This document shows positions 1 to 60,745 of a stretch of DNA of 60,745 bases, one piece after another. The translations under genes and the position numbers were made by a program. How positions within the stretch are numbered: the stretch's first letter is position 1; every line of letters begins with the position of its first letter. Below the pieces are notes generated by a model. The model was not told the DNA's origin. It worked only from the letters and a program-made list of their open reading frames with translations, and ran no database searches. Where the stretch lies: the IMG/VR virus record IMGVR_UViG_3300042870_000870. One strand, written 5' to 3'. Source of the DNA: an uncultured virus (IMG/VR IMGVR_UViG_3300042870_000870) (Duplodnaviria; Heunggongvirae; Uroviricota; Caudoviricetes).

Positions 1-297
1 CTCAAATTCGGAATCAAAATTAAATTTTTCCCATCCCAACGCAACTACACCATCTACTGCATCAATAACTCCGAAATAATCGGAGTCTTGAATTAATTCT
101 AAATGTAAATCGGTATCTTTTAATAATCCAACTAAATCAACGTATTCCACCTCAGGTGATTTTGGTTGAGATGTTGAGGAGGATGGGATAACAAACCATT
201 CATCCATATCTATTTCTGTACTCTCACTAAAAATGAATTCGTATTGTTTTTGACCTTTATAGTCTGAACCAATTTCATTTATATAGATTAACTTCAT
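1..297 (-). CDS. Hypothetical phage protein, truncated by the window edge (MKLIYINEIGSDYKGQKQYEF...)
   Basis: Frame is open from the ATG at 297 to position 1. The ATG overlaps the stop of the upstream gene. Confidence 0.75.
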   Translation of the reverse strand, partial: MKLIYINEIGSDYKGQKQYEFIFSESTEIDMDEWFVIPSSSTSQPKSPEVEYVDLVGLLKDTDLHLELIQDSDYFGVIDAVDGVVALGWEKFNFDSEFE

Positions 298-1361
298 TAT
301 TTGAAATATTTTCCTAATGTTGTTTGAATACTATTGTTAATCTCCTTTTTCATTTCTTCCAAATCTAACTCAACTTCCTCATCCATAGGTTCTTCTATTG
401 GATGACTATCTTCACCAAAGTCTACTCGAACATTTTCAGAAAAGTCTACATTAACATCTTCCTCCATTTCTAAATCAGCATAATCCGCTAAACTAGTCTC
501 TTCAGTATCAAAATCCGACGAAGAGTTTATAAAATTTTCTAACGCATCCATTGTTGTGTCATATCCTTCACCAATTTCAGAATCTACAGGTTCTTCCGCA
601 GATACCTCATCTTCAGGTGACGGCTCTTCAGAAGGAACTTCTTCGCCATCTTGTTTTTCGTCACGTTCAAATTTCTTAGCAATATCTTCAATATCATCAT
701 CTTCTAACTTATCTAAATTAACAGCAGAAATAATCATATTAAGAACATATTTTATATCATCACTTTCCATTGATTCGTGTTGGTCTCTTAATTCTTGACC
801 TAACTTACCTGCAAATTTTTGTACTTCCGCCATGTAACTTGATCTTTTTCCTGATGCATCGTCTTCACCATCTACAGGTGCTTCCGGTGCTGGTTCTTCA
901 GCTGGTACTTCAGGTGATGGTTCTTCAGATGGTACTTCAGGTGCCGGTTCTTCAGCTGGCGTAGGTATAGGAGCGTTTGCTGCCGGATCACTCATAGGAG
1001 ATTCACTTTTAGGTGAACTTGGTTTTAAAACGTATTTCGTTGCCTCTTGTAATTCTTCCTGTCCTTTTAATAGGTCTAATCTTTTAAACGCTTCAGAGTA
1101 TGATGAAAATTTGTTTTTGTTTTTCATGAACATACCACCAATATAATCAAGTGATGATTCATTTAATCCTCTTTTAACGTAGTATCCGTCTTTTTCTTTA
1201 ACGATACCAAAAAATCCACCCGTTGTGGATTCCTTTACTAATTCTGGTTTTACAGAAGAAGACTTTTTATTATTTTGATTAAAGTAAGTTAATTCGAGAA
1301 TTCTTTTTAATTTCTCGTCGCCATTAAGCTTCTCACTTCCTAGAGGTTTGATGTCTGCCAT
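297..1361 (-). CDS. Acidic Pro/Glu-rich protein, possibly head/scaffold-associated
   Basis: 354 aa ORF with EEP(A/S)PEVP repeats and many L/I-x-E sites. TATTTATA motif upstream (1395-1402). Function is inferred. Confidence 0.6.
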   Translation of the reverse strand: MADIKPLGSEKLNGDEKLKRILELTYFNQNNKKSSSVKPELVKESTTGGFFGIVKEKDGYYVKRGLNESSLDYIGGMFMKNKNKFSSYSEAFKRLDLLKGQEELQEATKYVLKPSSPKSESPMSDPAANAPIPTPAEEPAPEVPSEEPSPEVPAEEPAPEAPVDGEDDASGKRSSYMAEVQKFAGKLGQELRDQHESMESDDIKYVLNMIISAVNLDKLEDDDIEDIAKKFERDEKQDGEEVPSEEPSPEDEVSAEEPVDSEIGEGYDTTMDALENFINSSSDFDTEETSLADYADLEMEEDVNVDFSENVRVDFGEDSHPIEEPMDEEVELDLEEMKKEINNSIQTTLGKYFK

Positions 1362-1431
1362 TGTTTTTATATTAAGATAAACTTATTCTTATCCTATAAA
1401 TACATAGATATAGGGAAAAAAATAAGGTTCT

Positions 1432-2205
1432 TTATTGTGTTATGGACAATTTTTTGTTTGAAATGTCCGTTTTTAGTTTTAAAAGTTTCTCTATATATCC
1501 GTTTCTTCGAAGTAATTTGAAGGTTAAGTTCTCATATGAGTACTCTCCTCCTGATTCAAGACCACTTTGTCTAAACTCTTTAATTTTACTTCTTAGTGTT
1601 TCAATATCTGAAGTTACGTCTTTTTTACTACCTAATTTAATAAGTCTATCTATTTTTTTTGCGTACTCTTCACCCTTTTCTAATATTTTTCTATCGTCAA
1701 TATTAGCCTGTTCCTTTTTAGGTTCAATAACCCATTCGTTATTTAAAATAGAATAAACACCAGATGAAATGTGTTCCTCATTAACATCTTGTACGTATAT
1801 TTCAACATCATACCCCTTTATTTTGATGTCGTATTTTTCGTTCCATACGTTTTTCTTAGCATCAAAAAATTCTTTCAATATTGCATGAAAAGACGATGAG
1901 TTTTTATCTTTATTGATACTATCAAAATCTATAAGAATGTGTAAATCAACGTCAGAATATTGTGACCAATTATAGTTAGAAAGTGACCCCGTTAATACGA
2001 TATCATGTATAAACACATCAACATTCAAAGAGTCCACGAAATCATTTGTTATTACTAGTAATCTTTTTCTTATATCGTCTCGCATAGAAAAAGATTTACC
2101 ACTAACCTCAAATATTTGGTCAGATAGTGAATCTTTAGGTTTAAAAGAACCTACGATTTTTTCGTCCTCACCCCTATCTTCAATTAATTCTTCAAATAAA
2201 CTCAT
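1432..2205 (-). CDS. Pol-beta-superfamily nucleotidyltransferase
   Basis: LTGSLSNYNWSQYSDVDLHI fits the hG[GS]...DhD motif; a third acidic residue lies in DVEIYVQD. Confidence 0.75.
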   Translation of the reverse strand: MSLFEELIEDRGEDEKIVGSFKPKDSLSDQIFEVSGKSFSMRDDIRKRLLVITNDFVDSLNVDVFIHDIVLTGSLSNYNWSQYSDVDLHILIDFDSINKDKNSSSFHAILKEFFDAKKNVWNEKYDIKIKGYDVEIYVQDVNEEHISSGVYSILNNEWVIEPKKEQANIDDRKILEKGEEYAKKIDRLIKLGSKKDVTSDIETLRSKIKEFRQSGLESGGEYSYENLTFKLLRRNGYIEKLLKLKTDISNKKLSITQ

Positions 2206-2447
2206 CCTTTCTTTATGTACTTATGACTTCTGGCGATATTCTCGTTGAAGTATTTTCCTTGTGATTCAGCAAGTCTAAACTTAGTGAACTTATTCCAAGG
2301 AACTTTATTATACTCATAAATAGCACCATTGTTAAAAGTTACCGTTAAGTCTTCCGTTTCGGTATTGAAAGATGCTGTCTTTAAATTAGATGAATTGATT
2401 ATAACATCAATTACCTTTCCATTAATTGTTTCTGATATAATTGCCAT
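2202..2447 (-). CDS. KTSC domain protein
   Basis: SSNLKTASFN...LTVTFNNGAIYEYNKVP...AESQGKYFNENI is the KTSC pattern. Probable start is MAIISE at 2447. Confidence 0.85.
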   Translation of the reverse strand: MAIISETINGKVIDVIINSSNLKTASFNTETEDLTVTFNNGAIYEYNKVPWNKFTKFRLAESQGKYFNENIARSHKYIKKG

Positions 2448-2522
2448 ATTTGATATTTTTAATGTTATAATATACATAATAAATATCAAATAAAAAACCC
2501 TCGATAAATCGAGGGTTCAATG

Positions 2523-2891
2523 TTAGTTAAGTGAAATCAACCTTTCAACTGATTTCTTTTTACTTTTAGGTAGAATAATTTCAATTACTCCATTTTCCAC
2601 ACCACCTACAATATTTTTCTCATCAACATCATCAGGTACGTTGTATGATTTTTTAAATGAATTAGTAAATGTGAATTCATCACCCTCTTTTTCATGTGAT
2701 ATGGTTAATTTACTTTCCTTTAATGATATTTTAACATCATCTTTAGAAAGTCCTGGAACCGATAATAGGACCTTATAACCATCTTCTGTTGTGGTAATGT
2801 TAGAGTTAATTCTGTTATCCACCTTCAAGTAGGCTTCATCAAACACTTTATCAAAAGTGTTAAAAAACGGGTCTTTAAATAATGTAATCAT
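2523..2891 (-). CDS. Small heat shock protein (Hsp20/alpha-crystallin)
   Basis: VPGLSKDDVKI, FKKSYNVPDDVD, NGVIEIILPK and a C-terminal I-x-L motif. Confidence 0.9.
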   Translation of the reverse strand: MITLFKDPFFNTFDKVFDEAYLKVDNRINSNITTTEDGYKVLLSVPGLSKDDVKISLKESKLTISHEKEGDEFTFTNSFKKSYNVPDDVDEKNIVGGVENGVIEIILPKSKKKSVERLISLN

Positions 2892-3064
2892 AGTTTTGTT
2901 TTTTTTATTTTACATATTATTAATTTTTCATTTTACAAATTGCAAACCAAACGTCTAAAACTGACATTTAGACATTCGTTAGACATTTTTTTAGACATTT
3001 TGACATTTATTTGTTTTTTAGAATGAAATGTGTTATGTTTGTAGAAACTAAACGTAAAAATAGT

Positions 3065-5083
3065 ATGGCAGTAGATTTTTTTGAAGACGGACCAACGACA
3101 AACCCTAAAAGGGGACGTAAAGGTTCAACCACCCCAATCTTAGATAATTTTTCTCGCGATTTAATTAAACTCGCGGAAGAAGGAAAGATTGACCCTGTAG
3201 TGGGAAGGGATAAAGAAGTGAGAAGAATCGCACAAATTCTTTCTCGTAAAAAGAAAAATAATGCAGTTGTTGTTGGAGAGGCTGGTGTTGGTAAATCAGC
3301 ATTAGTTGAAAAACTCGCATTAATGATTGTAAAAGGAGATTGTCCCACAAATCTACTTGACAAAAGAATTGTCTCTTTAGATTTAACCTCTTTAGTTGCG
3401 GGAACAAAATATCGAGGACAATTTGAAGAGAGGATTAAAGCAATCTTAAATGAATTACAAGAGGCACACAATGTTATTGTATTCATCGATGAGTTACACA
3501 CAATGGTAGGTGCAGGAAATGCCAGTGGAGCAATGGATGCGGCTAATATTATGAAACCCGCATTAGCTAGAGGAGAGATTCAATGTATCGGTGCAACCAC
3601 ATTCGATGAATTTAAGAAACACATTGAAAAAGATTCTGCTTTAGTTAGAAGATTTCAAAAAGTAATTTTAAAAGAACCAACTCAATCGGAAACCATTGAA
3701 ATTTTAAATAACCTCAAAACTTCATATGAAGATTTCCATAAAGTACAATATGAGGATGGTGTGATTGACACGATTGTTAAATTATCGGGTCGTTATATTA
3801 CTGATAGACAATTTCCCGATAAGGCTATTGATGTTATTGACGAGTTAGGATCTGAAAAAAGGATTTCATTACGTGCTCCCGATACAATTGAAAAATTAAA
3901 AGGTCAAGCTGATGAGATTAAAGAAAAAAAGATTCTTGTTGTTAAAAATCAGAATTACGAACAAGCGGCAAAACTTAGAGATGAAGAAAGAAAAATTTTA
4001 GATAAACTTGAGGTTGAGAAGTCCAAGTGGATGGAAAAACAAAAGGATAATAAAATTCCTGTTTCTATTGATGATGTTTATACTATTGTATCTGAAATGA
4101 CGGGTGTACCAATCACTAAATTAGATTCTAACGAAACTAAAAAGTTATTAAAGATGGAAACCCTATTATCAGAAAAGGTTATTGGTCAAGATGAAGCAAT
4201 ATTAAGCATCTCAAAAGCAATTAGACGTAATCGTGTGGGAATTAAAGATGCCAACAAACCAATCGGTTCATTTATTTTCTTAGGTTCCACAGGTGTCGGT
4301 AAAACACATTTAGCTAAGTCCCTTGCGAATTTATTATTTGGTGATCCCGATAAAATCATTCGTGTTGATATGAGTGAATTTATGGATAGACACAATGTAT
4401 CCAAATTAATCGGTTCTCCTCCGGGTTATGTTGGTTATGATGAAGGAGGTCAATTAACTGAAAAGGTTAAGAATAATCCTTTCTCCGTTATCTTATTTGA
4501 TGAAATTGAAAAGGCACATAAAGATATCTTCAATTTATTATTACAAATTTTAGATGAAGGTCATTTAACCGATTCATTTGGTAGAAAAGTTAATTTTACT
4601 AATTGTTTGATTATCATGACATCTAATATCGGTGCTAAAAAAGTATCTGAGTTTGGTGGTGGTGTTGGTTTCAGTACTTCATCAAGTGAAACACAAAAAT
4701 ATGAAGTGAAGAAAACTATGATTCAAAAATCATTGAAGCAACAATTTAATCCCGAATTTTTAAATCGTATTGATGATATTGTCTTGTTTAACTCGTTAAA
4801 TGAAGAATCACTAAAGAAAATTATTGATATTGAAATTGGTAAGTTAAATTCCCGTTTAGTAGATAAAAATTACATTGTTACGTTTGATAAAACTGTTATC
4901 GATAAAATTTTTGAATTAAACACTCAAGAAGAATACGGAGCGAGACCTTTGAAACGTATCATTCAAAATTTATGTGAAGATTTCTTAAGTGAGGAAATCT
5001 TAAAGGGTAATATTATTGAGAATTTACCGATTATTTTAAAATATAAAAACGAAAAATTAACAATTGTGAAAAAAATGTTATAA
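3065..5083 (+). CDS. clpC: ClpC-like Hsp100 ATPase lacking the N-terminal domain
   Basis: Two Walker A motifs (GEAGVGKS, GSTGVGKT), GTKYRGQFEER, a UVR-type M-domain (QNYEQAAKLRDEE) and a VGF ClpP-docking loop. Probable start is MAVDFF at 3065. Confidence 0.9.
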   Translation: MAVDFFEDGPTTNPKRGRKGSTTPILDNFSRDLIKLAEEGKIDPVVGRDKEVRRIAQILSRKKKNNAVVVGEAGVGKSALVEKLALMIVKGDCPTNLLDKRIVSLDLTSLVAGTKYRGQFEERIKAILNELQEAHNVIVFIDELHTMVGAGNASGAMDAANIMKPALARGEIQCIGATTFDEFKKHIEKDSALVRRFQKVILKEPTQSETIEILNNLKTSYEDFHKVQYEDGVIDTIVKLSGRYITDRQFPDKAIDVIDELGSEKRISLRAPDTIEKLKGQADEIKEKKILVVKNQNYEQAAKLRDEERKILDKLEVEKSKWMEKQKDNKIPVSIDDVYTIVSEMTGVPITKLDSNETKKLLKMETLLSEKVIGQDEAILSISKAIRRNRVGIKDANKPIGSFIFLGSTGVGKTHLAKSLANLLFGDPDKIIRVDMSEFMDRHNVSKLIGSPPGYVGYDEGGQLTEKVKNNPFSVILFDEIEKAHKDIFNLLLQILDEGHLTDSFGRKVNFTNCLIIMTSNIGAKKVSEFGGGVGFSTSSSETQKYEVKKTMIQKSLKQQFNPEFLNRIDDIVLFNSLNEESLKKIIDIEIGKLNSRLVDKNYIVTFDKTVIDKIFELNTQEEYGARPLKRIIQNLCEDFLSEEILKGNIIENLPIILKYKNEKLTIVKKML

Positions 5084-5194
5084 ATACTTTACTTTTACTC
5101 AAAGTTATATATATTTATATCAATGAAGGTTCTCTTTGTCGATTACCTTTTCGTTTTTTATAAGTAAGTGGGGTTGAACCCACCGAAAGACCTT

Positions 5195-5224
5195 AAACCC
5201 CAACAACTCGTTGGGGTTTTTTTT
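5195..5224 (+). terminator. Intrinsic terminator
   Basis: AAACCCCAAC/GTTGGGGTTT stem followed by a T-run. Confidence 0.8.
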
Positions 5225-5268
5225 ATTAAATTTTGCGTTACCAAATGTTTTTCGTATATTTACATTAT

Positions 5269-5448
5269 ATGAAAAAAGTAACATTTATTTTAGCTCTTGG
5301 TGTTGTATTAACACTATCAGCATGTGGTTCAGGGTCAACCTCAAAAGAAACAACTGACTCAACGGCAACTCAAGTAGATTCTACTTCAATTACCGCAACA
5401 GATTCAACAACTGCACAAATTCCAGCAGACAGTTCAGCTGTAAAATAA
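5269..5448 (+). CDS. Small Ser/Thr-rich lipoprotein
   Basis: MKKVTFILALGVVLTLSA-C lipobox. Repeated DST/DSS resembles the Bacteroidota O-glycosylation sequon. Confidence 0.75.
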   Translation: MKKVTFILALGVVLTLSACGSGSTSKETTDSTATQVDSTSITATDSTTAQIPADSSAVK

Positions 5449-5508
5449 GAATTAGGGGTCGGATTAATCTTCGACCCCCATTTTTAATTTTTTTTAAATC
5501 TCTCTCCA

Positions 5509-5937
5509 ATGGATACAAATACAGAAAAACAAGGTGATTTAATACTTCTTAGAGGTGTTCCGGGTTCGGGTAAAACAACATTCGCTAATGTTATATTACA
5601 ACAACCAAATAACAACCCACAAGAAATATTGTCTGCGGATGATTTTTTTGAGGGTGAAAATGGTGAATATAATTTTGACCCAACAAAATTAAAAGAAGCT
5701 CACAACTATTGTCAATTTAGGTGTTCCGAAAGAATGAGACAACAAAAGGTGAGAATTGTGGTTGCAAATACATTTACACAAGAATGGGAAATGGATGAAT
5801 ATTTTAAAATGGCCGAAAGGTACAATTATAGAGTTCATACAATAATTGTAGAGAATAGACATGGTAATGAAAATATTCACGGAGTTCCAAAAGATAAACT
5901 TCAACAAATGAAGAATAGGTTTGAAATTAAATTATAG
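5509..5937 (+). CDS. P-loop polynucleotide-kinase-like protein (AAA_33)
   Basis: LILLRGVPGSGKTT, SADDFF, VANTF and HGVP motifs. Confidence 0.85.
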   Translation: MDTNTEKQGDLILLRGVPGSGKTTFANVILQQPNNNPQEILSADDFFEGENGEYNFDPTKLKEAHNYCQFRCSERMRQQKVRIVVANTFTQEWEMDEYFKMAERYNYRVHTIIVENRHGNENIHGVPKDKLQQMKNRFEIKL

Positions 5938-6004
5938 ATGAGTCAATTTATTGAATCTTTTACTAAGTCAATAAACCCACCACAAAAAACACCAATCAAA
6001 AATT

Positions 6005-7210
6005 GTGCTAACTACATTAGAAAAATATTACGAAAATGGTTTGTTACACAAACAAACCCACCCAAATCTTGACTTAACTATTTGGAATTATTCCCCAAAA
6101 GTTCAGTACGAAAGATTATGGGATGAGATTACTTTGCAATGTCGTGGATTGGTAACCAACTCAAAAGGTGATATTGTTGCAAGACCATTTAAGAAATTTT
6201 TTAACTACGAGGAACATAAACCAGAAGATATCCCTAATGAAGATTATGTTGTCTATGAAAAAATGGATGGTTCGTTAGGTATTCTCTTTTATTACAAATA
6301 TGAATTAAGTGAAGAGAGAAGATATAATATATGGTTTAATAACAATTATGAAACAGGTATGGAAAGGTTCTTTGACCCTAACAATTTACCTGATTACGAT
6401 AATCCATATTATGACCCAACACCAAAAACAAAAGGTGAATGGATATTAGCAACTCGAGGTTCGTTTACATCACCACAAGCAATTAAAGGAAAAGAAATAC
6501 TTGACAGACACGATATTAGTGCGTGGAGAAAAGACAACACATATTTGTTTGAGATTATTTATCCTGAAAATAGAATTGTGGTTGATTATAAAGGAGAAGA
6601 AAAATTAGTTGTCCTTGGAGCTATTCATACTGAAACTGGTGAAGAAATACCCGATAGTAGTTTGTTTTGGACACAGGACTCGGGTTTTGAAGTTGTGATG
6701 ACATATAAAACTTGGGGTGAAACATACGACTTATTAAAAGAAGAAATATCTAAAGATAAAGAAGGTTACGTAATAAAATTCAAGAATGGTTTCCGAATGA
6801 AAATAAAAGGAGATGAATATGTTAGACTTCACAAAATTCTAACTAACATATCTAATCGTGACATATGGGAATATCTAAAAGATAATAAACCATTTGATGA
6901 GTTACTTGAAAAGGTTCCAGATGAATTTAATGATTGGGTTAAAACCACAATCAGAGATTTAAAATACGCATGTTATCAATTAAGAGAACGAGCGGGTAAA
7001 TTACATGATGGTTTTAGATATGGGAAATTTGGTGACAGAGACCCTGAACCATCTAAAAAAGAATTTGCTGAATTTGTAAATAAACAACAAAAAGTTTTAC
7101 ATGCAATTATGTTCGCAATGTGGAATGGAAATAATCAAAAAGTTGACGACATAATTTGGAAAATAGTTAAACCGGAATATTCAAAACCATTTAAGAAAGA
7201 TGAAAACTGA
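6005..7210 (+). CDS. T4 Rnl1-like RNA ligase
   Basis: CRGLV, ARPFKKFFN, motif I EKMDGS, ATRGSF, FEII, EGYV and MKIK. Confidence 0.88.
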   Translation: MLTTLEKYYENGLLHKQTHPNLDLTIWNYSPKVQYERLWDEITLQCRGLVTNSKGDIVARPFKKFFNYEEHKPEDIPNEDYVVYEKMDGSLGILFYYKYELSEERRYNIWFNNNYETGMERFFDPNNLPDYDNPYYDPTPKTKGEWILATRGSFTSPQAIKGKEILDRHDISAWRKDNTYLFEIIYPENRIVVDYKGEEKLVVLGAIHTETGEEIPDSSLFWTQDSGFEVVMTYKTWGETYDLLKEEISKDKEGYVIKFKNGFRMKIKGDEYVRLHKILTNISNRDIWEYLKDNKPFDELLEKVPDEFNDWVKTTIRDLKYACYQLRERAGKLHDGFRYGKFGDRDPEPSKKEFAEFVNKQQKVLHAIMFAMWNGNNQKVDDIIWKIVKPEYSKPFKKDEN

Positions 7211-7685
7211 GAAAAAAAGATTATACTTAGACGATGTTAGAACACCAATTGGAACTGATTGGGTTATTGTAAGAAATTATGAACATTTTGTTTCTACCAT
7301 TAGGCTATATGGATTAGAAAATTTTGATGTTATTTCGTTAGACCATGATTTAGGTGATGAGTCTATGGTTGAATACTATACAAATGTAAAAAATAATTAT
7401 GTGTTAAATTATGACAATATAGTTGGTGAGAAAACGGGATATGATTGTTGTAAGTTTTTAGTGGCGGAAAGTATGAGTAAAAAAATACCTTTACCCCAAA
7501 TTTATGTTCACTCCGCTAATCCAATTGGTAGTGCTAATATGATGGGTTATATTAATAATTATTTAATGAATTGTAGTTTACCTCAAACCTGTATTAGAGT
7601 TAAAATTGAACACACAATTGATACACCAATGGTACTCTCTCCCGAAGCTAGAAAAGCAAAATGGGATAGAAGTAACAAAAAATAA
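7200..7685 (+). CDS. Cyclic-phosphate-processing receiver-domain protein
   Basis: LYLDDVR, ISLDHDLG, TGYD and HSANPIG motifs. Overlaps the RNA ligase stop. Confidence 0.8.
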   Translation: MKTEKKRLYLDDVRTPIGTDWVIVRNYEHFVSTIRLYGLENFDVISLDHDLGDESMVEYYTNVKNNYVLNYDNIVGEKTGYDCCKFLVAESMSKKIPLPQIYVHSANPIGSANMMGYINNYLMNCSLPQTCIRVKIEHTIDTPMVLSPEARKAKWDRSNKK

Positions 7686-7736
7686 TTTTTTTATTCCGAA
7701 TTATTATTTATCTTTATAACCTTAAACAAAATAATC

Positions 7737-8087
7737 ATGTCATACACATCAAAAACAAAAACACCCTACAAAACAATGCACATTAAAGGTAAGTATACCG
7801 ATTTTAATGACTTTTATGACATTAATAAGCAATCGATATATGAAAACATTGTCGAGGTCTTTAAAGGGTTTAAAGAAACCAAAAAACGTGTTCTGTCCCT
7901 ATATGTTCAGGCTATCATTCAAGGTTTAGAATGGGACACAGAATTTAAGTTTAATAGAAACGAAACAATCGTATTATCTAGAGATGTTATTCCTTTTTTT
8001 GAGAGCATCGAAGATTACGAAAAATGTGCTGAAATAAAAAATTTATACGAAGACTTGACTAATGAAAAAATATTAGTTACAATTTAA
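7737..8087 (+). CDS. Hypothetical protein with C-terminal UVR-like motif
   Basis: EDYEKCAEIKN near the C-terminus. Confidence 0.6.
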   Translation: MSYTSKTKTPYKTMHIKGKYTDFNDFYDINKQSIYENIVEVFKGFKETKKRVLSLYVQAIIQGLEWDTEFKFNRNETIVLSRDVIPFFESIEDYEKCAEIKNLYEDLTNEKILVTI

Positions 8088-8096
8088 ATGTATCAG

Positions 8097-8120
8097 GAGA
8101 GAGGTACATTTATTTTTGTC
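8097..8120. repeat. Direct repeat, copy 1 (pairs with 19847-19870)
   Basis: GAGAGAGGTACATTTATTTTTGTC versus GAGAGAGATACATTTATTTTTGTC, 23/24 identical. Confidence 0.85.
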
Positions 8121-8154
8121 ATGTCCCCGTTGGTTTTTATCAATGGGGATTTTT

Positions 8155-9711
8155 TTATAACATCATTCTTGACCCAATAAGAAAATTACTTAAGAATGGG
8201 GAACCTGGTTTGGTATTACCTCCCAATTTATAATTGAAACTAAATCCAAAACGTTTAGTTATTTTATAATCAAATGATGACCCCAATAAAAATCCCATAT
8301 GTCTATTAACTGTCGTTTCTCCGTTTGTACTATTCCAAGCTATTGGTGAAAACATAGTAAACACCTGCGGTGATACTGTAAGTTTTTTTGAATAAACATA
8401 TGGCTTCGTCCAAAATGCGATTGCTGAAGATGCTACATTATAATCATATCCTTTTCCATTATTAAGGAATAAATTAATGATACCAACATTATAACCAAAT
8501 GTTCCTTTTTTAGGTGTTGGCTTAATCCAAGTATAACCTAACAAATTCATATAGTTACCAGCAAGATAAGCAAATGCTGTTCCATATGAATGTATCGCAT
8601 CTAAATTACCATCTTTTTTCATTGCCATTTTAGTGTAACCACCCGTTAATACTATTTGACTTAAATCACTATTCACCACCATACCTGAACTATAACTTTC
8701 ATCACCCGCCATAGATGATTTACTTACACCCATTGATATCGATACCAAATATCTATTATCGGGCATTTGAGATGTTGTTAAGTCAGAAGACATTAATAGT
8801 GGATTTGTTACCTCATCTTTCTTCTTCTTTTCTTCCTCTTTCTTCTTCTTTTCTTCTTCTTTCTTTTTCTCCTCCTCTTTTTTGGTTTCTTCTTTCTTTT
8901 CTTCCGATTTCTTTTCCTCGGTTTTAGACTCCTCTTTTTTCTCTTCAGTTTTAGTTTCTGTTTTCTTTTCTTCTGTTTTACTTTCAGTTTTAGTTTCAGT
9001 TTTAGTTTCTTCTGTTTTAGTCTCGGTTTTAGTCTCGGTTTTAGTTTCTGACGATGATGAACCACCACTACTTGAAGATGATGAACCGCTACTTGATGAA
9101 GAACTACTTGCTGGTGGAGGTGATGAAGAACTACTTGCCGGTGGTGGAGTACTTACTGGTGGGGGCGTTGAAGCACTACTTGCGGCAGATGATGCCGCAC
9201 CACTTGCTGCACCACTTGCAGATGAACTTGCGGCTGACGATGCTGCAGAACTCGCAGCTGACGATGCTGCTCCACTTGCAGATGAACTTGCGGCTGACGC
9301 AGCACTAGCCGCCGCAGCATCTGATGCAGCTTTAGCCGCCGCAGCCGCCGCAGCATCTGATGCAGCTTTAGCCGCCGCAGCCGCCGCAGCATCTGCCGCC
9401 GCCCTTGCCGCAGCATCAGCCGCAGCCCTTGCTGCCGCTTGTTGAGCTAAGAAAATTGCATCGTCTTGTGTTGAACATGGTGTTGCAAATATACTATTAA
9501 CCCATGTTTGAAACGCACCACTACTGATATCTGCTAATGTTACAATTTTAGATTTACCTCTAATAACAGCAACGGTTGAGTTTTGTCCGAATGGAATAAT
9601 AACCACATATACCTTTTGATCACACGGATCAATATATGTTTGTGTTATGGTTTGACCAAACGACTCACTACAAAAAAATAATATTAGGAGAGAGATAATA
9701 TATTTTTTCAT
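8155..9711 (-). CDS. Secreted/outer-membrane protein with Ala-, Ser/Pro- and Glu/Lys-rich linker and a beta-rich C-terminal domain
   Basis: Signal peptide, low-complexity tandem repeats (about 8820-9440) and alternating beta-strand pattern at the C-terminus. Confidence 0.7.
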   Translation of the reverse strand: MKKYIISLLILFFCSESFGQTITQTYIDPCDQKVYVVIIPFGQNSTVAVIRGKSKIVTLADISSGAFQTWVNSIFATPCSTQDDAIFLAQQAAARAAADAAARAAADAAAAAAAKAASDAAAAAAAKAASDAAAASAASAASSSASGAASSAASSAASSAASSSASGAASGAASSAASSASTPPPVSTPPPASSSSSPPPASSSSSSSGSSSSSSGGSSSSETKTETKTETKTEETKTETKTESKTEEKKTETKTEEKKEESKTEEKKSEEKKEETKKEEEKKKEEEKKKKEEEKKKKDEVTNPLLMSSDLTTSQMPDNRYLVSISMGVSKSSMAGDESYSSGMVVNSDLSQIVLTGGYTKMAMKKDGNLDAIHSYGTAFAYLAGNYMNLLGYTWIKPTPKKGTFGYNVGIINLFLNNGKGYDYNVASSAIAFWTKPYVYSKKLTVSPQVFTMFSPIAWNSTNGETTVNRHMGFLLGSSFDYKITKRFGFSFNYKLGGNTKPGSPFLSNFLIGSRMML

Positions 9712-9712
9712 T

Positions 9713-10552
9713 TTAAAAATTAATACCTAAACCAAAAGTACCATTACTAATAATTGGGTCGTAATCCATTTTTATTGTAAAATTTTTATAATCATGTAAA
9801 GCCCCTATTTTTATTGTTGTAAAACGATTTGAATATTTTGGGAATGTTATGTAACCATCATCATCTTTTCCACGATATCTTACAATCTCGTTAACGTTAC
9901 CCACCATAAAATGAACTCCCGTTCTTTTAACTCTTTTCCCAAAACCAACATAAAATGAGTTTAATTTAACTAAATCATCAACAAGTGGAAAATCAACGAG
10001 GTCTAATCTTCCATGTGGATAAAAAGTTGACCTATCATGTGTGAAATTATATTCTGTTATGAAATATCCTTTGTTACCAATTGTAAAGAATCCACCAATT
10101 TGTCTATCTGTTGTTTTTTGAATACCAAAACTTATGATAGGTTTTTTTCCTCTAATAGTATCTCTATTACCATTATCATAAACATAAATTCTTGCAGGTT
10201 GTCTGTAACCCCAATCGTTCCAATATGGCATTGGAGACCAATAATTCCACCCAAAATTAGGTGCTCCCCACATGTCCCATCTATTCCATCCCCAATTGTT
10301 CCACCCCTGTCCATAGTTATTCCAATATGGGTCTCTGATTACTATATTTGAACCTCGTCTTGGTTGTGGTTGTGATTCTTGTGGTGGATTGTTTCTCCAA
10401 CTACTCACATTGTTTTGTTGTGGTATGGATGGTTGAACTCTTGTTTGAGTTGATTGTGTCTGTGATTGTGTAGGTGGGTTACTTCTCCAAGTTGATATTT
10501 GACCAAATAGAAGTGTTGGTATGAATGTTAAAAATACTAATAGAGTCTTCAT
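9713..10552 (-). CDS. Secreted protein with Trp/Asn/Gly-rich segment and probable small beta-barrel
   Basis: Signal peptide; C-terminal FGLGINF resembles a BAM beta-signal. Confidence 0.65.
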   Translation of the reverse strand: MKTLLVFLTFIPTLLFGQISTWRSNPPTQSQTQSTQTRVQPSIPQQNNVSSWRNNPPQESQPQPRRGSNIVIRDPYWNNYGQGWNNWGWNRWDMWGAPNFGWNYWSPMPYWNDWGYRQPARIYVYDNGNRDTIRGKKPIISFGIQKTTDRQIGGFFTIGNKGYFITEYNFTHDRSTFYPHGRLDLVDFPLVDDLVKLNSFYVGFGKRVKRTGVHFMVGNVNEIVRYRGKDDDGYITFPKYSNRFTTIKIGALHDYKNFTIKMDYDPIISNGTFGLGINF

Positions 10553-10628
10553 AAGTTTGTTTTTATATAAATATAAAAAAAGGGGGTATTACACCCCCTT
10601 TTTTTTATCTTAACTCATTAAAATATGT

Positions 10629-11351
10629 TTATTTTGTAAAAATTCCCTTTTTAATCATTCTATCAAGAATGTTAGCACAAGCAATATCTAAAGCTTTTTT
10701 GGTTGCAGTACTAATTGTTGATTGGTTGAATTTAATTGGGTCAATCGTTGCGTCAGACAAAAGAGTTAATTCTCTTTTTGTTGTTGCCTCACCTAAACCC
10801 GATCCACCAAATACAACACCAGTTTCCGCGTTTGTAAATCTAACTTGAAGACCAATACGAGTTACCATATTATCTTGTACACCATTTTTAAGGTTCACAG
10901 TTTCATCTTCAGATACCGAGTAGTCATAACACTCAATGGTTACAAAATACTCAGCCAAATTGATTTTACCACGTCCGTCTAACTTATTCTCAGAAATTCC
11001 GGATTGAGATGCTTGAAATTGTTTTACCATACGATTCTTAATTTCTGTCTTGTCTTCAGTAAATTTGAATCTGTTTAAGTTTTCAAGATATTCCATAGAT
11101 ATATTTGCAACACCCAAACCAACACGTTTTTCTTTTAATTCAGGATACATCTCATACATCTCATCAGAAATGCCCGCCTTTAATATTTGAATTGGAATTT
11201 GAGGACCATCGTAGTCCATGTAAGCACTTATATCTCTTTTCTTTTCGAAGTCCGCCTTATAGTCTTCCGTTTTAGTTTTACCTATTGTTTGTCCGTTAAC
11301 GACAACAGCGCTTAGTAAAAAAACACTTAATAATGTTAATAATTTTTTCAT
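10629..11351 (-). CDS. CsgG/HfaB-like outer-membrane assembly protein
   Basis: Signal peptide; RFKFTE..., AEYFVTIECYDY and IGLQVRFTNAETGVV resemble the CsgG fold. Confidence 0.6.
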   Translation of the reverse strand: MKKLLTLLSVFLLSAVVVNGQTIGKTKTEDYKADFEKKRDISAYMDYDGPQIPIQILKAGISDEMYEMYPELKEKRVGLGVANISMEYLENLNRFKFTEDKTEIKNRMVKQFQASQSGISENKLDGRGKINLAEYFVTIECYDYSVSEDETVNLKNGVQDNMVTRIGLQVRFTNAETGVVFGGSGLGEATTKRELTLLSDATIDPIKFNQSTISTATKKALDIACANILDRMIKKGIFTK

Positions 11352-11364
11352 ACATCTTATTTTA

Positions 11365-11625
11365 TTAACCTTCTAATTCTTCTTCTTTCTTTTTGTGAGA
11401 GAATTTATCCAAAGTATCGGCACCCATTCCAATTCCCGTTATTAACATCACTGCATTTACCAATTCAGGTGATGGAGCAAAATCCGCGTGAGAGAACGAA
11501 TTTAATACCATTGTAACACATAGGAACATTGCACCTACCATTGCTATTACCGGCTTAACCGATATTGATCCCCTTTCATCTTTGAAAAGTTCGATAACCC
11601 ATTCTTTAAATTTCATTTTTGTCAA
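11365..11625 (-). CDS. Small two-TM membrane protein
   Basis: Two hydrophobic segments and a charged tail. Confidence 0.65.
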   Translation of the reverse strand: MTKMKFKEWVIELFKDERGSISVKPVIAMVGAMFLCVTMVLNSFSHADFAPSPELVNAVMLITGIGMGADTLDKFSHKKKEEELEG

Positions 11626-11644
11626 TTTTTAATTTATATTTATT

Positions 11645-12274
11645 TTATCCTTCCATGTGCATTTCTGCATTTTCATCTTTTATTTTACCACACTTTAAAC
11701 ATTCCTCAATCCCATCTCCGTCTAAGTCACCCCAAACGTGATCACATTGTCTATGTGCAAAATACATATCAATTTTGCCATCCCCGTCGAAATCTATACC
11801 ATCCATTATACCATCACCATCTTCATCAACTTCAATACCTGTTCTTGGTTGAACGGTTGGTACTTGTTCAAACGTATCATTTACCTTTTCGGTTTTTGAA
11901 TTCTCAATAGCTGTTTGAAACGATTCTGGAATTAGTGGAGTATTGTTTGGTGGAGTTACAGGTAAATCGGCGGTATTGCTTAACGCCGTACCATCTTCCT
12001 CATCCATTTTCTGAACTAACATCTTATCCTTATCCGTATCACTAAACCAATAGTCAATAATTTTACCATAAGAACCAATAAAGGCTCCCAATAATAATAG
12101 AAGAAGTTCTTTCCATTCTCCTTCTATTGCCGATTTATTTAATATAGCGAAGAACATTCCTCCTATAATAAACATAAATCCACCCAATACTAATGCGGTG
12201 ATGTACCATCTTCTGGCCATCATATTACTTAATAAATCTTTAAATCCACTTGGTGTTTCTTTATTTTCCGCCAT
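11645..12274 (-). CDS. Membrane protein with DxDGDG calcium-binding repeats
   Basis: Two TM helices; DEDGDG, DFDGDG and DLDGDG; C-terminal CxH...CxxC. Confidence 0.7.
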   Translation of the reverse strand: MAENKETPSGFKDLLSNMMARRWYITALVLGGFMFIIGGMFFAILNKSAIEGEWKELLLLLLGAFIGSYGKIIDYWFSDTDKDKMLVQKMDEEDGTALSNTADLPVTPPNNTPLIPESFQTAIENSKTEKVNDTFEQVPTVQPRTGIEVDEDGDGIMDGIDFDGDGKIDMYFAHRQCDHVWGDLDGDGIEECLKCGKIKDENAEMHMEG

Positions 12275-12294
12275 ATTACTTATTTTTTTTTAAT

Positions 12295-12453
12295 TTATGG
12301 TCTATTCCAAGACCATCCTTTTTTTCTACCTCTTATTACTAAATAACTACAACCCCCAATAAAAAATGTTAAAAACATCAATGGAGAATTAAATACAAAC
12401 ATAGCTATCATGCATAATACAATTACTGCTATAAAACTTAATCCTTGTTCCAT
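12295..12453 (-). CDS. Small membrane protein, 52 aa, absent from the ORF track
   Basis: MEQGLSFIAVIVLCMIAMFVFNSPLMFLTFFIGGCSYLVIRGRKKGWSWNRP fills the gap in the operon; A-rich start region. Confidence 0.65.
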   Translation of the reverse strand: MEQGLSFIAVIVLCMIAMFVFNSPLMFLTFFIGGCSYLVIRGRKKGWSWNRP

Positions 12454-12462
12454 TTTAATTTT

Positions 12463-12774
12463 TTACCACTTAGGAGCCTCTTCCTTAAACTCATCACCTT
12501 CTTTTTTCTTAACCGGTTTTGCGGGTTCTTTAACGGTTTCTTTTTCTTTAATAATAACCGTCTTACCACCACCCGCTGATTGTTGTTGAGTTTGTGAATT
12601 TGTAATGTTTATTACTGGTGCCGCTTGTACTGGTGCTGGTTCTGATTTGTCACCACCACCTAAAAGTGAGGCTGCCCATACACCACCTGCGGTTACTATG
12701 GTACCCACAGCACCGATAAGTGTTTTCTTTAAACCACTCATTGTTCCTTCTTGTTCTTGTGTTTCTTCTGACAT
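12463..12774 (-). CDS. Membrane-anchored hypothetical protein
   Basis: One TM segment near the N-terminus; in the operon. Confidence 0.65.
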   Translation of the reverse strand: MSEETQEQEGTMSGLKKTLIGAVGTIVTAGGVWAASLLGGGDKSEPAPVQAAPVINITNSQTQQQSAGGGKTVIIKEKETVKEPAKPVKKKEGDEFKEEAPKW

Positions 12775-12804
12775 TGTATTTGTTTTTAGTTTATTTTATT
12801 AATA

Positions 12805-13524
12805 TTATGCACCAAACGCTTTAGTAAATCCTTCAGGACAAGTTTTTGTACATATCAAATCTGCAATAACTGGTGCAAATGCTGCTCCAATTGCAATACC
12901 AACTCCAGCTGGTGTTGCCCATAACTCTGCGGAATCTAAACTTTTACCTAAACAATTTGAAATTATATTTTTTAATAGTGTGTGGTCAATACTATCACTA
13001 ACGTATGGTATTGCTAAAAATCCTTCTGTTATAATTTCTGTCATTGCCATTACTACCACCACTTTAGCCGCTTTATCTGCAACATAAAGAACAGGTGTTG
13101 CCATAAGTGATAGAGTGGTTGATGTCGCTGCGCCCGCTGGTTGTTCTGGTGCAAATGCCGCAACACAACCCAAACCAATTGCTGCGGTTACTCCTATATT
13201 ACAAGCATTTTTATCAGCCCATTGATATGCATCAATTACCCCTTCTTTTACTTCTTCGTAACCTTCTTTAATTACAGACTCTATTTCATTTCCAATATTA
13301 ATGAGTACTGGTACTACTTCTTCTTCCCACTCTCTACCAGTTACATCTTCAATTCTATGATTTGTTTCAGGATGGTCGTGTATGTACCTTATTGCTCTAT
13401 CGGTAAGTCCCCATGATTCACATGTTGAACAAGGGCCGTCACCACCAAATCCATACCATCTTACATTGTTATCTCCGCAATCTGAGCGATGATAAACTAT
13501 TCCGTCTCCGTTTCTGTCTGCCAT
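12805..13524 (-). CDS. Hypothetical Cys-containing protein with hydrophobic C-terminal half
   Basis: 239 aa ORF in the operon. Confidence 0.6.
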   Translation of the reverse strand: MADRNGDGIVYHRSDCGDNNVRWYGFGGDGPCSTCESWGLTDRAIRYIHDHPETNHRIEDVTGREWEEEVVPVLINIGNEIESVIKEGYEEVKEGVIDAYQWADKNACNIGVTAAIGLGCVAAFAPEQPAGAATSTTLSLMATPVLYVADKAAKVVVVMAMTEIITEGFLAIPYVSDSIDHTLLKNIISNCLGKSLDSAELWATPAGVGIAIGAAFAPVIADLICTKTCPEGFTKAFGA

Positions 13525-13544
13525 AATTTTTATTTTTTAATTTT

Positions 13545-13925
13545 TTAGTTTATTTTATTGAAATCTGTTATTCCTAATTGTTTATTATTAGAATCGAATA
13601 ACCCTATTCTGTATGCTGATGATGGTAATGCGTTAGTGTATACCTTTAAAAGGTTATCACCCGCAATTACGTTCATTGTTTCTTTAGATACCACCCTATT
13701 GGAAATGTCAAATATTTTAATCGTTACCGGACCTGCGGTTTCAATTTTAACGTTCATCGCCACTTCTGAAGTGACAAATGATGATTGTAATTTAATACCA
13801 ATAGAACTTGTCATTTTCAGGTCTTCTGATATTGATTGAGGTGTAGGTAAGATATCGTCCTTATAACATCCTGTTAAAATTGTGGATACCAATACTAATA
13901 AGAGAATCTTTTTCATTTTTGTCAT
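13545..13925 (-). CDS. Lipoprotein with T9SS C-terminal-domain-like Ig fold
   Basis: LTG-C lipobox; VTIKIFDISNRVV...LPSSAYRIGL resembles Por secretion CTDs. Confidence 0.6.
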   Translation of the reverse strand: MTKMKKILLLVLVSTILTGCYKDDILPTPQSISEDLKMTSSIGIKLQSSFVTSEVAMNVKIETAGPVTIKIFDISNRVVSKETMNVIAGDNLLKVYTNALPSSAYRIGLFDSNNKQLGITDFNKIN

Positions 13926-13928
13926 TTT

Positions 13929-14270
13929 TTAATTTACTATTATTGTTGTCTTTTTTAATTCTTTTTTATCCACATCCTCAAGTACTAAATATAAATATCC
14001 CTTGGGTAATGAATTGGTATAAATCTTTTTTTCATTTTTACCTATTTGACCAATAAACTTTTCTCGACTTATTACTTGTCCACTATTTTTATCGATTAAA
14101 ATTAAATAATGAACAGTATTAGAGGTTAAATCAAAAAAAATTGATTGACCATTTGTTACACTACTTTCACCCACATTGAATATTTTTTCAACAGGAGGAG
14201 TTGGGGTTGGGATATCCATCTTAGTACAACCCCATAGTAAAATCACAAATATGAATAGTATTTTTTTCAT
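13929..14270 (-). CDS. Lipoprotein, paralogue of the neighbouring CTD-like protein
   Basis: LWG-C lipobox; KIYTNSLPKGYLYL is similar to KVYTNALPSSAYRI. Confidence 0.6.
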   Translation of the reverse strand: MKKILFIFVILLWGCTKMDIPTPTPPVEKIFNVGESSVTNGQSIFFDLTSNTVHYLILIDKNSGQVISREKFIGQIGKNEKKIYTNSLPKGYLYLVLEDVDKKELKKTTIIVN

Positions 14271-14273
14271 ATG

Positions 14274-15167
14274 TTAAAATTGAAAGTTTGTTCCTATCAT
14301 AAACATTATTGGATTACTCTTTTTATACCCAACCGATTCGCTCAATTTGTCAAAAGTTGTGTTATATCTAATATTAGTATTCAAAATGAACCTTTTAGTT
14401 ATTTTCCAATCAAACGATGTTCCATAATATAAATCTAAATTAAAATCATCAAAATATGATAAATCCGATGTCGTACCATCTTTAAATACTTTATAGACAT
14501 CACTCATTGCAAATATTTGCGGTGATATGTTTACCCTTTTTGTTTTCAATGTATATGTGTACATTACCATACCTCTATAACTTATTTCACTTGATGCCGG
14601 CACCATTGGATATATTAAATCTTTAAAATCACCATTTTCATCTACCGTATATTTTCCTTCCCATTGACCTTCATATGTTCCCCAAAAAGATTTTGATGCA
14701 ATTAAACTATATCCAAATGTTCCAAACTTTTTAGTTCTGAATACATCTATGAATGATAGTGTAATATCTTTTTGGAAATCAAAATCGGTTGAATAAAATG
14801 ATTGTAATGTAGTAGTTCTCTTATCTGTATTTCTAGTGAAACCATATCCTACTCCATAATATTTCCATATAGGGTTTATTGACGCTGCGAATGTGTGTCC
14901 CCATTGACCATTCATAGATGATTTATTGTAACCCAAATTAAGAGTAGTTGATACTTGTCTACCAATTATACCAACTGAAAGATTTGATGATGATAGAACA
15001 TCTTTTGAAAAATTAACATAGGATTGTAATATACCCACATCGTTCCAATCATCACTTTCCCCAAATAATTCCTTTGGTGATAGTTGTAATGTATCGGGTT
15101 TTTGTATTTGTGCGTTTGTCACAAATGTTGTCGAAATTAGTGACAGAATTATTATTAGTTTTTTCAT
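14274..15167 (-). CDS. Outer-membrane beta-barrel protein
   Basis: Signal peptide and C-terminal IGTNFQF. Shares SPQ(I/V)F and SFD(W/Y)KITKRF with the 8155..9711 protein. Confidence 0.65.
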   Translation of the reverse strand: MKKLIIILSLISTTFVTNAQIQKPDTLQLSPKELFGESDDWNDVGILQSYVNFSKDVLSSSNLSVGIIGRQVSTTLNLGYNKSSMNGQWGHTFAASINPIWKYYGVGYGFTRNTDKRTTTLQSFYSTDFDFQKDITLSFIDVFRTKKFGTFGYSLIASKSFWGTYEGQWEGKYTVDENGDFKDLIYPMVPASSEISYRGMVMYTYTLKTKRVNISPQIFAMSDVYKVFKDGTTSDLSYFDDFNLDLYYGTSFDWKITKRFILNTNIRYNTTFDKLSESVGYKKSNPIMFMIGTNFQF

Positions 15168-17461
15168 TAGTTCATTTTTACTTTTAATTGTATTCCATTC
15201 TTATTGACGGCATCGGTTGTTGATATTGAAGTTAAACCCAAAGTACCACTCAATCCTATTAATGGTAAAAATGTTATTTTATATTCTGTTGTTTTATCCA
15301 ATAATGTTGAACCATCAGTAATCAATGAACCTAATGTTATTGATGAACCTCTATTAGTTCCAAAATTGGTAGGAGTTCCATTTGTGGTGAATTCTACCTT
15401 TTCAAACTTTAATGCTGTATTATCGTAGTTTAAATTGAATTGAGTACCAACCAACTCTTGTTGTAAAGGGTCTACCGAAATCGTTACTACTAATTTACCA
15501 CCAATGTTTTCACCCATTAGATATGCGTTGATTTGATTGGAAACTGAATTAGTACCCAAACTCATAGTTCTAATAGAATTACTAGCAACACCACTTGTAC
15601 TTTGTTGTGCTGAATGAGATAGGTTTACATCACCAAGCCAAGTAACATTAACATTGTATGTGTTATTAAGTGTACCCGTATTTAAACTAAACGGATATAA
15701 ACTTCTTGTTGAATTAAATTTGGTATTCCAATTAGATTTAGTAATCCCATCATAATCTGATTTACTATAAAGTTTCATCAGAAAAGTTAATAGTGGATTT
15801 TGTGTAAGTGGTTGAACTCCTGTTAAATGTTGTAATAGTTTATATGTATCTGCTTCGTTGAATATACCATTACCATCAACGTCCGCATTAATAAATTGAA
15901 TACCGTTTGTAAATTCATTTCCACTTTCATTTCCAAATATTCCACCATTTGATAATTCTTTGAAGGCAATAAAGACATCCGATACGGTCACAATACTATT
16001 GTATAAAGTGTTTAAATCCGTTTGATTGGTGTATGTTAACTCAATCCCATGTTGTTTATATGACATTATTGGTGAGAAAGTAAATTCTGCTCTTGTTCCA
16101 TACCAACCATCTTGTAATCTTAATTGTGCCTGAAATGTGGATGATGTTATCTTAGTTGTCAAATTACCGGGCATTATATAAGTTTTCCAAAACCCACTTA
16201 CACTATGAATACTAACCGGTCCATCGTATATATCAAATAATTTAACTGATGTTATATCACTTGGAGATACTCCTGTCCCATCAAATTCCCTTTCGTCTAT
16301 TAATAATTGATGCCCACCTAAATTTGCATCATACGGATTTATTATTGCCCATTCAACTTGTCCTGCAGTTGTTGACGCTTTAGTACCAATACCACTTACC
16401 TTTGCAGTATCTAAATCATTTGTAATGTCAACCTTACCCAATCCACTTATTGCTCGTGATGTGTTGGTTGTTGTACTCCATAGATTATTTACATATCTAT
16501 TTGCCTTTGTTGAGAATTTAGTTTCATCTATATTACTCCCAAAATCAAAATTAAATTTAGCGGTTAAAACTTCACCATTTGAATGAGATACACTATTGGT
16601 ATAAAATTCAGTAAATGTTGCATCATCGGGATTAGACCAAGTTCCATATTCAATTATGTATGGATTAGTCCAATTATTTGATAAATCATTCCAAGTTGAT
16701 GCACCACCCCAATTTGTTACCGCATAATCCTCACTATGATTATATCCATTAGGTTCACCACCTGCCCAGTTGTTATACACACCAGGTCTATTTCCTGCCG
16801 TCTGTCCATTTGATGTTTTCATAACAGTTCCTTTTTCAGGTCCCGCATCAATTACCCAAGTTCCATCTATAACCTCATCTGTTGCTGCAAACCATATATT
16901 AGCTTGTGGTACGTTAGAAAATATAAAAGCATTTTCAGATGCCGATGTTATTGTTACTAAATAACCTGTCTGTCCTTTGAATGTTGTTAATAACGATGCC
17001 GATCTAGCACCAGTATAAGTTGTACCTGCCGTTACGGGTTTATAAAAATGACCATTTACACCATTGTAATAAAATCCTGTTGGATTGATTGTTGCAGCAA
17101 CCGATAATTTTACATTACCAACTACCGAACCTGTGTTTATTTTTAGGGATGTCAATGCCGTATTGATACTTGCCATTGTACCCGTTATTACTAAACGAGT
17201 TTTATTACCACTTAAAGTAAATCCACTTGCAGCAGTTAGACCCGTTGTTGTGTTCAATACGAATGTTGTACCTGTTGGAAATTCTACTAAACTAATTGAT
17301 GCTAATAAAGTTGACGTTGAACTAAACCCACTTAAAACAAAACCACTAGCATCTTGTGCACTAGTGGATTGTAAAAAAGACTTAGAGTCCGGAGCAGATA
17401 CACTCTGTCCGAACCCTAAGAATGATGTAAATAAAAATAATATTAAAAATAATTTCTTCAT
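15167..17461 (-). CDS. Secreted protein with C-type-lectin-like, dockerin-like and cohesin-like domains
   Basis: GYLVTITSASEN, NNWAGGEPN and WND (C-type lectin); ADVDGNGIFNEAD (dockerin/EF-hand); QFNLNYDNTALKF (cohesin). Confidence 0.7.
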   Translation of the reverse strand: MKKLFLILFLFTSFLGFGQSVSAPDSKSFLQSTSAQDASGFVLSGFSSTSTLLASISLVEFPTGTTFVLNTTTGLTAASGFTLSGNKTRLVITGTMASINTALTSLKINTGSVVGNVKLSVAATINPTGFYYNGVNGHFYKPVTAGTTYTGARSASLLTTFKGQTGYLVTITSASENAFIFSNVPQANIWFAATDEVIDGTWVIDAGPEKGTVMKTSNGQTAGNRPGVYNNWAGGEPNGYNHSEDYAVTNWGGASTWNDLSNNWTNPYIIEYGTWSNPDDATFTEFYTNSVSHSNGEVLTAKFNFDFGSNIDETKFSTKANRYVNNLWSTTTNTSRAISGLGKVDITNDLDTAKVSGIGTKASTTAGQVEWAIINPYDANLGGHQLLIDEREFDGTGVSPSDITSVKLFDIYDGPVSIHSVSGFWKTYIMPGNLTTKITSSTFQAQLRLQDGWYGTRAEFTFSPIMSYKQHGIELTYTNQTDLNTLYNSIVTVSDVFIAFKELSNGGIFGNESGNEFTNGIQFINADVDGNGIFNEADTYKLLQHLTGVQPLTQNPLLTFLMKLYSKSDYDGITKSNWNTKFNSTRSLYPFSLNTGTLNNTYNVNVTWLGDVNLSHSAQQSTSGVASNSIRTMSLGTNSVSNQINAYLMGENIGGKLVVTISVDPLQQELVGTQFNLNYDNTALKFEKVEFTTNGTPTNFGTNRGSSITLGSLITDGSTLLDKTTEYKITFLPLIGLSGTLGLTSISTTDAVNKNGIQLKVKMN

Positions 17462-17464
17462 AAA

Positions 17465-19120
17465 TTACTCCACTGTCAAATTTATCTTGTTTCCGTTTCC
17501 GTCAACAGCATCAGATAAAACTGTATAGAATAAACCCGCAGTGTTTGTTATGGTTTCTTTTGGTGTAAATGTTAATTTATATGGTGTACCTGTTTTAATT
17601 CTTGCGGTTTTTGTTTGATCCATAGAACCAAATGTTAATCTACCATCTCCGTTTGTTGAGAAGTTAGTTACGATTGGTCCCGCGTCAAATGAAATATTAT
17701 CAAAAGTTAATTTAGAATTATCATATTGTAATATAACCTCCAAACCAGCTAAACCTTCTTTTGTTAAATTACCTGTCAATACAACCTTACCGTTAACTAT
17801 TGTAGAGGTTAAACTTAATTTAGCGGTTTCAAATACTTGATTATATGACATTGATTGAACTGACATTGATTTATTATTATCATTGACGGAATTAACAAAA
17901 TTACCACTTGCAACTCTACTTGCAATTTCGGTTGCGGATGATGAATGAGACCAATCTAAATCACCTCCCCATGCAAATACCATATCTACTACTTTAATAG
18001 GAGTATCGATTATAACTTTATTTTTTATAACACCATTTAACCAATTTTGATTTAATAAACCACTATACCATCTTACATTTTCAGATGTGGTGGTTGATTT
18101 TGGAATTTTTGCACTAGAAGATACATCTATTCCCATTACATGTGCGAATGTATAATATGAATCCGATTCACTAAACGCACTATTGGCGTTTGTAACTCTT
18201 GCAATCATTTTTTCTAAATTAGGATATACAAAGTATGTTTGTGTACCTGAAATATCTACTTGTGAAATACCTAAGAATGATTTATATGCGTCCGATACGG
18301 TTATAATATTATTCATAAATGTTTTAGTCCCCGTTGGTTGGACGTATACACCAAAAGTATCTCCCACCTTAACTTCAGTTGTGAATATTGCTTCACCAGT
18401 TGCATCCAATACCTTTTGAGCTATTGGTTGTTTAGTCCAATCTATATCACCACTAGCATCAGTTTTAAGTGGCATCAATTGTATATTATGACTAGTTATA
18501 CTATATCCTGTTGGAAATAAAACTCTAACTTTGAATTGAGAAGTATTACCCGATACATTTGATAAAGATATTGTGCCCGGATTAGTTGTGATTGGAGTAA
18601 TATACTCACTCGTAGCATTGATGGAATATGATAAATCTAATTTATGAATATTTGTATAATCAACTAAATCTTTGATTACATATTTTTGAGTTGCAATATC
18701 ACCATTGATTGACGCATCGGTTCTTTGTACTGTCAATTGTCCGGCGTTCCAATCTGCGTTAGCCACATATCCCCACGGAGTTGCTAAATATTGTGCATAT
18801 AAACTTGTAGCAGTAATACCATTTGCTGTACTTGGTGTAAATTTATACCCTGACCAACCAGTATAAAATGTTTGTACTGATGAACCTTGTGAGAATACAG
18901 TAGAAACATATGATAATGCTTTATTGTTGAATTGGTATCTTAACCAAAAATAACGAGGGGTAGTCGTACCTCTATCAATTGTATACTTCACCGAAAGAGT
19001 ATCACCAACTTTTAAGTTTGAAGTGGGTGAAAACGATTGGTTAATTGTCAATTGAGCAAATGATGTAAACGTAATTAGGGATAGGGTTAGTATCACTATG
19101 AGTGTTAATAGTTTTTTCAT
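17465..19120 (-). CDS. Secreted cohesin-like domain protein, paralogous to 15167..17461
   Basis: Signal peptide; shared TVSD(A/V), GD(L/V)x(W/L)SHS and LxYDN..L.F...DAV..NG motifs. Confidence 0.65.
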   Translation of the reverse strand: MKKLLTLIVILTLSLITFTSFAQLTINQSFSPTSNLKVGDTLSVKYTIDRGTTTPRYFWLRYQFNNKALSYVSTVFSQGSSVQTFYTGWSGYKFTPSTANGITATSLYAQYLATPWGYVANADWNAGQLTVQRTDASINGDIATQKYVIKDLVDYTNIHKLDLSYSINATSEYITPITTNPGTISLSNVSGNTSQFKVRVLFPTGYSITSHNIQLMPLKTDASGDIDWTKQPIAQKVLDATGEAIFTTEVKVGDTFGVYVQPTGTKTFMNNIITVSDAYKSFLGISQVDISGTQTYFVYPNLEKMIARVTNANSAFSESDSYYTFAHVMGIDVSSSAKIPKSTTTSENVRWYSGLLNQNWLNGVIKNKVIIDTPIKVVDMVFAWGGDLDWSHSSSATEIASRVASGNFVNSVNDNNKSMSVQSMSYNQVFETAKLSLTSTIVNGKVVLTGNLTKEGLAGLEVILQYDNSKLTFDNISFDAGPIVTNFSTNGDGRLTFGSMDQTKTARIKTGTPYKLTFTPKETITNTAGLFYTVLSDAVDGNGNKINLTVE

Positions 19121-19125
19121 TTTTA

Positions 19126-19776
19126 TTATTTTTTATCCATTAATTTATTTATTAGTTTTTCACTAGCCTTTTTGAGAGCATTACTTAAAGATGTCTGATT
19201 AAATGAACCTCCTTCGTCAACAATAAGTGTTGACATAGAAACTTCAGATGATGACTCCTCAACAATAAGTTCTTTTTCTTTTTTACCGTCTTTTGTTAAT
19301 GTTCCTTTCAATCTAATAACCACTTCTTCCTCACCAGAATGGAAAACCGATATGTTCTTCTTTGTTGTAAGAACGTCTAAATAAACAATTTGTACTTTTA
19401 ATTTGTATGGAGATGATGCCGATAAATCGTAACCCTTTTCTTGTAAAAACTCTTCTAATATGTTTTTAACCCCAAATGCTAAATTTCTATTACCTGCTAG
19501 TTTACCAATTTTAACCTCATTGGTTACACTTTCGACCCAAATGTGGTCGTCGGCATCGTACCAAATATTTTCAGGGGAGTTTTTGAATGTACCATCGATT
19601 CTCCATTCAATCCAATTTATTACGTTTCTCTGTAATTCATGTTTACCTGAAAATTCTAAATAAACGAAGAATAATTGAAAACACAGTGCGAATGCAATCC
19701 AAAACCCAACTAATGATAAAAATATCATAGCAAGTTTGTCGCCAATGTTAATAGTAAGTGATTTGATTTTTTCCAT
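19126..19776 (-). CDS. Membrane-anchored hypothetical protein, first gene of the envelope operon
   Basis: N-terminal TM segment; TATTTATA motif upstream at 19874-19881. Confidence 0.65.
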   Translation of the reverse strand: MEKIKSLTINIGDKLAMIFLSLVGFWIAFALCFQLFFVYLEFSGKHELQRNVINWIEWRIDGTFKNSPENIWYDADDHIWVESVTNEVKIGKLAGNRNLAFGVKNILEEFLQEKGYDLSASSPYKLKVQIVYLDVLTTKKNISVFHSGEEEVVIRLKGTLTKDGKKEKELIVEESSSEVSMSTLIVDEGGSFNQTSLSNALKKASEKLINKLMDKK

Positions 19777-19846
19777 AAGGTTCTAAGTTTTTTTACCCAC
19801 TCAGAACCACATATTAATATCATATTAATATAATATGTAATGTATT

Positions 19847-19870
19847 GAGAGAGATACATTTATTTTTGTC
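19847..19870. repeat. Direct repeat, copy 2 (pairs with 8097-8120)
   Basis: 23/24 identical to copy 1. Confidence 0.85.
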
Positions 19871-19958
19871 CCTTATAAATATCAAGATATGGTAACTAGT
19901 CAAAAAAAATTTATTAAAATATTTTTAACTTTTTCTTGTTTATATATATATTTATTGT

Positions 19959-19967
19959 TATCTTTGT
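19959..19967 (+). promoter_or_regulatory. Bacteroidota-type -7 promoter element ahead of the leader and tRNA operon
   Basis: TATCTTTG matches the TAnnTTTG consensus. Confidence 0.6.
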
Positions 19968-19996
19968 AGAAAGAAAAAAATATTAAATAAAATTCA

Positions 19997-20092
19997 ATGA
20001 GACAATTAACACATATGCCGTCAACATCAAACCAACTAAATTGGAATGAGCAACCTATGTCCATATGTCTCGATGATACTGATGTGGGTTAA
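19997..20092 (+). CDS. Putative attenuator leader peptide MRQLTHMPSTSNQLNWNEQPMSICLDDTDVG
   Basis: 31-codon ORF with an A-rich start region, lying between the promoter and the terminator. Confidence 0.7.
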   Translation: MRQLTHMPSTSNQLNWNEQPMSICLDDTDVG

Positions 20093-20114
20093 GTAATTAA
20101 CCTAATATAATTAG

Positions 20115-20149
20115 AAAACCTCGGGACTTAAAAAATCTCGAGGTTTTTT
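20115..20149 (+). terminator. Intrinsic terminator (attenuator) directly upstream of the tRNA operon
   Basis: AAAACCTCGGGA/TCTCGAGGTTTT stem plus T-run, 12 nt before tRNA-Pro. Confidence 0.8.
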
Positions 20150-20161
20150 GTTTTATACAAA

Positions 20162-20238
20162 TAGGGTAATGGACTAATGGCTAAGTCACTTGCTTTGGGA
20201 GCAAGGCATCATGGAGGTTCGAGTCCTCTTTACCCTAC
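20162..20238 (+). tRNA. tRNA-Pro(TGG)
   Basis: TAGGGTA/TACCCTA acceptor stem; CTTGC-TTTGGGA-GCAAG anticodon arm; GGTTCGAGTCC T arm. Confidence 0.9.
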
Positions 20239-20242
20239 AAAC

Positions 20243-20314
20243 GCTGATTTAGCTCAGAGGCAGAGCACGAAGCTGTTAACTTCGGGGTCCGGATATCGTA
20301 ATTCTGAATCAGCG
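20243..20314 (+). tRNA. tRNA-Asn(GTT) with atypical T-loop
   Basis: GCTGATT/AATCAGC; CGAAG-CTGTTAA-CTTCG; the T-loop region reads ATATCGTAA. Confidence 0.8.
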
Positions 20315-20319
20315 CAAAC

Positions 20320-20391
20320 ATCCGTGTAGTTCAATCGGTAGAACGTCGGTCTCCAAAACCGAAAATGAAGGTTCGAGTCCTTACATGGGTG
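20320..20391 (+). tRNA. tRNA-Trp(CCA)
   Basis: TCGGT-CTCCAAA-ACCGA anticodon arm; GGTTCGAGTCC. Confidence 0.9.
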
Positions 20392-20398
20392 CAATAAT

Positions 20399-20478
20399 AC
20401 CCGAGTGGTGGAATGGTATACACAGCGGTCTTAGAAACCGTGTCGAAAGGCGTGTCGGTTCGAGTCCGACCTTGGGTA
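20399..20478 (+). tRNA. tRNA-Leu(TAG)
   Basis: GCGGT-CTTAGAA-ACCGT; long variable arm. Confidence 0.9.
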
Positions 20479-20483
20479 CATAT

Positions 20484-20554
20484 TGTCCTTTGGTATAACG
20501 GTAGTACAAATGTTTTTGGAGCATCTAGTTGAGGTTCGAATCCTTGAGGGACAA
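20484..20554 (+). tRNA. tRNA-Gln(TTG)
   Basis: TGTCCTT/AGGGACA acceptor stem; TTTTGGA loop; GGTTCGAATCC. Confidence 0.85.
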
Positions 20555-20556
20555 CT

Positions 20557-20629
20557 GTGTTTATAGTGTTAATGGTTAGCACGTCAGTTTGTGGTACTGA
20601 TAGTATGGGTTCAAATCCCATTAAACACC
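20557..20629 (+). tRNA. tRNA-His(GTG)
   Basis: GTGTTTA/TAAACAC; TCAGT-TTGTGGT-ACTGA; C discriminator. Confidence 0.88.
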
Positions 20630-20691
20630 CTTTGGTTATTAGTGTTCCAAATCAAACAAAAAAATGGACTTTTGGAACATTAATAATATAT

Positions 20692-20766
20692 TGCGGGATG
20701 TGTAGAAAATGGTTATCTCGTCGGTCTCATAAGCCGAAGTTCTGGGTTCAAGTCCCAGTCCCGCAA
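20692..20766 (+). tRNA. tRNA-Met(CAT), initiator-like
   Basis: TGCGGGA/TCCCGCA; TCGGT-CTCATAA-GCCGA. Confidence 0.85.
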
Positions 20767-20902
20767 CTACAGAAGCAAAGTATTTTAAGTAAAATTTTGC
20801 AAAGTAAAAAAAAAGTTTTACATTCGTACCATAATTAAATGGGGTGAGATGTATTACCTATAGTTCCCATAAATGGGGTCATAAATTATTAATTAATTAA
20901 GT

Positions 20903-21385
20903 ATGAAAAAAAGATTATTATTTATCGTGTTGTTTATCATAGTAACAACATCAACAATTAAAACAGAAGGAAAAACAATTAAATTAAACAATAACCAAAT
21001 ACCAAAAATAAGTTATGTAAATTTATATAATACTATTTTATCGATGGGTATTCTATATCCAGATATTGTATTTGCCCAAGCGGTGTTAGAATCTGGAAGT
21101 TTTAAATCAAATTTAGCAATATTAAATAATAATATTTTTGGTATGAGACACCCAAAAATCCGTGAAACAACCGCAATAGGTGAAGGAAAGAGTGGATATG
21201 CAAAATACAAAACGTGGGTACAAAGTGTTGAGGATTACCAACATTGGCAGGATTTTTTTCTAAAAGATAAGGAAATTTCAAGACAAGAATATCTTAATCT
21301 ATTAGGAAGAATATACGCAACTGATAAAAATTATATATTAAGATTAAATCGTAAAATTAAAGAATATAAACACATATTAGGTTAA
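20903..21385 (+). CDS. Glucosaminidase-domain (GH73-like) peptidoglycan hydrolase with signal peptide
   Basis: AQAVLESG, NNIFGM and YATDKNY motifs. Confidence 0.8.
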   Translation: MKKRLLFIVLFIIVTTSTIKTEGKTIKLNNNQIPKISYVNLYNTILSMGILYPDIVFAQAVLESGSFKSNLAILNNNIFGMRHPKIRETTAIGEGKSGYAKYKTWVQSVEDYQHWQDFFLKDKEISRQEYLNLLGRIYATDKNYILRLNRKIKEYKHILG

Positions 21386-21536
21386 AAATAAATTTGACAA
21401 TTATTTTTTAATTTAAAGTATTGTTCATATATTTGTTAAACAATGGTTGATTGGGATTTAACGGGGCTAGCGAATAGCGAGAAACGCCAATTATAAAAAC
21501 AGATGTCCACACCCCCATCTTCTGTTTTCCATAGTA

Positions 21537-21609
21537 GCCCGAATAGCTCAGTTGGTAGAGCAGCTGATTTGTAATCAGCAGGTCGTCAGTTCGAGTCTGA
21601 CTTTGGGCT
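21537..21609 (+). tRNA. tRNA-Thr(TGT)
   Basis: Canonical cloverleaf; GCTGA-TTTGTAA-TCAGC. Confidence 0.93.
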
Positions 21610-21800
21610 CAACAGGTGACGACGGTGGTGGAACCCCACTGTCTATAAATCTCAACACCCGCCTTGATTCGCGGTATTATAGCGGTGAGAGTAGAGTTAT
21701 TACAAGTCGGGAGTAATTAACCCAATGACGAAAGTGTAACCACAGATATAGAAATATATTTGTTATGATGTACGAAAGGGTACGAAAAACCTGTTATTTT

Positions 21801-21873
21801 GGGATTGAGGTCAAACGGTTAAGATGTCGCCCTGTCACGGCGCACGGAGCGGGTTCAACTCCCGTCAGTCCCG
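21801..21873 (+). tRNA. tRNA-Asp(GTC)
   Basis: GGGATTG/CAGTCCC; CGCC-CTGTCAC-GGCG. Confidence 0.88.
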
Positions 21874-22080
21874 CAATGAGTAAGAAGTACTCAGTAAGTT
21901 TGGTAACGTTCTTTCAAGATGTTATGGTTGTCTCCTACCACGGCCTTAAGAGGGGGTCTCGGAATATGGGGGTAACAATCCCACCGAGTATGTTTGACTT
22001 TTTAAGCGGTAAGACGCGTTGGGTTTTTCAATAGGAAAAACTGTGAATATCTACTCACTGGGACTTCAGGTGGGACAATT

Positions 22081-22166
22081 GGAAGGATGGCAGAGTTGGT
22101 CTATCGCGTCGGTCTTGAAAACCGAAGTACTGAAAGGTACCGTGGGTTCGAATCCTACTCCTTCCG
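22081..22166 (+). tRNA. tRNA-Ser(TGA)
   Basis: GGAAGGA/TCCTTCC; TCGGT-CTTGAAA-ACCGA; long variable arm. Confidence 0.92.
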
Positions 22167-22171
22167 CATTT

Positions 22172-22243
22172 GCTCGGTTCGACTAGTGGTTAGGTCGCGT
22201 CCCTTTCACGGACGTAGCACGGGTTCGAATCCCGTACCGAGTA
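22172..22243 (+). tRNA. tRNA-Glu(TTC)
   Basis: CGTCC-CTTTCAC-GGACG; GGTTCGAATCC. Confidence 0.92.
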
Positions 22244-22260
22244 CTGAATATAATAAAAAC

Positions 22261-22902
22261 ATGGAGACAAAGATTATCAACGGAGATTTTAGAGATTGTG
22301 TGGTACCTGATGGTTTAGTGATAACTGACCCTCCATACAACCAAGAATATTCTTATAACGAATATAAGGATAAACTTACTGAAGAAGAATATATTGAACT
22401 ACTATCTAAGATACCAACTCCATGTGTAATCATTCATTATCCTGAAGAAACAATTAATTTGTTACCAAAAGCAATTAACGCAAAATGTGAACAAGTGGTT
22501 TGTTGGGTTTATAATTCTAACACGGGAAAACAAAGTCGATTAATTTCTTGGTGGGGATGTAAACCTGATTTTAAAAAGGTTAGGCAAGAATATAAAAATC
22601 TAAAAGACAAAAGAATTCAGAAAAGAATTGCTGAGGGTAAAACCGGAGCTAAACTTTATGATTGGTGGGAAATCAATCAAGTAAAAAATGTTAGCAAGGA
22701 AAAAACCGAACACCCTTGTCAAATACCCGAAGAATTAATTAGACGAATTATTCTTACAACGGCACAATCAAATCAAACAATCATTGATGTTTTCGGTGGT
22801 AGTGGTACAACATCAAAAGTCGCTAAAGAATTAGGATTTAATTCGATTAGTTACGAAATTGATGAGAAGTATTGTGAAATTATTAAGAATAGAATTACAT
22901 AA
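22261..22902 (+). CDS. DNA amino-methyltransferase (N6-A/N4-C, beta class)
   Basis: TDPPY before HPCQIP and DVFGGSGTT. True start is METKII at 22261. Confidence 0.88.
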   Translation: METKIINGDFRDCVVPDGLVITDPPYNQEYSYNEYKDKLTEEEYIELLSKIPTPCVIIHYPEETINLLPKAINAKCEQVVCWVYNSNTGKQSRLISWWGCKPDFKKVRQEYKNLKDKRIQKRIAEGKTGAKLYDWWEINQVKNVSKEKTEHPCQIPEELIRRIILTTAQSNQTIIDVFGGSGTTSKVAKELGFNSISYEIDEKYCEIIKNRIT

Positions 22903-22984
22903 AAACTTTTACTTTTTTATATTAAGATATTGATTTACAATATTTTATTTTGTATATTTGTTATATTACAAATATTTATAATAT

Positions 22985-23287
22985 ATGATAGATAAAATCA
23001 CATTATCGTTAATGTTATTTTTTAACACATTAACGTCATCTATCGACCCAAGTCTTTCTGATGAAAGAAAGTCTGTCAATCAAATAAAAAAACAGATTAA
23101 ATCTCTTGAAAGAAAAATTGAATGGGTTGAAGTAACAGATGAGAATTACGCTAGCAGGGCCGTCAAAACCAAAGGAATCACGGACGAGATTACCAAATTA
23201 AATGGTGAAATTGTAAAGATTGAGAAGGTTGCAAATTTAAAAGATAAATGGGCTAAGGAAGATTCCTTAACCAAATCGAAAAAATGA
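22985..23287 (+). CDS. Hypothetical coiled-coil protein with hydrophobic N-terminus
   Basis: ORF preceded by TATTTATA (22973-22980). Confidence 0.65.
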   Translation: MIDKITLSLMLFFNTLTSSIDPSLSDERKSVNQIKKQIKSLERKIEWVEVTDENYASRAVKTKGITDEITKLNGEIVKIEKVANLKDKWAKEDSLTKSKK

Positions 23288-23733
23288 AAAAAATTTTTTT
23301 AGTGCTAACGTTACTTTTGGGAGTGGAAGTCGTAGCAAATGGACAAGAGTGGTTTATAACTGCCACTCGAAAAGGCGGTCCATCAGATGGTTATATAACT
23401 GGTGGTTTTATGAAAAAAGGTTGGGGGTTTTATGCTGGTCTTCCTTATGGTGAAATAGGGGGTCCGAATGGTGGAATTTCAATTCCTCCTGGTGTTAATA
23501 CCAAAACGGGAAACGTATCTGATAACATGAAGTTCGGTGTTCTTAGACAATTAAAAGAAGATAAAGCAATTGTTGGATTTGGATTACAACCAACACTTGG
23601 TGGTAATAAACCAAATTTTCTTATAATGTACAATCCACTTAGGCCAAGTACCGTTATAAATTTATGGACAATTGGTAATTTAGTCGGTAGTGATTTCACA
23701 TTAGGACTTGGTTTATCGTATAAAGTAAAATAA
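23284..23733 (+). CDS. Secreted beta-rich hypothetical protein
   Basis: Signal peptide; terminator at 23751-23792. Confidence 0.65.
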   Translation: MKKIFLVLTLLLGVEVVANGQEWFITATRKGGPSDGYITGGFMKKGWGFYAGLPYGEIGGPNGGISIPPGVNTKTGNVSDNMKFGVLRQLKEDKAIVGFGLQPTLGGNKPNFLIMYNPLRPSTVINLWTIGNLVGSDFTLGLGLSYKVK

Positions 23734-23852
23734 ACATTTTTAGTTAAGTTAAAACCCTGAACAAACTAAAAAAAATTGTTCAGGGTTTTTTTATACCATT
23801 TTTTTTTATTATATTTGAATTATAGTTCTTTGATTTATTGGAAAAACAAAAT

Positions 23853-23937
23853 GCCTGAGTGATGAAATGGTATACATGACAGACTTAAAATCTGTTGAGC
23901 AGAAACGCTCGTGCGGGTTCAAGTCCCGCCTCAGGTA
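23853..23937 (+). tRNA. tRNA-Leu(TAA)
   Basis: ACAGA-CTTAAAA-TCTGT; long variable arm. Confidence 0.92.
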
Positions 23938-24089
23938 CAAATGTAATGATTCAGAAATGAGTGACGGAACGGACGCTACGTATGAAATGGAAACTTTTGA
24001 AGCACGTACAAAGGTGCTGATTTGAAACAAACCGTACAGACATTACATTTAAACACTATCGTTCTTTGAAAATAAAGGAGAAAATTAAT

Positions 24090-24338
24090 ATGGATATATT
24101 ATCATTTATTTTAGGAATGTCAATAGTTGTGGTTATCGCAGTTGCGGTAGTTGCGGTTATTGCCTTTGTTAAGGTTAATAAAACTAACAAAGAAATTGAA
24201 ACGATTCATACCATTATGGGTAATGAATCCGAAAGGTCGCATAGAGAGCGTGAAGAAGCAATTCAAAATGTTTATAGAACATTAGATTCACGACTTGATA
24301 AACTTGAGAGTAAAATTACAACAAGCCGTAAGGCATAA
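24090..24338 (+). CDS. Small membrane-anchored coiled-coil protein inside the tRNA operon
   Basis: MDILSFILGMSIVVVIAV TM segment; flanked by 19-20 nt inverted repeats. Confidence 0.7.
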   Translation: MDILSFILGMSIVVVIAVAVVAVIAFVKVNKTNKEIETIHTIMGNESERSHREREEAIQNVYRTLDSRLDKLESKITTSRKA

Positions 24339-24378
24339 CGATTAAATAAAAACTTTCAAAGACGATAGTGTTATTTTT

Positions 24379-24452
24379 GGTTCCGTAGCTCAGTTGGATA
24401 GAGCAACATCCTTCTAAGATGTGGGTCTTTGGTTCGAATCCAAACGGGATCA
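24379..24452 (+). tRNA. tRNA-Arg(TCT)
   Basis: ACATC-CTTCTAA-GATGT. Confidence 0.92.
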
Positions 24453-24505
24453 CGTAATCATTGAAAAAAACGATATCAGATTTTATCGTTAGATTAAACG
24501 ATAAT

Positions 24506-24579
24506 GGACTTGTAGCTCACTAGGTTAGAGCGGCACACTCATAATGTGAAGGTAATAGGTTCGATTCCTATCTGGTCCA
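24506..24579 (+). tRNA. tRNA with CAT anticodon (Ile2/lysidine-type, or elongator Met)
   Basis: CACA-CTCATAA-TGTG; D-arm TAGCTCA..GGTTAGAGC resembles tRNA-Ile2. Confidence 0.8.
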
Positions 24580-24706
24580 CTATTTAAAGTATGGGATTCC
24601 GATGGAAGTCCGCAAGAAAAATAGATGTTTTTCATCCATCAAAAAATCATCATAGAGGCCGCTAAATCGAGTTAGTGAAAATCTACATTCTCTGTGATGA
24701 TCATAT

Positions 24707-24857
24707 TGTAGTGTGACGAAATTGGCAAACGTGCCCTCCTGTCTCGGGGGCGTGGATAAAGAAATAGATTGATAATATTAGGGGGTAGACCACCAGCTTG
24801 CAAGCGTCATGTTATCAATCGAATCTCCACTTGGTGGTTCGAATCCATCCACTACAG
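24707..24857 (+). ncRNA. tRNA-like RNA (GTC loop) with an ~80 nt hairpin in the variable-arm position
   Basis: TGTAGTG/CACTACA acceptor stem, Leu-like D arm, CCCTC-CTGTCTC-GGGGG arm and GGTTCGAATCC T arm. Confidence 0.7.
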
Positions 24858-24913
24858 CTTTTTATAAATAAATTTTGTTTTGTCAATTTTATTTCTTATA
24901 TTTTATTATAAAC

Positions 24914-25147
24914 ATGGAAAATATGAAATGTATTAAATTAATTAAAGCAAGTAAAGGTCACGAAATTGGTCAAATTTTAAGAGTAAACGATGATGAGGCA
25001 GATTTAAGAGTAAAAGGTGGTTATTGGTCATTTGCACCAAAGACCGAATATAAACTTTATAAGAATCCTGACTACAAAACAAAGAAGACATCTGAGAAAG
25101 TATCTTCTAAAAAAACCTTGAAAAAAAATAAAGTAGAAAATAATTAA
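24914..25147 (+). CDS. Small basic hypothetical protein
   Basis: ORF MENMKCIKLIK... with a Lys-rich tail. Confidence 0.6.
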   Translation: MENMKCIKLIKASKGHEIGQILRVNDDEADLRVKGGYWSFAPKTEYKLYKNPDYKTKKTSEKVSSKKTLKKNKVENN

Positions 25148-25244
25148 AAAATATTTTGTTTTTTCAAAAAGTATTCGTATATTTGTAAAAGAAATCAGAT
25201 AGATGGTTTCTAAAAACAAGAAATAGTTCTTTGAATTAAAAATA

Positions 25245-26040
25245 TTGGCCGCCTATGGTCAACAAAATAAACCACGAAAGTGGGATAAAGTGATTTGGTT
25301 TGGTTAAATCAAGTTGCGGTTTCAGCAATGGAACTTGAGTAGGCAAACAGAATATCGTTGAACCTTAATTACCGAGGGTAACACTGTAGGGAAAGTGGTT
25401 TAATGACTAAGCAATCCGAGTTGTTTGGTTGAGGTGGGAACACCAATAAGAATAATCTGTAGAGTTATTACAAGAAGTAGGACGTCCAATCTTACAATTG
25501 TGTGACTCAATATGATGGGAATCTTAAAACCGAAAGGTATGGTGAAGTACGAGTGGTGTCGTTATCATCCTTAATTGAACTCTACCAAGGGTTTAGTTTT
25601 GAAGGGGTCCAAAAATATGGTAGCAGGGATGTTACAGAGAGTAGTTTAGTATCGAGTTGTTCAAAAGATAACTTGGCTGGCAGACGAGCCACTACTTTCC
25701 AAATTCGGAACCAATAACAATTGTTAATTACGGTTTAACAACTCAAACAACAAGGAAAAGTGCTCGTCAGTCGTTGGAGACAGGTGACTACACAGTCGAG
25801 AGAGGTTCTCGGCCACAAAGGGTCCAAACCCAATGTGATTTTTAAGAAAGTTCTCTAAGTTCGCAAGACTTAGTCGGGGTGGCAACCTCGAAGAGTAATG
25901 AGTATTAAAAGAGTATCTAACGACTTAAGGATTGGTTAATCTAATTGACCGTCGCTGATTGGTACTACTCAAAAGGTAGTGGATAAGAGAAGAAAAGATA
26001 ATGTCTCTAAAGTCAATCGTTAAATGGTGTAATCTCAGCC
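25245..26040 (+). ncRNA. Large structured ncRNA, probably GOLLD-class
   Basis: About 800 nt without a credible ORF and richer in GC than its flanks. Many GNRA-capped hairpins (CCAC-GAAA-GTGG, ACC-GAAA-GGT, AAGTTC-GCAA-GACTT). Own promoter and boxA upstream, T-run downstream, next to a tRNA array. Confidence 0.65.
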
Positions 26041-26176
26041 TTTTCTTTTTTTAATTTTGTGTAAAATTAAATGGTGGAATCTAACGATATTAAAAACCGT
26101 TCGGCCCTAAAAAATTAGTCATAAGAAATTATGGCTTTTTTTGTGCTTTTAATAAAATTTTACTTATATTTGTTTT

Positions 26177-26929
26177 ATGAGAATAGTTTGTATATCAGAC
26201 ACACATAGTCTTCAGGATTTAATGTCTCACCCAATCCCCAAGGGTGATATATTGATACATTCAGGGGATATTTCAAATAAAGGAGGTGAAAAGGATGTCA
26301 CCAATTTTGTACATTGGTTTCAAAACATTGAGGGTTTTGATTCTAAGGTATTCATTGCCGGTAATCACGATTTTTGTTTTGAAAAAGTTAATCAACCTCA
26401 TCACAAAGGTGATTATGATTGGTTACATAATTTAATGTCGCCTGAGAATCTATCACAATCTAATGTTGAGTATTTGGAGGATAATTCATTTGTAATAGAG
26501 TCACCTGAATTTTCAAAACTAATTAAAATTTACGGAAGTCCTTGGCAACCAAATTTTTACGATTGGGCATTTAATTTACCGAGAATGGGTGATGAACTTA
26601 AATCTAAATGGGATATGATTCCTGATGATGTTAATATTTTAATCACTCACGGACCCCCAAATGAGATTAGAGATTTTGTAAGTAACTGGAGACAAGGTGA
26701 TATGAATGTTGGTTGTGAATTGTTAAGACACCAATTAGATAACAGAATTAAACCAGTACTACACGTATTTGGACATATCCACGGAGCATATGGTGCGGCA
26801 CTAATTAAGGATACTCTTTATGTAAACGCATCAACTTGTACTGAAAGATACGAACCAACAAATAAACCAATCATTGTTGACTTAACTGAAGTTGATGGTA
26901 AATTAATTGCAACATATGTCGAAGAATAA
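26177..26929 (+). CDS. Calcineurin-like metallophosphoesterase
   Basis: SDTH, HSGD, AGNHD, THGPP and FGHIH motifs. Confidence 0.9.
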   Translation: MRIVCISDTHSLQDLMSHPIPKGDILIHSGDISNKGGEKDVTNFVHWFQNIEGFDSKVFIAGNHDFCFEKVNQPHHKGDYDWLHNLMSPENLSQSNVEYLEDNSFVIESPEFSKLIKIYGSPWQPNFYDWAFNLPRMGDELKSKWDMIPDDVNILITHGPPNEIRDFVSNWRQGDMNVGCELLRHQLDNRIKPVLHVFGHIHGAYGAALIKDTLYVNASTCTERYEPTNKPIIVDLTEVDGKLIATYVEE

Positions 26930-27599
26930 CCAACCAATTAGTGTTGTAATATCAACACGAAAAATTGATGATACGTATTTAAAACACGTAGAAAAAATGT
27001 TTTCACACCCTAAGACTCAAATATTAATTTATGAGAATGATGGTGTCGATTCTTTACCCAAAATTTACAATTTAGGATTACAAGAATCCGAACATGACAT
27101 TGTTGTGTTTATGCATGATGATCTTATTTTGGAAACAACAAACATTACACCGAAAGTTGTTAGATTATTTAATGAGAATCCTGAATATGGTATAATTGGA
27201 TTGGCTGGTACCGATAATCTAATAAGTGGGATGTGGTGGCAAGACAAAGAGTCGATGTATGGAGTTGTTGGTCACGAACACCAAGGTAAACGACATGTAA
27301 ATCACTATTCAAAGAAATCATTTGGCGATAAACCAAAGGAGGTTGCTATTGTTGATGGTTTATTCATGATGATACATAAAAAAAGAATTAAACACACATT
27401 CAACGAAGAGTTTAGTGGGTTTCATTTTTACGATTTACCGATATGTGTGGAAAACCACTTAGATGGTGTTAAAGTTGGTGTGACAACCAAAATTATGGTA
27501 ACACATAAATCGATTGGTATGGTAAATAAACAATGGGAAAAAAATAAGTTGTTTTTTGAGGCATTATATGAAAAACACTTCCCTTTAAGGGTTAACTGA
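26916..27599 (+). CDS. GT-A (GT2-like) glycosyltransferase
   Basis: YNLGL, VFMHDD, VDGLFM and FHFYD motifs. Confidence 0.75.
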   Translation: MSKNNQPISVVISTRKIDDTYLKHVEKMFSHPKTQILIYENDGVDSLPKIYNLGLQESEHDIVVFMHDDLILETTNITPKVVRLFNENPEYGIIGLAGTDNLISGMWWQDKESMYGVVGHEHQGKRHVNHYSKKSFGDKPKEVAIVDGLFMMIHKKRIKHTFNEEFSGFHFYDLPICVENHLDGVKVGVTTKIMVTHKSIGMVNKQWEKNKLFFEALYEKHFPLRVN

Positions 27600-27641
27600 T
27601 TTTAGTACAATAACGGATATTTATATATAAAACAAACAATT

Positions 27642-27944
27642 ATGATGACAGTATTTTTAATTTTAATAGTTCTAGTAATAGCTGGAGCTGTAACATTTTT
27701 CCTAATGAAAAAAGGTAAAATCGAAGACAAAAACGGTAATAACATTCCTGATGTGGTTGAAGAAAAAATTGAGGATGTTAAAGAATTGGTTAATGTAGTT
27801 AAAGAAAGAGCAACAAGAGTCGTTGAAGAAACTAAAGATGTTGTTGAAGCGGCTAAAAAAGTTGTTAAACAATCTAAAGACGTAGTAGATGCAGCTAAGG
27901 GCAATGGTGCTCGTAAAGGAAGAAAACCATCTACTAAAAAGTAA
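27642..27944 (+). CDS. Membrane-anchored helical-repeat protein
   Basis: N-terminal TM segment, DKNGNNIPD and KDVV repeats; TATTTATA at 27618. Confidence 0.7.
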   Translation: MMTVFLILIVLVIAGAVTFFLMKKGKIEDKNGNNIPDVVEEKIEDVKELVNVVKERATRVVEETKDVVEAAKKVVKQSKDVVDAAKGNGARKGRKPSTKK

Positions 27945-28029
27945 ATTATTATACACATAGAAATTTAATGGGTTAAAATTTGTTTTTTAACCCTTTTTTA
28001 TCTATCTTTGTAAAAGTTCTTTAAAATAT

Positions 28030-28435
28030 GGGGATGCTTGGAATTGATTTCAGGTATCAGGGGTAAATGGCACGTAGTCAGACTTCATCTATGACTTAAA
28101 TCTATGGTGGAAAATTTTAGACGGCAACGTTTATAAAAACATGGAAATTGCAGGTTTACTTGCAACTTCTAACGTAGAAGTAGCCTAAGGCAAAACTACA
28201 ATCGGGTCGATGTACATATAACCTAGGAACAGAAGTACTCAAGGTGTAATACCACCCAAAGATGTATTAGGAGTCTCGTTCAGGGGTCTACTCCAACACA
28301 AGTGAACCCGACACAGTTATTGGTAACGATGTCAAAATAGGAACCAATTATTTGTCTGTTGTGAACTAACAGAATAAACGTGTAGTCATTTATTGTTGAA
28401 CCGGGAAGACCGGAGTTCGAGTCTCCGCATCTCCA
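28030..28435 (+). ncRNA. ssrA: tmRNA
   Basis: GGGGATG/CATCTCC acceptor with G3:U pair, GGAATTGA D-loop and GAGTTCGAGTCTC T arm. Tag ORF at 28123-28188; smpB adjacent. Confidence 0.92.
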
Positions 28436-28500
28436 CTCAAAGGGGTTTCATTAATTGGAACCCCTTTTTTATTTTAAAAAATTATACATATATTTGTAAT

Positions 28501-28938
28501 ATGAAAAATGTCATTGATAATCGAAAAGCTTATTTTAATTATAATATCGAGGATAAGTACACCGCAGGTATACAATTAATTGGTACTGAAATAAAGTCCA
28601 TTCGTGAAGGTAAATTAAATTTTAACGATTCATTTTGTTTATTCATCAATGGTGAATTATTTGTCCGAGGGATTTACATATCAGATTATTCTTTTGGTGT
28701 AAAACATGAAAATGTTAGAGATAGGAAATTACTACTAACCAAAAAGGAATTAAAGAAAATACAGGAATCAATTAAAGAAAAGGGATATACGATTGTACCA
28801 TTAAAAGGGTACTTTACGGATACGAATTATTTTAAAATAGAGATTGGTATTGGTAAGGGTAAAAAGTCCTACGATAAGAGAGAAACAATAAAAAAAAGGG
28901 ACTCTGAACGTGAGGTTAGAAGATTGGTGACCACATAA
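28501..28938 (+). CDS. smpB: SsrA-binding protein
   Basis: NRKAYFNY, AGIQLIGTEIKSIR, RDRKLLL and GKGKKSYDKRETIK motifs. Start at 28501. Confidence 0.95.
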   Translation: MKNVIDNRKAYFNYNIEDKYTAGIQLIGTEIKSIREGKLNFNDSFCLFINGELFVRGIYISDYSFGVKHENVRDRKLLLTKKELKKIQESIKEKGYTIVPLKGYFTDTNYFKIEIGIGKGKKSYDKRETIKKRDSEREVRRLVTT

Positions 28939-29052
28939 ACGAACAAAAGGTCCGAAGACCCTTTGCCGAGATTAAAAACACCTCCTTTTCGTTTAGATAA
29001 GTTATCGTTTAACGGCGACCAAACCAATTAAACTCTACTTATAAATATCACG

Positions 29053-29961
29053 TTATACATATCTTTGCGCTAAAAGTTTTAACATTCCCATACCCATTGT
29101 TCCACCAAACATTCCACCATCATCTTCCTGGCTTTTATCTCTACCTTCGATTTTGGCTAAATCACTTTCTGATGTATTTGAATTAACCATTTCAGAAAAT
29201 TTTTCATTTTTTGAGAAACGTTCCAATTCATTAGGGTCCCCCATTCTTCTTTCAAAATCTGTTAAATTTGGAATACCTAAAATAGCCAATAAATTATTAG
29301 CAACTATAAAATTTCTAATATATTGTCTTTTTGCTCTACTACCTAAATAAGTTATATTATACCAGTTAGATAACCATGTTTTTGGTGCATATCCTTTTTT
29401 AACAATATATTGTGCTAATTTTTCTTCTCTAAAAAATTTAGTTAGTCCCCCACCAATTTTACCGGTACTAACAACCGCACTTGCAATCCCTTTAGGTCTT
29501 TCCAATAATTTAGTAAGAACCGACTTATGTTGAGTTAAGGAAATTTGAATTTGTTTTGCAAACGTAGGTGAAACTTCATCAACCTGAGAAATTAATTTAT
29601 TTACTGTCTTACTATCTGCGTATTTACCTAATTTACTATATTGTTCAGCAACCTTAGGGTTCTTTCTCAAGAATGAAACCATTTCATCGGTTCCCTTTAA
29701 TGCATTTTTTGCTAACGGAGATTTAAATATTTTTATCAAAGGTTTTGCTATAAAATCACCAACTGTTGGTATTAAAGCAAATAACATTAAACCAGCGTAT
29801 AACCATTCTCTTTTGTAACAATAATAAATAATCAAAGCTAAATCGGCAACTTCACCGATAACGGGAACAAATCCCACTATCATTAAAGTATTCTCAATCC
29901 AGTTTTCATTTATGACCTGTTTTGATTCTAATAACTCTTCTTTAGTGTAATATTTTTTCAT
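29053..29961 (-). CDS. Putative virion-internal protein with pre-toxin-TG-like hydrophobic motif
   Basis: Leader ending in VINE; GFVPVIGEVADL and ALIPTVGD motifs. Confidence 0.5.
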   Translation of the reverse strand: MKKYYTKEELLESKQVINENWIENTLMIVGFVPVIGEVADLALIIYYCYKREWLYAGLMLFALIPTVGDFIAKPLIKIFKSPLAKNALKGTDEMVSFLRKNPKVAEQYSKLGKYADSKTVNKLISQVDEVSPTFAKQIQISLTQHKSVLTKLLERPKGIASAVVSTGKIGGGLTKFFREEKLAQYIVKKGYAPKTWLSNWYNITYLGSRAKRQYIRNFIVANNLLAILGIPNLTDFERRMGDPNELERFSKNEKFSEMVNSNTSESDLAKIEGRDKSQEDDGGMFGGTMGMGMLKLLAQRYV

Positions 29962-30590
29962 TATCCGTGTATTAAATTACAAAATTTTGCTCCAGCAATT
30001 TCACCAAGATTAGAAGCTTCTATTGATTCACCAAATAAATTACCAACACCTAATTTAACAACCTCACTTCCACCTGGAGATACTCGCCCACCAATATATG
30101 AACCAATACTTTTCATTATGGCATCACATAGAGCTGGCATACTATCGGATGCCATACAAGATGACATATCTTTAAATGGTTTTAATAAATTAAGTGGGTC
30201 AAATCTTGCAAATGTTGAAGCCACAAATTCCGACGCCTCACCTTTTAACCCTAAATTACTAAGTAACCATCTTATTGCGTATTCTTTAATTGACGTCATT
30301 ATAGTTCCTTTTGCAATCTTACCCCAGTCAGCATTTTTAACTTGTGATAATGCATCATCACCAGCTGCAACTAATGAACTTGCGTCTTGTTCGTTTAAAA
30401 AACTTTCAATCTCATCCATTTCATACCCCTCACTTATTAAGTTTGAGGAAGCTATTAACACTCTAGTTAAGAATTCATCTTTACTAGATGAACCCCTAAC
30501 TATTGAAAAAGATTCTTGAAAAATTTCTTTTCTTGTACGTTGTAAATTTTCACTTACAACCTTTCTAATATCTACTTTTATATTACTCAT
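29961..30590 (-). CDS. Putative virion-internal protein
   Basis: Co-transcribed with its neighbours; LISE and FLNEQ sites. Confidence 0.5.
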   Translation of the reverse strand: MSNIKVDIRKVVSENLQRTRKEIFQESFSIVRGSSSKDEFLTRVLIASSNLISEGYEMDEIESFLNEQDASSLVAAGDDALSQVKNADWGKIAKGTIMTSIKEYAIRWLLSNLGLKGEASEFVASTFARFDPLNLLKPFKDMSSCMASDSMPALCDAIMKSIGSYIGGRVSPGGSEVVKLGVGNLFGESIEASNLGEIAGAKFCNLIHG

Positions 30591-30593
30591 TTT

Positions 30594-32639
30594 TTATTGT
30601 TTTACCCAAACGTATTTAACCCCGTAACCTTTATCTTTGTCTTTAATTGATTCTTCTCTATATCCCAATGTTGCAACATATTGACTTAATTGGTCTTTAG
30701 CGTCTCCTCCCATGGATTCTCCTTTATATTTAAGTCTTCCTCCTTCACTAAAGATGTATGGGAATTCAGGATTTGATCCATCACCATAGTTTGATTGTAA
30801 CATTTTGTAAATTGATTCACCATTATTAGATGACCCGCTACCCATATCAATAGGTTTAACTTTACCTGTTAAATCACCTAATTTAGTGGTATCGGATAAT
30901 TTTATTTTTTCTGTAGATATTGGTGCCAATTCTGCGTCACTATATTTTTTACGTTCAGGTTCGGAGGTCTCGGCTCCACCACATTTGGCTTTAACGGCAT
31001 CATATATTTCTTTTGTAATACCACCTGATAAATCATAAGTTGGTTCCATTGTACGCTTTGTTTTAGGTCCAAAATAACCTTTTTGTGGTGTGATACCTAA
31101 ACAACCTTGTATTTCTGCAATTTTTGGTGAAATACAACCAAATTCAAATGGAAAATCTTTAGAAGAACAATCATGATAATTAACTCCAGATTTACTACCT
31201 CCACCAACACTTCCTCCACCAACTGGTGTTTCATCTTTCTTTTCACCATCCCATGAGATATCTATTTTGGATAACCCAATTTTACCAGCAACTGGAGGTG
31301 TCACACCGGGTGTCACAGGTTGTGTACTTGTATTATTTGCTAAAGCAATAATTTGAGGTTTCATGTTTTTAGCCTTTACGCTTAAATTTGCAACACCGAC
31401 ACCCTGAACGTCAGATACAAAATCTTTGTCCTCATCTTCTTTATAATATTGTAAGAATTTTTTAATTGCATCCTCACCATTATTTGTTTTACCTTTTAAT
31501 GCCGTTAAAATATTAAAAAGACTTTGTAAATTATATTCAGCAACATATCCATCTAAATCATCTACAGCATCATCAACATATGTATCCATCATTTCATCAC
31601 TAATTTCATTAGCTTGCTCATTAAGTACTAATCTTGTTAATGACATTATTTTTGATTCCGTCTGTATTTTTACCTGACCATCTTTACATTTCCATGTACC
31701 CATTTTCTTTGTTTTAATATCGGCAACTCTACCGTTAGAGACAAAATTCAATCCTTCGGGATATTCTGGAGTTACTAAACGTACAACCGTTAACTTACTG
31801 GCACCTACCTGCATTATTGTACCTTCTTTTGAATCAAGTAATTCTTTGATACAAGGTGCCCATTGAGTATCGTCAGCCGGTGGAGTCGGTGGCGTTTCTG
31901 CTGGTTTTTCACCATCAGCAACAAACCCATCCAACATATACCAAAGAGCGGCGGCACCAATACCTAATCCAGCACCCCATGCAACCATTTCTTTCCAACT
32001 TCGCTTTTTCTTTAATTGTTCTTGTATTTTAGTTTTCCATTTTTCCCATAAAGTTTTTATATTTGATGGTGCTGGTGGTACATTAGGTTTAGGATTAGGT
32101 TTACCGGACGTTGCTCCAATATCTTTTTTTGCAATTGTTTCAGGGCGAGCGTATGGTTTTCCAGTTTTTGGATCTATTTGATTAAATTTCTTTTGTACAA
32201 TTTTTGTTATTGCATCTTCACTATAACCTGCTTGTTTTAATGCCTTTTCATATGCCGGCTGTCCTTTTGCAAATTCAGCTGCATATTTTTGGTCAAATAC
32301 TTTATTTCTAACTAAATTTTCTGAAGCTAAATCAATTAATTTAGCATTTTTAGTATTTGATTTTAAAACACCCAATTCTAATGAACCTTTTAATGTTTTT
32401 GATAGTCTGTTACCTTTTAACGCAGCTAATAATTCTTCAGCTGTTCTAATTCCATTTTTCGTTAATTCGGCAGCAATCTTTTGGTCCTTAATCATTATTT
32501 TAAGGTAAGCCTCTAATTCAGAAGCCACTAATTTACCTTCTCTCGCTGCGGATGCGATTAAATCCTCATCTAAAGATTGTTTAATAGTTTCAATAAGACT
32601 CATTTTATTTCTTATTGGCGAATAGTTTTTATTTTCCAT
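30594..32639 (-). CDS. Large putative virion/ejection protein with TM segment and PG-binding-like motif
   Basis: WGAGLGIGAAALWY; VLNEQ; IAEIQGCLGI...GYFGPKT. Confidence 0.5.
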   Translation of the reverse strand: MENKNYSPIRNKMSLIETIKQSLDEDLIASAAREGKLVASELEAYLKIMIKDQKIAAELTKNGIRTAEELLAALKGNRLSKTLKGSLELGVLKSNTKNAKLIDLASENLVRNKVFDQKYAAEFAKGQPAYEKALKQAGYSEDAITKIVQKKFNQIDPKTGKPYARPETIAKKDIGATSGKPNPKPNVPPAPSNIKTLWEKWKTKIQEQLKKKRSWKEMVAWGAGLGIGAAALWYMLDGFVADGEKPAETPPTPPADDTQWAPCIKELLDSKEGTIMQVGASKLTVVRLVTPEYPEGLNFVSNGRVADIKTKKMGTWKCKDGQVKIQTESKIMSLTRLVLNEQANEISDEMMDTYVDDAVDDLDGYVAEYNLQSLFNILTALKGKTNNGEDAIKKFLQYYKEDEDKDFVSDVQGVGVANLSVKAKNMKPQIIALANNTSTQPVTPGVTPPVAGKIGLSKIDISWDGEKKDETPVGGGSVGGGSKSGVNYHDCSSKDFPFEFGCISPKIAEIQGCLGITPQKGYFGPKTKRTMEPTYDLSGGITKEIYDAVKAKCGGAETSEPERKKYSDAELAPISTEKIKLSDTTKLGDLTGKVKPIDMGSGSSNNGESIYKMLQSNYGDGSNPEFPYIFSEGGRLKYKGESMGGDAKDQLSQYVATLGYREESIKDKDKGYGVKYVWVKQ

Positions 32640-32662
32640 TTTTATTTTTTGATTTTTTTATT

Positions 32663-33919
32663 TTAAAGTTGATCGTAATTGTATTCGGACTCAATATCCG
32701 GGTTTGTTAATGCCAATTCGAGCGATTGTTCATAATCATTTTTTTGTCCTTGTGTATATGCCCCAATTCCTCCTAATAATGCTCCCGTATTTAACGCCGT
32801 TTGTGCACCACTACCCAATTTACCACCACCTAACGCCGATTTAAGTACTTTTCCGGGTTTACTTACAACATTAACTGCAGCCTTAGCTCCACCACTTAAT
32901 AAATTAATAATTTGTGTCATGAAACCACCAATAGCATTTAGTGGTGTACTTATAAAACTATAAATTTTTGGGGACGTTGTTTTTAAATTAGCTAACGCCT
33001 TTCCTATAAGTCCCTTAGCTCCTGTTAAAGCGTCTAATATTTTTTTAGCGATTCCTTGTAATGCTACGTTCGATTTGATTGCCTTTGTAAATCCTTCAGT
33101 ACCCGCTCCAAAACTTTTAAGTGCCGCTCCCACAATTCCTTTAGCTCCTTTAGCCGCTATACCAGCAAAAACTAATCCTATAATATCAACACCTAAAAAA
33201 AGTAATCTCCAAGGTAATGATAATGTAGTATCTTCGTGATTTCCTGAAATTAATTCATATATATCTAAACCAACAACTATAGCCCATATAACAAATTGTG
33301 CTCCTTTACCAACACCTGTAGCGATTAAAATTGCGTCTAATAAAATACCGATCGGGTTGTACAATGCTGCCCTAATTGATCTTGCAACGTATAAAATACC
33401 CTTTCCAATAATTTCAAAGGCTTTCTTCCATTCACCATCTTTAATATTCGTGTATAGTTTTTTTAGACCGTCTATAGAGGTGTTTGTAAAATCTTTTACT
33501 CCTTGTACGGCCGCCGCTCCTGTTTCTTTTGCATAATCCCAAGCATCGGAGAAGTAATTTCGTTCAGATAAAAGTTGTTTAATGTAAGGTTTTAAACCTG
33601 ACATATTTTGATTAGATTCAGTAATTAAAAATGAGTCTAAAGAAGTTAATACCGATTCTTTGATTTCTTGAGGTAAATTTGTTGCAACTTCAAACGAATG
33701 TTTTAAAAAGAACTTAAAATGGTCAAAATTTTCCCAAATATTACCAATTTTAACTTTATTTTCTACGTCAATTAAATCGTCAAGAAAAATACAAAACTTT
33801 TCATCTGGTGATAACCATTCAGCAATTACTATTGATTCTGATGATATTGGTCTTCCGTACATTCCCAATATTCTGTTTTGTTCAGATTCCGTAACTATTT
33901 GTCTTCTTTGATATACCAT
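32663..33919 (-). CDS. Putative virion/ejection protein with Gly/Ala-rich membrane-insertion helices
   Basis: Leader IVTESEQNRILGMY; several hydrophobic helices; TATTTATA at 33938. Confidence 0.55.
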   Translation of the reverse strand: MVYQRRQIVTESEQNRILGMYGRPISSESIVIAEWLSPDEKFCIFLDDLIDVENKVKIGNIWENFDHFKFFLKHSFEVATNLPQEIKESVLTSLDSFLITESNQNMSGLKPYIKQLLSERNYFSDAWDYAKETGAAAVQGVKDFTNTSIDGLKKLYTNIKDGEWKKAFEIIGKGILYVARSIRAALYNPIGILLDAILIATGVGKGAQFVIWAIVVGLDIYELISGNHEDTTLSLPWRLLFLGVDIIGLVFAGIAAKGAKGIVGAALKSFGAGTEGFTKAIKSNVALQGIAKKILDALTGAKGLIGKALANLKTTSPKIYSFISTPLNAIGGFMTQIINLLSGGAKAAVNVVSKPGKVLKSALGGGKLGSGAQTALNTGALLGGIGAYTQGQKNDYEQSLELALTNPDIESEYNYDQL

Positions 33920-33956
33920 ACTTTTTAGAGTTTTTTATATAAATATCTCAATAATT

Positions 33957-34223
33957 TTATTTTAATGGATTTGATTTACCTCTTTTTAATACACTACCGA
34001 CAATATCACTCCATTTTGTTACCCCAATTTGATTAGATGGACCCCTTGTTACTCCACTTTCCCATTTACCAACCGAAGGATAACCCTGACCTCCCGATTG
34101 AGCACTTGACGTACCAGTTTCAGGTTGAGTGGCGGAAGGGTCCGCTTGTTCCTCCATTTCTTTCTCAGAAACTTCTTGTGATAATATAACTTTTAATTGT
34201 CTTTCGTTAATTAGTAATTCCAT
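33957..34223 (-). CDS. Small leader-motif protein
   Basis: MELLINERQLKVIL; internal repeat KWESGVTRGPSNQ/KWSD...KRGKSNP. Confidence 0.65.
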   Translation of the reverse strand: MELLINERQLKVILSQEVSEKEMEEQADPSATQPETGTSSAQSGGQGYPSVGKWESGVTRGPSNQIGVTKWSDIVGSVLKRGKSNPLK

Positions 34224-34303
34224 AATATATAAATACTAAATAATATCTTTGAGGGACATTATTATTTTTAAAAATACGTAATTTAATGGAGTTTATAAAG
34301 ACA

Positions 34304-34687
34304 TTAATCCTCGTATATGTCGGGATTTTCTTTTGAGAACATTTTTATGTATTGACCGGCCTTAGCATTTGCCTCATCTTCTATCTCACCTCCAATATCG
34401 GGAGGTCTAACCTCTAATCTACCCTGTTCAAATTGTTTGTGGTGAACTAATTCATGTGCCACACTCCTCATGATGTCAACAAGTGCTCTGTTTTTACCAT
34501 AAACCTTAACTACCTTGTTTTCTTTGGTGTAATCGTAATTTGCGGTGGTTTTAAGACCATCTCTATTGCTTTTAATAACAATGGTCGGAATAGAATCCAA
34601 TTCCAATTGATTTTTAACGAATTTAACAAACCCGTTTAATTTTTCCTTATTGATATCGCTTAAAAGTGCCATAGTAATAAATATCAC
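34304..34687 (-). CDS. HExxH metallopeptidase-like protein
   Basis: AHELVHHKQ...EDEANA. Confidence 0.65.
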   Translation of the reverse strand: MIFITMALLSDINKEKLNGFVKFVKNQLELDSIPTIVIKSNRDGLKTTANYDYTKENKVVKVYGKNRALVDIMRSVAHELVHHKQFEQGRLEVRPPDIGGEIEDEANAKAGQYIKMFSKENPDIYED

Positions 34688-34932
34688 AAAGTTTTTTCTT
34701 CGGGTAAATCGTTTTCTTTTAGATATTGTTCAATTAATTCAATAATGAAATCCTCATCAATATCCTCCAAATCCACCTCGTCAATTATTTCTGGTGAGTA
34801 GTACTTAACCTCGTCATACCCTAATTGTAAGACCCTGTAAAAAGTGTCGCCGTCCTCATCCGTTGAGAATTCAACAGACAACCTTCTATGGTCCTCATCG
34901 TAATAGTATTCAATTATATTCATGGTAAACAT
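34684..34932 (-). CDS. Acidic hypothetical protein
   Basis: ORF only. Confidence 0.6.
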   Translation of the reverse strand: MFTMNIIEYYYDEDHRRLSVEFSTDEDGDTFYRVLQLGYDEVKYYSPEIIDEVDLEDIDEDFIIELIEQYLKENDLPEEKTL

Positions 34933-35015
34933 TGATAATTATATTCTTTTTATTCAAAAAACAAAAAATTGTTTAATCATATACAAAATACCATAAAAAT
35001 TATGTAATTTATAGT

Positions 35016-35345
35016 ATGTTAGACTGGTATACAATTAATTATCTTTATCCTAAATCCTTTGAGAGGTTTTCTAATGTCATGTTCCCAAATGTTGGGGTGG
35101 TTAGTTTATCGACTCTTGAATTTTATGACGCTAAAAAATTATATCAATTTTTTGACAAAGAGGGTGTATATTTGAATGTTGAGATGTATAACCCACATCA
35201 ATGGGTTTTTAGTGTATCACTTTCTAATGGAATAGTGTTTGGTCCAACACAAGAATCTAAAAAAAATAGAGAAGATGTTGAATATGATGGATTTGTGGAA
35301 TGTTTTAAAATAATGGATAAAATAATAAGAGATAAGACCCAATAG
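35016..35345 (+). CDS. Hypothetical protein
   Basis: ORF only. Confidence 0.65.
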   Translation: MLDWYTINYLYPKSFERFSNVMFPNVGVVSLSTLEFYDAKKLYQFFDKEGVYLNVEMYNPHQWVFSVSLSNGIVFGPTQESKKNREDVEYDGFVECFKIMDKIIRDKTQ

Positions 35346-35352
35346 TATTTAT

Positions 35353-35649
35353 ATGGAGATGACAATTAATTTTTTACTACAAACAATGAGGGTTCTACAT
35401 GTCGGTAATTACGATGAGGAAGAACTATCAATGGTGTATAACTTCATAACTTCTGTTACCGATGACGTATTAAATGACTATAAAGATACATGTACAATTT
35501 TATCATATGAAAATGATTTAGAGTTATATATGGAGATTTTAGACATTTGTATTGTTATTTTTGAAGATAGGGAAGAATATGAAAAATGTCAAAAATTAAA
35601 AGATAAAAAAGAAGAAGTAATAAAAATAATAGAAAATAAAACAATTTAA
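35353..35649 (+). CDS. Hypothetical protein with UVR-like motif
   Basis: EEYEKCQKLKD. Confidence 0.65.
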   Translation: MEMTINFLLQTMRVLHVGNYDEEELSMVYNFITSVTDDVLNDYKDTCTILSYENDLELYMEILDICIVIFEDREEYEKCQKLKDKKEEVIKIIENKTI

Positions 35650-35652
35650 ATC

Positions 35653-35805
35653 ATGAGCGTATTTGGAATGTCGGAAGACGAAAAAAAGAAAATACTTGAT
35701 AAACATAAAGAGGCAACTAAAAACCATTATGTTAAAGTAGATGAAACAAAAAAAGGTTTACAAAAACCAGTAGATAAGAAAGACATAAAAAAAACCTCCA
35801 AATAG
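35653..35805 (+). CDS. 50 aa leader-motif protein, absent from the ORF track
   Basis: MSVFGMSEDEKKKILDKHKE resembles LTDKEREQILEQH of 52494..53084; ends at a bidirectional terminator. Confidence 0.6.
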   Translation: MSVFGMSEDEKKKILDKHKEATKNHYVKVDETKKGLQKPVDKKDIKKTSK

Positions 35806-35819
35806 GAGGTTTTTTTTTA

Positions 35820-36620
35820 TTATGAAAATATATTATAGTATTCTCTCCATGTACATTTAATTAAATGATATTTTGATGTGTCTTTTAAATACGTTATATC
35901 AAATACCTTCTCATCACTACCGATAAATTCAGATTCTATACATTCGTTTACTGTGTTGTTAAAATTAAATAATAAATCATTAACTAAATTTGATGGTACA
36001 AAAAATGCCGTCCCTTGAATATTCCTAACCTGTGATAAAGAATGCCATTGATTATCATGTACACCAAATGGGTCATTATGACTAAAAAATGTTATTTTGT
36101 TATTATCTAAATTATTTATTTTTTCAATGTTTGGCCAAACCTTACCTTGATAAACTTCGACAGGTTCTCTTAAACCTCCCGCGTCTGCCCAAATAACAAA
36201 GTCGTTATCGAAATACCCATTATCAACACAATGTTTAATCCAATAAACTTTATTGAACATGATAACATTGTATAATGGTTTATCCATCTCAGGTACATCA
36301 AAATGTGCTTTTTGTAGAAACACATCCGAAAACATTAAATCATTTAATTTTTGATTATAGAGTTTATATCCTTCCAATTCCTCTAATTCTTGAATAACAA
36401 TAATAGTTTTTTCTAAATTAACATCATATTTTCTTCTATAACTTTCAATTTCATCTTTGAATTTTTGTTGAGTGTATATTACAAGATTGGAATCTAAGGA
36501 TAATGTTCGTTCCATCCAATGAATGTATCCACCATATGATTGTGTGAATTTTTCCCATTTATCCCTACCAATGTCGTAAAGTGCGGTAACAATTACCGGA
36601 TTGTTTATAGCCATTCCCAT
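35820..36620 (-). CDS. HtrL/WlaTC-like glycosyltransferase
   Basis: IVTALYDIGR, YNVIMFNK and WADAG motifs. Confidence 0.7.
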   Translation of the reverse strand: MGMAINNPVIVTALYDIGRDKWEKFTQSYGGYIHWMERTLSLDSNLVIYTQQKFKDEIESYRRKYDVNLEKTIIVIQELEELEGYKLYNQKLNDLMFSDVFLQKAHFDVPEMDKPLYNVIMFNKVYWIKHCVDNGYFDNDFVIWADAGGLREPVEVYQGKVWPNIEKINNLDNNKITFFSHNDPFGVHDNQWHSLSQVRNIQGTAFFVPSNLVNDLLFNFNNTVNECIESEFIGSDEKVFDITYLKDTSKYHLIKCTWREYYNIFS

Positions 36621-37360
36621 GTTATTTTAACGTTTTTATGATATATGTTAACCTCATTAACATCAAATAATAATGATGTATTATCAGGTTGTATTATTGT
36701 ATTTAATTTCATTCCATGATAATTTAACATGGTTGGTACAAATCCTTCGTGATATGCGTGAAATTGATTTTCGTTATCTGTTAATAGTTGTTTTAATGCT
36801 CTGTTCGAAAATCTTGTAGTTGGAAAGAAGGAACCGAAATATTCTGTTACCTCATTTGGCATCACAGCTCCATGACCAGGAAACCTATAAAACCATTGGT
36901 CATTTGAAAACATTCTACTATCTGTTGTATGTATATTCGGTTGCGATAATACTCCTTTATTTTTAAAACAAAAATAAGCTAAAAAGTCTGAATCGTCTTT
37001 ATCAACACCATCAAAAAATTTAGACCAATTGTCCATTCTAATATCATCATCAAAAAACCAATAGTAATCGTAATATGGATTGGATATGTAGAAATTTAAC
37101 ATCCTTAGGTGCGCATAAAACCACGCTATGTTTCTTCTACCTAAACAATTCCAATAATTAGTGGTGCTCGGTTCAGTATTAAAATTTAAATTTGTTTTTA
37201 AATCATTTTCATCAAATGTAAATCCAATATCAAAAGATTTATCTTTTGTGTTATCTGAAACAAATAAAAATTCTTTACCACTATCTTTAAAATTATCCCA
37301 ATGCTGGTGATAATGTGGGTACATTTCAGGTGTTGTACAAACACAATATACGTTATTCAT
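36605..37360 (-). CDS. Probable GT-A glycosyltransferase
   Basis: YDYYWFFDDD motif; in the glycosylation cluster. Confidence 0.6.
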   Translation of the reverse strand: MNNVYCVCTTPEMYPHYHQHWDNFKDSGKEFLFVSDNTKDKSFDIGFTFDENDLKTNLNFNTEPSTTNYWNCLGRRNIAWFYAHLRMLNFYISNPYYDYYWFFDDDIRMDNWSKFFDGVDKDDSDFLAYFCFKNKGVLSQPNIHTTDSRMFSNDQWFYRFPGHGAVMPNEVTEYFGSFFPTTRFSNRALKQLLTDNENQFHAYHEGFVPTMLNYHGMKLNTIIQPDNTSLLFDVNEVNIYHKNVKITWEWL

Positions 37361-38171
37361 ATTCTTTAATTAAAATTTCATGCCATTCAGGTACTCTATT
37401 AAATTGATGTACGATGTCAAATAGTTTATCGTCTCCGGTATATACTTTACCATCAATAAATTTTGGTACACCATATCTAGACTCTAAATTTCTCCTTAAA
37501 CCCCAAGACTCAAAGAATTGTGTTGGTCCAGATGATTGACAATGCATTGCCCATCCTTCATCTAAACTAAAAACTTTCAATTTATCAACCATCCCTTTCG
37601 CCATCATGATTATTAATGCAGCTTGGTCCCTAACATTGTGACCATTAACAGCATATTCACACATTAAGTGCATTTTCTCAAATAAATGCATCAATGACTC
37701 TCTTTTACCCCCAATAACACCCGAACATGTGATTTCATTATTAATACAACATTCAATTTCACCAGGAAAACATCTATTAATAACATCAGTATTCCATGGC
37801 TCCTCTCTTAACATAATACCTTCATTACTAACAAATAAATCGTAATTATCTAAATCGAATTTATCAAATGGATTTGATTGAAATAGAACGTCAAAAACAT
37901 CTGTTGATAAGAAAACATCAATATCACTTGCTTTTAAAAATTGTGATATGTGAAATAATCTTTTATTATTTATATACCACGGGTCACCAACATCTGCAAC
38001 ATGATATGTGATATTTAATTCTTCACAAACCCTAATATCTTCTTCGTCTGCGTTCGCGGCAATCAATATAACTTCTCCATCGGAATGTTTTCTAAAACTT
38101 TCCGACCACACTTTAATTTTACTCTTATGTTCTTTTATTTTATTGGATATTCCAATTAGTGCTGTTTTCAT
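37353..38171 (-). CDS. Probable glycosyltransferase
   Basis: STDVFDVLFQSNPF, CSGVIGG, DQAAL and VHQFNR motifs. Confidence 0.7.
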   Translation of the reverse strand: MKTALIGISNKIKEHKSKIKVWSESFRKHSDGEVILIAANADEEDIRVCEELNITYHVADVGDPWYINNKRLFHISQFLKASDIDVFLSTDVFDVLFQSNPFDKFDLDNYDLFVSNEGIMLREEPWNTDVINRCFPGEIECCINNEITCSGVIGGKRESLMHLFEKMHLMCEYAVNGHNVRDQAALIIMMAKGMVDKLKVFSLDEGWAMHCQSSGPTQFFESWGLRRNLESRYGVPKFIDGKVYTGDDKLFDIVHQFNRVPEWHEILIKEYE

Positions 38172-38172
38172 A

Positions 38173-38742
38173 TTAACAATTTAATCTACTTTCTTCTAAT
38201 TCATTATTGAAATTTAAAATAGTTGGCCAAAGATACTCAATTAAATAATTTGTGTGACTTATCACTTGATTTGGTATTGAGTCCTTTATTTTTTGGTACG
38301 ATTCCTTTTCTCTCATTAATATTAATTCTTTAGATACAATACATTGAGCGGAATTAATAAACATTATTGGTAACTCATATTTTATCCCAATACTATCGGC
38401 ATAATCTATCGTTTCTTTAACTATGTGATCAACACTCCTAATATAAGATATACCTAATGGGTGAAATTTTTTAGTAAAGTCAAACTCGTTAACTTTTTGG
38501 ATAAATCTCGGACAATGATAAAATGGATTATCTTGACTAAAACAAACATAATCGGGTAGATTATCATAATTGTCAATAATATACTTTAAATAAACTATAG
38601 TATCAAATCCAACATTAGGTAAATTTATTTCATATAAATCAACTTCATTTGGATTTTTATTATAAACAATAACTTTGTGTTTAATATTTGATATCCAAGT
38701 TAAATCTTCTTTAAAGTGGCAAATAACAACCGTTAATTCCAT
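38173..38742 (-). CDS. DUF3431-like protein
   Basis: EDLTWI, PNVG, YIIDNYDNLPD and FSQDNPFYH motifs. Confidence 0.7.
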   Translation of the reverse strand: MELTVVICHFKEDLTWISNIKHKVIVYNKNPNEVDLYEINLPNVGFDTIVYLKYIIDNYDNLPDYVCFSQDNPFYHCPRFIQKVNEFDFTKKFHPLGISYIRSVDHIVKETIDYADSIGIKYELPIMFINSAQCIVSKELILMREKESYQKIKDSIPNQVISHTNYLIEYLWPTILNFNNELEESRLNC

Positions 38743-39365
38743 TATACCAATTCCGTTTTTGAAAATAATACATCGTGTTGAATTAAAATTGAATGGTTCT
38801 CTGGATGGTGAATATCTGACACGATTTTATGGTGTGGGTAACCAATAGAGGACATAAATTCTTTTAATTCGTCAAACATCGGAGCACCTAAATTGTATGG
38901 GTAAACCGAAGCCTCCAATAAAAATATCTTCGCTCTTTTACACATTTCCAATCCACCTTTTATAATGTCCATCTCTGACCCCTGACTATCTATTTTAATA
39001 AAATCAAACGTAACCTCGTTTTTAAAAATTTCATCTAACGTTGATGTTTTAATTTGTTCAGTTAATAACTTATCGTCACTATAATAGTTTGTGTTTTCTC
39101 TATATAAAGAATCGCCAGTATTAAATGCGTTATATGTTGTTTTATAAACAATGGTGTCTTTAACTTCGTTGCTTAAATAAACAATTTTATAATCAATTCC
39201 TGAATTACCAATGTAATGTTCAGTAATATGATTACCATCTATCATGTAATAATACGCTTCAGGGTAAAATTGTTTACAACCAAATGTAAACGTACCGGCA
39301 TGTGCTCCAACATCTAATACCGACTTAATATCTAAGTTATTATTAATTAAAATTTTAAAATCCAT
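38742..39365 (-). CDS. FkbM-family methyltransferase
   Basis: LDVGAHAG, TLDE and FIKIDSQGSE motifs. Confidence 0.85.
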   Translation of the reverse strand: MDFKILINNNLDIKSVLDVGAHAGTFTFGCKQFYPEAYYYMIDGNHITEHYIGNSGIDYKIVYLSNEVKDTIVYKTTYNAFNTGDSLYRENTNYYSDDKLLTEQIKTSTLDEIFKNEVTFDFIKIDSQGSEMDIIKGGLEMCKRAKIFLLEASVYPYNLGAPMFDELKEFMSSIGYPHHKIVSDIHHPENHSILIQHDVLFSKTELV

Positions 39366-39368
39366 AAG

Positions 39369-40619
39369 TTATAATTTATTTTCTATTTTATCTAACCAAC
39401 CTTTACTTAAAGAATGTGGCCACACAATCCATTTTGCAGGTTTTTTTATTGTATCAAACGTTCTCCATATTTTAATAAATTCATCCGAGTCGTTTAACAT
39501 ATTATTTATTTCGTCCGATAGAATGTCTTTTCTATTTAATGGTTGATTCTTTTCATCCTCAAAAATCACCGCCCAAAAATCATAATCAGTTTCGGTAAAC
39601 GACCCTTTATGTACATCAATACAATGTTTGAATATTTTCAAAAAAGATTCTTCAAATTCAACACCATATAAAGGTGGATTCGGTGCTAAGTTGTTGTCTA
39701 ATGTATATTTTTGAACTGCTCTCTTTTTAAATGAAATTCCGGCATATCTTTCGTAATCTTCTATTGTTCTTACATTACCAAAATCATAAATTCCAAAATC
39801 AATATCTTTTTTTAACCCATCCATTTCAAAAAGTTTACGATTTCTTAAATGTGAATTTGAATTTTTATCTCCCCATGTTTTATCGTCGTCCCATTGTTTT
39901 GTTCTACCTTTACGTGTATACTCGTGCCATGCAATAATTTTATGTGGATGAAACAAATCATAACCCCATGTATATGCTCTTACTGCTATTGATATTTCTT
40001 CTCCATGAAAGTAATATTCAGGATCATGTGGTACTTCTTTAACAAAACTACCCTCAGCAAATGCAAAATGTGCAGAATAAAATCTTGCGGGTACAGGTTC
40101 CGATAATTCTTTAAAATTATCTATTCCAGCAGGTAAGAAAAATACTGCACCTTCAGGAATAAATCTATCAAAGTTCATTTTCCATGGAACATTAACTCTA
40201 CCTTCTGGATCATTTTCGGGGTCGTATGATGAAATGTATGATGTAAGTAATGGTTTTTCAACTCCCTTATCTTTTAATTGATTAAACATACCAATAAGTT
40301 CCTCATCCCAATTTTCAATAAATCTATGATGAGAATCTAATTGTAATGTGTATTGTTCATCTGTGTAATTTTGTTGTAGTCTATTTCTAGCCCAACAAGC
40401 CCCCTTTGAATCTCTATAATCAATATCTATGATTTTAAAACGACTATCATTTGTATATTCACCGAGTGTGTCCCACTCGTCATCAACAGAATGTTGCCAA
40501 GCAATTGAAAATACTAAATTTTCGGGATATTTTGATTTTGAAATACAATCGTTTAATGTTGTTAATAATTGTGGATCTCTATAAGATGCAATTTGTATGA
40601 AAATTTTCTGATTACCCAT
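39369..40619 (-). CDS. GlcNAc-transferase (Skp1 hydroxyproline GlcNAcT-like)
   Basis: IFIQIASYRDP, GACWAR, LQLDSHHRF, FHGEE and HEYTR motifs. Confidence 0.8.
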   Translation of the reverse strand: MGNQKIFIQIASYRDPQLLTTLNDCISKSKYPENLVFSIAWQHSVDDEWDTLGEYTNDSRFKIIDIDYRDSKGACWARNRLQQNYTDEQYTLQLDSHHRFIENWDEELIGMFNQLKDKGVEKPLLTSYISSYDPENDPEGRVNVPWKMNFDRFIPEGAVFFLPAGIDNFKELSEPVPARFYSAHFAFAEGSFVKEVPHDPEYYFHGEEISIAVRAYTWGYDLFHPHKIIAWHEYTRKGRTKQWDDDKTWGDKNSNSHLRNRKLFEMDGLKKDIDFGIYDFGNVRTIEDYERYAGISFKKRAVQKYTLDNNLAPNPPLYGVEFEESFLKIFKHCIDVHKGSFTETDYDFWAVIFEDEKNQPLNRKDILSDEINNMLNDSDEFIKIWRTFDTIKKPAKWIVWPHSLSKGWLDKIENKL

Positions 40620-40693
40620 TAAAAGTTAATTATACAATAATATAATAAAAAAATATTGGTTTTTCAACAAATGCATAAAAAAAGGTTAGATTT

Positions 40694-41029
40694 CTAACCT
40701 TTTTTCTTCTCATCTACTTGTTGTGAGTAAGTTGATTTTTTATGTTGTCTAATTTTATCCTTTAATTGGATTAATAGTTTTTGTGCATTTGATAAATTAA
40801 TAGAAATACTATTAACTCTTGCACCCGATAGTGTTTTTAAACCATTTGGTATTGAATCTTCTAATTTTCTAAGTTCTTTAATCGTTTCACCCAAAGAATT
40901 TTGTAGTTCTTCAACTTTATACTGAACTCTATTAAAATCGTCCCTTTTAACTTTTGACGTTTCCTCACTTAAGAGTTCTTGAACCATATTTTTTACAATT
41001 TCTTCAGAAATTAATGATTTATTGTCCAT
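40694..41029 (-). CDS. Coiled-coil hypothetical protein with LISEE leader
   Basis: ORF. Confidence 0.6.
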   Translation of the reverse strand: MDNKSLISEEIVKNMVQELLSEETSKVKRDDFNRVQYKVEELQNSLGETIKELRKLEDSIPNGLKTLSGARVNSISINLSNAQKLLIQLKDKIRQHKKSTYSQQVDEKKKG

Positions 41030-41034
41030 AGGTA

Positions 41035-41268
41035 CTATACTTCAAATTCTTTTTCTTCCTTATCTGTTAATTCTCCGTCTTTCATCATCCCTTCTTTAAT
41101 ATAAGTTCTAATAAGTTTAGAAACACTTATACTTTTGTGTTTAGCAACCTTATCTATTTCCTTATAATAGGCTGGAACTACTCTAAATGTTAGCATTTTA
41201 ATAAATTGCTTGTGTTTTGGTTGATCCGAGGTAAAACCTTCCTTTTCGTCTAAATCTTCTATGTTCAT
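41035..41268 (-). CDS. Ribbon-helix-helix-like DNA-binding protein
   Basis: MLTFRV...IDKVAKHKSISVSKLIRTYI. Confidence 0.6.
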   Translation of the reverse strand: MNIEDLDEKEGFTSDQPKHKQFIKMLTFRVVPAYYKEIDKVAKHKSISVSKLIRTYIKEGMMKDGELTDKEEKEFEV

Positions 41269-41339
41269 GTGAATATGTTTTTATATAAATATTTTGTATT
41301 ACAAATAAAAACCACTATATTAGTAAAAAACCAAAATAT

Positions 41340-41699
41340 ATGTCAGAAAATAAAGAATTACCAATCGACCCGATTAAAATGTGTGAGGAAAAGTATCCCG
41401 AAACCACCAAAGAATTCAAAAAAATCCTAAAAGAACAGTATGAGATATTCTGCAGGAAACAATTAAACTATGGACCCGATAATATCTCCGTAGGAACCCG
41501 TTTAGAGACCCCTGATGAGCTTAAATTGTCTCAGACAGGACTATGGTTCAGAATGAACGATAAGATACAGAGACTAAAGCAATTGGTATTATTGGGTAAA
41601 CCAGATACCGTTGGTGAAGCTGTTGAGGATACATATCAGGATTTATCCGTATATAATATCATCGCACAAATCGTTATTAGAGGTAAATGGGCAAAATAA
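41340..41699 (+). CDS. DUF1599-like nucleotide-modification-associated protein
   Basis: KQLNYG, RMNDKIQRL and EDTYQDLSVY motifs. Confidence 0.7.
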   Translation: MSENKELPIDPIKMCEEKYPETTKEFKKILKEQYEIFCRKQLNYGPDNISVGTRLETPDELKLSQTGLWFRMNDKIQRLKQLVLLGKPDTVGEAVEDTYQDLSVYNIIAQIVIRGKWAK

Positions 41700-41760
41700 A
41701 ATTGACAATTTATAATTTTTAAACCCAATTTTAACCTATTTATTAAAAAACGAAAGAACC

Positions 41761-42123
41761 ATGAAAGTTAATGTAAATCACCCATCTTTTATTTCATTTT
41801 TAGAGAATGTAACTGAAAACATCCTATCAACAATCTCAGTTAATAACTATTTTTCATTACCTCAGGAAAATAAGATGGGTGTTTTATACATGGTTTTTAA
41901 ATTAATGAAAAATTCCGTTAAATCGAGAGCAAAATTGACTGACTTGGAGTTAATAAGTTTTGTTACCGTTTTATGGAAAAAAAATGAAGAATCTGAAAAC
42001 TACGAGTTTGCCGCAATATTGAAAGATATTTTAGATAATTTCGATACGGTTAATGAATTCACCAATACACCACCTAAAAGGACAACCAGAACGATAAAAA
42101 CCGATAAGACTAACAATGGCTAG
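41761..42123 (+). CDS. Hypothetical protein with UVR-like motif
   Basis: ENYEFAAILKD. Confidence 0.6.
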   Translation: MKVNVNHPSFISFLENVTENILSTISVNNYFSLPQENKMGVLYMVFKLMKNSVKSRAKLTDLELISFVTVLWKKNEESENYEFAAILKDILDNFDTVNEFTNTPPKRTTRTIKTDKTNNG

Positions 42124-42508
42124 GACTATCGACAATCAGACTAAAAAAAAGTATGCAATTTTAGCGTTAAGATGGTGTGAGGAGTATTTTGGTCTATGTG
42201 ATAGAAAGAAAAGACGATTACTTTTTAGATTTAGTGATAGAAAACGAAAAATGAATAATTTTGATATTTTTGGTAACTATTGTTTTTATCGAAATGAAAT
42301 TATAATTTACTTACCCAACAACAATACAATATACGATTTGGTTGCAACCGTCATTCACGAATACACACATTACCTACAAGTTCGTAGAAAATATAGAGAA
42401 TATGAATTGTCTAGATATTATTCTCAAAATCCAATGGAAAGACAGGCTAAACGTAATGAAGACAAATATACTAAAATTTGTTTAAAACAGATTAAATCTA
42501 ATCTATAA
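42116..42508 (+). CDS. HExxH zinc metallopeptidase-like protein
   Basis: TVIHEYTHYLQ...NPMERQA. Confidence 0.7.
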   Translation: MARTIDNQTKKKYAILALRWCEEYFGLCDRKKRRLLFRFSDRKRKMNNFDIFGNYCFYRNEIIIYLPNNNTIYDLVATVIHEYTHYLQVRRKYREYELSRYYSQNPMERQAKRNEDKYTKICLKQIKSNL

Positions 42509-42701
42509 CAATTTCAGCTTCCTCAATTTCTCTCATAAACAATAACGTATCGTCGTTGTTTATTCTATTTCTTACAACCATATCACACATCCAAAAATTC
42601 TTTAAATCTGTAATTGATCCTTCTTTTACTTGTGAGTTTTTTACTTTTCGATAAACCCAATATAGTTTATCTTGATAGTTCACTAATTCTTTGTTTAACA
42701 T
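42498..42701 (-). CDS. Hypothetical protein
   Basis: ORF directly downstream of the nuclease gene. Confidence 0.6.
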   Translation of the reverse strand: MLNKELVNYQDKLYWVYRKVKNSQVKEGSITDLKNFWMCDMVVRNRINNDDTLLFMREIEEAEIVID

Positions 42702-42704
42702 AAT

Positions 42705-43307
42705 TTACTTGTGGCTACTTGGTTGACACAACATCCCCAACTCACTCCATTTGAATTTTGGTCTTTCATTTAATAATACAAAACATTTCCACACTTTCTG
42801 TTTTTCAAAATAAATGTGTTTTTCCATGTGAGACGGTATTGCTGCGTTGGTAGGTACTCTTTTAGGTACTTTATCAAAAAATACTTTAATTGTAATTGTT
42901 AAATTTTCATTGTCGTCCCATTTTCTTTCCTGCTCTTCTAACAATCTCCACTCACCTCTATTTTGATACTGGTCTTGCATCATACAATTCAAATACGAAA
43001 ATGTTTGTTTAAGGTTTTCCATATTATCTGAAAATGACGCCGCGGGAGCTAAATGACCTTTATCGTATATATTTGATTTATAATCCTCAGCATCCGAAGT
43101 TTTGATGCCTTTTTCAATATAGAAATCCATACTACCTCTATTAACATTTGTTGGTCTATTGGTTGATCTATATTTTAACCATAATGGTGATTCTAATTTT
43201 TGTGAATACAATACTTCAAATATTTGATTCTTAACTCTTATAGTGTCTTGTGAAAATGAACTTAAACTAATTAGAATAAGTCCAAATAAAAATAACCCTT
43301 TTTTCAT
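42705..43307 (-). CDS. Secreted DNA/RNA non-specific endonuclease (NucA/EndA type)
   Basis: Signal peptide; YDKGHLAPAA, TFSYLN and NRGEWRLLE motifs. Confidence 0.88.
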   Translation of the reverse strand: MKKGLFLFGLILISLSSFSQDTIRVKNQIFEVLYSQKLESPLWLKYRSTNRPTNVNRGSMDFYIEKGIKTSDAEDYKSNIYDKGHLAPAASFSDNMENLKQTFSYLNCMMQDQYQNRGEWRLLEEQERKWDDNENLTITIKVFFDKVPKRVPTNAAIPSHMEKHIYFEKQKVWKCFVLLNERPKFKWSELGMLCQPSSHK

Positions 43308-43858
43308 ATATGATATTTGTTTATATAGTTAAATATGTCCACTGCGGTGTTTGTATACACATCAAACTCAATAAATGGAATATCATTTGTAATTAATTTT
43401 TGTTTAATCTCCTCGTCAATTTCTTTAGATTCTGTTAAATCTTGAAATCTACCGTTTTGGTCGTAAGTCTCGTCGTTCCTTTTAAGAAACACATTTAAAC
43501 TATTATATTTTTTGAATAGACTCAGAATAAATGCGTCGTATGTTTCATCATAAAACATTGCGGGATATTCAGGTTTATCGTTATATCTATCTTTGTAAAT
43601 TAAACCCAATATTATTGGTGAATCAACAATGACGTATTTTACCTTACCATATAATCTACTAATGTTTCTGTGTTGATTTGCGGTAATATAGAATTGGTCC
43701 TTAATTGCTGAATAGTTTTCCTCCCAAGCCACAATTTTAGGAAATTCAAAAGTCAATTCAACATCCATATGATGTTTCTTCATTTCGGTAAATAAACCTG
43801 AGGATTGGGTAGATTTACCAATACCAGGACCACCAAAAAAATTAATAATTAAACTCAT
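43304..43858 (-). CDS. NadR-like (AAA_28) P-loop kinase
   Basis: INFFGGPGIGKST, IVDSP and GRFQ motifs. Confidence 0.75.
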   Translation of the reverse strand: MSLIINFFGGPGIGKSTQSSGLFTEMKKHHMDVELTFEFPKIVAWEENYSAIKDQFYITANQHRNISRLYGKVKYVIVDSPIILGLIYKDRYNDKPEYPAMFYDETYDAFILSLFKKYNSLNVFLKRNDETYDQNGRFQDLTESKEIDEEIKQKLITNDIPFIEFDVYTNTAVDIFNYINKYHI

Positions 43859-44084
43859 AAATCAAATATACATAAAAAAAGGGAGTTTGTGAAATCTCCC
43901 ATATATTAATTTAGTAAGTTTATTTTGTCCCCCGACAACAAAAATAAATAAACTATAATATAAAAAAAGACCATAAAATATGATGACTATTTGTCAGTTT
44001 AAAATTAATTTCGGTTTATTATAAGGTAAACGTAATAAAATTTAAAACTTTATTTTTAATATAACTATTTATAGAATTATTACT

Positions 44085-44711
44085 ATGGAACAACACACAA
44101 TAGAATTAATTGGTATGGTCTTAGTGGCCGTTATTACAGCATTAGTTGGTCCCGCGGGACTTGAGTACGTAAAAGCTAAACTATCTAAACCTGTTTCAAA
44201 AGATATCGTTAGAGATGACATTGAAAGAAATTTGGTTATTTTTGATGAAATATCGGAAATTAGGGATATGGTAGATGCGGATAGAATTTGGATAAGTCAA
44301 TTTCACAATGGCGGTCATTTTCTTCACACTAACAAATCAATTCAAAAGTTTTCAATAACATATGAGGACGTTAAACCCGGTGTTAGTAGTATTATTCATT
44401 TATTCACAGACATCCCATTATCGTTATATTCAAGATCAATGAATTACATTATGGAACATAAACATTTGTGGATTTCCGATTTTAAAGATGAAACCATTGC
44501 AACTTATGGGTTAAAGTCCGCGGCGGACGCAACGGGGACTAATGCATCATATGTAATTGGGTTATTTGATATTGTAACAGATAGATGTATTGGAACAATG
44601 GGGGTGGACTATAGAGATAAGAAGAAACTAACACAAACACAAAAAGATTTTTTAATCGAGAGAGGTAGTCGATTAGCGGGATATTTATCAGTATACCTTA
44701 AATCAAAGTAA
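44085..44711 (+). CDS. Single-TM protein with GAF-like domain, possible holin (T4 T-like architecture)
   Basis: N-terminal TM segment; ADRIWISQFHNGG...IGTMGVDY; near the endolysin. Confidence 0.5.
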   Translation: MEQHTIELIGMVLVAVITALVGPAGLEYVKAKLSKPVSKDIVRDDIERNLVIFDEISEIRDMVDADRIWISQFHNGGHFLHTNKSIQKFSITYEDVKPGVSSIIHLFTDIPLSLYSRSMNYIMEHKHLWISDFKDETIATYGLKSAADATGTNASYVIGLFDIVTDRCIGTMGVDYRDKKKLTQTQKDFLIERGSRLAGYLSVYLKSK

Positions 44712-44717
44712 CACATT

Positions 44718-45113
44718 ATGAAAAAATATATATTCACAGAAAGTCAAATTAAAAAAATCATTGACAATCAAGTAAACGAACAATATGGTGATACAGATTC
44801 ACCAGAAGATATGCACCACATTCAAGATGCATTAAACAAATATTTTAAGTCTAAAAATATTAGGGGTACTTGGGACGGGTCGTCTGAATTTAAATTAAAC
44901 CCAAAGGCACCAGTAATTGTAATAAGTGCGGATGGTGCTTGGGGGGATAAATCAAAATCGGCATTATCTATTTTCCAAAAAAATAATGGATTAGACGATG
45001 ACGGTATGGTTGGTTGTAAGTCAGCTAAGAAATTAATCCAACTTGGATATATGGGTCGAGACCTATGGGGTAAACTAATGGATATGTTTGGATGGGGACC
45101 GTCTTGTGACTAA
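44718..45113 (+). CDS. Leader-motif protein with peptidoglycan-binding domain
   Basis: MKKYIFTESQIKKII..VNEQ; ADGAWGDKS...FQKNNGLDDDGMVG. Confidence 0.7.
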   Translation: MKKYIFTESQIKKIIDNQVNEQYGDTDSPEDMHHIQDALNKYFKSKNIRGTWDGSSEFKLNPKAPVIVISADGAWGDKSKSALSIFQKNNGLDDDGMVGCKSAKKLIQLGYMGRDLWGKLMDMFGWGPSCD

Positions 45114-45718
45114 CCCTTAGACGATATTTCGTCAAATATTTTAATAATATCATCTAAATTCAAATAATCAAAACATTCAGAATAACCTGAAAAAGATTCT
45201 AAAACTGGTCTGTATTTTTTTACAGACCTTTTTTTATTTAATTTTTCTTTAATATCACTCTCCAATTTTTCGGCGTTTGGGGTATCGATTCTTCTTAAAA
45301 TGGTTTCTACCACATATCCTTCATAACCATGTACCTTACTAAAACGTCTCATTATAAATCGTTTGGATGTAATACCCACCTTAACGAAGGTTTTATTTGT
45401 TGATTCTTCCTTAATTAATACCAAATACAAGGATTTTGGTAACTTACTTATTTTTTTGTTTTTTTCTTTTCTTTTTTTGGATAATTTATTTTTAATATAA
45501 TCCTTAGCCTTATCTAACGAAGTAAACTCTTTTTCATCTCTATATGGGTTAATTATGTATTTTTTGAACCTTTGGAGGTAGATAGTTTTACCGCTATCCA
45601 CTTTGTATTTTTTACCCCTTGTTGTTAAAATCTCATATATTGAATAATATCCAACCTTCAATATCGGTTCTTGTGACATAGTATCTGTTTTACATAATAT
45701 ACATAGTTTAGAACTCAA
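45110..45718 (-). CDS. GIY-YIG/T5orf172-like nuclease
   Basis: LYLVLI...FVKVGIT..R and GYSECF motifs. Confidence 0.6.
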   Translation of the reverse strand: MSSKLCILCKTDTMSQEPILKVGYYSIYEILTTRGKKYKVDSGKTIYLQRFKKYIINPYRDEKEFTSLDKAKDYIKNKLSKKRKEKNKKISKLPKSLYLVLIKEESTNKTFVKVGITSKRFIMRRFSKVHGYEGYVVETILRRIDTPNAEKLESDIKEKLNKKRSVKKYRPVLESFSGYSECFDYLNLDDIIKIFDEISSKG

Positions 45719-45788
45719 AATAAATCAAACTCAATAAAACTACGGATTCATACACAATAAAAGGTATTTATGGTATATTTATAATATC

Positions 45789-47522
45789 ATGGAAATAGAA
45801 AAACTAATATCGAATATTGTTAACGAAGCGGTTAAAAAAAGTGACCTTGTTACGTTTTTATCAAACAAATTTAGTTCGGAATCACCCAAGTTCAATTCAT
45901 TGGACCCCGAAACAAAATCAACTCACACATTTGCGATAGTTGAGGCGTACAAAAATATAAAATCTAAACTTAGAGCATCCAATCCCGCCACATTTAATTT
46001 TTTACAAAGACATGATGGTAATCACGGGTCAAATTTAATTACAATTGAACAATTAAATAAAATTACTGAAATTCCATTTAAACAATTGATGGAATTATTA
46101 TCAACAGTTGGTGACTTTAAACCATTGGTATCGGACGACGCATCAAAAGTTGGTGGAGATGATACTGAAGTTAAATTAATTAAGACATTTGGAACAAGTG
46201 GTAATAAACCTACCGAAGGTAAGGTTACCACATCTAAAGAGATGTGGGGTAGTCCTAATAATGCAATAATAAATGAAGACGGTTTTAGAGTATATCATAT
46301 AAAAGACCAAACCCAAGCAATACGAATGGGTTATTATTACCAATCATTACATATAAAACAATATAGAGATTTAAAACTTGAAGTTAGACCCCCGTGGAAC
46401 GTAACATTTAGAAAAGGGTTTCAAGAAATGAATACAGTAGGTTCCTCAATTATTTCTCACGGATTCAACAAATGGTCAAGTTTTAGAACGGCACATGAGG
46501 TATCAATCTATTTCGTAATTGATGAAAGTAGAAATCCATTTGAGGATGTACTAACTAACGGTAAATATTTCATGTCAGTTATTGAAGTGATTAATGACGG
46601 TGGTTACCAATTAAGGTCTATGTTAAATGACGGGTCATTATTACTTAATTGGAAGAAGTTAGTTACTCTATATCCAAAATTAGAGGGCCATGAAGACCAA
46701 TTCGTTTACCATGATTTTACACCAGAGGAATTAATTGAACCAACGGAAATTGATACATCGTTCAACGAATATCCTGAATCTAAAAATTATATTGGTAAAC
46801 AATTACCTGACGTTCAAATTGCTTGGTTTAAAGAAGGTAATGACATTACAAAGGCATTAACATGGAGAACTATGACAACTCCTGTTAGATTGGCGTACAT
46901 AGATACTATAACATCTTACAACATTTTTGAAAAAATTTCTAATGTAGATTTAATGAATGAGATGTTAAAAGGTGTTGATTATTCTGGAAAGGGAGGTAAA
47001 AGATTTGAGACAATATTAAATGATAAAATGATTAGTGTTGGTAAAAAAGGTATATCATTCTTAACTCACTATTATTATCAAACTAAATATGATGTTGAAT
47101 TTATCGGTAAAAGAGTTCCAACGAGATTTGTTTATAGCACCATAAGTAAAGACCCATTAATAAACGGATTAATGGGTATATTTGACACAAAAACAGGTAA
47201 ATGGTTTACAGGTCCAACCGGAATAAGATACGATGCTAGATATAAAATAACAGAAAGATTTTTAAAAAAGGATGTTAATAAGAAAACATATTTAATATTT
47301 GAGTTTACATCTGTTATACCTTTTATAGATGATAAAGGAAATAAAGTTCCAACAAGCGTAGGTACTAAATTTTATGTAGTAAACGACGAACCCTTTGTTC
47401 CAGATAAAACTCACCATGGTTATTTCATTGGTGAATCATTATATAGAGATTTTGTTGTAAAATTTATAGAATCGGAAACCCCCGAAATATTTAAAGCACC
47501 TAAAACAAGTATAGCACAATAG
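45789..47522 (+). CDS. Large hypothetical protein with IVNEA leader
   Basis: 577 aa ORF; TATTTATA at 45776. Confidence 0.7.
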   Translation: MEIEKLISNIVNEAVKKSDLVTFLSNKFSSESPKFNSLDPETKSTHTFAIVEAYKNIKSKLRASNPATFNFLQRHDGNHGSNLITIEQLNKITEIPFKQLMELLSTVGDFKPLVSDDASKVGGDDTEVKLIKTFGTSGNKPTEGKVTTSKEMWGSPNNAIINEDGFRVYHIKDQTQAIRMGYYYQSLHIKQYRDLKLEVRPPWNVTFRKGFQEMNTVGSSIISHGFNKWSSFRTAHEVSIYFVIDESRNPFEDVLTNGKYFMSVIEVINDGGYQLRSMLNDGSLLLNWKKLVTLYPKLEGHEDQFVYHDFTPEELIEPTEIDTSFNEYPESKNYIGKQLPDVQIAWFKEGNDITKALTWRTMTTPVRLAYIDTITSYNIFEKISNVDLMNEMLKGVDYSGKGGKRFETILNDKMISVGKKGISFLTHYYYQTKYDVEFIGKRVPTRFVYSTISKDPLINGLMGIFDTKTGKWFTGPTGIRYDARYKITERFLKKDVNKKTYLIFEFTSVIPFIDDKGNKVPTSVGTKFYVVNDEPFVPDKTHHGYFIGESLYRDFVVKFIESETPEIFKAPKTSIAQ

Positions 47523-47554
47523 AAATAAAAAAAGGGACATTTAGTCCCTTTTTT

Positions 47555-48397
47555 TTATGATAGTAATGAATAGTATTCTTTAAAGTGTTTAATTCTATCG
47601 ACTAAACCGATAGTTCCACCATTTACTCTTTTTGTAATTGAAGTTACAACCGCATCGGTTGCTCCACCATCCGCCATTTTGTGTAAACCATTTTTAGAAA
47701 AGAACCAAGCCGCAGATAATAATGCGTAATCTGTTGCCACCTTTTCTGGATTTGCAGTCATATCTTCATTTATAGATTTACCAAACGCTGTGTAGTTTTC
47801 TTTTCCTGTTAATTGAATATATCCACGTCCACAGAATTTTGAACCTTCACCTGATGATTCGGGACCATTACCCATTCTGTTTCCGTAAACTTTATTTGCA
47901 ATTTTTACAGGTTGTCTCTCGTATGGTTTTGCTGAGGCTTCTGTTGGAAAGTACTTTTTGAATGTACCATTTAAACCTTTTGCTGAGTAATTTAAATTTT
48001 CTTTTGTAGCTCTAAATCCTCCTGATTCGTGACCACATTGTGCCAAGAAGTGTGCCAACCTTAACGGTGTATTAATTTGGAATTTAGCCGCAGTGTCGGG
48101 TATCATTTTAATAACCGAATCGGGAATGTGACCCTTTAATTTCTCTAATTTTAAACCACCAACTGAAGCAACTGGTGCCGGTTCAGTTATAATTGTTGGA
48201 GCACTTACAACACCTTCAGAGAATAACTTACCCCAAGTGCCATCACCAACAACCCCGTCTGCCGTTAAACCATTTGCAGATTGCCACGATTTAACCGCAG
48301 CTTCTGTTTTTGGTCCAAATTTACCTATTGGGTCAACACCCAATTTAACCTGGAGTTTTTTTACATCTTCTCCTTCAGATCCTAATTTTAATAACAT
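47555..48397 (-). CDS. Endolysin: PG-binding domain plus GH19 lysozyme
   Basis: LKLGSEGEDVKKLQ...ADGVVGDGT; AHFLAQCGHESGG, GRGYIQLTGKENY and TKRVNGG motifs. Confidence 0.92.
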   Translation of the reverse strand: MLLKLGSEGEDVKKLQVKLGVDPIGKFGPKTEAAVKSWQSANGLTADGVVGDGTWGKLFSEGVVSAPTIITEPAPVASVGGLKLEKLKGHIPDSVIKMIPDTAAKFQINTPLRLAHFLAQCGHESGGFRATKENLNYSAKGLNGTFKKYFPTEASAKPYERQPVKIANKVYGNRMGNGPESSGEGSKFCGRGYIQLTGKENYTAFGKSINEDMTANPEKVATDYALLSAAWFFSKNGLHKMADGGATDAVVTSITKRVNGGTIGLVDRIKHFKEYYSLLS

Positions 48398-48444
48398 ATC
48401 AATATTTTTTTTGTGTTTATTATATAAATACTCTTTGAGTTTTT

Positions 48445-48726
48445 TTAATTATGTGTACCACATGTTGAACATACAAAAGACCCTTTTCTACCATCTTTCA
48501 TGACGGTTATTGTATGTTTCTTTTTACAATTTTTGCAAGAAGCCCATTCAGGTTGGCCTGATTTTGATTTTGGATTATTATCATGTCCACATTCGTGACA
48601 TACGTATTTATTCTTTCCTCCTTCCGATTCTTTCCATTTCCAACCACATTGTTTACATTTTATGGTTTTGTCGGTTTCTTCGTCCACAATACGTTTTAAT
48701 TGTGATTCAGTTATAATAATTTTCAT
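48445..48726 (-). CDS. Leader-motif protein with double zinc ribbon
   Basis: MKIIITESQLKRIVDEE and four CxxC pairs. Confidence 0.7.
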   Translation of the reverse strand: MKIIITESQLKRIVDEETDKTIKCKQCGWKWKESEGGKNKYVCHECGHDNNPKSKSGQPEWASCKNCKKKHTITVMKDGRKGSFVCSTCGTHN

Positions 48727-48738
48727 AACTATAAATAG

Positions 48739-48957
48739 TTAGGTATGTTGTGTTTTTCTAATGTCGTTTTTTAAAAACACAGAAAAATCCCCATTAACCT
48801 TTTCTTTAAAATTATGAAGTTCCATATAATGTTTATTACACAGGTAAGTTGTGAATGAGTACATATTGAGGTCGTGGTCCAATACCTTATATGTTTCTTT
48901 AAATTCCACATCTCTGTGACATCCAATAAATTGACATTCGTGTTTTTCCATATGCAT
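48739..48957 (-). CDS. Small Cys/His hypothetical protein
   Basis: CQFIGC...LCNKH; start position uncertain. Confidence 0.45.
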   Translation of the reverse strand: MHMEKHECQFIGCHRDVEFKETYKVLDHDLNMYSFTTYLCNKHYMELHNFKEKVNGDFSVFLKNDIRKTQHT

Positions 48958-48988
48958 AAAAAAACCCTCCATTATGAGGGTTTTTAAA

Positions 48989-50194
48989 TTATAAAAATCT
49001 TTTAAAGTTATTTTTAATATTTTTGATAGATTCATTCATTAAAGAATCTTGTTCCTCCACCTCTTCAGGTTTTGTAACTTTGACTTTTTCTTTGTCTTTA
49101 TCTTCCAATTGGTCAATATCAAATTTTTCTTCTTCATTTGTGTCACCAGCGTATGTATGACGACGTTCCATAATGGTCTTTAATTGTGACTCACTAATTT
49201 TTATTTTCTTGCTCATTTTTTTATTTGTTTTATTTTCTGTTAATTCTTTATCTTTAAATGTTTTACTATATTCAGTACTATCAATCATACCACCTCTTTC
49301 TTTAACCCAAGTTAATGCGACATTTGTATCATCTGTATAGGTTATATTACCCTTTGCAAATGATTTTATTTTATCACAAAGTTGTTTAAACATTTTATGA
49401 TATTCCTTCCATTGTCTTAATTCAGGTTCATTTAATTCTCTCCTCTCTGTTATTTTATCAAGTGTTAGATAGTCCGACAACCATTTGTGTTCAGAACTAC
49501 CGTAACCGTAACTGCTAACGTTGTTAATAGTTAATAGAACATCTTTAACTTCAAATTGCTGTATTAATATTTCATTATAACTACTTCCTCTTTCTCTCGT
49601 TACAAACTTTTCAATCTCATCTCTATGTCGTTTGATAAAATCTTCCACAATTTTACTATATAGCGCCACATATCTAATTGTGGCATCTCTATCACTTAAT
49701 AAAGGTTTAGGATTGAATTTATTAAAACTTGAAATTGATTCATTAAATTCATTAGTTAAACTTGTGGGAATAACATTATAGTATTGTAACCATCTTCTAC
49801 CCCACTCATCAGGAATACTCATAATATCAGAGGTACCCTTAAATAAAGCGGTACCAATCAATTCGTATATTATTCCACCTTCGGTTTGAATTCCCCCCAT
49901 AGACCTTAATTGGCTACTACTCATGTAGGTAAATGAAGACAATGGCTTTTTTTGGTTAGGACCCACTAAACTCGCTATCTGATCAATACGATTAACCGCA
50001 CTGATATGAAATGTTTTCATTTTTAAATCACCAAAAAGAGTTTTACCAATTGATGGGGTTATTCTAATATTTTTCTCACCGATGTGTCTCAAAGTATCCC
50101 TCAAATGGGCAACAGAAAATTTACCTTCGGTATCCTCTAATTGTAATTCCCTCACTATACTTTTATATTCTTCTTCGGATATTGTAAACGACAT
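48989..50194 (-). CDS. Leader-motif protein, possibly with an internal start at 49216
   Basis: N-terminal ISEEEYKSIV and an internal MSKKIKISESQLKTIME. Confidence 0.7.
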   Translation of the reverse strand: MSFTISEEEYKSIVRELQLEDTEGKFSVAHLRDTLRHIGEKNIRITPSIGKTLFGDLKMKTFHISAVNRIDQIASLVGPNQKKPLSSFTYMSSSQLRSMGGIQTEGGIIYELIGTALFKGTSDIMSIPDEWGRRWLQYYNVIPTSLTNEFNESISSFNKFNPKPLLSDRDATIRYVALYSKIVEDFIKRHRDEIEKFVTRERGSSYNEILIQQFEVKDVLLTINNVSSYGYGSSEHKWLSDYLTLDKITERRELNEPELRQWKEYHKMFKQLCDKIKSFAKGNITYTDDTNVALTWVKERGGMIDSTEYSKTFKDKELTENKTNKKMSKKIKISESQLKTIMERRHTYAGDTNEEEKFDIDQLEDKDKEKVKVTKPEEVEEQDSLMNESIKNIKNNFKRFL

Positions 50195-50399
50195 AATGTT
50201 TTTGTATACTATAAATACTTAATTTTTATAAAAAAGGGATATGAGTAGCGAATTCATATCCCCACGGGATTAGTAACTAGTCCCGGCCCTAAGTCGAGTC
50301 TTCAAACTCGAGGTATCTTTAGTTTAAACTATAATCCTTTTATACCAATAAATACCTATGAGGCATAAAAAAACCCCACGATGTAGGGTTTTAATTTTC

Positions 50400-50669
50400 T
50401 TACCAAGTATCGTTGAGATGAAAGTTATCTCGAGCGATTACCATGTGTTTAAGATGTTTTACCATCTCATCATCGGCTCGTCTAACCGCCTCTCCAAGTT
50501 TATCTGCCAATACCGCTTGGGTGAAGTCTCCTCCGTACCAAACTTCGTCTCTTGTCATTAACATGGATATCATTACATCTTTTACGTGTGATGATAGTTC
50601 CCATCGATAATCGACACATTTTTGGTCAACTAAATCTTGATACTGAGGTCGTGGGTCATTTACTAACAT
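50400..50669 (-). CDS. Hypothetical protein
   Basis: GGDFTQAVLADKL..A..RAD; host-type promoter upstream. Confidence 0.65.
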   Translation of the reverse strand: MLVNDPRPQYQDLVDQKCVDYRWELSSHVKDVMISMLMTRDEVWYGGDFTQAVLADKLGEAVRRADDEMVKHLKHMVIARDNFHLNDTW

Positions 50670-50728
50670 ATTACATATCTTTTGGTGAAATACAAATATA
50701 GGAATAATAAATTAAACCACCAAATAAA

Positions 50729-51376
50729 TTAAATGGTATTGAAGAAATTATCTAACTCTTCTTTCTCTTCAGGATTTAGACTACCTGATATCATCCCCAT
50801 AAGTCCTTGTAATTGTTTGAAATATAGTTTGTTACCAAAGAATCGTTTTGTGTGTGTACCAACATCCTCATAACCAAAAGTAACACTACCATCATCATTT
50901 ACCTTAGTTTCAGCGTACCCAAATTCAGATGGGGGTATCATTGGGAATAACTTCTTTACCAATATGGCAGGTGGGGTTAAAAATCCAAATTTTCTTGTTA
51001 ACATGTCAATAATTTCATCTGTTGCCATTCCCCAAAATGGTGCTGCTAAATCACTTATCTCCTTGCCACCCAAAAAAATACTTCTAGGGTCGCCAGCTGA
51101 ACCTGTTAATTTATAATCACCACTAGTTTGTTTACGAGCAGCAATAAATCCTTTGTTCTTTATACCAAAGAATGTCCATTGACTCGCTTTATTTTGAAAC
51201 TTACTCTCAGTCCAAGAAGAACCTGTACTTTTTTCATATGAAGTTTTAAATAATTCATATGCGGTATGTCTTTCATCTGGTGTTAAATCATAAAACGAGA
51301 ACATTTCTTCATTAAGAAGTCCACATTCTTTCATTAGTATATTAACATATTGCTCCTCTGTGATTTGTACTTTCAT
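50729..51376 (-). CDS. Leader-motif hypothetical protein
   Basis: MKVQITEEQYVNIL...LLNEE. Confidence 0.65.
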   Translation of the reverse strand: MKVQITEEQYVNILMKECGLLNEEMFSFYDLTPDERHTAYELFKTSYEKSTGSSWTESKFQNKASQWTFFGIKNKGFIAARKQTSGDYKLTGSAGDPRSIFLGGKEISDLAAPFWGMATDEIIDMLTRKFGFLTPPAILVKKLFPMIPPSEFGYAETKVNDDGSVTFGYEDVGTHTKRFFGNKLYFKQLQGLMGMISGSLNPEEKEELDNFFNTI

Positions 51377-51389
51377 GTATATAAATGTT

Positions 51390-51701
51390 TTACTTATGTT
51401 TGATGATTAACTCACCCAACACCTCTAATTTTCCCATTAATCTTTGAAACCCAACTTGGTCCATATCGGATGATAATCCCTTTAAAAGTGTCTTAAATTC
51501 CTTTTTGGCCTCATCCAAATTAAACTTACCTTCCGAAGCGTTCTTATAATATGGTAACTTAACCACAAAGTGATGGTACGTTAACATTGACGGACCACCT
51601 TTTTCATGTGCAGAATCTGCAATTTTACTTGCTCCACCCATTCTTTTTTCGGCAAACGCATCAAATGATTTAGATTCGTTTAGTAAATCGTATAATTTCA
51701 T
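51390..51701 (-). CDS. Hypothetical protein with MKLYDLLNE leader
   Basis: ORF; TATTTATA at 51705. Confidence 0.65.
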   Translation of the reverse strand: MKLYDLLNESKSFDAFAEKRMGGASKIADSAHEKGGPSMLTYHHFVVKLPYYKNASEGKFNLDEAKKEFKTLLKGLSSDMDQVGFQRLMGKLEVLGELIIKHK

Positions 51702-51887
51702 GTATATAAATACTTACATTTTAATCTTAATGATTAAAATTAACATAATGATGTAAGGTCTTACTAAATAACCTAACGCAAATCCAAATAATAATTTTTC
51801 CATATCATAATATATGAAAAATAATGGACATTACCAAACAAAAAAACCCTCCATAGGAGGGTTTTTTTATAATATAATTTATATGAA

Positions 51888-52421
51888 TTAACCTATGTCA
51901 ACTCTTACAGTCTCCGCCATATTAGATTGAACACCAGATCCAGCAGATGCGAATTGAGGTGTTTTATCAATTGTTGTACAAGCTGCAGTCGTTTTAACTA
52001 ATTCGGTAAATGGAGGACAATATAACGTTCCTAAACCTTTACCACCTTCACCCACGGCTACAAGTCCATTAGGTGCTTTACAATCAAATCTTAAAACTTG
52101 AATTGCTCCCATACTATCCTGAGGAGTTGCAGCACCACCTGTAGAAGTTACGAATGCCAAATCTTTTACATAAAAAAAGAAAACGCCCACACTATTGGTA
52201 GATGCTCCAATATTTGTAACATTCACAATGTGACTTTTCTGAGTTTTACCCATATCCAAGTATAATTGAACATTCTTACCGACAAATGTTTTGCTTAACT
52301 CAGTTGCTTTTTGTTTATTTACATCACCCGCAGCAGCAGGGTCTGCAGTTTGTTCTTTAACGACCTTACTGATGTATTGTTTCAATTCAGCTTCTGTAAG
52401 TCTTATAACGTTTTTCTTCAT
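51888..52421 (-). CDS. Leader-motif hypothetical protein
   Basis: MKKNVIRLTEAELKQYISKVVKEQ. Confidence 0.7.
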   Translation of the reverse strand: MKKNVIRLTEAELKQYISKVVKEQTADPAAAGDVNKQKATELSKTFVGKNVQLYLDMGKTQKSHIVNVTNIGASTNSVGVFFFYVKDLAFVTSTGGAATPQDSMGAIQVLRFDCKAPNGLVAVGEGGKGLGTLYCPPFTELVKTTAACTTIDKTPQFASAGSGVQSNMAETVRVDIG

Positions 52422-52493
52422 TTTTTAATTTGTTTAGTAATAAATATGTTATGTTTTAAAAAAAATCCTTATGGGTGGGTCAAAAAGAGAAAT

Positions 52494-53084
52494 TTATTTT
52501 TTAGTTGCAATTTGACCTAACGCATCTTCAAGTGATTCAAGTGCTCTGTTTGCCGTTTGTTTCATTCCTTTTAATAGTGCAACACCTTGTGGTTTAACTT
52601 GTTTTGCTGCAATAATCTCATCAATATACTTGCTAAGTCTATATGTACTTGTATACAAATAATCCAAACCAATTTGTTTATCTTTCCCTACGGGAACTAA
52701 TCCTTGTTTAATCGAATCAATTTGTTGATTTAAAAAGGCTACGTTATCGTATTGAGATACTCCAGGTACTTTAAAACTTTGTAATTTTTTATAGTCGTTT
52801 ATGAATATCACCATATTATCCTCAAAAGGTCTTAACGCTCCTTTTACAAAATCCGACATTGCAACCGTACCATATTTTGTTATTAATGATTTCACCGCTG
52901 GAGACGCTATAACATCACTCATAAGTGCGCCTCGTCTTAATACTTTAACCTCAGGTGAAATAAATCCTTTCACAAGACGCATAAAAGGATTTTGTTCATT
53001 CAATGGTTTACCATACCCGTATTCAGAATGTTGTTCCAATATTTGTTCTCTCTCTTTGTCTGTTAAATTAAAATTCTTATACAT
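52494..53084 (-). CDS. Leader-motif hypothetical protein
   Basis: FNLTDKEREQILEQH...LNEQ. Confidence 0.7.
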   Translation of the reverse strand: MYKNFNLTDKEREQILEQHSEYGYGKPLNEQNPFMRLVKGFISPEVKVLRRGALMSDVIASPAVKSLITKYGTVAMSDFVKGALRPFEDNMVIFINDYKKLQSFKVPGVSQYDNVAFLNQQIDSIKQGLVPVGKDKQIGLDYLYTSTYRLSKYIDEIIAAKQVKPQGVALLKGMKQTANRALESLEDALGQIATKK

Positions 53085-53179
53085 TATAAATTCGGTTTAA
53101 TATTATATAAATATTAGATGTTCACAAAAAAAATCCCGGCGGACGAAACCCAAACCTGATACCGGCATATGAGGTTCAA

Positions 53180-53413
53180 TTATATGGGAATAACACAAAG
53201 ACGTTCAAATTCGTCCTCCCTTAATGCAAATGTTTGTTCGTGGTGACCATTAAGAGATTTAAGATGAACCAAATACAGACCCAATCTACTTTTCTCCACA
53301 TCAATGTTTTGTCCGGGGATAAACCCCAAATCCATAAGACGAAGTCTTAAACATGGTTTACAATTATAGCAGGGATTGTTTTCAACTACATCCGATATCT
53401 GGTAATGTGTCAT
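53180..53413 (-). CDS. FeoA-domain protein
   Basis: LRLRLMDLGFIPGQNIDV...FALREDE is the FeoA SH3-like signature. Confidence 0.75.
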   Translation of the reverse strand: MTHYQISDVVENNPCYNCKPCLRLRLMDLGFIPGQNIDVEKSRLGLYLVHLKSLNGHHEQTFALREDEFERLCVIPI

Positions 53414-54144
53414 TATGGTTGTTTATCGTACCACTTTTTTAATGAACTCATATAACCAGCGGTCATATGGTCCTTAATGTTCTTTCCGGTGAACATGGAT
53501 TTAATGTAGTTCCATGCACGTTCCCAGTCAATCATAAATTTCTTTATATTACCCTCGTGGTCGATTCGTAACATGTAATTGACGTGATAGTACCCAATGG
53601 ATGGAGAATGTGTCACCACGTCGTTATTATGGACGATTCTGAGGGTTTTAATCTTGCGGGTGTCATAGTTGTTCTTAAAGGTCTTATTACCGACCCTTGG
53701 ACTTCCTATGGTACAACATTCGATGGTGGTATCTGTGAACACGTGGGAAAGGTTATAAGCACACAACGTAGCAACAGCAGCACCCAAACTATGACCACAC
53801 ACAACAATCTTATTATACCCACTCATCTTGGTAATATCTTTAAGGATTACGTTCTTTACAGCATCCCAAGAAGACTTGAAACCAATATGTACCTTATCAC
53901 CTTCGTTGATGAAAGGAACCTTATCGATGGACACATCATTCTGAGCATCCTTTTTACTTGACGTTCCCCTGAAGACCACATAGAGTGACTTCCCTTTCAT
54001 GGCAACAAACGCTTGGGTATCTGATTTCTTATCATCAACCCACTTAACGGATTTAAGTCCGAGGGAGTTGAAGTCAATGTCTTTTTGGTCTTTATATACA
54101 ACGTCACATAATTGAACGTTATAGATTACTTCGTCTTTATTCAT
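53413..54144 (-). CDS. Class 3 lipase
   Basis: VVFRGT, VHIGF, GHSLGAAVA, GSPRVGN and NDVV motifs. Probable start is MNKDE at 54144. Confidence 0.9.
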   Translation of the reverse strand: MNKDEVIYNVQLCDVVYKDQKDIDFNSLGLKSVKWVDDKKSDTQAFVAMKGKSLYVVFRGTSSKKDAQNDVSIDKVPFINEGDKVHIGFKSSWDAVKNVILKDITKMSGYNKIVVCGHSLGAAVATLCAYNLSHVFTDTTIECCTIGSPRVGNKTFKNNYDTRKIKTLRIVHNNDVVTHSPSIGYYHVNYMLRIDHEGNIKKFMIDWERAWNYIKSMFTGKNIKDHMTAGYMSSLKKWYDKQP

Positions 54145-54148
54145 AGTA

Positions 54149-54388
54149 TTATTGTCTTGATGGGTATACACCCTGTACACAGATTATGTATCTCATACCA
54201 ACGATCGGTGATTGTAACTTCGGTAATGAGAATTGTGTTTGGTTGTCACCACCATACGTAATTCCCAATAATGAATACAATGCTTCGTTTTGTGTAATTG
54301 GTAATGATTGTCCATTACATTCCATGTATCCTTGGGGAATGAAATTCCCGGCAAATAATTTAATCGACCCTATTAATTCGTCTTCCAT
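54149..54388 (-). CDS. Stand-alone phage tail-collar domain protein
   Basis: IGSIKLFAGNFIPQGYMECNGQSL..N.ALYSLLG.TYGGD...F.LP; YIICVQGVYP. Confidence 0.85.
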   Translation of the reverse strand: MEDELIGSIKLFAGNFIPQGYMECNGQSLPITQNEALYSLLGITYGGDNQTQFSLPKLQSPIVGMRYIICVQGVYPSRQ

Positions 54389-54442
54389 AGTATATAAATA
54401 TTATTGATTACGTATCTATGTATGTTTTCTTGTAGGTTCATA

Positions 54443-54994
54443 TTAATCGTCAAAACATTTTATGTTTCCGTCTTTATCAATACCGAACTGCCATTCATGT
54501 ACATCACCACCCAATACCCCACGAAGACAATAAATAAATTTGTTCATAAAATCTAACATTTCGGTATCATGTTTTTCTAACAACTCAACCGATTTACTAT
54601 ACGCCTTCTCAAATCTCTCCTTAGATTTATTAACATACCACATAAAGAATTTATCAATATTCAGACTTTCTAATGTATCTTCCAATTTTCTAAAATTAGA
54701 TAAAAATTTCTTTGTATCAAGTCTTTCCATAATTGCCACACCACTATACCATTCATCTCCATTATAATGTTTTACTTTAAAAATTTTTACATATATATCA
54801 GGATATTTTTCACTTCGTTCTTTTTCATCCATCAACATCCCATATGGACCAATCTTTAAAACCAAATCTGAATTTATTGTTGATCGATACGCAATTTTTT
54901 CTTGTCCTCTACCCAAGGCTCTTTTTTTCTTTGTTTTGATTTCATCCAACCCCATCACCTGTTTAATCCTATGTATATTCTCTTGTAGGTTCAT
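54443..54994 (-). CDS. Protein-kinase-like fold protein with MNLQENI leader
   Basis: LGRGQEKIAY, VLK, IMERL, GDVHEWQFG and KCFD motifs. Confidence 0.65.
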   Translation of the reverse strand: MNLQENIHRIKQVMGLDEIKTKKKRALGRGQEKIAYRSTINSDLVLKIGPYGMLMDEKERSEKYPDIYVKIFKVKHYNGDEWYSGVAIMERLDTKKFLSNFRKLEDTLESLNIDKFFMWYVNKSKERFEKAYSKSVELLEKHDTEMLDFMNKFIYCLRGVLGGDVHEWQFGIDKDGNIKCFDD

Positions 54995-55501
54995 TATACT
55001 TTTGTCAAATTAATTTCAACACCACTACCCACTTTTATTTCTGCACTTGACCCCTTATTATTATGTAATTGAACAAGGGCAGCATTTAGTTTATCCACAG
55101 GTACTCTTATTTGTAACCACCCGTCTTGTGACAAGGCACGACTTGATATTAACTTTTTCATTATTCCTGCTACCGTATTATTCTTTGGCATTACTTCACC
55201 TATCAATTCCCCACTCCCCCTATTTCTTCTAACATTTCTAAGTGTAATGTCAAAATTAATGAACCCATAAGAACCAGAAAGTTTATAGGAGAATTTTGAG
55301 TTAGGGATTTCATTCCCATCCTCACCTCTTCTTGTTAAGTAAATGATGTTTGTATTGTTGGTCCCACCGATTGGATTATACCCCATATTTGTTTTTTTTT
55401 GTTAATGTATCAGTCGTGGGAAACATGGATATAAATCCCAATTTAGGTTGCTCCATTAACATCATCTCTTTTATTCTTGATATATTCTCTTGTAGGTTCA
55501 T
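54994..55501 (-). pseudogene. MNLQENI-leader gene split by a frameshift at an A9 tract
   Basis: The ORF from the ATG at 55501 stops after 41 aa. Removing one A at 55392-55400 joins it to 54994..55386. Confidence 0.6.
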
Positions 55502-55671
55502 TATCTAAAAAATGAGAAACCCTTTTTACGGTTATTAGTTATTATCTCACCAATCTTCTGTTTCATTAGGTCCTCGTTTTTCTCAGGAGTTATTTTGGAC
55601 TTTACCCATTTCTCTTCCATGGCCTTACCGGCCAATTTCATTGCGTTGATTTTATCTGTGTGTTTGCTCAT
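55501..55671 (-). CDS. Small basic hypothetical protein
   Basis: MSKHTDKINAMK...; TATTTATA at 55675. Confidence 0.55.
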   Translation of the reverse strand: MSKHTDKINAMKLAGKAMEEKWVKSKITPEKNEDLMKQKIGEIITNNRKKGFSFFR

Positions 55672-55743
55672 ATGTATAAATATTACCAAAAAATTCTGGA
55701 AATTTTTTTTTCACTTTTGAACAATAAAACCTGATTTAAAGAT

Positions 55744-56853
55744 TTAATCGGTTTTCCACCTTCTTTGGTTCTTAGATTGTTCGGACGGAGTTGACCACTT
55801 ACAATTTGATGGTTCATACATTCCATTTGAGTCTATTCTATCAATACTATGTTTTGAGGTCGGTCTTGGACCCATATCCATACAAAAATTAACAAATCCC
55901 TGTCCATTCGGTTCCAACCATCTATCACAAACAATAATACCCCTACCACCATATAGATAGTAGTTATCATTTTCTTTTCTGTAACAACGTCTCTTCATAT
56001 TCTTATAACGAGCGTACATCAGTTCTTTCTCTTTATCATTACTGGTAAATAAACCATTTCTATATGACTTTTCTTTTCGAAGACATCCACAGGATTTTGT
56101 AAATGGAAGAGTTGATCTCCTAATATCTTTAATTGTTCCGCATTCACACTTCACAGTAAAAACCATACTATCACCAGTACCGACTTCAGATATGATGGAT
56201 AATCTATGATGTTTATACCCCACTTTATACTTTCTCTCAGTTGGGGGTTTCTTATTTAATTTTTCTAATTCACGTTTACGTTTATTTTCTTCTATTCTAT
56301 CTAACCGTAATTGTTTATTATGTATTTTTTCTTGTCTACCTAATTCCCACTCCTCTTGCATCTTTATATAACCACATCCACAATCTTTTATTGATTTTTT
56401 AGTTGAGGTTAATTTATTACTAACAACCTCTCTTGTTCCACCACATTCACATTGACATAAGAAAACCCTATTTTTCTCCCCTCCACTAGTAACACGATAA
56501 CCCACAAATTCTAAAACAGTTAACTTATGATACACATTACCCACTTCTATATGTTTAAGTTTCTTTCTTTCTATATTATTTCTGTCTAATACATCAATAA
56601 CCCTTTCACCACCAATACCTAATTCTATCCCTGTTTTTTCGGCGGTACCTAATTCATAGTATTTTGAGATAATGAATTCATCTGTGTATCTTTTTAATTC
56701 CCCAATAACGGGTATATTATGAGAACGAACAATCTTTAATACAGTGGGACTTGATACACCGAATTCTAATCCTGTCTTTACGGCATTACCTGTTTTCTTA
56801 TAACACTCTATAAGTTTTTCTTTATCTATTCTGTTAGTCTTAATATTTTTCAT
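55744..56853 (-). mobile_element. Free-standing HNH homing endonuclease with Zn-binding repeats
   Basis: Two CxCxCG/CECG...(D/S)CGC repeats; YGGRGIIVCDRW and HSIDRIDSNGMYEPSNCKW motifs. Confidence 0.85.
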
Positions 56854-56939
56854 AAAATTTCTGGAAAATTTTTATTGCTAATATACGAAAAAAAGTCAAC
56901 TTTCCAAAAAAATTCTGGAAAAATCCGGAACGCGGCATT

Positions 56940-57040
56940 GACCCCCCTTTTAGACCCCCCCAAAAACCCTTAATTAAGGAGGGATACCGGTAGGGGGGAG
57001 GGGGTACCCTTTATGGGGGGTAGTGGTACACCCCCATCTT
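56940..57040. other. C-run/G-run symmetric element at the strand switch (candidate terminus or origin)
   Basis: C6 and C7 runs, CCTTAATTAAGG palindrome, then G6, G5 and G6 runs. Confidence 0.4.
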
Positions 57041-57105
57041 ATTTAGAATGAAAATAAATTACGATAGTGTTAGGTATTATGGTAATAATATATTAATTTA
57101 GGGGT

Positions 57106-57420
57106 ATGGAAATCACACACCAAGAGTACTTGACCATGAAGGAAATCGTAGGGAGATACGAGAGAACTTCTAACAACCCAAACTTGAAACTTCCTAAGGA
57201 GTTATTAGACAAGGAGGTTTGGAAACTTGAATCTCATAAAGTGTTAGGAACATCGGTACGTTTGTACAATATCCTGACCAACATGGGAATCACTTCGGTG
57301 AAGGACATGATTGAACTTTCAATCAACGACTTCACAAGACAACGTCACTTCGGTAATAAGTGTCTCAAAGAACTTGAAGACATTTACCGACACAACGGAA
57401 TGAAGTTCGTGGAAAAGTAA
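57106..57420 (+). CDS. RNA polymerase alpha-CTD-like protein
   Basis: SVRLYNILTNMGITSVKDMI...RHFGNKCLKEL resembles the alphaCTD pattern SVRxxNxL..GI....NFGKKSLxE. Confidence 0.75.
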   Translation: MEITHQEYLTMKEIVGRYERTSNNPNLKLPKELLDKEVWKLESHKVLGTSVRLYNILTNMGITSVKDMIELSINDFTRQRHFGNKCLKELEDIYRHNGMKFVEK

Positions 57421-57661
57421 TCCACCCACAGAAAGAAAGACCTCAACGAAAGTTGGGGTTTTTTTATGTCCACACGTAACGGTGGGATCACCAGAACAGT
57501 ACAGGGAAGTATAAAACTGGAAACACCAGTGTACCAGGGTAAACCCTTTCCAGTTTTGTATTATTTTAAATCCCACAGGGAAATCTGGGAGTAAAAAAAG
57601 ATTTGGTAAAACAAAAATCATTTTATATCTTCGTTCTATCAATCACCAAAAACAAAGTAAC

Positions 57662-58006
57662 TTGAAAAAAACATTCTACCTTATTACCGAAAAGAATTAC
57701 AACAACGACAACACATTAGATGTCGGTACATTCATTGAAAAGATTATTCTATCAACGGAGTCGGAAGACTTTAAAGAATTTTCAAAAGAAAGTCCAAAGG
57801 GAACATTAAAAGAAACCTTCGACAATTACGAAAATCATTTTATGTTTTACTTCGATGATGTATTAAGAGAACAAAGACAAAACTCACATTTTGAGGAATA
57901 TCAAATTTATAAACATTTATTGTTGGATGAAGAACAATACGAAATGTTGACAAAACAAATGAAAGACATTCCGACAAGAAAAGTGTCAGTAAACGAATTA
58001 GTTTAG
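57662..58006 (+). CDS. Early hypothetical protein (Ala-free)
   Basis: Cassette gene with TTG start; terminator at 58030-58055. Confidence 0.65.
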   Translation: MKKTFYLITEKNYNNDNTLDVGTFIEKIILSTESEDFKEFSKESPKGTLKETFDNYENHFMFYFDDVLREQRQNSHFEEYQIYKHLLLDEEQYEMLTKQMKDIPTRKVSVNELV

Positions 58007-58204
58007 GTTAGTACCCCCACTAACTTGGAACCTCAACGAAAGTTGGGGTTTTTTTATGTCCCGTCTGTACCGAATTCCCCGGGGAACTGGGCAAGGTATA
58101 AAACTGGAAAGGAAAATAATAAAAAAAAATATGTATAAAGTATTGTATATCAACTGACTTGTGTTATATTTGTGTATTGAATTTCACTTTAACCCACACA
58201 CCAA

Positions 58205-58417
58205 ATGGAAAGATTTTTCGATACCTTCGTTCCCACCTTCGTTTTACTTGTTGTTGTCCTTTTCTTAATCCTTACCCTACCACTTCATATTTGGTGGACG
58301 TGGAGAGGTTGGGACATCAAGGGTATGGTTTGGTACTACTCCCTCACGGAGAGTCAACACGTCTCGTGGAAACGTCTCAAAAAATGGAGATACATCCGAG
58401 AACAAAAGGTCGAGTAG
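58205..58417 (+). CDS. Early small membrane protein (Ala-free)
   Basis: Cassette gene after TATATTTG. Confidence 0.7.
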   Translation: MERFFDTFVPTFVLLVVVLFLILTLPLHIWWTWRGWDIKGMVWYYSLTESQHVSWKRLKKWRYIREQKVE

Positions 58418-58609
58418 ACCTTTTTTTTTGTCCCGAACATAAATGTATAAAACTGGAAACACCAGTGTACCAGGTAAACCCTTTCCAGTTTTATCCGTTG
58501 TCCAGTCCGTCGGTAAATTCTGGAATAAAAAAAAATTAAAAAAAGTTTGTTGGATATTAAAATAATAGTTGTATATTTGATTATTCATTTACACCTAAAT
58601 AAAATTAAA

Positions 58610-58861
58610 ATGACAAAAGAACAATTACAATTAGAAGTTAACCTACACGGAAGTAGGGTAATATCAAATCGTTTGGTTAATTCTCGAATTAATCGAATTG
58701 TTGGACTTGATATGAATGACCTTCCCGACACCTCCGACCTTTGTGATATTGTCGACGAACTTGACGAACTATTACAAAGTAAAGATTACACATTGGAAAA
58801 TATTAAAAACATTTTAGATGGTATTAATATGGAATTTATTCAAGATATGGTTTTTGGTTAA
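58610..58861 (+). CDS. Early hypothetical protein (Ala-free)
   Basis: MTKEQLQL start after TATATTTG; terminator at 58883-58913. Confidence 0.75.
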   Translation: MTKEQLQLEVNLHGSRVISNRLVNSRINRIVGLDMNDLPDTSDLCDIVDELDELLQSKDYTLENIKNILDGINMEFIQDMVFG

Positions 58862-59071
58862 AATAGGTTAAAGTAAATTGGAAACCCTCGGGATTATGTC
58901 TCGGGGGTTTTTTGTGTTTAAAAAAGTTCAAAAAAAATTTGGAAGTTCAAAAATCCATATCGAACCTGAACTTGTATAAAACTGGAAATGAAAATAAAGT
59001 TGGATAAGTTTGTAGTATATTAAATGAATTGTATTATATTTGATTATTCATTCACACCAAATAAAAACAAA

Positions 59072-59377
59072 ATGGAAATCACCAAAATGAAAAGTCACCA
59101 AGGAAATGTCGTTCCAAATCAATACGATATCAGAATTGGGAACCGAAGAATTTTTAAATCTTATGAGAGTGTCATCGTAATGATTAGAAACGAAAAAGTT
59201 TACTTAGACACAAAGTATTGGAAATATTCAAATACCACGGGAAGGTATCGGAATATGTTTTTAGGAGAAACACAAAAAGAGACCGAAGTTAAAATTAAAT
59301 CGGGAGAATATGTGTTAACCGACTTACAAGGAGAATTAGATAAAGAAGAATTCAAGTTCTTTAAGAATAAAAAATAA
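59072..59377 (+). CDS. Early hypothetical protein (Ala-free)
   Basis: MEITKMKS start; FKSYES and YSNTTGRYRNMFL; terminator at 59395-59422. Confidence 0.8.
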   Translation: MEITKMKSHQGNVVPNQYDIRIGNRRIFKSYESVIVMIRNEKVYLDTKYWKYSNTTGRYRNMFLGETQKETEVKIKSGEYVLTDLQGELDKEEFKFFKNKK

Positions 59378-59556
59378 AAGTTCCCCCACTTTTGAACCCT
59401 CGATTTTATCGGGGGTTTTTTTATGTCCATACTTTTTTCGTCCCGGGGAACACAGGGATGTATAAAACTGGAAATGAAAATAAATTTGGATTAATTGATT
59501 TATATTACGGAAGTTTTATTATATTTGATTATTCATTCACACCAAAAGAAAAAACA

Positions 59557-59802
59557 ATGAAAAAGTTTCAAGAAAATGTTCAGTCACTCGGGGTAATCTT
59601 AATGTTAGTATTTCCCATTTGTATTTTCCTTACAATGTTATGTTCGGACTATCGTACAGAAGAAGGATATAATCAATACGAAGTTATTTCAAGTTTCCTT
59701 GTGAATTGGTATACATTCATTACCTTACCCATCGGAATGTTATTTTATAGTGTCGGTTGGTTTAAAGTTCCACAAAGAAGAAAAAGACCCACCACTTTTT
59801 AA
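59557..59802 (+). CDS. Early two-TM membrane protein (Ala-free)
   Basis: MKKFQENV start; terminator at 59819-59851. Confidence 0.75.
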   Translation: MKKFQENVQSLGVILMLVFPICIFLTMLCSDYRTEEGYNQYEVISSFLVNWYTFITLPIGMLFYSVGWFKVPQRRKRPTTF

Positions 59803-59974
59803 AGTAGTTAGATATTCGAAACCCTCGGACTTTTAGTTCGGGGGTTTTTTTATGTTCGGACGAAATTAACCCAGAAGAATACAGGGATGTATAAAACTGG
59901 AAATTAAATTTATTTTTGTATATCAAAATAATAGTCGTATATTTACTTATTCATTCAACCAAAAGAAAATTAAA

Positions 59975-60145
59975 ATGGAAAAAACACAAAGAGAATTGAC
60001 CTACAACGAATGGGTTAAGGAGTACAAAGTAAGTTCAAGTTATGTGGAACCGACAAAATACTATCAAGGAAATCAAGGTAGTGGATTTGAACCTATGGTA
60101 ATGGAAACCAAACTACAAAGATTTTTTAGGTTGTTGGGATTTTAA
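59975..60145 (+). CDS. Early 56 aa protein (Ala-free), absent from the ORF track
   Basis: MEKTQRELTYNEWVKEYKVSSSYVEPTKYYQG... in cassette position; terminator at 60165-60192. Confidence 0.7.
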   Translation: MEKTQRELTYNEWVKEYKVSSSYVEPTKYYQGNQGSGFEPMVMETKLQRFFRLLGF

Positions 60146-60325
60146 AGATTGTAAATTTATTCAGACCCTTCACGAAAGTGAGGGGTTTTTTTATGTTCAT
60201 ACTTTTCGTCCCGGGAGAATACAGGGATGTATAAAACTGGAAAGGAAAATAAATGTTGGGGAATGTGTTGTATATTAAATGGGTTGTGTTATATTTGGGT
60301 ATTGATTCACCAAAACAAAATCATT

Positions 60326-60508
60326 ATGTCAAATCTACAAGTTACCAAGTACATGTTAGGAATGATTGGAAGTTCCGTAGGAATGATTTCACATCTGTTC
60401 TTAATGATTGAAACATCGGAAGTAATTCATTTCGTTTGTTTCTTATTGTGGTTTGTTATTTTAAGTTGTTGTTATTTTATGTTGGGTAAGAAACTAAAAA
60501 GATTTTAA
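60326..60508 (+). CDS. Early two-TM membrane protein (Ala-free)
   Basis: MSNLQVTK start; terminator at 60534-60567. Confidence 0.7.
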   Translation: MSNLQVTKYMLGMIGSSVGMISHLFLMIETSEVIHFVCFLLWFVILSCCYFMLGKKLKRF

Positions 60509-60688
60509 ATTTGTTTCATAGGTTGATGATTCGAAACCCTCGGAGATTTTCTTCGGGGGTTTTTTTTGTCATACACATTTCTTCCCGGGAGAATATGGGA
60601 ATGTATAAAACTGGAAATGAAATTTATATTTGTATATTAAAATTATATTCGTATATTTGATTATTCATTTACACCAAAAGAAAAAACT

Positions 60689-60745
60689 ATGAACACGATT
60701 ATCGAAATGATTACAAGTCAAGACAACTTATTAGAAAGTACCCTC
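60689..60745 (+). CDS. Next cassette gene, truncated by the window edge
   Basis: MNTIIEMITSQDNLLESTL after TATATTTG. Confidence 0.6.
   Translation, partial: MNTIIEMITSQDNLLESTL

What the first reader, a model, noticed from the sequence alone, without database searches (positions are those of the whole stretch)
19959..20766. Leader-peptide attenuator whose codons match the seven tRNAs it controls
Seen in sequence: a host-type promoter (TATCTTTG) is followed by a 31-codon ORF (19997-20092), an intrinsic terminator (20115-20149) and then tRNAs Pro, Asn, Trp, Leu(TAG), Gln, His and Met. Fourteen of the first 21 codons encode those seven amino acids: M1, Q3, H6, M7, P8, N12, Q13, L14 (CTA, exact cognate of the TAG anticodon), N15, W16, N17, Q19, P20 and M21. 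All seven are represented, including the run N-Q-L-N-W-N. A competing structure exists: GTCTCGA (20067-20073, codons 24-26) can pair with TCGGGAC (20121-20127, the terminator 5' arm), enclosing CTGAT/ATTAG and GGTTAA/TTAACC helices. Established: this is the geometry of trp/his-type ribosome-mediated attenuation. Inference: if any of these host tRNAs is cleaved or depleted, for example by anticodon-nuclease defences, the ribosome stalls early, the antiterminator forms and the phage transcribes replacements. That would be a multi-input tRNA-depletion sensor; I do not know of one described for phage tRNA arrays. Caveats: the tRNA-Met looks initiator-like, and stalls at codons 20-21 would probably still cover the antiterminator arm.
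Basis: partly seen in the sequence, partly recalled or inferred. Interest (0 to 1): 0.92.

Follow-up and report, generated by a model that had tools for sequence, protein, structure and literature searches.

The report
Leader-peptide attenuator controlling phage tRNAs
A giant phage places a tiny translated "test" gene and a transcription stop signal in front of its tRNA genes, and the codons of that test gene change together with the tRNA genes behind it in related phages, so the phage probably makes its tRNAs only when the cell runs short of them.

Summary
In the window a conserved Bacteroidota-type promoter, a 31-codon ORF (19997-20092), an intrinsic terminator (20112-20150) and a tRNA array lie exactly as described.

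I collected 50 distinct homologous leaders, plus three very distant ones, from viral and metagenome contigs. I found them by a flanking protein, the constant 3' part or the terminator, never by the codons.
- All 50 keep an ORF of 28-45 codons.
- The first tRNA starts 4-16 nt after the terminator in 42 of 48.
- The variable middle of the ORF tracks the array. In 35 loci with enough downstream sequence, 284 of 293 tRNA species have a cognate codon there. Permuted leader/array pairs give 74%, and the other five reading frames give 38-63%.
- Array types switch together with leader types (Pro-Asn-Trp-Leu-Gln; Ala-Ile-Phe-Lys-Trp-Arg-Cys-His; Tyr-Pro-Ser-Ala-Trp-Cys).
- The ORF's last ~10 codons are the 5' strand of a covarying antiterminator hairpin that takes the terminator's 5' arm.

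Best reading: ribosome-mediated attenuation that turns the array on when any cognate tRNA is limiting. No experiment exists, and the anticodon-nuclease trigger is untested. I found no description in print.

The parts
19934..19966 (+). Promoter: -33-like TCTTG (19934-19938) and -7 box TATCTTTG (19959-19966), 20 nt apart. The transcription start is inferred near 19973.
   Evidence: Read. The block is conserved in the 10 aligned relatives. The extended motif TTATTNNTATCTTTGTA occurs 6 times in the window against 1.1 expected, including 18 nt upstream of the tmRNA gene. TAnnTTTG is the sigma-A -7 consensus in Flavobacterium (PMC9723704, passages read). The start site was not mapped.
19997..20092 (+). 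Leader ORF: 31 codons plus TAA.
   Evidence: All 50 distinct homologous leaders keep an ATG ORF of 28-45 codons, with stop TAA in 49 and TAG in 1. One more leader has a GTG start. The Val30 codon occurs as GTG, GTT, GTC and GTA.
20000..20059 (+). Variable sensor segment (codons 2-21). Every codon is cognate to a tRNA gene of the window.
   Evidence: 21 of 21, counting the start codon; for covariation with array content in relatives.
20067..20073 (+). Region 2: the 5' arm of the closing helix of the antiterminator (GTCTCGA, codons 24-26).
   Evidence: It pairs with 20121-20127 in the fold truncated after region 3. The helix is 96.6% paired over 43 aligned sequences, and 2 of its 7 pairs show changes on both sides (AU to GC in 8 rows, GC to AU in 2). 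It extends to 11 bp in L179 and L167, with CGAGG/CCTCG against CAGGG/CCCTG.
20079..20114 (+). Inner part of the antiterminator: middle helix CTGAT (20079-20083) with ATTAG (20110-20114), and an apical hairpin 20085-20104 that contains the stop codon (20090-20092).
   Evidence: In the middle helix 7 of 8 pairs have changes on both sides and 75% of cells are paired. In the apical helix 2 of 5 pairs have such changes and 97% are paired.
20112..20155 (+). Intrinsic terminator: stem 20112-20126 with 20136-20150, loop 20127-20135, T-run 20145-20150 then GTTTT. Region 3, shared with the antiterminator, is 20121-20127.
   Evidence: z-scores -5.3 and -4.3. RNAalifold over 47 sequences gives 13 pairs, of which the 10 inner ones are standard pairs in all 47 rows and 2 have compensatory changes.
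20163..20767 (+). Proximal tRNA array: Pro(TGG) 20163-20238, Asn(GTT) 20243-20314, Trp(CCA) 20320-20392, Leu(TAG) 20399-20479, Gln(TTG) 20484-20555, His(GTG) 20557-20630, Met(CAT) 20692-20767.
   Evidence: tRNA-Pro starts 13 nt after the T-run.
21537..24580 (+). Distal tRNAs on the same strand, also represented in the leader: Thr(TGT) 21537-21610, Asp(GTC) 21801-21874, Ser(TGA) 22081-22167, Glu(TTC) 22172-22244, Leu(TAA) 23853-23938, Arg(TCT) 24379-24453, Met(CAT) 24506-24580.
   Evidence: Asp is called by Rfam and by ARAGORN at 95% thresholds. Whether they are co-transcribed with the proximal array is not shown.

Best explanation
This is a ribosome-mediated (leader-peptide) transcription attenuator that gates a phage tRNA array. 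Its leader ORF works as a codon list of the tRNAs it controls.

Proposed sequence of events:
1. Transcription starts at a Bacteroidota-type promoter.
2. A ribosome translates the 31-codon leader while RNA polymerase moves on.
3. If every tRNA needed for codons 2 to about 19 is available, the ribosome runs into the last ~10 codons. These form the 5' strand of a three-part antiterminator hairpin whose tip holds the stop codon.
4. The ribosome keeps that strand unpaired. The terminator's 5' arm then pairs with its 3' arm, and transcription stops 4-16 nt before the first tRNA.
5. If any one cognate tRNA is scarce, the ribosome stalls in the variable segment. The antiterminator folds and takes the terminator's 5' arm, and polymerase reads into the array. 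The tRNAs made relieve the stall.

The result is a multi-input OR-gate with product feedback, that is, a tRNA-supply homeostat.

Shown by computation: the elements, their conservation, codon/array covariation and the covarying alternative structures.
Inferred: translation of the ORF, coupling to polymerase, the direction of the switch and the physiological trigger.
For: 1. Anatomy in the window.

2. Relatives were collected without using the codons or the tRNAs:
- by a flanking 216-aa protein (77 loci);
- by the constant 3' part of the ORF;
- by the terminator.
An nhmmer search over 303 sequences gave 58 distinct hits, 51 of them full-length.

3. The ORF is kept in 50 of these 51 as an ATG ORF of 28-45 codons and in the remaining one with GTG. 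The stop codon always lies in the apical hairpin.

4. Covariation of codons with the array:
- tRNA present but cognate codon absent from the variable segment in only 9 of 293 cases (Asp 6, Glu 1, Leu-CTN 1, Leu-TTR 1).
- Pro 15/0/0/20, Ala 18/0/1/16, Leu-CTN 9/1/1/24, Arg-CGN 18/0/3/14, given as tRNA+codon+ / tRNA+codon- / tRNA-codon+ / tRNA-codon-.
- Coverage is 96.9% for own pairs against 73.6% permuted and 38-63% in the other five frames.
- Permuting within the Pro-led group gives 9 mismatches against a mean of 23.5 (minimum 13). Within the group without tRNA-Pro it gives 43 against 50.0, P = 0.0027.
- Per-lineage completeness against bulk coding windows: 12/12 (L156, L133), 10/10 (L179, L175), 9/9 (L170), 8/8 (L124), each P < 5e-5.

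5. Natural experiments:
- Sister loci L175 and L155 (support 100/98). L155 lacks the Ala, Ile, Phe, Lys and Arg tRNAs, and its leader has lost the Phe, Ala and Arg(CGN) codons and one of two Lys codons.
- L184 against L173: a tRNA-Ser is replaced by a second tRNA-Pro, and the leader changes from ASWSYSPCSAYPA to VAWPYSCPAAPAYPA.
- Lys to Ile at CSKW where tRNA-Lys is absent (L138, L177, L248).
- The CTA codon sits at different positions in different lineages that carry Leu(TAG).

6. The window (Pro type) is sister to L141 (Ala-Ile-Phe-Lys type) at 99/94 on a tree of the non-variable columns, so leader type and array type switch together across an intervening segment with another history.

7. 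Structure:
- Terminator forms in 47 of 47, with compensatory pairs.
- Antiterminator is the truncated MFE in 40 of 41.
- 88.3% of cells are paired against 25-47% when partners are slid; 11 of 20 pairs have changes on both sides; covariation score 0.223 against 0.144 (0 of 500 shuffles reach it).

8. Ribosome-mask folding: the antiterminator forms in 47, 46, 45 and 46 of 48 with the A-site at codons 6, 10, 17 and 19, and in 0 of 48 with the ribosome at codon n-4 or at the stop.

9. No room for a second promoter: the gap is 4-16 nt in 42 of 48.

10. Codon choice in the leader: CTA is 11 of 12 Leu-CTN codons (38% in bulk), and NNC codons of U34-read boxes are nearly absent, 4 of 257.

11. Leader-peptide attenuation and the TAnnTTTG promoter are reported in flavobacteria (PMC9723704, passages read).
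Against: - There is no experimental evidence of translation, termination or read-through.
- The match is not one-to-one in the other direction. Only 474 of 738 variable-segment codons (64%) have a cognate tRNA within the 1.3-2.7 kb of downstream sequence held. Examples are Phe or Tyr codons in Pro-type leaders, and His codons in L066, L067 and L017 without a tRNA-His in the sequence held.
- Exceptions exist. L271 has leader and terminator followed by a promoter-like motif and a protein ORF, with no tRNA in 296 nt. L248 keeps Phe, Ile and Ala codons although its array starts with Trp. L066 and L067 keep the Trp codon without a tRNA-Trp.
- The region 2:3 helix alone is short (7 bp with a G-U pair) and is no better than shuffles in the main group (duplex -7.6 kcal/mol, z about -0.4). 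Support comes from the whole hairpin and from covariation.
- The start-codon:region-2 pairing that would give default termination is not conserved in the ATGAAACA subgroup. With the A-site at codon 14 the equilibrium model gives the antiterminator in only 23 of 48.
- Related sequences are not independent. The pooled sign test counts amino-acid classes that switch together, and only 1-5 starred independent pairs exist per class.
- The host, and whether it couples transcription to translation, are inferred only.
Confidence: 0.8

Rival explanations
1. The attenuator is real but senses general translation capacity (ribosome availability, ribosome-polymerase coupling, amino-acid starvation) rather than the supply of the particular tRNAs. 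On this reading the codon match is a by-product, for example of using codons that the phage's tRNAs decode well.
For: The architecture would respond to any slowing of the ribosome. 36% of the variable-segment codons have no cognate tRNA gene in the downstream sequence held. Leaders persist for a while after tRNA loss (L248, L066, L067).
Against: Completeness is specific. Rare species (Trp, Cys, His, Arg-CGN) are each represented whenever their tRNA gene is present: 0 misses in 33, 17, 16 and 18 loci. Codons change when tRNA genes are lost or swapped (L155 against L175, L184 against L173). Permutation within each group still shows a match. A general sensor would not need this.
Confidence: 0.08
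2. The small ORF is an independent gene for a 31-residue phage peptide with its own terminator. The tRNA array is expressed by leaky read-through, and the codon match is incidental.
For: The ORF is conserved, and its C-terminal half (MSICLDDTDVG) is nearly invariant in the main group.
Against: The C-terminal half is replaced by unrelated residues in other lineages (HNSLGDWNTI, SRSVCMNLC, YRSSNLFYK) while the RNA hairpins it encodes are kept through compensatory changes. The N-terminal half varies with the array. The same promoter drives tRNA-Thr directly, without a leader, in L025. No Pfam-type search was possible for so short a peptide, and none was run.
Confidence: 0.04
3. The leader acts without translation as an RNA that binds tRNA anticodons directly. 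It would be a multi-specifier, T-box-like sensor of uncharged tRNA, or a tRNA sponge.
For: Codon-anticodon complementarity is exactly what the data show. It cannot by itself tell a ribosome from direct pairing.
Against: All the matching triplets lie in one frame that starts with ATG or GTG and ends at a conserved stop. Coverage is 97% in frame and 38-63% in the other frames. Length changes between leader types are in-frame. No T-box or other Rfam family matches 19900-20330 even at E up to 10, apart from a His_leader hit that is only the terminator. No conserved structure presents the triplets in loops: the variable segment has no conserved fold.
Confidence: 0.04
4. Reverse logic: completed translation gives read-through and stalling gives termination, so the array is made only when translation is healthy.
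For: Without a ribosome, 32 of 48 sequences fold so that the terminator arm is not held by region 2. An untranslated leader may therefore terminate.
Against: The antiterminator's whole 5' strand lies inside the last ~10 codons, so a translating or terminating ribosome must melt it. It forms in 0 of 48 with the ribosome at codon n-4 or at the stop, and in 45-47 of 48 for stalls at codons 6, 10, 17 and 19.
Confidence: 0.03

Closest known systems
Leader-peptide transcription attenuators of amino-acid biosynthesis operons (trp, his, leu, thr, ilvGMEDA, pheA). Textbook knowledge, recalled. Rfam families His_leader, Trp_leader and the like.
   Same: A promoter-proximal short ORF with regulatory codons, an intrinsic terminator, and an overlapping antiterminator whose formation depends on where the ribosome sits. 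Stalling gives read-through. The thr and ilv leaders already combine codons of two or three amino acids (recalled).
   Different: The regulated genes are tRNAs, the very molecules that are sensed, not biosynthetic enzymes, so the feedback is direct. Up to 12-13 species are sensed with mostly one to three codons each instead of runs of one codon. The element is phage-encoded. There is no sequence membership: the Rfam His_leader hit scores 25.8 bits against a gathering score of 49 and aligns only the terminator.
pheST (pheM leader) attenuator of E. coli phenylalanyl-tRNA synthetase (recalled, not checked in a paper here)
   Same: Leader-peptide attenuation used to adjust a component of the translation apparatus to the supply of charged tRNA.
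   Different: It has a single input (Phe), regulates a synthetase rather than tRNA genes, and is cellular rather than viral.
T-box riboswitches
   Same: They sense tRNA status through codon-like specifier-anticodon pairing and switch between a terminator and an antiterminator.
   Different: A T-box needs no ORF or ribosome, reads one tRNA, and has conserved stem I and T-box motifs. Here no Rfam T-box hit was found and the triplets form an ORF in a single frame.
Phage tRNA arrays as codon compensation or as counter-defence to tRNA-targeting immunity (PMC10264068 and PMC12409363: search listing and start of abstract only)
   Same: Phage-encoded tRNAs are proposed to replace host tRNAs that are scarce or cleaved.
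   Different: In what I saw of those papers the subject is the tRNAs themselves, not a cis-regulatory sensor. Here the new element is the attenuator that would make expression demand-driven.

Membership tests
Ribosome-mediated (leader-peptide) transcription attenuator | A short ORF between the promoter and the regulated genes, conserved as an ORF | tested here: met
   ORF 19997-20092. 50 of 51 full-length homologs keep an ATG ORF of 28-45 codons and 1 has GTG.
Ribosome-mediated (leader-peptide) transcription attenuator | Regulatory codons in the ORF that relate to the regulated function | tested here: met
   284 of 293 downstream tRNA species have a cognate codon in the variable segment. Controls give 74% (permuted pairs) and 38-63% (other frames).
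Ribosome-mediated (leader-peptide) transcription attenuator | An intrinsic terminator between the ORF and the regulated genes | tested here: met
   (hairpin in 47 of 47, compensatory pairs). The first tRNA lies 4-16 nt downstream in 42 of 48.
Ribosome-mediated (leader-peptide) transcription attenuator | A mutually exclusive antiterminator that shares the terminator's 5' arm and overlaps the ORF | tested here: met
   40 of 41; 88% paired, 11 of 20 pairs with changes on both sides.
Ribosome-mediated (leader-peptide) transcription attenuator | An anti-antiterminator (region 1:2) that gives termination when the leader is not translated | tested here: inconclusive
   AUGAGACA:UGUCUCG pairs in the main group. 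Without a ribosome 32 of 48 sequences do not form the antiterminator. The pairing is not kept in the ATGAAACA subgroup.
Ribosome-mediated (leader-peptide) transcription attenuator | Read-through depends on translation of the leader and on the supply of charged tRNA | not testable with these tools
   Only an equilibrium masking model was run. Metatranscriptome contigs bridge the terminator but cannot show RNA ends or exclude DNA.
Rfam His_leader (RF00514) and other curated leader families | A score at or above the family's gathering threshold | tested here: not met
   25.8 bits against 49, with only the terminator hairpin aligned. No other leader family was hit.
T-box riboswitch | Match to the Rfam T-box model; a single specifier; no ORF required | tested here: not met
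   No T-box hit at E up to 10 in 19900-20330. The triplets form one ORF.

The most novel reading that the evidence does not exclude
The attenuator is a counter-defence sensor. It detects tRNA-targeting host immunity (anticodon nucleases and the like) or phage-induced decay of host tRNAs through the effect on translation of a codon "barcode", and it answers by transcribing replacement tRNAs. The barcode is re-written by evolution each time the array gains or loses a tRNA.

This would be the first viral circuit known to me that senses tRNA depletion and feeds back through its own tRNA products. The same window also encodes an Rnl1-type RNA ligase, a tmRNA and a GOLLD RNA, which fits a translation-repair theme but proves nothing.
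Probability: 0.25. Interest if true: 0.95.

Novelty: new variant of a known kind. Interest (0 to 1): 0.9.

Why it matters
Why phages carry tRNA genes has long been debated, with codon compensation, host tRNA decay and escape from tRNA-cleaving defences all proposed. How their expression is controlled is hardly known.
- A leader whose codons list the tRNAs behind it implies that these phages measure tRNA supply directly and make tRNAs on demand. That makes the debate testable, because the sensor codons say which shortages matter to the phage.
- It extends classical attenuation to a new class of regulated genes (tRNAs, with direct product feedback) and to many inputs at once, up to 12 species in about 22 codons.
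- It offers a compact, re-programmable part for synthetic biology: a sensor of the availability of chosen tRNAs.
- It gives a rule for annotating many uncultured jumbo-phage contigs from fresh water.

Tried and rejected
- Rfam His_leader hit at 20018-20153: only the terminator hairpin aligns and the score is below threshold. Rejected as membership.
- Cultured phages (INPHARED, blastn): 107 records matched, all through tRNA genes, and none covers the leader.
- Species genomes (one scan, terminator pattern of the CCTCGGGAC allele only): one hit, L303. It is an ordinary terminator after the end of a protein-coding ORF, with no leader ORF and no tRNA. This scan does not show that the family is absent from cellular genomes.
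- Leader-HMM self-hit at window 58844-58919: an ordinary gene-end terminator of the same style after a 104-codon ORF. Model R1 does not find it.
- L181 and L137 (terminator-pattern hits): an ORF plus terminator followed by a sigma-70-like promoter and then tRNAs. No clear codon match; left out of all counts.
- A local hairpin AACCUAUGU:AUGUGGGUU, seen in the window's full-length fold, is not kept in the other leader types. Rejected.
- Region 2:3 duplex tested alone: not better than shuffles in the main group.
- MAFFT alignments A2 and A3 misplace region 2 in 7 divergent rows. For that reason I used per-sequence folds and a covariance-model alignment. That alignment contains 2 spurious antisense hits, and it leans towards the model.
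- RNA runs: only contigs were available. One 151-nt contig identical to 20040-20190 (X1) and one 489-nt contig of an L009-like relative (X2) join the leader to tRNA sequence across the terminator. They show no ends and no strand, and DNA carry-over is not excluded. The absence of cover elsewhere means nothing.
- Whole-genome tRNA complement: no genome is held for the window and the IMG/VR record is not held. tRNAs outside the fetched 1.3-2.7 kb are therefore unknown, which inflates the "codon without tRNA" cells.
Full report
**1. What is in the window**

- A -7 box TATCTTTG lies at 19959-19966, with a TCTTG 20 nt upstream.
- An A-rich 5' leader follows.
- The ORF runs 19997-20092 and encodes MRQLTHMPSTSNQLNWNEQPMSICLDDTDVG.
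- A 15-bp hairpin, 20112-20126 with 20136-20150, is followed by T6GT4. The fold z-scores are -5.3 and -4.3.
- tRNA-Pro starts 13 nt later.

ARAGORN finds Pro, Trp, Leu(TAG), Gln, His and Met. Rfam adds a tRNA at 20243-20314 with anticodon GTT and a defective T stem. That tRNA is 97% identical to Asn(GTT) genes that ARAGORN does call in relatives. Further tRNAs follow on the same strand up to 24580: Thr, Asp, Ser, Glu, Leu-TAA, Arg-TCT and Met.

The upstream gene (19126-19776) is on the other strand, so the terminator does not end an incoming gene. The Rfam His_leader hit (25.8 bits, threshold 49) aligns only the terminator and means nothing.

**2. Is the codon match more than chance within the window?**

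Only partly.
- 14 of the first 21 codons fall in the seven classes of the proximal array. Those classes make up 19.7% of codons in 33 long ORFs (binomial P = 3.6e-6).
- But 6 of 266 small ORFs of the window score as high.
- Against all 13 tRNA species of the window, 21 of 21 codons are cognate. This is unique among the 266 small ORFs and is never reached in 10,528 coding windows.
- All 13 of 13 species are represented in the ORF. P = 0.0025, and among 143 small ORFs only the leader achieves it.

**3. Relatives**

The window is identical over this region to three IMG/VR contigs, one of them 297,651 bp long. It is therefore a jumbo phage.

None of my three ways of finding relatives used the variable codons or the tRNAs:
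- the divergently transcribed 216-aa protein: 77 loci at 61-100% identity;
- the constant 3' part of the ORF: 19 viral stretches and 117 metagenome stretches, most of them chance matches;
- the terminator: 59 viral stretches.

A profile of the leader run over all 303 sequences gave 123 hits and 58 distinct sequences. Of these, 51 are full-length. 50 of the 51 hold an ATG ORF: 31 or 32 codons in 41, and 28-45 overall. The stop is TAA in 49 and TAG in 1. The remaining one starts with GTG.

Close relatives of the flanking protein that lack the leader also lack the proximal array (for example L008 and L011, where a protein gene follows). In L025 the same promoter drives tRNA-Thr directly.

**4. 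Leader codons follow the array**

- Pro-led arrays (Pro, Asn, Trp, Leu-TAG, Gln, with or without His, Met, Cys, Arg) have leaders such as ...TSTSNQLNWNEQPM...
- Arrays starting Ala, Ile, Phe, Lys, Trp, Arg-ACG, Cys, His have ...MSFTICSKWADERAM...
- L155 (Cys, Trp, His, Thr, Glu) has ...TTSSTVCTTWHQEC...
- L156 (12 species) has MKQFKHIMSFISCSKWASQRHIR..., in which every codon is cognate.

Three much more distant members were found only through the terminator:
- L184: leader ...IASWSYSPCSAYPA..., array Tyr, Pro, Ser, Ala, Trp, Cys.
- L173: leader ...VAWPYSCPAAPAYPA..., array Tyr, Pro, Pro, Ala, Trp, Cys.
- L139: leader with Asn, Gln, Ile-ATA, Leu, Lys, Ala and Val codons, array Ala, Gln, Ile-TAT, Asn, Lys, Leu-TAG, Val.

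In the 35 loci with at least 1300 nt downstream, I compared each array with the variable segment of its leader (codons 2 to n-10):

| Measure | Result |
|---|---|
| tRNA species with a cognate codon in its own leader | 284 of 293 (the 9 misses: Asp 6, Glu 1, Leu-CTN 1, Leu-TTR 1; Asp codons sit in the constant part) |
| Same, leaders and arrays permuted | 73.6% (maximum 86% of 5000) |
| Same, the five other reading frames | 38-63% |
| Mismatches after permuting only within the Pro-led group | 9 observed, mean 23.5, minimum 13 |
| Mismatches after permuting only within the group without tRNA-Pro | 43 observed, mean 50.0, P = 0.0027 |
| Independent pairs on starred branches of a tree built without the variable columns | 19.4 the same way, 1.4 the opposite way |

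The pooled pairs of the last row overstate independence, because several classes switch together.

On that same tree the window groups with an Ala-type locus (L141) at 99/94. The two share a variant of the stop-codon hairpin. The variable segment and the array therefore switch together across an intervening piece with a different history.

Sister loci L175 and L155 (100/98) differ by the Ala, Ile, Phe, Lys and Arg tRNAs. Their leaders differ by loss of the Phe, Ala and Arg codons and of one Lys codon.

Codon choice points the same way:
- Leu-CTN codons are CTA in 11 of 12, against 38% in bulk.
- C-ending codons of the boxes read by U34 tRNAs number 4 of 257.

Against a strict one-to-one mapping (details in the evidence against the best explanation):
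- 36% of variable-segment codons have no tRNA gene in the sequence held.
- L248, L066 and L067 keep codons whose tRNA gene is gone.
- L271 has leader and terminator but no tRNA in the 296 nt that follow.

**5. RNA switch**

The terminator hairpin forms in 47 of 47 aligned sequences, and 2 of its pairs change on both sides.

When the RNA is cut after the terminator's 5' arm, as it is before the 3' arm has been made, 40 of 41 distinct sequences fold into one long hairpin (mean z -2.3). It has three parts:
- a closing helix between ORF codons ~24-26 (window 20067-20073) and the terminator arm (20121-20127);
- a middle helix (20079-20083 with 20110-20114);
- an apical hairpin that holds the stop codon.

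The closing helix covaries: A-U to G-C in 8 rows and G-C to A-U in 2. It extends to 11 bp in L179 and L167, with CGAGG/CCTCG against CAGGG/CCCTG.

On a covariance-model alignment (43 rows, two of them spurious antisense hits):
- 88.3% of cells pair, against 25-47% when the partners are slid;
- 11 of 20 pairs show changes on both sides;
- the covariation score exceeds all 500 shuffles.
That alignment leans towards the model. The per-sequence folds do not.

The C-terminal half of the peptide is replaced by unrelated residues in divergent lineages while the helices stay. The constraint there is therefore on the RNA.

**6. Which way the switch goes**

I folded each leader with 30 nt masked for a ribosome.

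| Ribosome position | Antiterminator holds the terminator arm |
|---|---|
| A-site at codon 6 | 47 of 48 |
| A-site at codon 10 | 46 of 48 |
| A-site at codon 14 | 23 of 48 (the start region can re-pair with region 2 behind the ribosome) |
| A-site at codon 17 | 45 of 48 |
| A-site at codon 19 | 46 of 48 |
| A-site at codon 21 | 19 of 48 |
| Codon n-4 or the stop codon | 0 of 48 |
| No ribosome | 16 of 48 |

Stalling in the variable segment therefore favours read-through, and completed translation favours termination, as in the classical attenuators. This is an equilibrium model, not evidence of kinetics. The start-codon:region-2 pairing is not conserved in the ATGAAACA subgroup.

A separate promoter between terminator and tRNAs is excluded by space in most loci: the gap is 4-16 nt in 42 of 48, 25-84 nt in 5, and no tRNA follows in 1.

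The promoter reading rests on three things:
- conservation of the block;
- recurrence of the motif, 6 against 1.1 expected, including one copy 18 nt upstream of the tmRNA gene;
- the published flavobacterial sigma-A -7 consensus TAnnTTTG (PMC9723704, passages read). The same paper reports strong clues for leader-peptide attenuation upstream of amino-acid operons in Flavobacterium.

The host is not identified.

**7. Expression data**

Only assembled contigs of metatranscriptome runs were available. One contig is identical to 20040-20190. One contig from an L009-like relative joins leader, terminator and tRNA sequence. These are compatible with read-through RNA, but they show no ends and cannot exclude DNA.

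**8. Comparison with what is known**

The element works like the trp, his, leu, thr and ilv leader-peptide attenuators. It meets four of their defining sequence features; the region 1:2 feature is inconclusive, and the functional feature cannot be tested here.

It belongs to no curated Rfam leader family and is not a T-box. It differs in three ways:
- in what it controls: tRNA genes, which are also the sensed molecules;
- in the number of inputs;
- in being viral.

Five of my seven full-text searches looked for such an element, and none found one:
- phage, tRNA, attenuator, leader peptide (60 papers, 20 listed, none relevant by title or abstract start);
- phage-encoded tRNA, transcription attenuation (0 papers);
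- tRNA array, leader peptide (0 papers);
- tRNA operon, leader peptide, attenuation (3 papers, none relevant);
- viral tRNA, ribosome stalling, terminator, phage (3 papers, none relevant).
The other two looked for context. The library lacks most subscription journals, so this is not proof of absence.

Recent papers propose that phage tRNAs replace host tRNAs cleaved by defence systems (PMC10264068 and PMC12409363; listing and start of abstract only). The attenuator would fit that idea, but nothing here tests it.

**9. Verdict**

The finding is a new variant of a known kind of regulation, and it deserves experiments.

My confidence:
- about 0.95 that a conserved leader-ORF/antiterminator/terminator unit with codons matched to the array exists;
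- about 0.8 that it works as a stall-activated attenuator;
- about 0.25 that its main trigger is tRNA-targeting defence.

Noticed in passing
window 25637-26041 (+): A GOLLD RNA (Rfam RF02032, 316 bits, full length) lies about 1 kb downstream of the last tRNA on the same strand. A copy of the promoter motif lies at 25171-25187.
   Followed up: no
window 28030-28438 (+): A phage-encoded tmRNA (Rfam 76.9 bits; ARAGORN tag peptide ATSNVEVA) with the same promoter motif 18 nt upstream, at 27996-28012.
   Followed up: partly
window 6005-7210 (+) and 26177-26929 (+): An Rnl1-type RNA ligase domain (PF09511, E 4e-17) and a calcineurin-like metallophosphoesterase (PF00149). From memory, T4 uses Rnl1 with a kinase-phosphatase to repair tRNA cut by an anticodon nuclease. 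This is suggestive context for a tRNA-damage theme and is untested.
   Followed up: no
window 20243-20314 (+): The window's tRNA-Asn(GTT) has two mismatched T-stem pairs and an atypical T loop. ARAGORN rejects it even at 80% thresholds, while relatives carry a normal copy. It may be a decaying gene, yet the leader still holds three Asn codons.
   Followed up: partly
L124, L112, L138 and others: first gene of the Ala-type arrays: The first tRNA, Ala(TGC), scores barely above the Rfam threshold in several loci (about 30 bits). By my own reading of the sequence printed, it has two acceptor-stem mismatches but keeps G3:U70. ARAGORN calls it only at relaxed thresholds in most loci.
   Followed up: no
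L025 and L020 (upstream region, oriented as the window): The same conserved promoter block drives tRNA-Thr with no leader (L025) or with about 90 nt of other sequence (L020). The attenuator is therefore an optional module between the promoter and the tRNAs in this phage group.
   Followed up: partly
window 58880-58915 (+): An ordinary gene-end terminator with nearly the same stem sequence (AAACCCTCGGGA...TCTCGGGGGTTTTTTG) as the leader's terminator. This phage group re-uses one terminator design.
   Followed up: yes
L181:1-300 and L137:1-260 (oriented extracts): A 37-46-codon ORF followed by a strong terminator whose 5' arm (CCAAAACCCC) is complementary to GGGGTTTTGG near the ORF's end. A sigma-70-like promoter and a tRNA array come next. 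This may be an analogous device in phages of another host group. No clear codon match was seen.
   Followed up: no
window 22087-22902 (+): The 271-codon ORF overlaps tRNA-Ser and tRNA-Glu at its 5' end. The real gene is probably the N6/N4 DNA methylase (PF01555) starting at an internal ATG after 22244.
   Followed up: no
window 20630-20692 (+): Reading by eye, the 61-nt spacer before tRNA-Met seems to hold an inverted repeat (GTTCCAAA...TTTGGAAC). Its function is unknown.
   Followed up: no

Follow-up and report, generated by a model that had tools for sequence, protein, structure and literature searches.

Site elimination in phages can extend over a whole genome, and Staphylococcus phage K, for instance, is GATC-free. 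It can also matter in one region. According to the accessible part of a preprint, EcoRI sites of phage T5 are cleaved in the first-step-transfer region and insensitive elsewhere in the genome (bioRxiv 10.1101/866236), and in Murciavirus, as far as the available text of that study goes, Type I motifs count only within the leading region (PMC12455610). The leading regions of conjugative plasmids enter first and carry anti-defence genes with their own promoters; one of the sources, a 2026 study, calls them in its accessible part ‘not consistently depleted’ in 4-8-bp palindromes (PMC11541004; PMC13478746). At the dinucleotide level, vertebrate RNA viruses avoid CpG genome-wide, which the available text attributes to the immune sensor ZAP (PMC8844275). 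GpC-specific C5 methylases, TET oxidation and glycosylation have been documented in phages, and the authors, in the sections available, bring up the possibility of a ‘GpC-specific endonuclease activity’ (Burke et al. 2021, PMC8256090; bioRxiv 2023.12.21.572611).

The DNA analysed here (the window) is a 60,745-nt record of an uncultured member of the Caudoviricetes (IMG/VR IMGVR_UViG_3300042870_000870), a freshwater jumbo phage, about 300 kb in size or larger, whose host is probably a member of the Bacteroidota. Its 3' end lies in a zone that is nearly devoid of GpC, and no description of such a region was found in the literature searched.

The GpC-free zone and its cassettes

The window part of the zone (3,809 nt; A 1382, T 1161, G 700, C 566) contains a single GC dinucleotide, while 104.0 are expected from base composition (Poisson P(<=1 | 104) = 7e-44) and none of 1,000 mononucleotide shuffles had fewer than 78. 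CG (100, O/E 0.96), GG (208, 1.62) and CC (148, 1.76) are common. The initial annotation had thus been right about the single GC, for which it expected about 80-100, about the three common dinucleotides and about the start of the zone at 56937, the nearest 5' GC being at 56935. It had placed the end at 60745, and there the zone does not stop. Two contigs from near-identical strains prolong it by at least 10 kb: L121 (149-nt overlap, 100% identical; 4 GpC in 7,494 nt) and L122 (191-nt overlap, 99.5% identical; 4 GpC in 11,938 nt). Joined in this way, the composite zone (13,809 nt) contains 5 GpC where 372 are expected, with a CpG O/E of 1.13, and its extent of at least about 14 kb is a lower bound. 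In the contig data, assemblies end at both flanks of the zone, and two independent assemblies break at a repeated 32-nt terminator (57440-57471, recurring exactly at 58030-58061).

Since all four alanine codons begin with GpC, its full removal is regional and alters proteins. All 29 ORFs of the composite zone (2,892 residues) are without alanine, including the eight complete ones in the window (669 residues; about 670 had been counted). No recoding is seen: the ORFs read through intact with code 11, and among the 14 tRNA genes of the window there is no stop-reading anticodon. One of these, ORF 1, had been recognised as alphaCTD-like, which its family match (see table) and matches to PDB chains of alpha subunits (best E 2.8e-4) bear out. 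RNA-library contigs cover ORF 1 (X17 record 14, spanning 57091-57355) and match ORF 4 (X18 record 22 and X19 record 32), and 115 nt of ORF 5 have 73-78% identity to a Pelagibacter phage gene. A net charge of -14 to -30 was found for 10 of the 21 ORFs of L122. DUF932, DUF3846 and DUF4314 proteins are also encoded in the zone; these three families occur in conjugative plasmid leading regions. Such a gene content, together with the acidic proteins, fits an anti-defence role.

In the zone, at least 24 self-contained cassettes follow one another on a single strand, each with a terminator, a conserved AAAACTGGAAA motif, a Bacteroidota-type promoter and one or two small ORFs behind a conserved leader; 24 control regions were counted in the composite zone. 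All nine matches to (A/G)TGTATAAAACTGGAAA in the window lie within the zone (chance expectation 0.08), some as inverted pairs. Every -7 box is located 45-125 nt downstream of a motif and about 30-40 nt upstream of a start codon, and TAnnTTTG is presumably the Bacteroidota sigma-A -7 element. The terminator scan gave 8 plus-strand terminator-like sites in the window part (both strands, 10 vs 3.5 in shuffles), the stems being built of C-runs and G-runs as initially described. A boundary element marks the 5' edge; its match in the relative G004, at 254058, likewise lies at the 5' edge of a GpC-poor zone, and its predicted fold is not better than shuffles (z -0.27). Judged from this anatomy, the zone would be expressed early.

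Table. Features of the GpC-free zone within the window
Feature	Position	Strand	Basis or remark
GpC-free zone, window part	56937..60745	+	1 GpC vs 104 expected; prolonged by L121, L122
Boundary element, C-run/G-run, 5' zone edge	56942..57020	+	Single copy in window; conserved in relative G004
ORF 1, 104 aa, free-standing RNA polymerase alpha-CTD-like, 0 Ala	57106..57420	+	PF03118 E 3.4e-9
ORF 2, 114 aa, acidic (net charge -8), 0 Ala, no family match	57662..58006	+	
ORF 3, 70 aa, hydrophobic, 0 Ala	58205..58417	+	
ORF 4, 83 aa, acidic (net charge -9), 0 Ala	58610..58861	+	
ORF 5, 101 aa, phrog_21575, 0 Ala	59072..59377	+	
ORF 6, 81 aa, hydrophobic, 0 Ala	59557..59802	+	
ORF 7, 56 aa, 0 Ala	59975..60145	+	
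ORF 8, 60 aa, hydrophobic, 0 Ala	60326..60508	+	
ORF 9, start only (window ends); whole, 49 aa, in L122 1882-2031	60689..60745	+	
Control motif (A/G)TGTATAAAACTGGAAA, nine copies	57507..60617: 57507, 58094, 58443, 58482(-), 58972, 59458, 59887, 60227, 60601	+	Motif scan
TAnnTTT(G/A) -7 boxes	58165..60659: 58165, 58572, 59035, 59520, 59938, 60290, 60652	+	Sequence
Intrinsic terminators 3' of each ORF, GpC-free stems	57436..60566, e.g. 58027-58052, 58404-58424, 58880-58912, 59394-59418, 59818-59848, 60163-60188, 60533-60563	+	Terminator scan
Only GpC of window part	58091..58092	.	42-nt spacer, terminator to next AAAACTGGAA motif

GpC avoidance in the genome and the clade

The rest of the window had been thought to use GC freely and the depletion to be confined to the zone. 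Neither view was upheld: the depletion is genome-wide and clade-wide, with the zone as its extreme. The GpC O/E of the whole window is 0.63, and outside the zone NGC/(NGC+NGT) is 0.03-0.08 compared with 0.10-0.38 for the other NNC/(NNC+NNT), with a cross-codon G|C O/E of 0.35. Synonymous-site avoidance is about five-fold in all genes and similar for AGC, CGC, GGC and TGC, and alanine codons make up the majority of the surviving GpC. The adjoining HNH gene (55744-56853) is partly depleted, as had been noted (5 GpC vs 26.1 expected). Even at sites indifferent to the amino acid, GpC is excluded more strictly from the zone than from the rest of the window: at the rates found there (57 NGC codons and 78 G|C junctions in 15,991 codons), its 2,892 codons predict ~24 non-Ala GpC and ~132 Ala codons, and none was observed.

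The depletion is specific to one jumbo phage clade and graded within it. Among 33 DUF932 loci, 18 have an O/E of 0.16-0.60, 3 of 0.80-0.88 and 12 of 0.94-1.50, and the tree unites the depleted rows, along with the two intermediate ones, in a single group (support 90/86). Distant relatives have a DUF932 orthologue with 25 Ala and 62 GpC, and the one here has none of either; this loss of all 15-25 alanines supports a constraint at the nucleic-acid level. The initial annotation had placed the constraint there rather than on the amino acid, which is also supported by the purge of all three codon phases and of non-coding DNA. Intergenic GpC O/E in three depleted relatives is 0.55 in divergent (n=43), 0.55 in convergent (n=30) and 0.51 in tandem (n=171) regions, so the depletion is independent of transcription context; in G008 it is 0.79-0.89.

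Other words are avoided as well. CTAG (0 vs 9.5), GATC (5 vs 23.8) and CATG (7 vs 27.4) are scarce in the composite zone relative to Markov expectation, while GTAC (45 vs 51), TCGA and ACGT show no avoidance there. GATC numbers 0 vs 986 expected in G002 and 0 vs 805 in G004, the GATC-free relatives (one record of 269 kb, the other of 311 kb), and 5 vs 731 in G008, which also has 1 CCGG vs 191 expected; G002 has 0 TTGCAA vs 60. The clade demonstrably counters DNA cutters by site erasure.

Host mimicry was also considered as the source of the GpC loss. It was ruled out by a GpC O/E of 1.08 in the rpoB region of a Chitinophagaceae MAG, a bin that included a contig of this phage type.

Possible causes of the GpC loss

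We tentatively favour, with a probability of roughly 0.45, target elimination at the DNA level in the first-expressed cassettes. The zone would be an early-expression arsenal of at least 24 autonomous cassettes, with an operator- or activator-like AAAACTGGAAA motif and a promoter of host type. Selection would have stripped each cassette, from motif to terminator, of every GpC and most CTAG, GATC and CATG, and GpC-free templates would survive a GpC-recognising, DNA-attacking activity in the infected cell until their products act. Either a nuclease or a modification-dependent system supplied by a GpC methylase might be responsible for it. If the same agent taxed all GpC in the genome, this would explain the clade-wide five-fold synonymous avoidance and the low alanine content, and outside the zone the purge would halt at alanine codons indispensable to the proteins. 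Two observations argue for the DNA level: the presumably non-transcribed DNA from motif to -7 box has 0 GpC in 2,041 nt vs 22.9 expected, and intergenic O/E does not follow transcription context. A restriction-type cause at the DNA level, as initially proposed, is also supported by analogy with the GATC-free relatives, the scarcity of CTAG, GATC and CATG and the context-independent depletion. The set of sites then suggested (GGCC, GCGC, AGCT and others) appears less likely than stated, as AGC, CGC, GGC and TGC are avoided alike and TCGA and ACGT are not; one agent reading GpC itself is more economical than a collection of 4-5-bp sites.

Several points count against this reading. We are aware of neither a nuclease nor a defence that is specific for the bare GpC, and the literature searched yielded none. 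The GpC left in spacers would keep the DNA molecule of the zone cleavable, so that an extra assumption is needed, namely that the integrity of each expression cassette is what counts. The GpC-poorest stretch of G002 and G003 is internal to a long contig, and the first injection initially proposed, like a terminal position, is conjectural. Finally, the deeper purge of synonymous coding sites than of intergenic DNA is not predicted by a pure per-site DNA cost, and a set of RNA-repair and ribosome-rescue genes hints at a conflict at the RNA level.

Such a conflict could involve an early endoribonuclease cutting at GC (from the host, an abortive-infection toxin or HEPN-type enzyme; from the phage, an RNase for host shutoff), which GC-free early transcripts would survive and from which later genes would be only partly relieved. 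RNases, unlike DNA endonucleases, usually have two- to three-base specificities, and MqsR cuts at GCU. The terminator-to-motif spacers, which are least likely to be transcribed, make up 7% of the zone (981 nt) and hold all 5 of its GpC, 4/5 GATC and 7/9 CCGG. Relatives' zones have more GpC in non-coding than in coding DNA (L128, 8 in 1,170 nt vs 0 in 2,730 nt; L127, 13 vs 1), and synonymous coding sites are purged more deeply (NGC use about 1/5 of control, G|C O/E 0.27-0.40) than intergenic DNA (0.51-0.55). A toolkit suited to cleaved RNAs is present in the window, comprising an RNA ligase (T4 Rnl1-like), an AAA_33 kinase, a cREC domain that processes cyclic phosphates, SmpB and tmRNA. An RNA-level cause is nevertheless unlikely: the GpC-free motif-to-promoter DNA lies 5' of the presumed start sites, terminator stems, double-stranded as RNA, are also without GpC, the co-avoided words are palindromes, a signature of DNA enzymes, divergent intergenic regions are depleted as much as the others, and Ala-rich late genes retain many GpC (e.g. 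79 in 8155-9711).

Somewhat more doubtful still is self-immunity, in which an early or virion-borne phage nuclease would destroy host DNA by cutting or nicking it at GpC, and the early array, as the phage DNA inside the cell at this stage, would be target-free. It would account for the bare dinucleotide as signal and for 7 of 9 related records being without a C5 methylase (PF00145 in 2/4 and 0/5), and a gene for a non-specific endonuclease (PF01223, 42705-43307) lies in the window besides the HNH gene. In chlorella viruses there are nickases and frequent cutters whose sites span 2-4 bases. The GpC methylase M.CviPI occurs in them as well, according to the available text (PMC8256090), and the accessible part of the T5 preprint offers a parallel in the A1 protein, hypothesised to attack sites missing from first-step-transfer DNA (bioRxiv 10.1101/866236). 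However, no candidate GpC-specific nuclease was found among the genes, the spacer GpC would be cut, and the thousands of GpC in the rest of the genome (3,988 in G004 ORFs) must be absent or shielded, which would require a two-step injection or a compartment, both hypothetical.

It is improbable, and less credible than either of these, that the cassettes are kept free of a modification. GpC cytosine would be methylated or hypermodified by an enzyme of the phage, a co-resident element or the host, and the mark would harm early templates by blocking host RNA polymerase or drawing methyl-dependent restriction, so that unmarkable cassettes would be favoured. C5 methylase genes are present in G003 and G005, ThyA-like ORFs in 4/5 relatives (unusually long, 391-430 aa, in the depleted G002-G004) and several glycosyltransferases in the window. 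Yet G002 (93% complete) and G004, as depleted as the others, have no C5 methylase, searches of five records gave no TGT/DpdA and no Tet_JBP (the latter a weak negative, its control search being equally matchless), and a protective mark favours retention of GpC, not genome-wide loss.

Mutational decay, with GpC hypermutable in the lineage and lost where protein selection is weak, like vertebrate CpG, is very improbable: synonymous avoidance is uniform (NGC/(NGC+NGT) 0.049-0.054 in all four Ala classes of genes) and the AC O/E of the zone is raised to 1.30, but an O/E of 0.01 across 13.8 kb requires a >100-fold rate excess, zone coding DNA has 0 non-Ala GpC vs ~24 from the genome's own equilibrium, conserved DUF932 Ala columns turned to Gly/Ser (17 cells, transversions) as often as to Val/Thr (16), synonymous sites are more depleted than intergenic DNA, and the close relative L133 (O/E 0.80) is nested in the depleted group.

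Comparison with known systems

The avoidance of CpG under ZAP differs in being a eukaryotic, RNA-level and partial phenomenon that involves no amino-acid loss; we know of no CpG-free blocks in ZAP-exposed RNA viruses and of no prokaryotic counterpart. Plasmid leading regions are inconsistently depleted in the study cited, as far as its text is available, while the GpC depletion of the zone is absolute; the leading-region literature searched (including PMC11541004 and PMC13478746) does not mention DUF932. Whole-genome site elimination resembles the complete loss of a short palindrome seen here for GATC in G004 and G002, with the difference that four-base sites can always be removed synonymously and GpC cannot. 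Phage hypermodification by C5-MT, TET and glycosyltransferases singles out the same dinucleotide, and by this analogy GpC may be a contested mark among phages. Hypermodifying phages, as described in the parts of those reports available, keep and decorate GpC, whereas the present clade deletes it, and searches for the enzymes were negative in relatives (C5-MT, 2/4; TET, 5/5, weak given the matchless control).

The closest likeness in plan is to T5 and Murciavirus, in which, within the accessible parts of the sources, a defined early region is free of a target present elsewhere and encodes functions that protect the remainder. In those phages a single 6-bp or bipartite site is the target, and experiments demonstrate that the region enters first; here the target is a dinucleotide, and the zone is read from contigs. 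Unlike in either, a whole amino acid is lost in at least 29 proteins, with weaker depletion across the genome and the clade. The loss of every alanine codon with GpC in at least 14 kb of small, presumably early genes points to an enemy that recognises that step.

Extent and composition of the GpC-free zone

The initial annotation had described a stretch at the end of the window with one GC dinucleotide, common CG, GG and CC, and eight complete proteins free of alanine. Computed counts agree on each point. The zone (3,809 nt, 33% G+C) contains 1 GC against 104 expected from base composition, CG occurs 100 times (observed/expected ratio, O/E, 0.96), and GG and CC have O/E values of 1.62 and 1.76. 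No alanine is found among the 669 residues of the eight complete ORFs. The Poisson probability of the GpC count is 7e-44, and the minimum over 1,000 shuffles was 78. The window outside the zone has 1,003 GpC in 56,936 nt. Low G+C as the cause is ruled out by the 33% G+C together with normal CpG.

Two metagenome contigs continue the zone past the window end. L121 overlaps the end by 149 nt at 100% identity, and L122 by 191 nt at 99.5%, plus 683 nt at 95% with an extra ~1-kb block of cassettes. They hold 4 GpC in 7,494 nt and 4 GpC in 11,938 nt, respectively, which are in both contigs the same two GCGC pairs in a single intergenic spacer. For counting, the window zone was joined to part of L122, giving a composite zone of 13,809 nt, in which 372 GpC are expected and 5 occur (P ~1e-151), with a CpG O/E of 1.13. 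Its 29 ORFs comprise 2,892 residues, none of them alanine. The length is a lower bound of at least 13.8 kb, with the far end beyond the available contigs. A sequencing or assembly artefact is ruled out by three independent contig sets and by 16 DNA runs with a lake or freshwater metagenome label, all of which contain 0.92 or more of the words of this stretch of the window. Outside the zone, four small ORFs are likewise free of alanine, with 0-1 GpC, and alanine-free proteins are therefore not restricted to the zone.

The zone may be the DNA injected first, as initially proposed. It is internal to the contig in the related phage records G002 and G003, and in many relatives contig ends gather near it, on both its sides. 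An IMG/VR contig of 297,651 bp, identical to the window over its shared part, and a contig from sequencing run X1 both stop at an exact 32-nt terminator repeat. We read the clustering of contig ends as assembly breakage at repeated promoter/terminator modules. The four runs examined consist of contigs and so show no read starts. Word depth in X1, which is not a copy number, was ~24-35 for zone contigs vs 14-19 outside, a possible lead to a terminal repeat. G001, the nearest record available, is a fragment of 57.8 kb that lacks the zone. Exact-pattern scans of viral contigs returned no match for a 23-mer or for the last 57 nt of the window, and 117 single-copy matches to a 15-mer motif were taken as chance.

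Coordinates of features in the window and in related sequences
Feature	Window	Other sequences
GpC-free zone (composite, counted part)	56937-60745	L122 1939-11938
Final GC upstream of the zone	56935	
Single GC in the window zone	58091	
Control motifs used for distance classes	57507-60617	L122
C-run/G-run edge element	56942-57020	G004 254058-254114
GCGCTG(T) words		L122 3100-3140; G004 264404-264450, 267085-267132; L128 5142-5210
32-nt terminator repeat	57440 and 58030	
Identity with 297,651-bp contig, which stops at its end	45747-57469	
Whole-cassette difference between strains	60555-60637	L122 683-1747
Departure of X1 DNA contig	58589	L122 ~10447
Near-free zone of G004		G004 254.1-264.4 kb
HNH endonuclease gene	55744-56853 (-)	
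Alanine-free ORFs outside the zone	13929-14270, 35353-35649, 34684-34932, 48739-49035	
ORF with 14% Ala	8155-9711	
RNA repair/rescue set	5509-7685, 26177-26929, 28030-28938	
GOLLD RNA	25637-26041 (+)	
tRNA genes added by Rfam	20243-20314, 21801-21873 (+)	

GpC avoidance across the genome and its relatives

The rest of the window was initially thought to use GC freely, with depletion local to the zone; neither view holds. The GpC O/E of the whole window is 0.63. Over the 15,991 codons of 72 ORFs outside the zone, synonymous GpC use, NGC/(NGC+NGT), is 0.07 for AGC, 0.08 for CGC, 0.03 for GGC and 0.04 for TGC, against 0.10-0.38 for other codon pairs, and GpC across codon junctions has an O/E of 0.35. 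The first two bases of alanine codons account for 730 of the 1,003 GpC outside the zone. Synonymous avoidance was equal in Ala-poor and Ala-rich genes in a second tally of 77 ORFs (0.049-0.054), and genes such as the ORF with 14% Ala look GpC-normal because of alanine only. The zone is nevertheless a class apart from the rest of the genome: at outside rates, its 2,892 codons predict ~24 non-Ala GpC and ~132 Ala codons, vs 0 of each found. The HNH endonuclease gene adjoining the zone is partly depleted, as initially described (5 GpC vs 26 expected, 0.8% Ala). Its 74%-identical copies in contigs L002 and L003, which are identical to each other, sit in a different neighbourhood, and the gene is therefore probably mobile.

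With the DUF932 protein of the zone as query, 33 IMG/VR loci were obtained, with GpC O/E of 0.16-0.60 (n=18), 0.80-0.88 (n=3) and 0.94-1.50 (n=12). The orthologue has 25 Ala and 62 GpC in L154, one of each in L143, and none of either in L122, L125, L128 and L129; conserved Ala columns are replaced with Val, Gly, Ser, Thr and Lys. In the protein tree, the depleted rows all fall in one group (support 90/86), which includes two intermediate rows, one of them sister to strongly depleted rows (96/92). GpC depletion is a clade trait, graded and reversible.

GpC use in related phage records
Record	Length	GpC O/E	NGC/(NGC+NGT)	Cross-codon GpC O/E
G002	311 kb	0.51	0.046	0.27
G003	287 kb	0.56	0.039	0.33
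G004	269 kb	0.60	0.042	0.40
G008	251 kb	0.88	0.181	0.88

The near-free zone of G004 (10.3 kb) contains 20 GpC, eight of them within one ORF, and the corresponding stretch of G002 is just mildly more depleted than its remainder. A comparison gave 34 candidate genes common to G002-G004 and not found in the non-depleted G008; 30 of them lie in one block (65-95 kb), which is most simply a missing part of G008. Long-ORF cover under the standard code is 0.50 in G008 vs 0.80-0.90 in G002-G004, and rises to 0.78 when TGA is read through; judging from its ORFs, G008 may use a recoded stop. No suppressor (stop-reading) anticodon was found among the 14 tRNA genes of the window, and the present phage shows no sign that stop codons are recoded.

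Three points, each weak, suggest a Bacteroidota host: the TAnnTTTG -7 boxes of the zone, the best cellular matches of the ClpB-like protein, which are mainly Bacteroidota (~50-55% identity), and a small contig with a 79%-identical copy, which was binned with a Chitinophagaceae MAG. The rpoB region of this MAG has a GpC O/E of 1.08; the bias is therefore not copied from such a host, which rules out host mimicry.

Cassette design and gene products

The window comes from a jumbo phage and encodes a ClpB-like ATPase, Hsp20, glycosyltransferases, an endolysin and tail-related proteins, together with 14 tRNA genes, a tmRNA and a GOLLD RNA. The GOLLD RNA (RF02032; 316 bits, E 7.8e-90) is full-length and lies within the tRNA island. 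Rfam adds two tRNA genes missed by ARAGORN, with anticodon loops for Asn (GUU; degenerate T-arm) and Asp (GUC). A close relative was not found in the GenBank phage collection, where matches were limited to 115 nt of Pelagibacter phages and tRNA-like fragments.

Every zone gene is on the plus strand, and 24 control regions share one design: an intrinsic terminator, a spacer of 17-103 nt, a motif, a TAnnTTT(G/A) box, a leader and the start codon. The terminator stems consist of C-runs and G-runs, as first read from the sequence. The motif (A/G)TGTATAAAACTGGAAA has nine copies in the window, every one within the zone, vs 0.08 expected, and is followed by the box at 45-183 nt; a conserved leader, ATTATTCATTCACACC..., lies between box and start codon. 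TAnnTTTG is presumably the Bacteroidota consensus of the -7 box. The -7 box follows the AAAACTGGAAA motif at distances that cluster at 45-48, 57-59, 67-68 and 102-125 nt, and the steps of about one helical turn between the first three clusters suggest that a protein would bind the control motif on one face of the helix. Some control motifs form 13-nt inverted pairs, at some promoters with a third half-site (ATTCTGGAAA). In relatives the layout is kept and the motif varies, reading TTTACCGGGAT in G004 and TTTACTGGGG in L127-L129.

Two phages with just 53% identity between their DUF932 proteins share a conserved non-coding C-run/G-run element around a TTAATTAA/TATATAA core, which marks the GpC-poor zone at its 5' edge. 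Each of the two sequences has a single copy, which folds no better than shuffles. The few GpC that the zones tolerate come back as GCGCTG(T) words beside the control motif, here flanking GATCATGATC, and may mark a site that requires GC, for example for a regulator, a nick or a modification. The difference between strains lies in whole cassettes, with ~1 kb of them extra in L122, and one X1 DNA contig departs from the window inside the conserved leader to continue in another cassette. Recombination seems to take place at the conserved promoter and leader modules.

The first zone ORF encodes an RNA polymerase alpha-CTD-like protein, as initially proposed (PF03118, E 3.4e-9; also PDB alpha subunits). 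Further products belong to DUF932 (E 9.5e-25), DUF4314 (1.6e-12) and DUF3846 (3.2e-7), and for most zone ORFs no family assignment was found. Net charge is -14 to -30 in 10 of the 21 L122 ORFs. Contigs from three RNA libraries, which carry no timing and may include DNA carry-over, cover six of the eight complete window-zone ORFs; this is compatible with expression. The zone has host-type promoters and terminators of its own, its ORFs are small, and its products include an alpha-CTD-like protein and many acidic ones, features that may belong to a region transcribed first and used for takeover or anti-restriction.

Level of the constraint, candidate agents and known systems

That the constraint acts on the nucleic acid rather than the amino acid is upheld. 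The purge also extends to NGC codons, codon junctions and non-coding DNA, and a translation-level cause (loss of tRNA-Ala or of alanine as such) is therefore ruled out. Since all four alanine codons contain GpC, avoidance of two bases rewrites the proteins. GC is its own reverse complement, and strand asymmetry therefore cannot decide between DNA and RNA.

We favour the elimination of a DNA-level target in presumably first-expressed cassettes, with a probability of roughly 0.45. The purge would keep the DNA of each expression cassette intact. Three observations were weighed more heavily, namely a palindrome signature, purged promoters and independence from transcription context. Against Markov expectation, the zone has 0 CTAG vs 9.5, 5 GATC vs 23.8 and 7 CATG vs 27.4, with no avoidance of GTAC, TCGA or ACGT. 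GATC counts are 0 vs 986 expected in G002, 0 vs 805 in G004, 5 vs 731 in G008 and 34 vs 171 in the window; CCGG occurs once vs 191 expected in G008, and TTGCAA 0 times vs 60 in G002. The initial proposal of a restriction-type cause is favoured in so far as the cause would be restriction-like; a set of palindromic 4-mers is unlikely as the sole cause, as AGCA, AGCC and AGCG are depleted as much as AGCT and GGCC.

A GC-cutting RNase, which would impose the purge at the RNA level, is an unlikely cause, and draws on four observations. The residual GpC of the zone lie solely in terminator-to-motif spacers, which make up 981 nt (7% of the zone) and contain 5/5 GpC, 4/5 GATC and 7/9 CCGG. The zones of relatives retain more GpC in non-coding than in coding DNA, and the purge is deeper at synonymous sites than in intergenic DNA. 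The phage also encodes RNA-repair and ribosome-rescue genes (AAA_33 kinase, T4 Rnl1-like RNA ligase, cREC cyclic-phosphate-processing domain, metallophosphoesterase, SmpB, and the tmRNA at 76.9 bits in Rfam), a gene set that suggests heavy RNA cleavage during infection. However, the promoter DNA from motif to -7 box (2,041 nt) is purged too, with 0 GpC vs 22.9 expected, and the terminator stems are also without GpC. Furthermore, intergenic depletion in G002-G004 is equal for divergent (O/E 0.55, n=43), convergent (0.55, n=30) and tandem (0.51, n=171) regions. For the favoured DNA-level target, the exemption of the spacers fits only if each expression cassette, and not the whole molecule, must stay intact.

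Self-immunity, in which the zone would lack the target of the phage's own nuclease, is slightly less likely again; for T5, one preprint gives the idea that a pre-early nuclease attacks sites missing from the pre-early region (bioRxiv 10.1101/866236). A zone kept free of a modification is improbable. The C5 cytosine methylase family PF00145 was not found among the 84 window ORFs scanned or in five more distant records (G008-G012); of four relatives, G003 and G005 have it, and searches of G002 and G004 were negative. Searches for TGT gave 0/5 related records, and those for TET/JBP dioxygenases (PF12851, Tet_JBP) also 0/5, where a control search likewise gave 0/14 genomes and sensitivity is unproven. 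Hypermodification of GpC by the phage itself is not supported. ThyA-like ORFs occur in 4/5 records, and because they are long (391-430 aa) in three depleted ones, another base modification is possible. Mutational decay of the methylation-driven CpG type is very improbable, as DUF932 Ala columns changed to Gly or Ser as often as to Val or Thr and the zone lies far under the genome's own synonymous-site level.

A nucleic-acid-targeting system reading bare GpC may exist in freshwater Bacteroidota or their phages, with phages either decorating or deleting GpC; we regard this as less likely than not. Such a system would give prokaryotes an equivalent of immune sensing of dinucleotides, of which ZAP and CpG are an example. 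It would have met two opposite phage answers: phages with C5-MT, TET and glycosyltransferases decorate every GpC, and this clade deletes it, in the first-expressed 14 kb as far as an alanine-free proteome. The pattern predicts a GpC-reading activity, which would explain the puzzling GpC specificity of phage cytosine hypermodification. It also flags, by sequence alone, probable early anti-defence genes of an uncultured jumbo-phage clade, and the GpC-free signal is simple enough for a search across all viral metagenomes. At least 29 natural proteins work without alanine, one of them 281 residues long and from a conserved family.

Phages are known whose methylases are specific for GpC and come with TET and glycosyltransferases, and their discoverers consider protection against 'GpC-specific endonuclease activity' (PMC8256090; bioRxiv 2023.12.21.572611). 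The pre-early region of T5 must be without sites (bioRxiv 10.1101/866236), Murciaviruses evade a Type I system when the leading region alone is without the motif (PMC12455610), and palindrome depletion in plasmid leading regions is not consistent (PMC13478746). Full-text literature searches found no phage region described as free of GpC or of alanine. Like T5 FST DNA, the zone is without a target found elsewhere in the genome (5 GpC in 13,809 nt vs 1,003 in the other 56,936 nt of the window). T5 FST enters first; the present zone is known from contigs and lies inside the contig in two relatives. Target avoidance in early phage DNA is already known as a strategy. New to us are a target of only two bases, its complete removal from 13.8 kb or more, a set of proteins free of alanine, and avoidance at synonymous sites throughout the clade.
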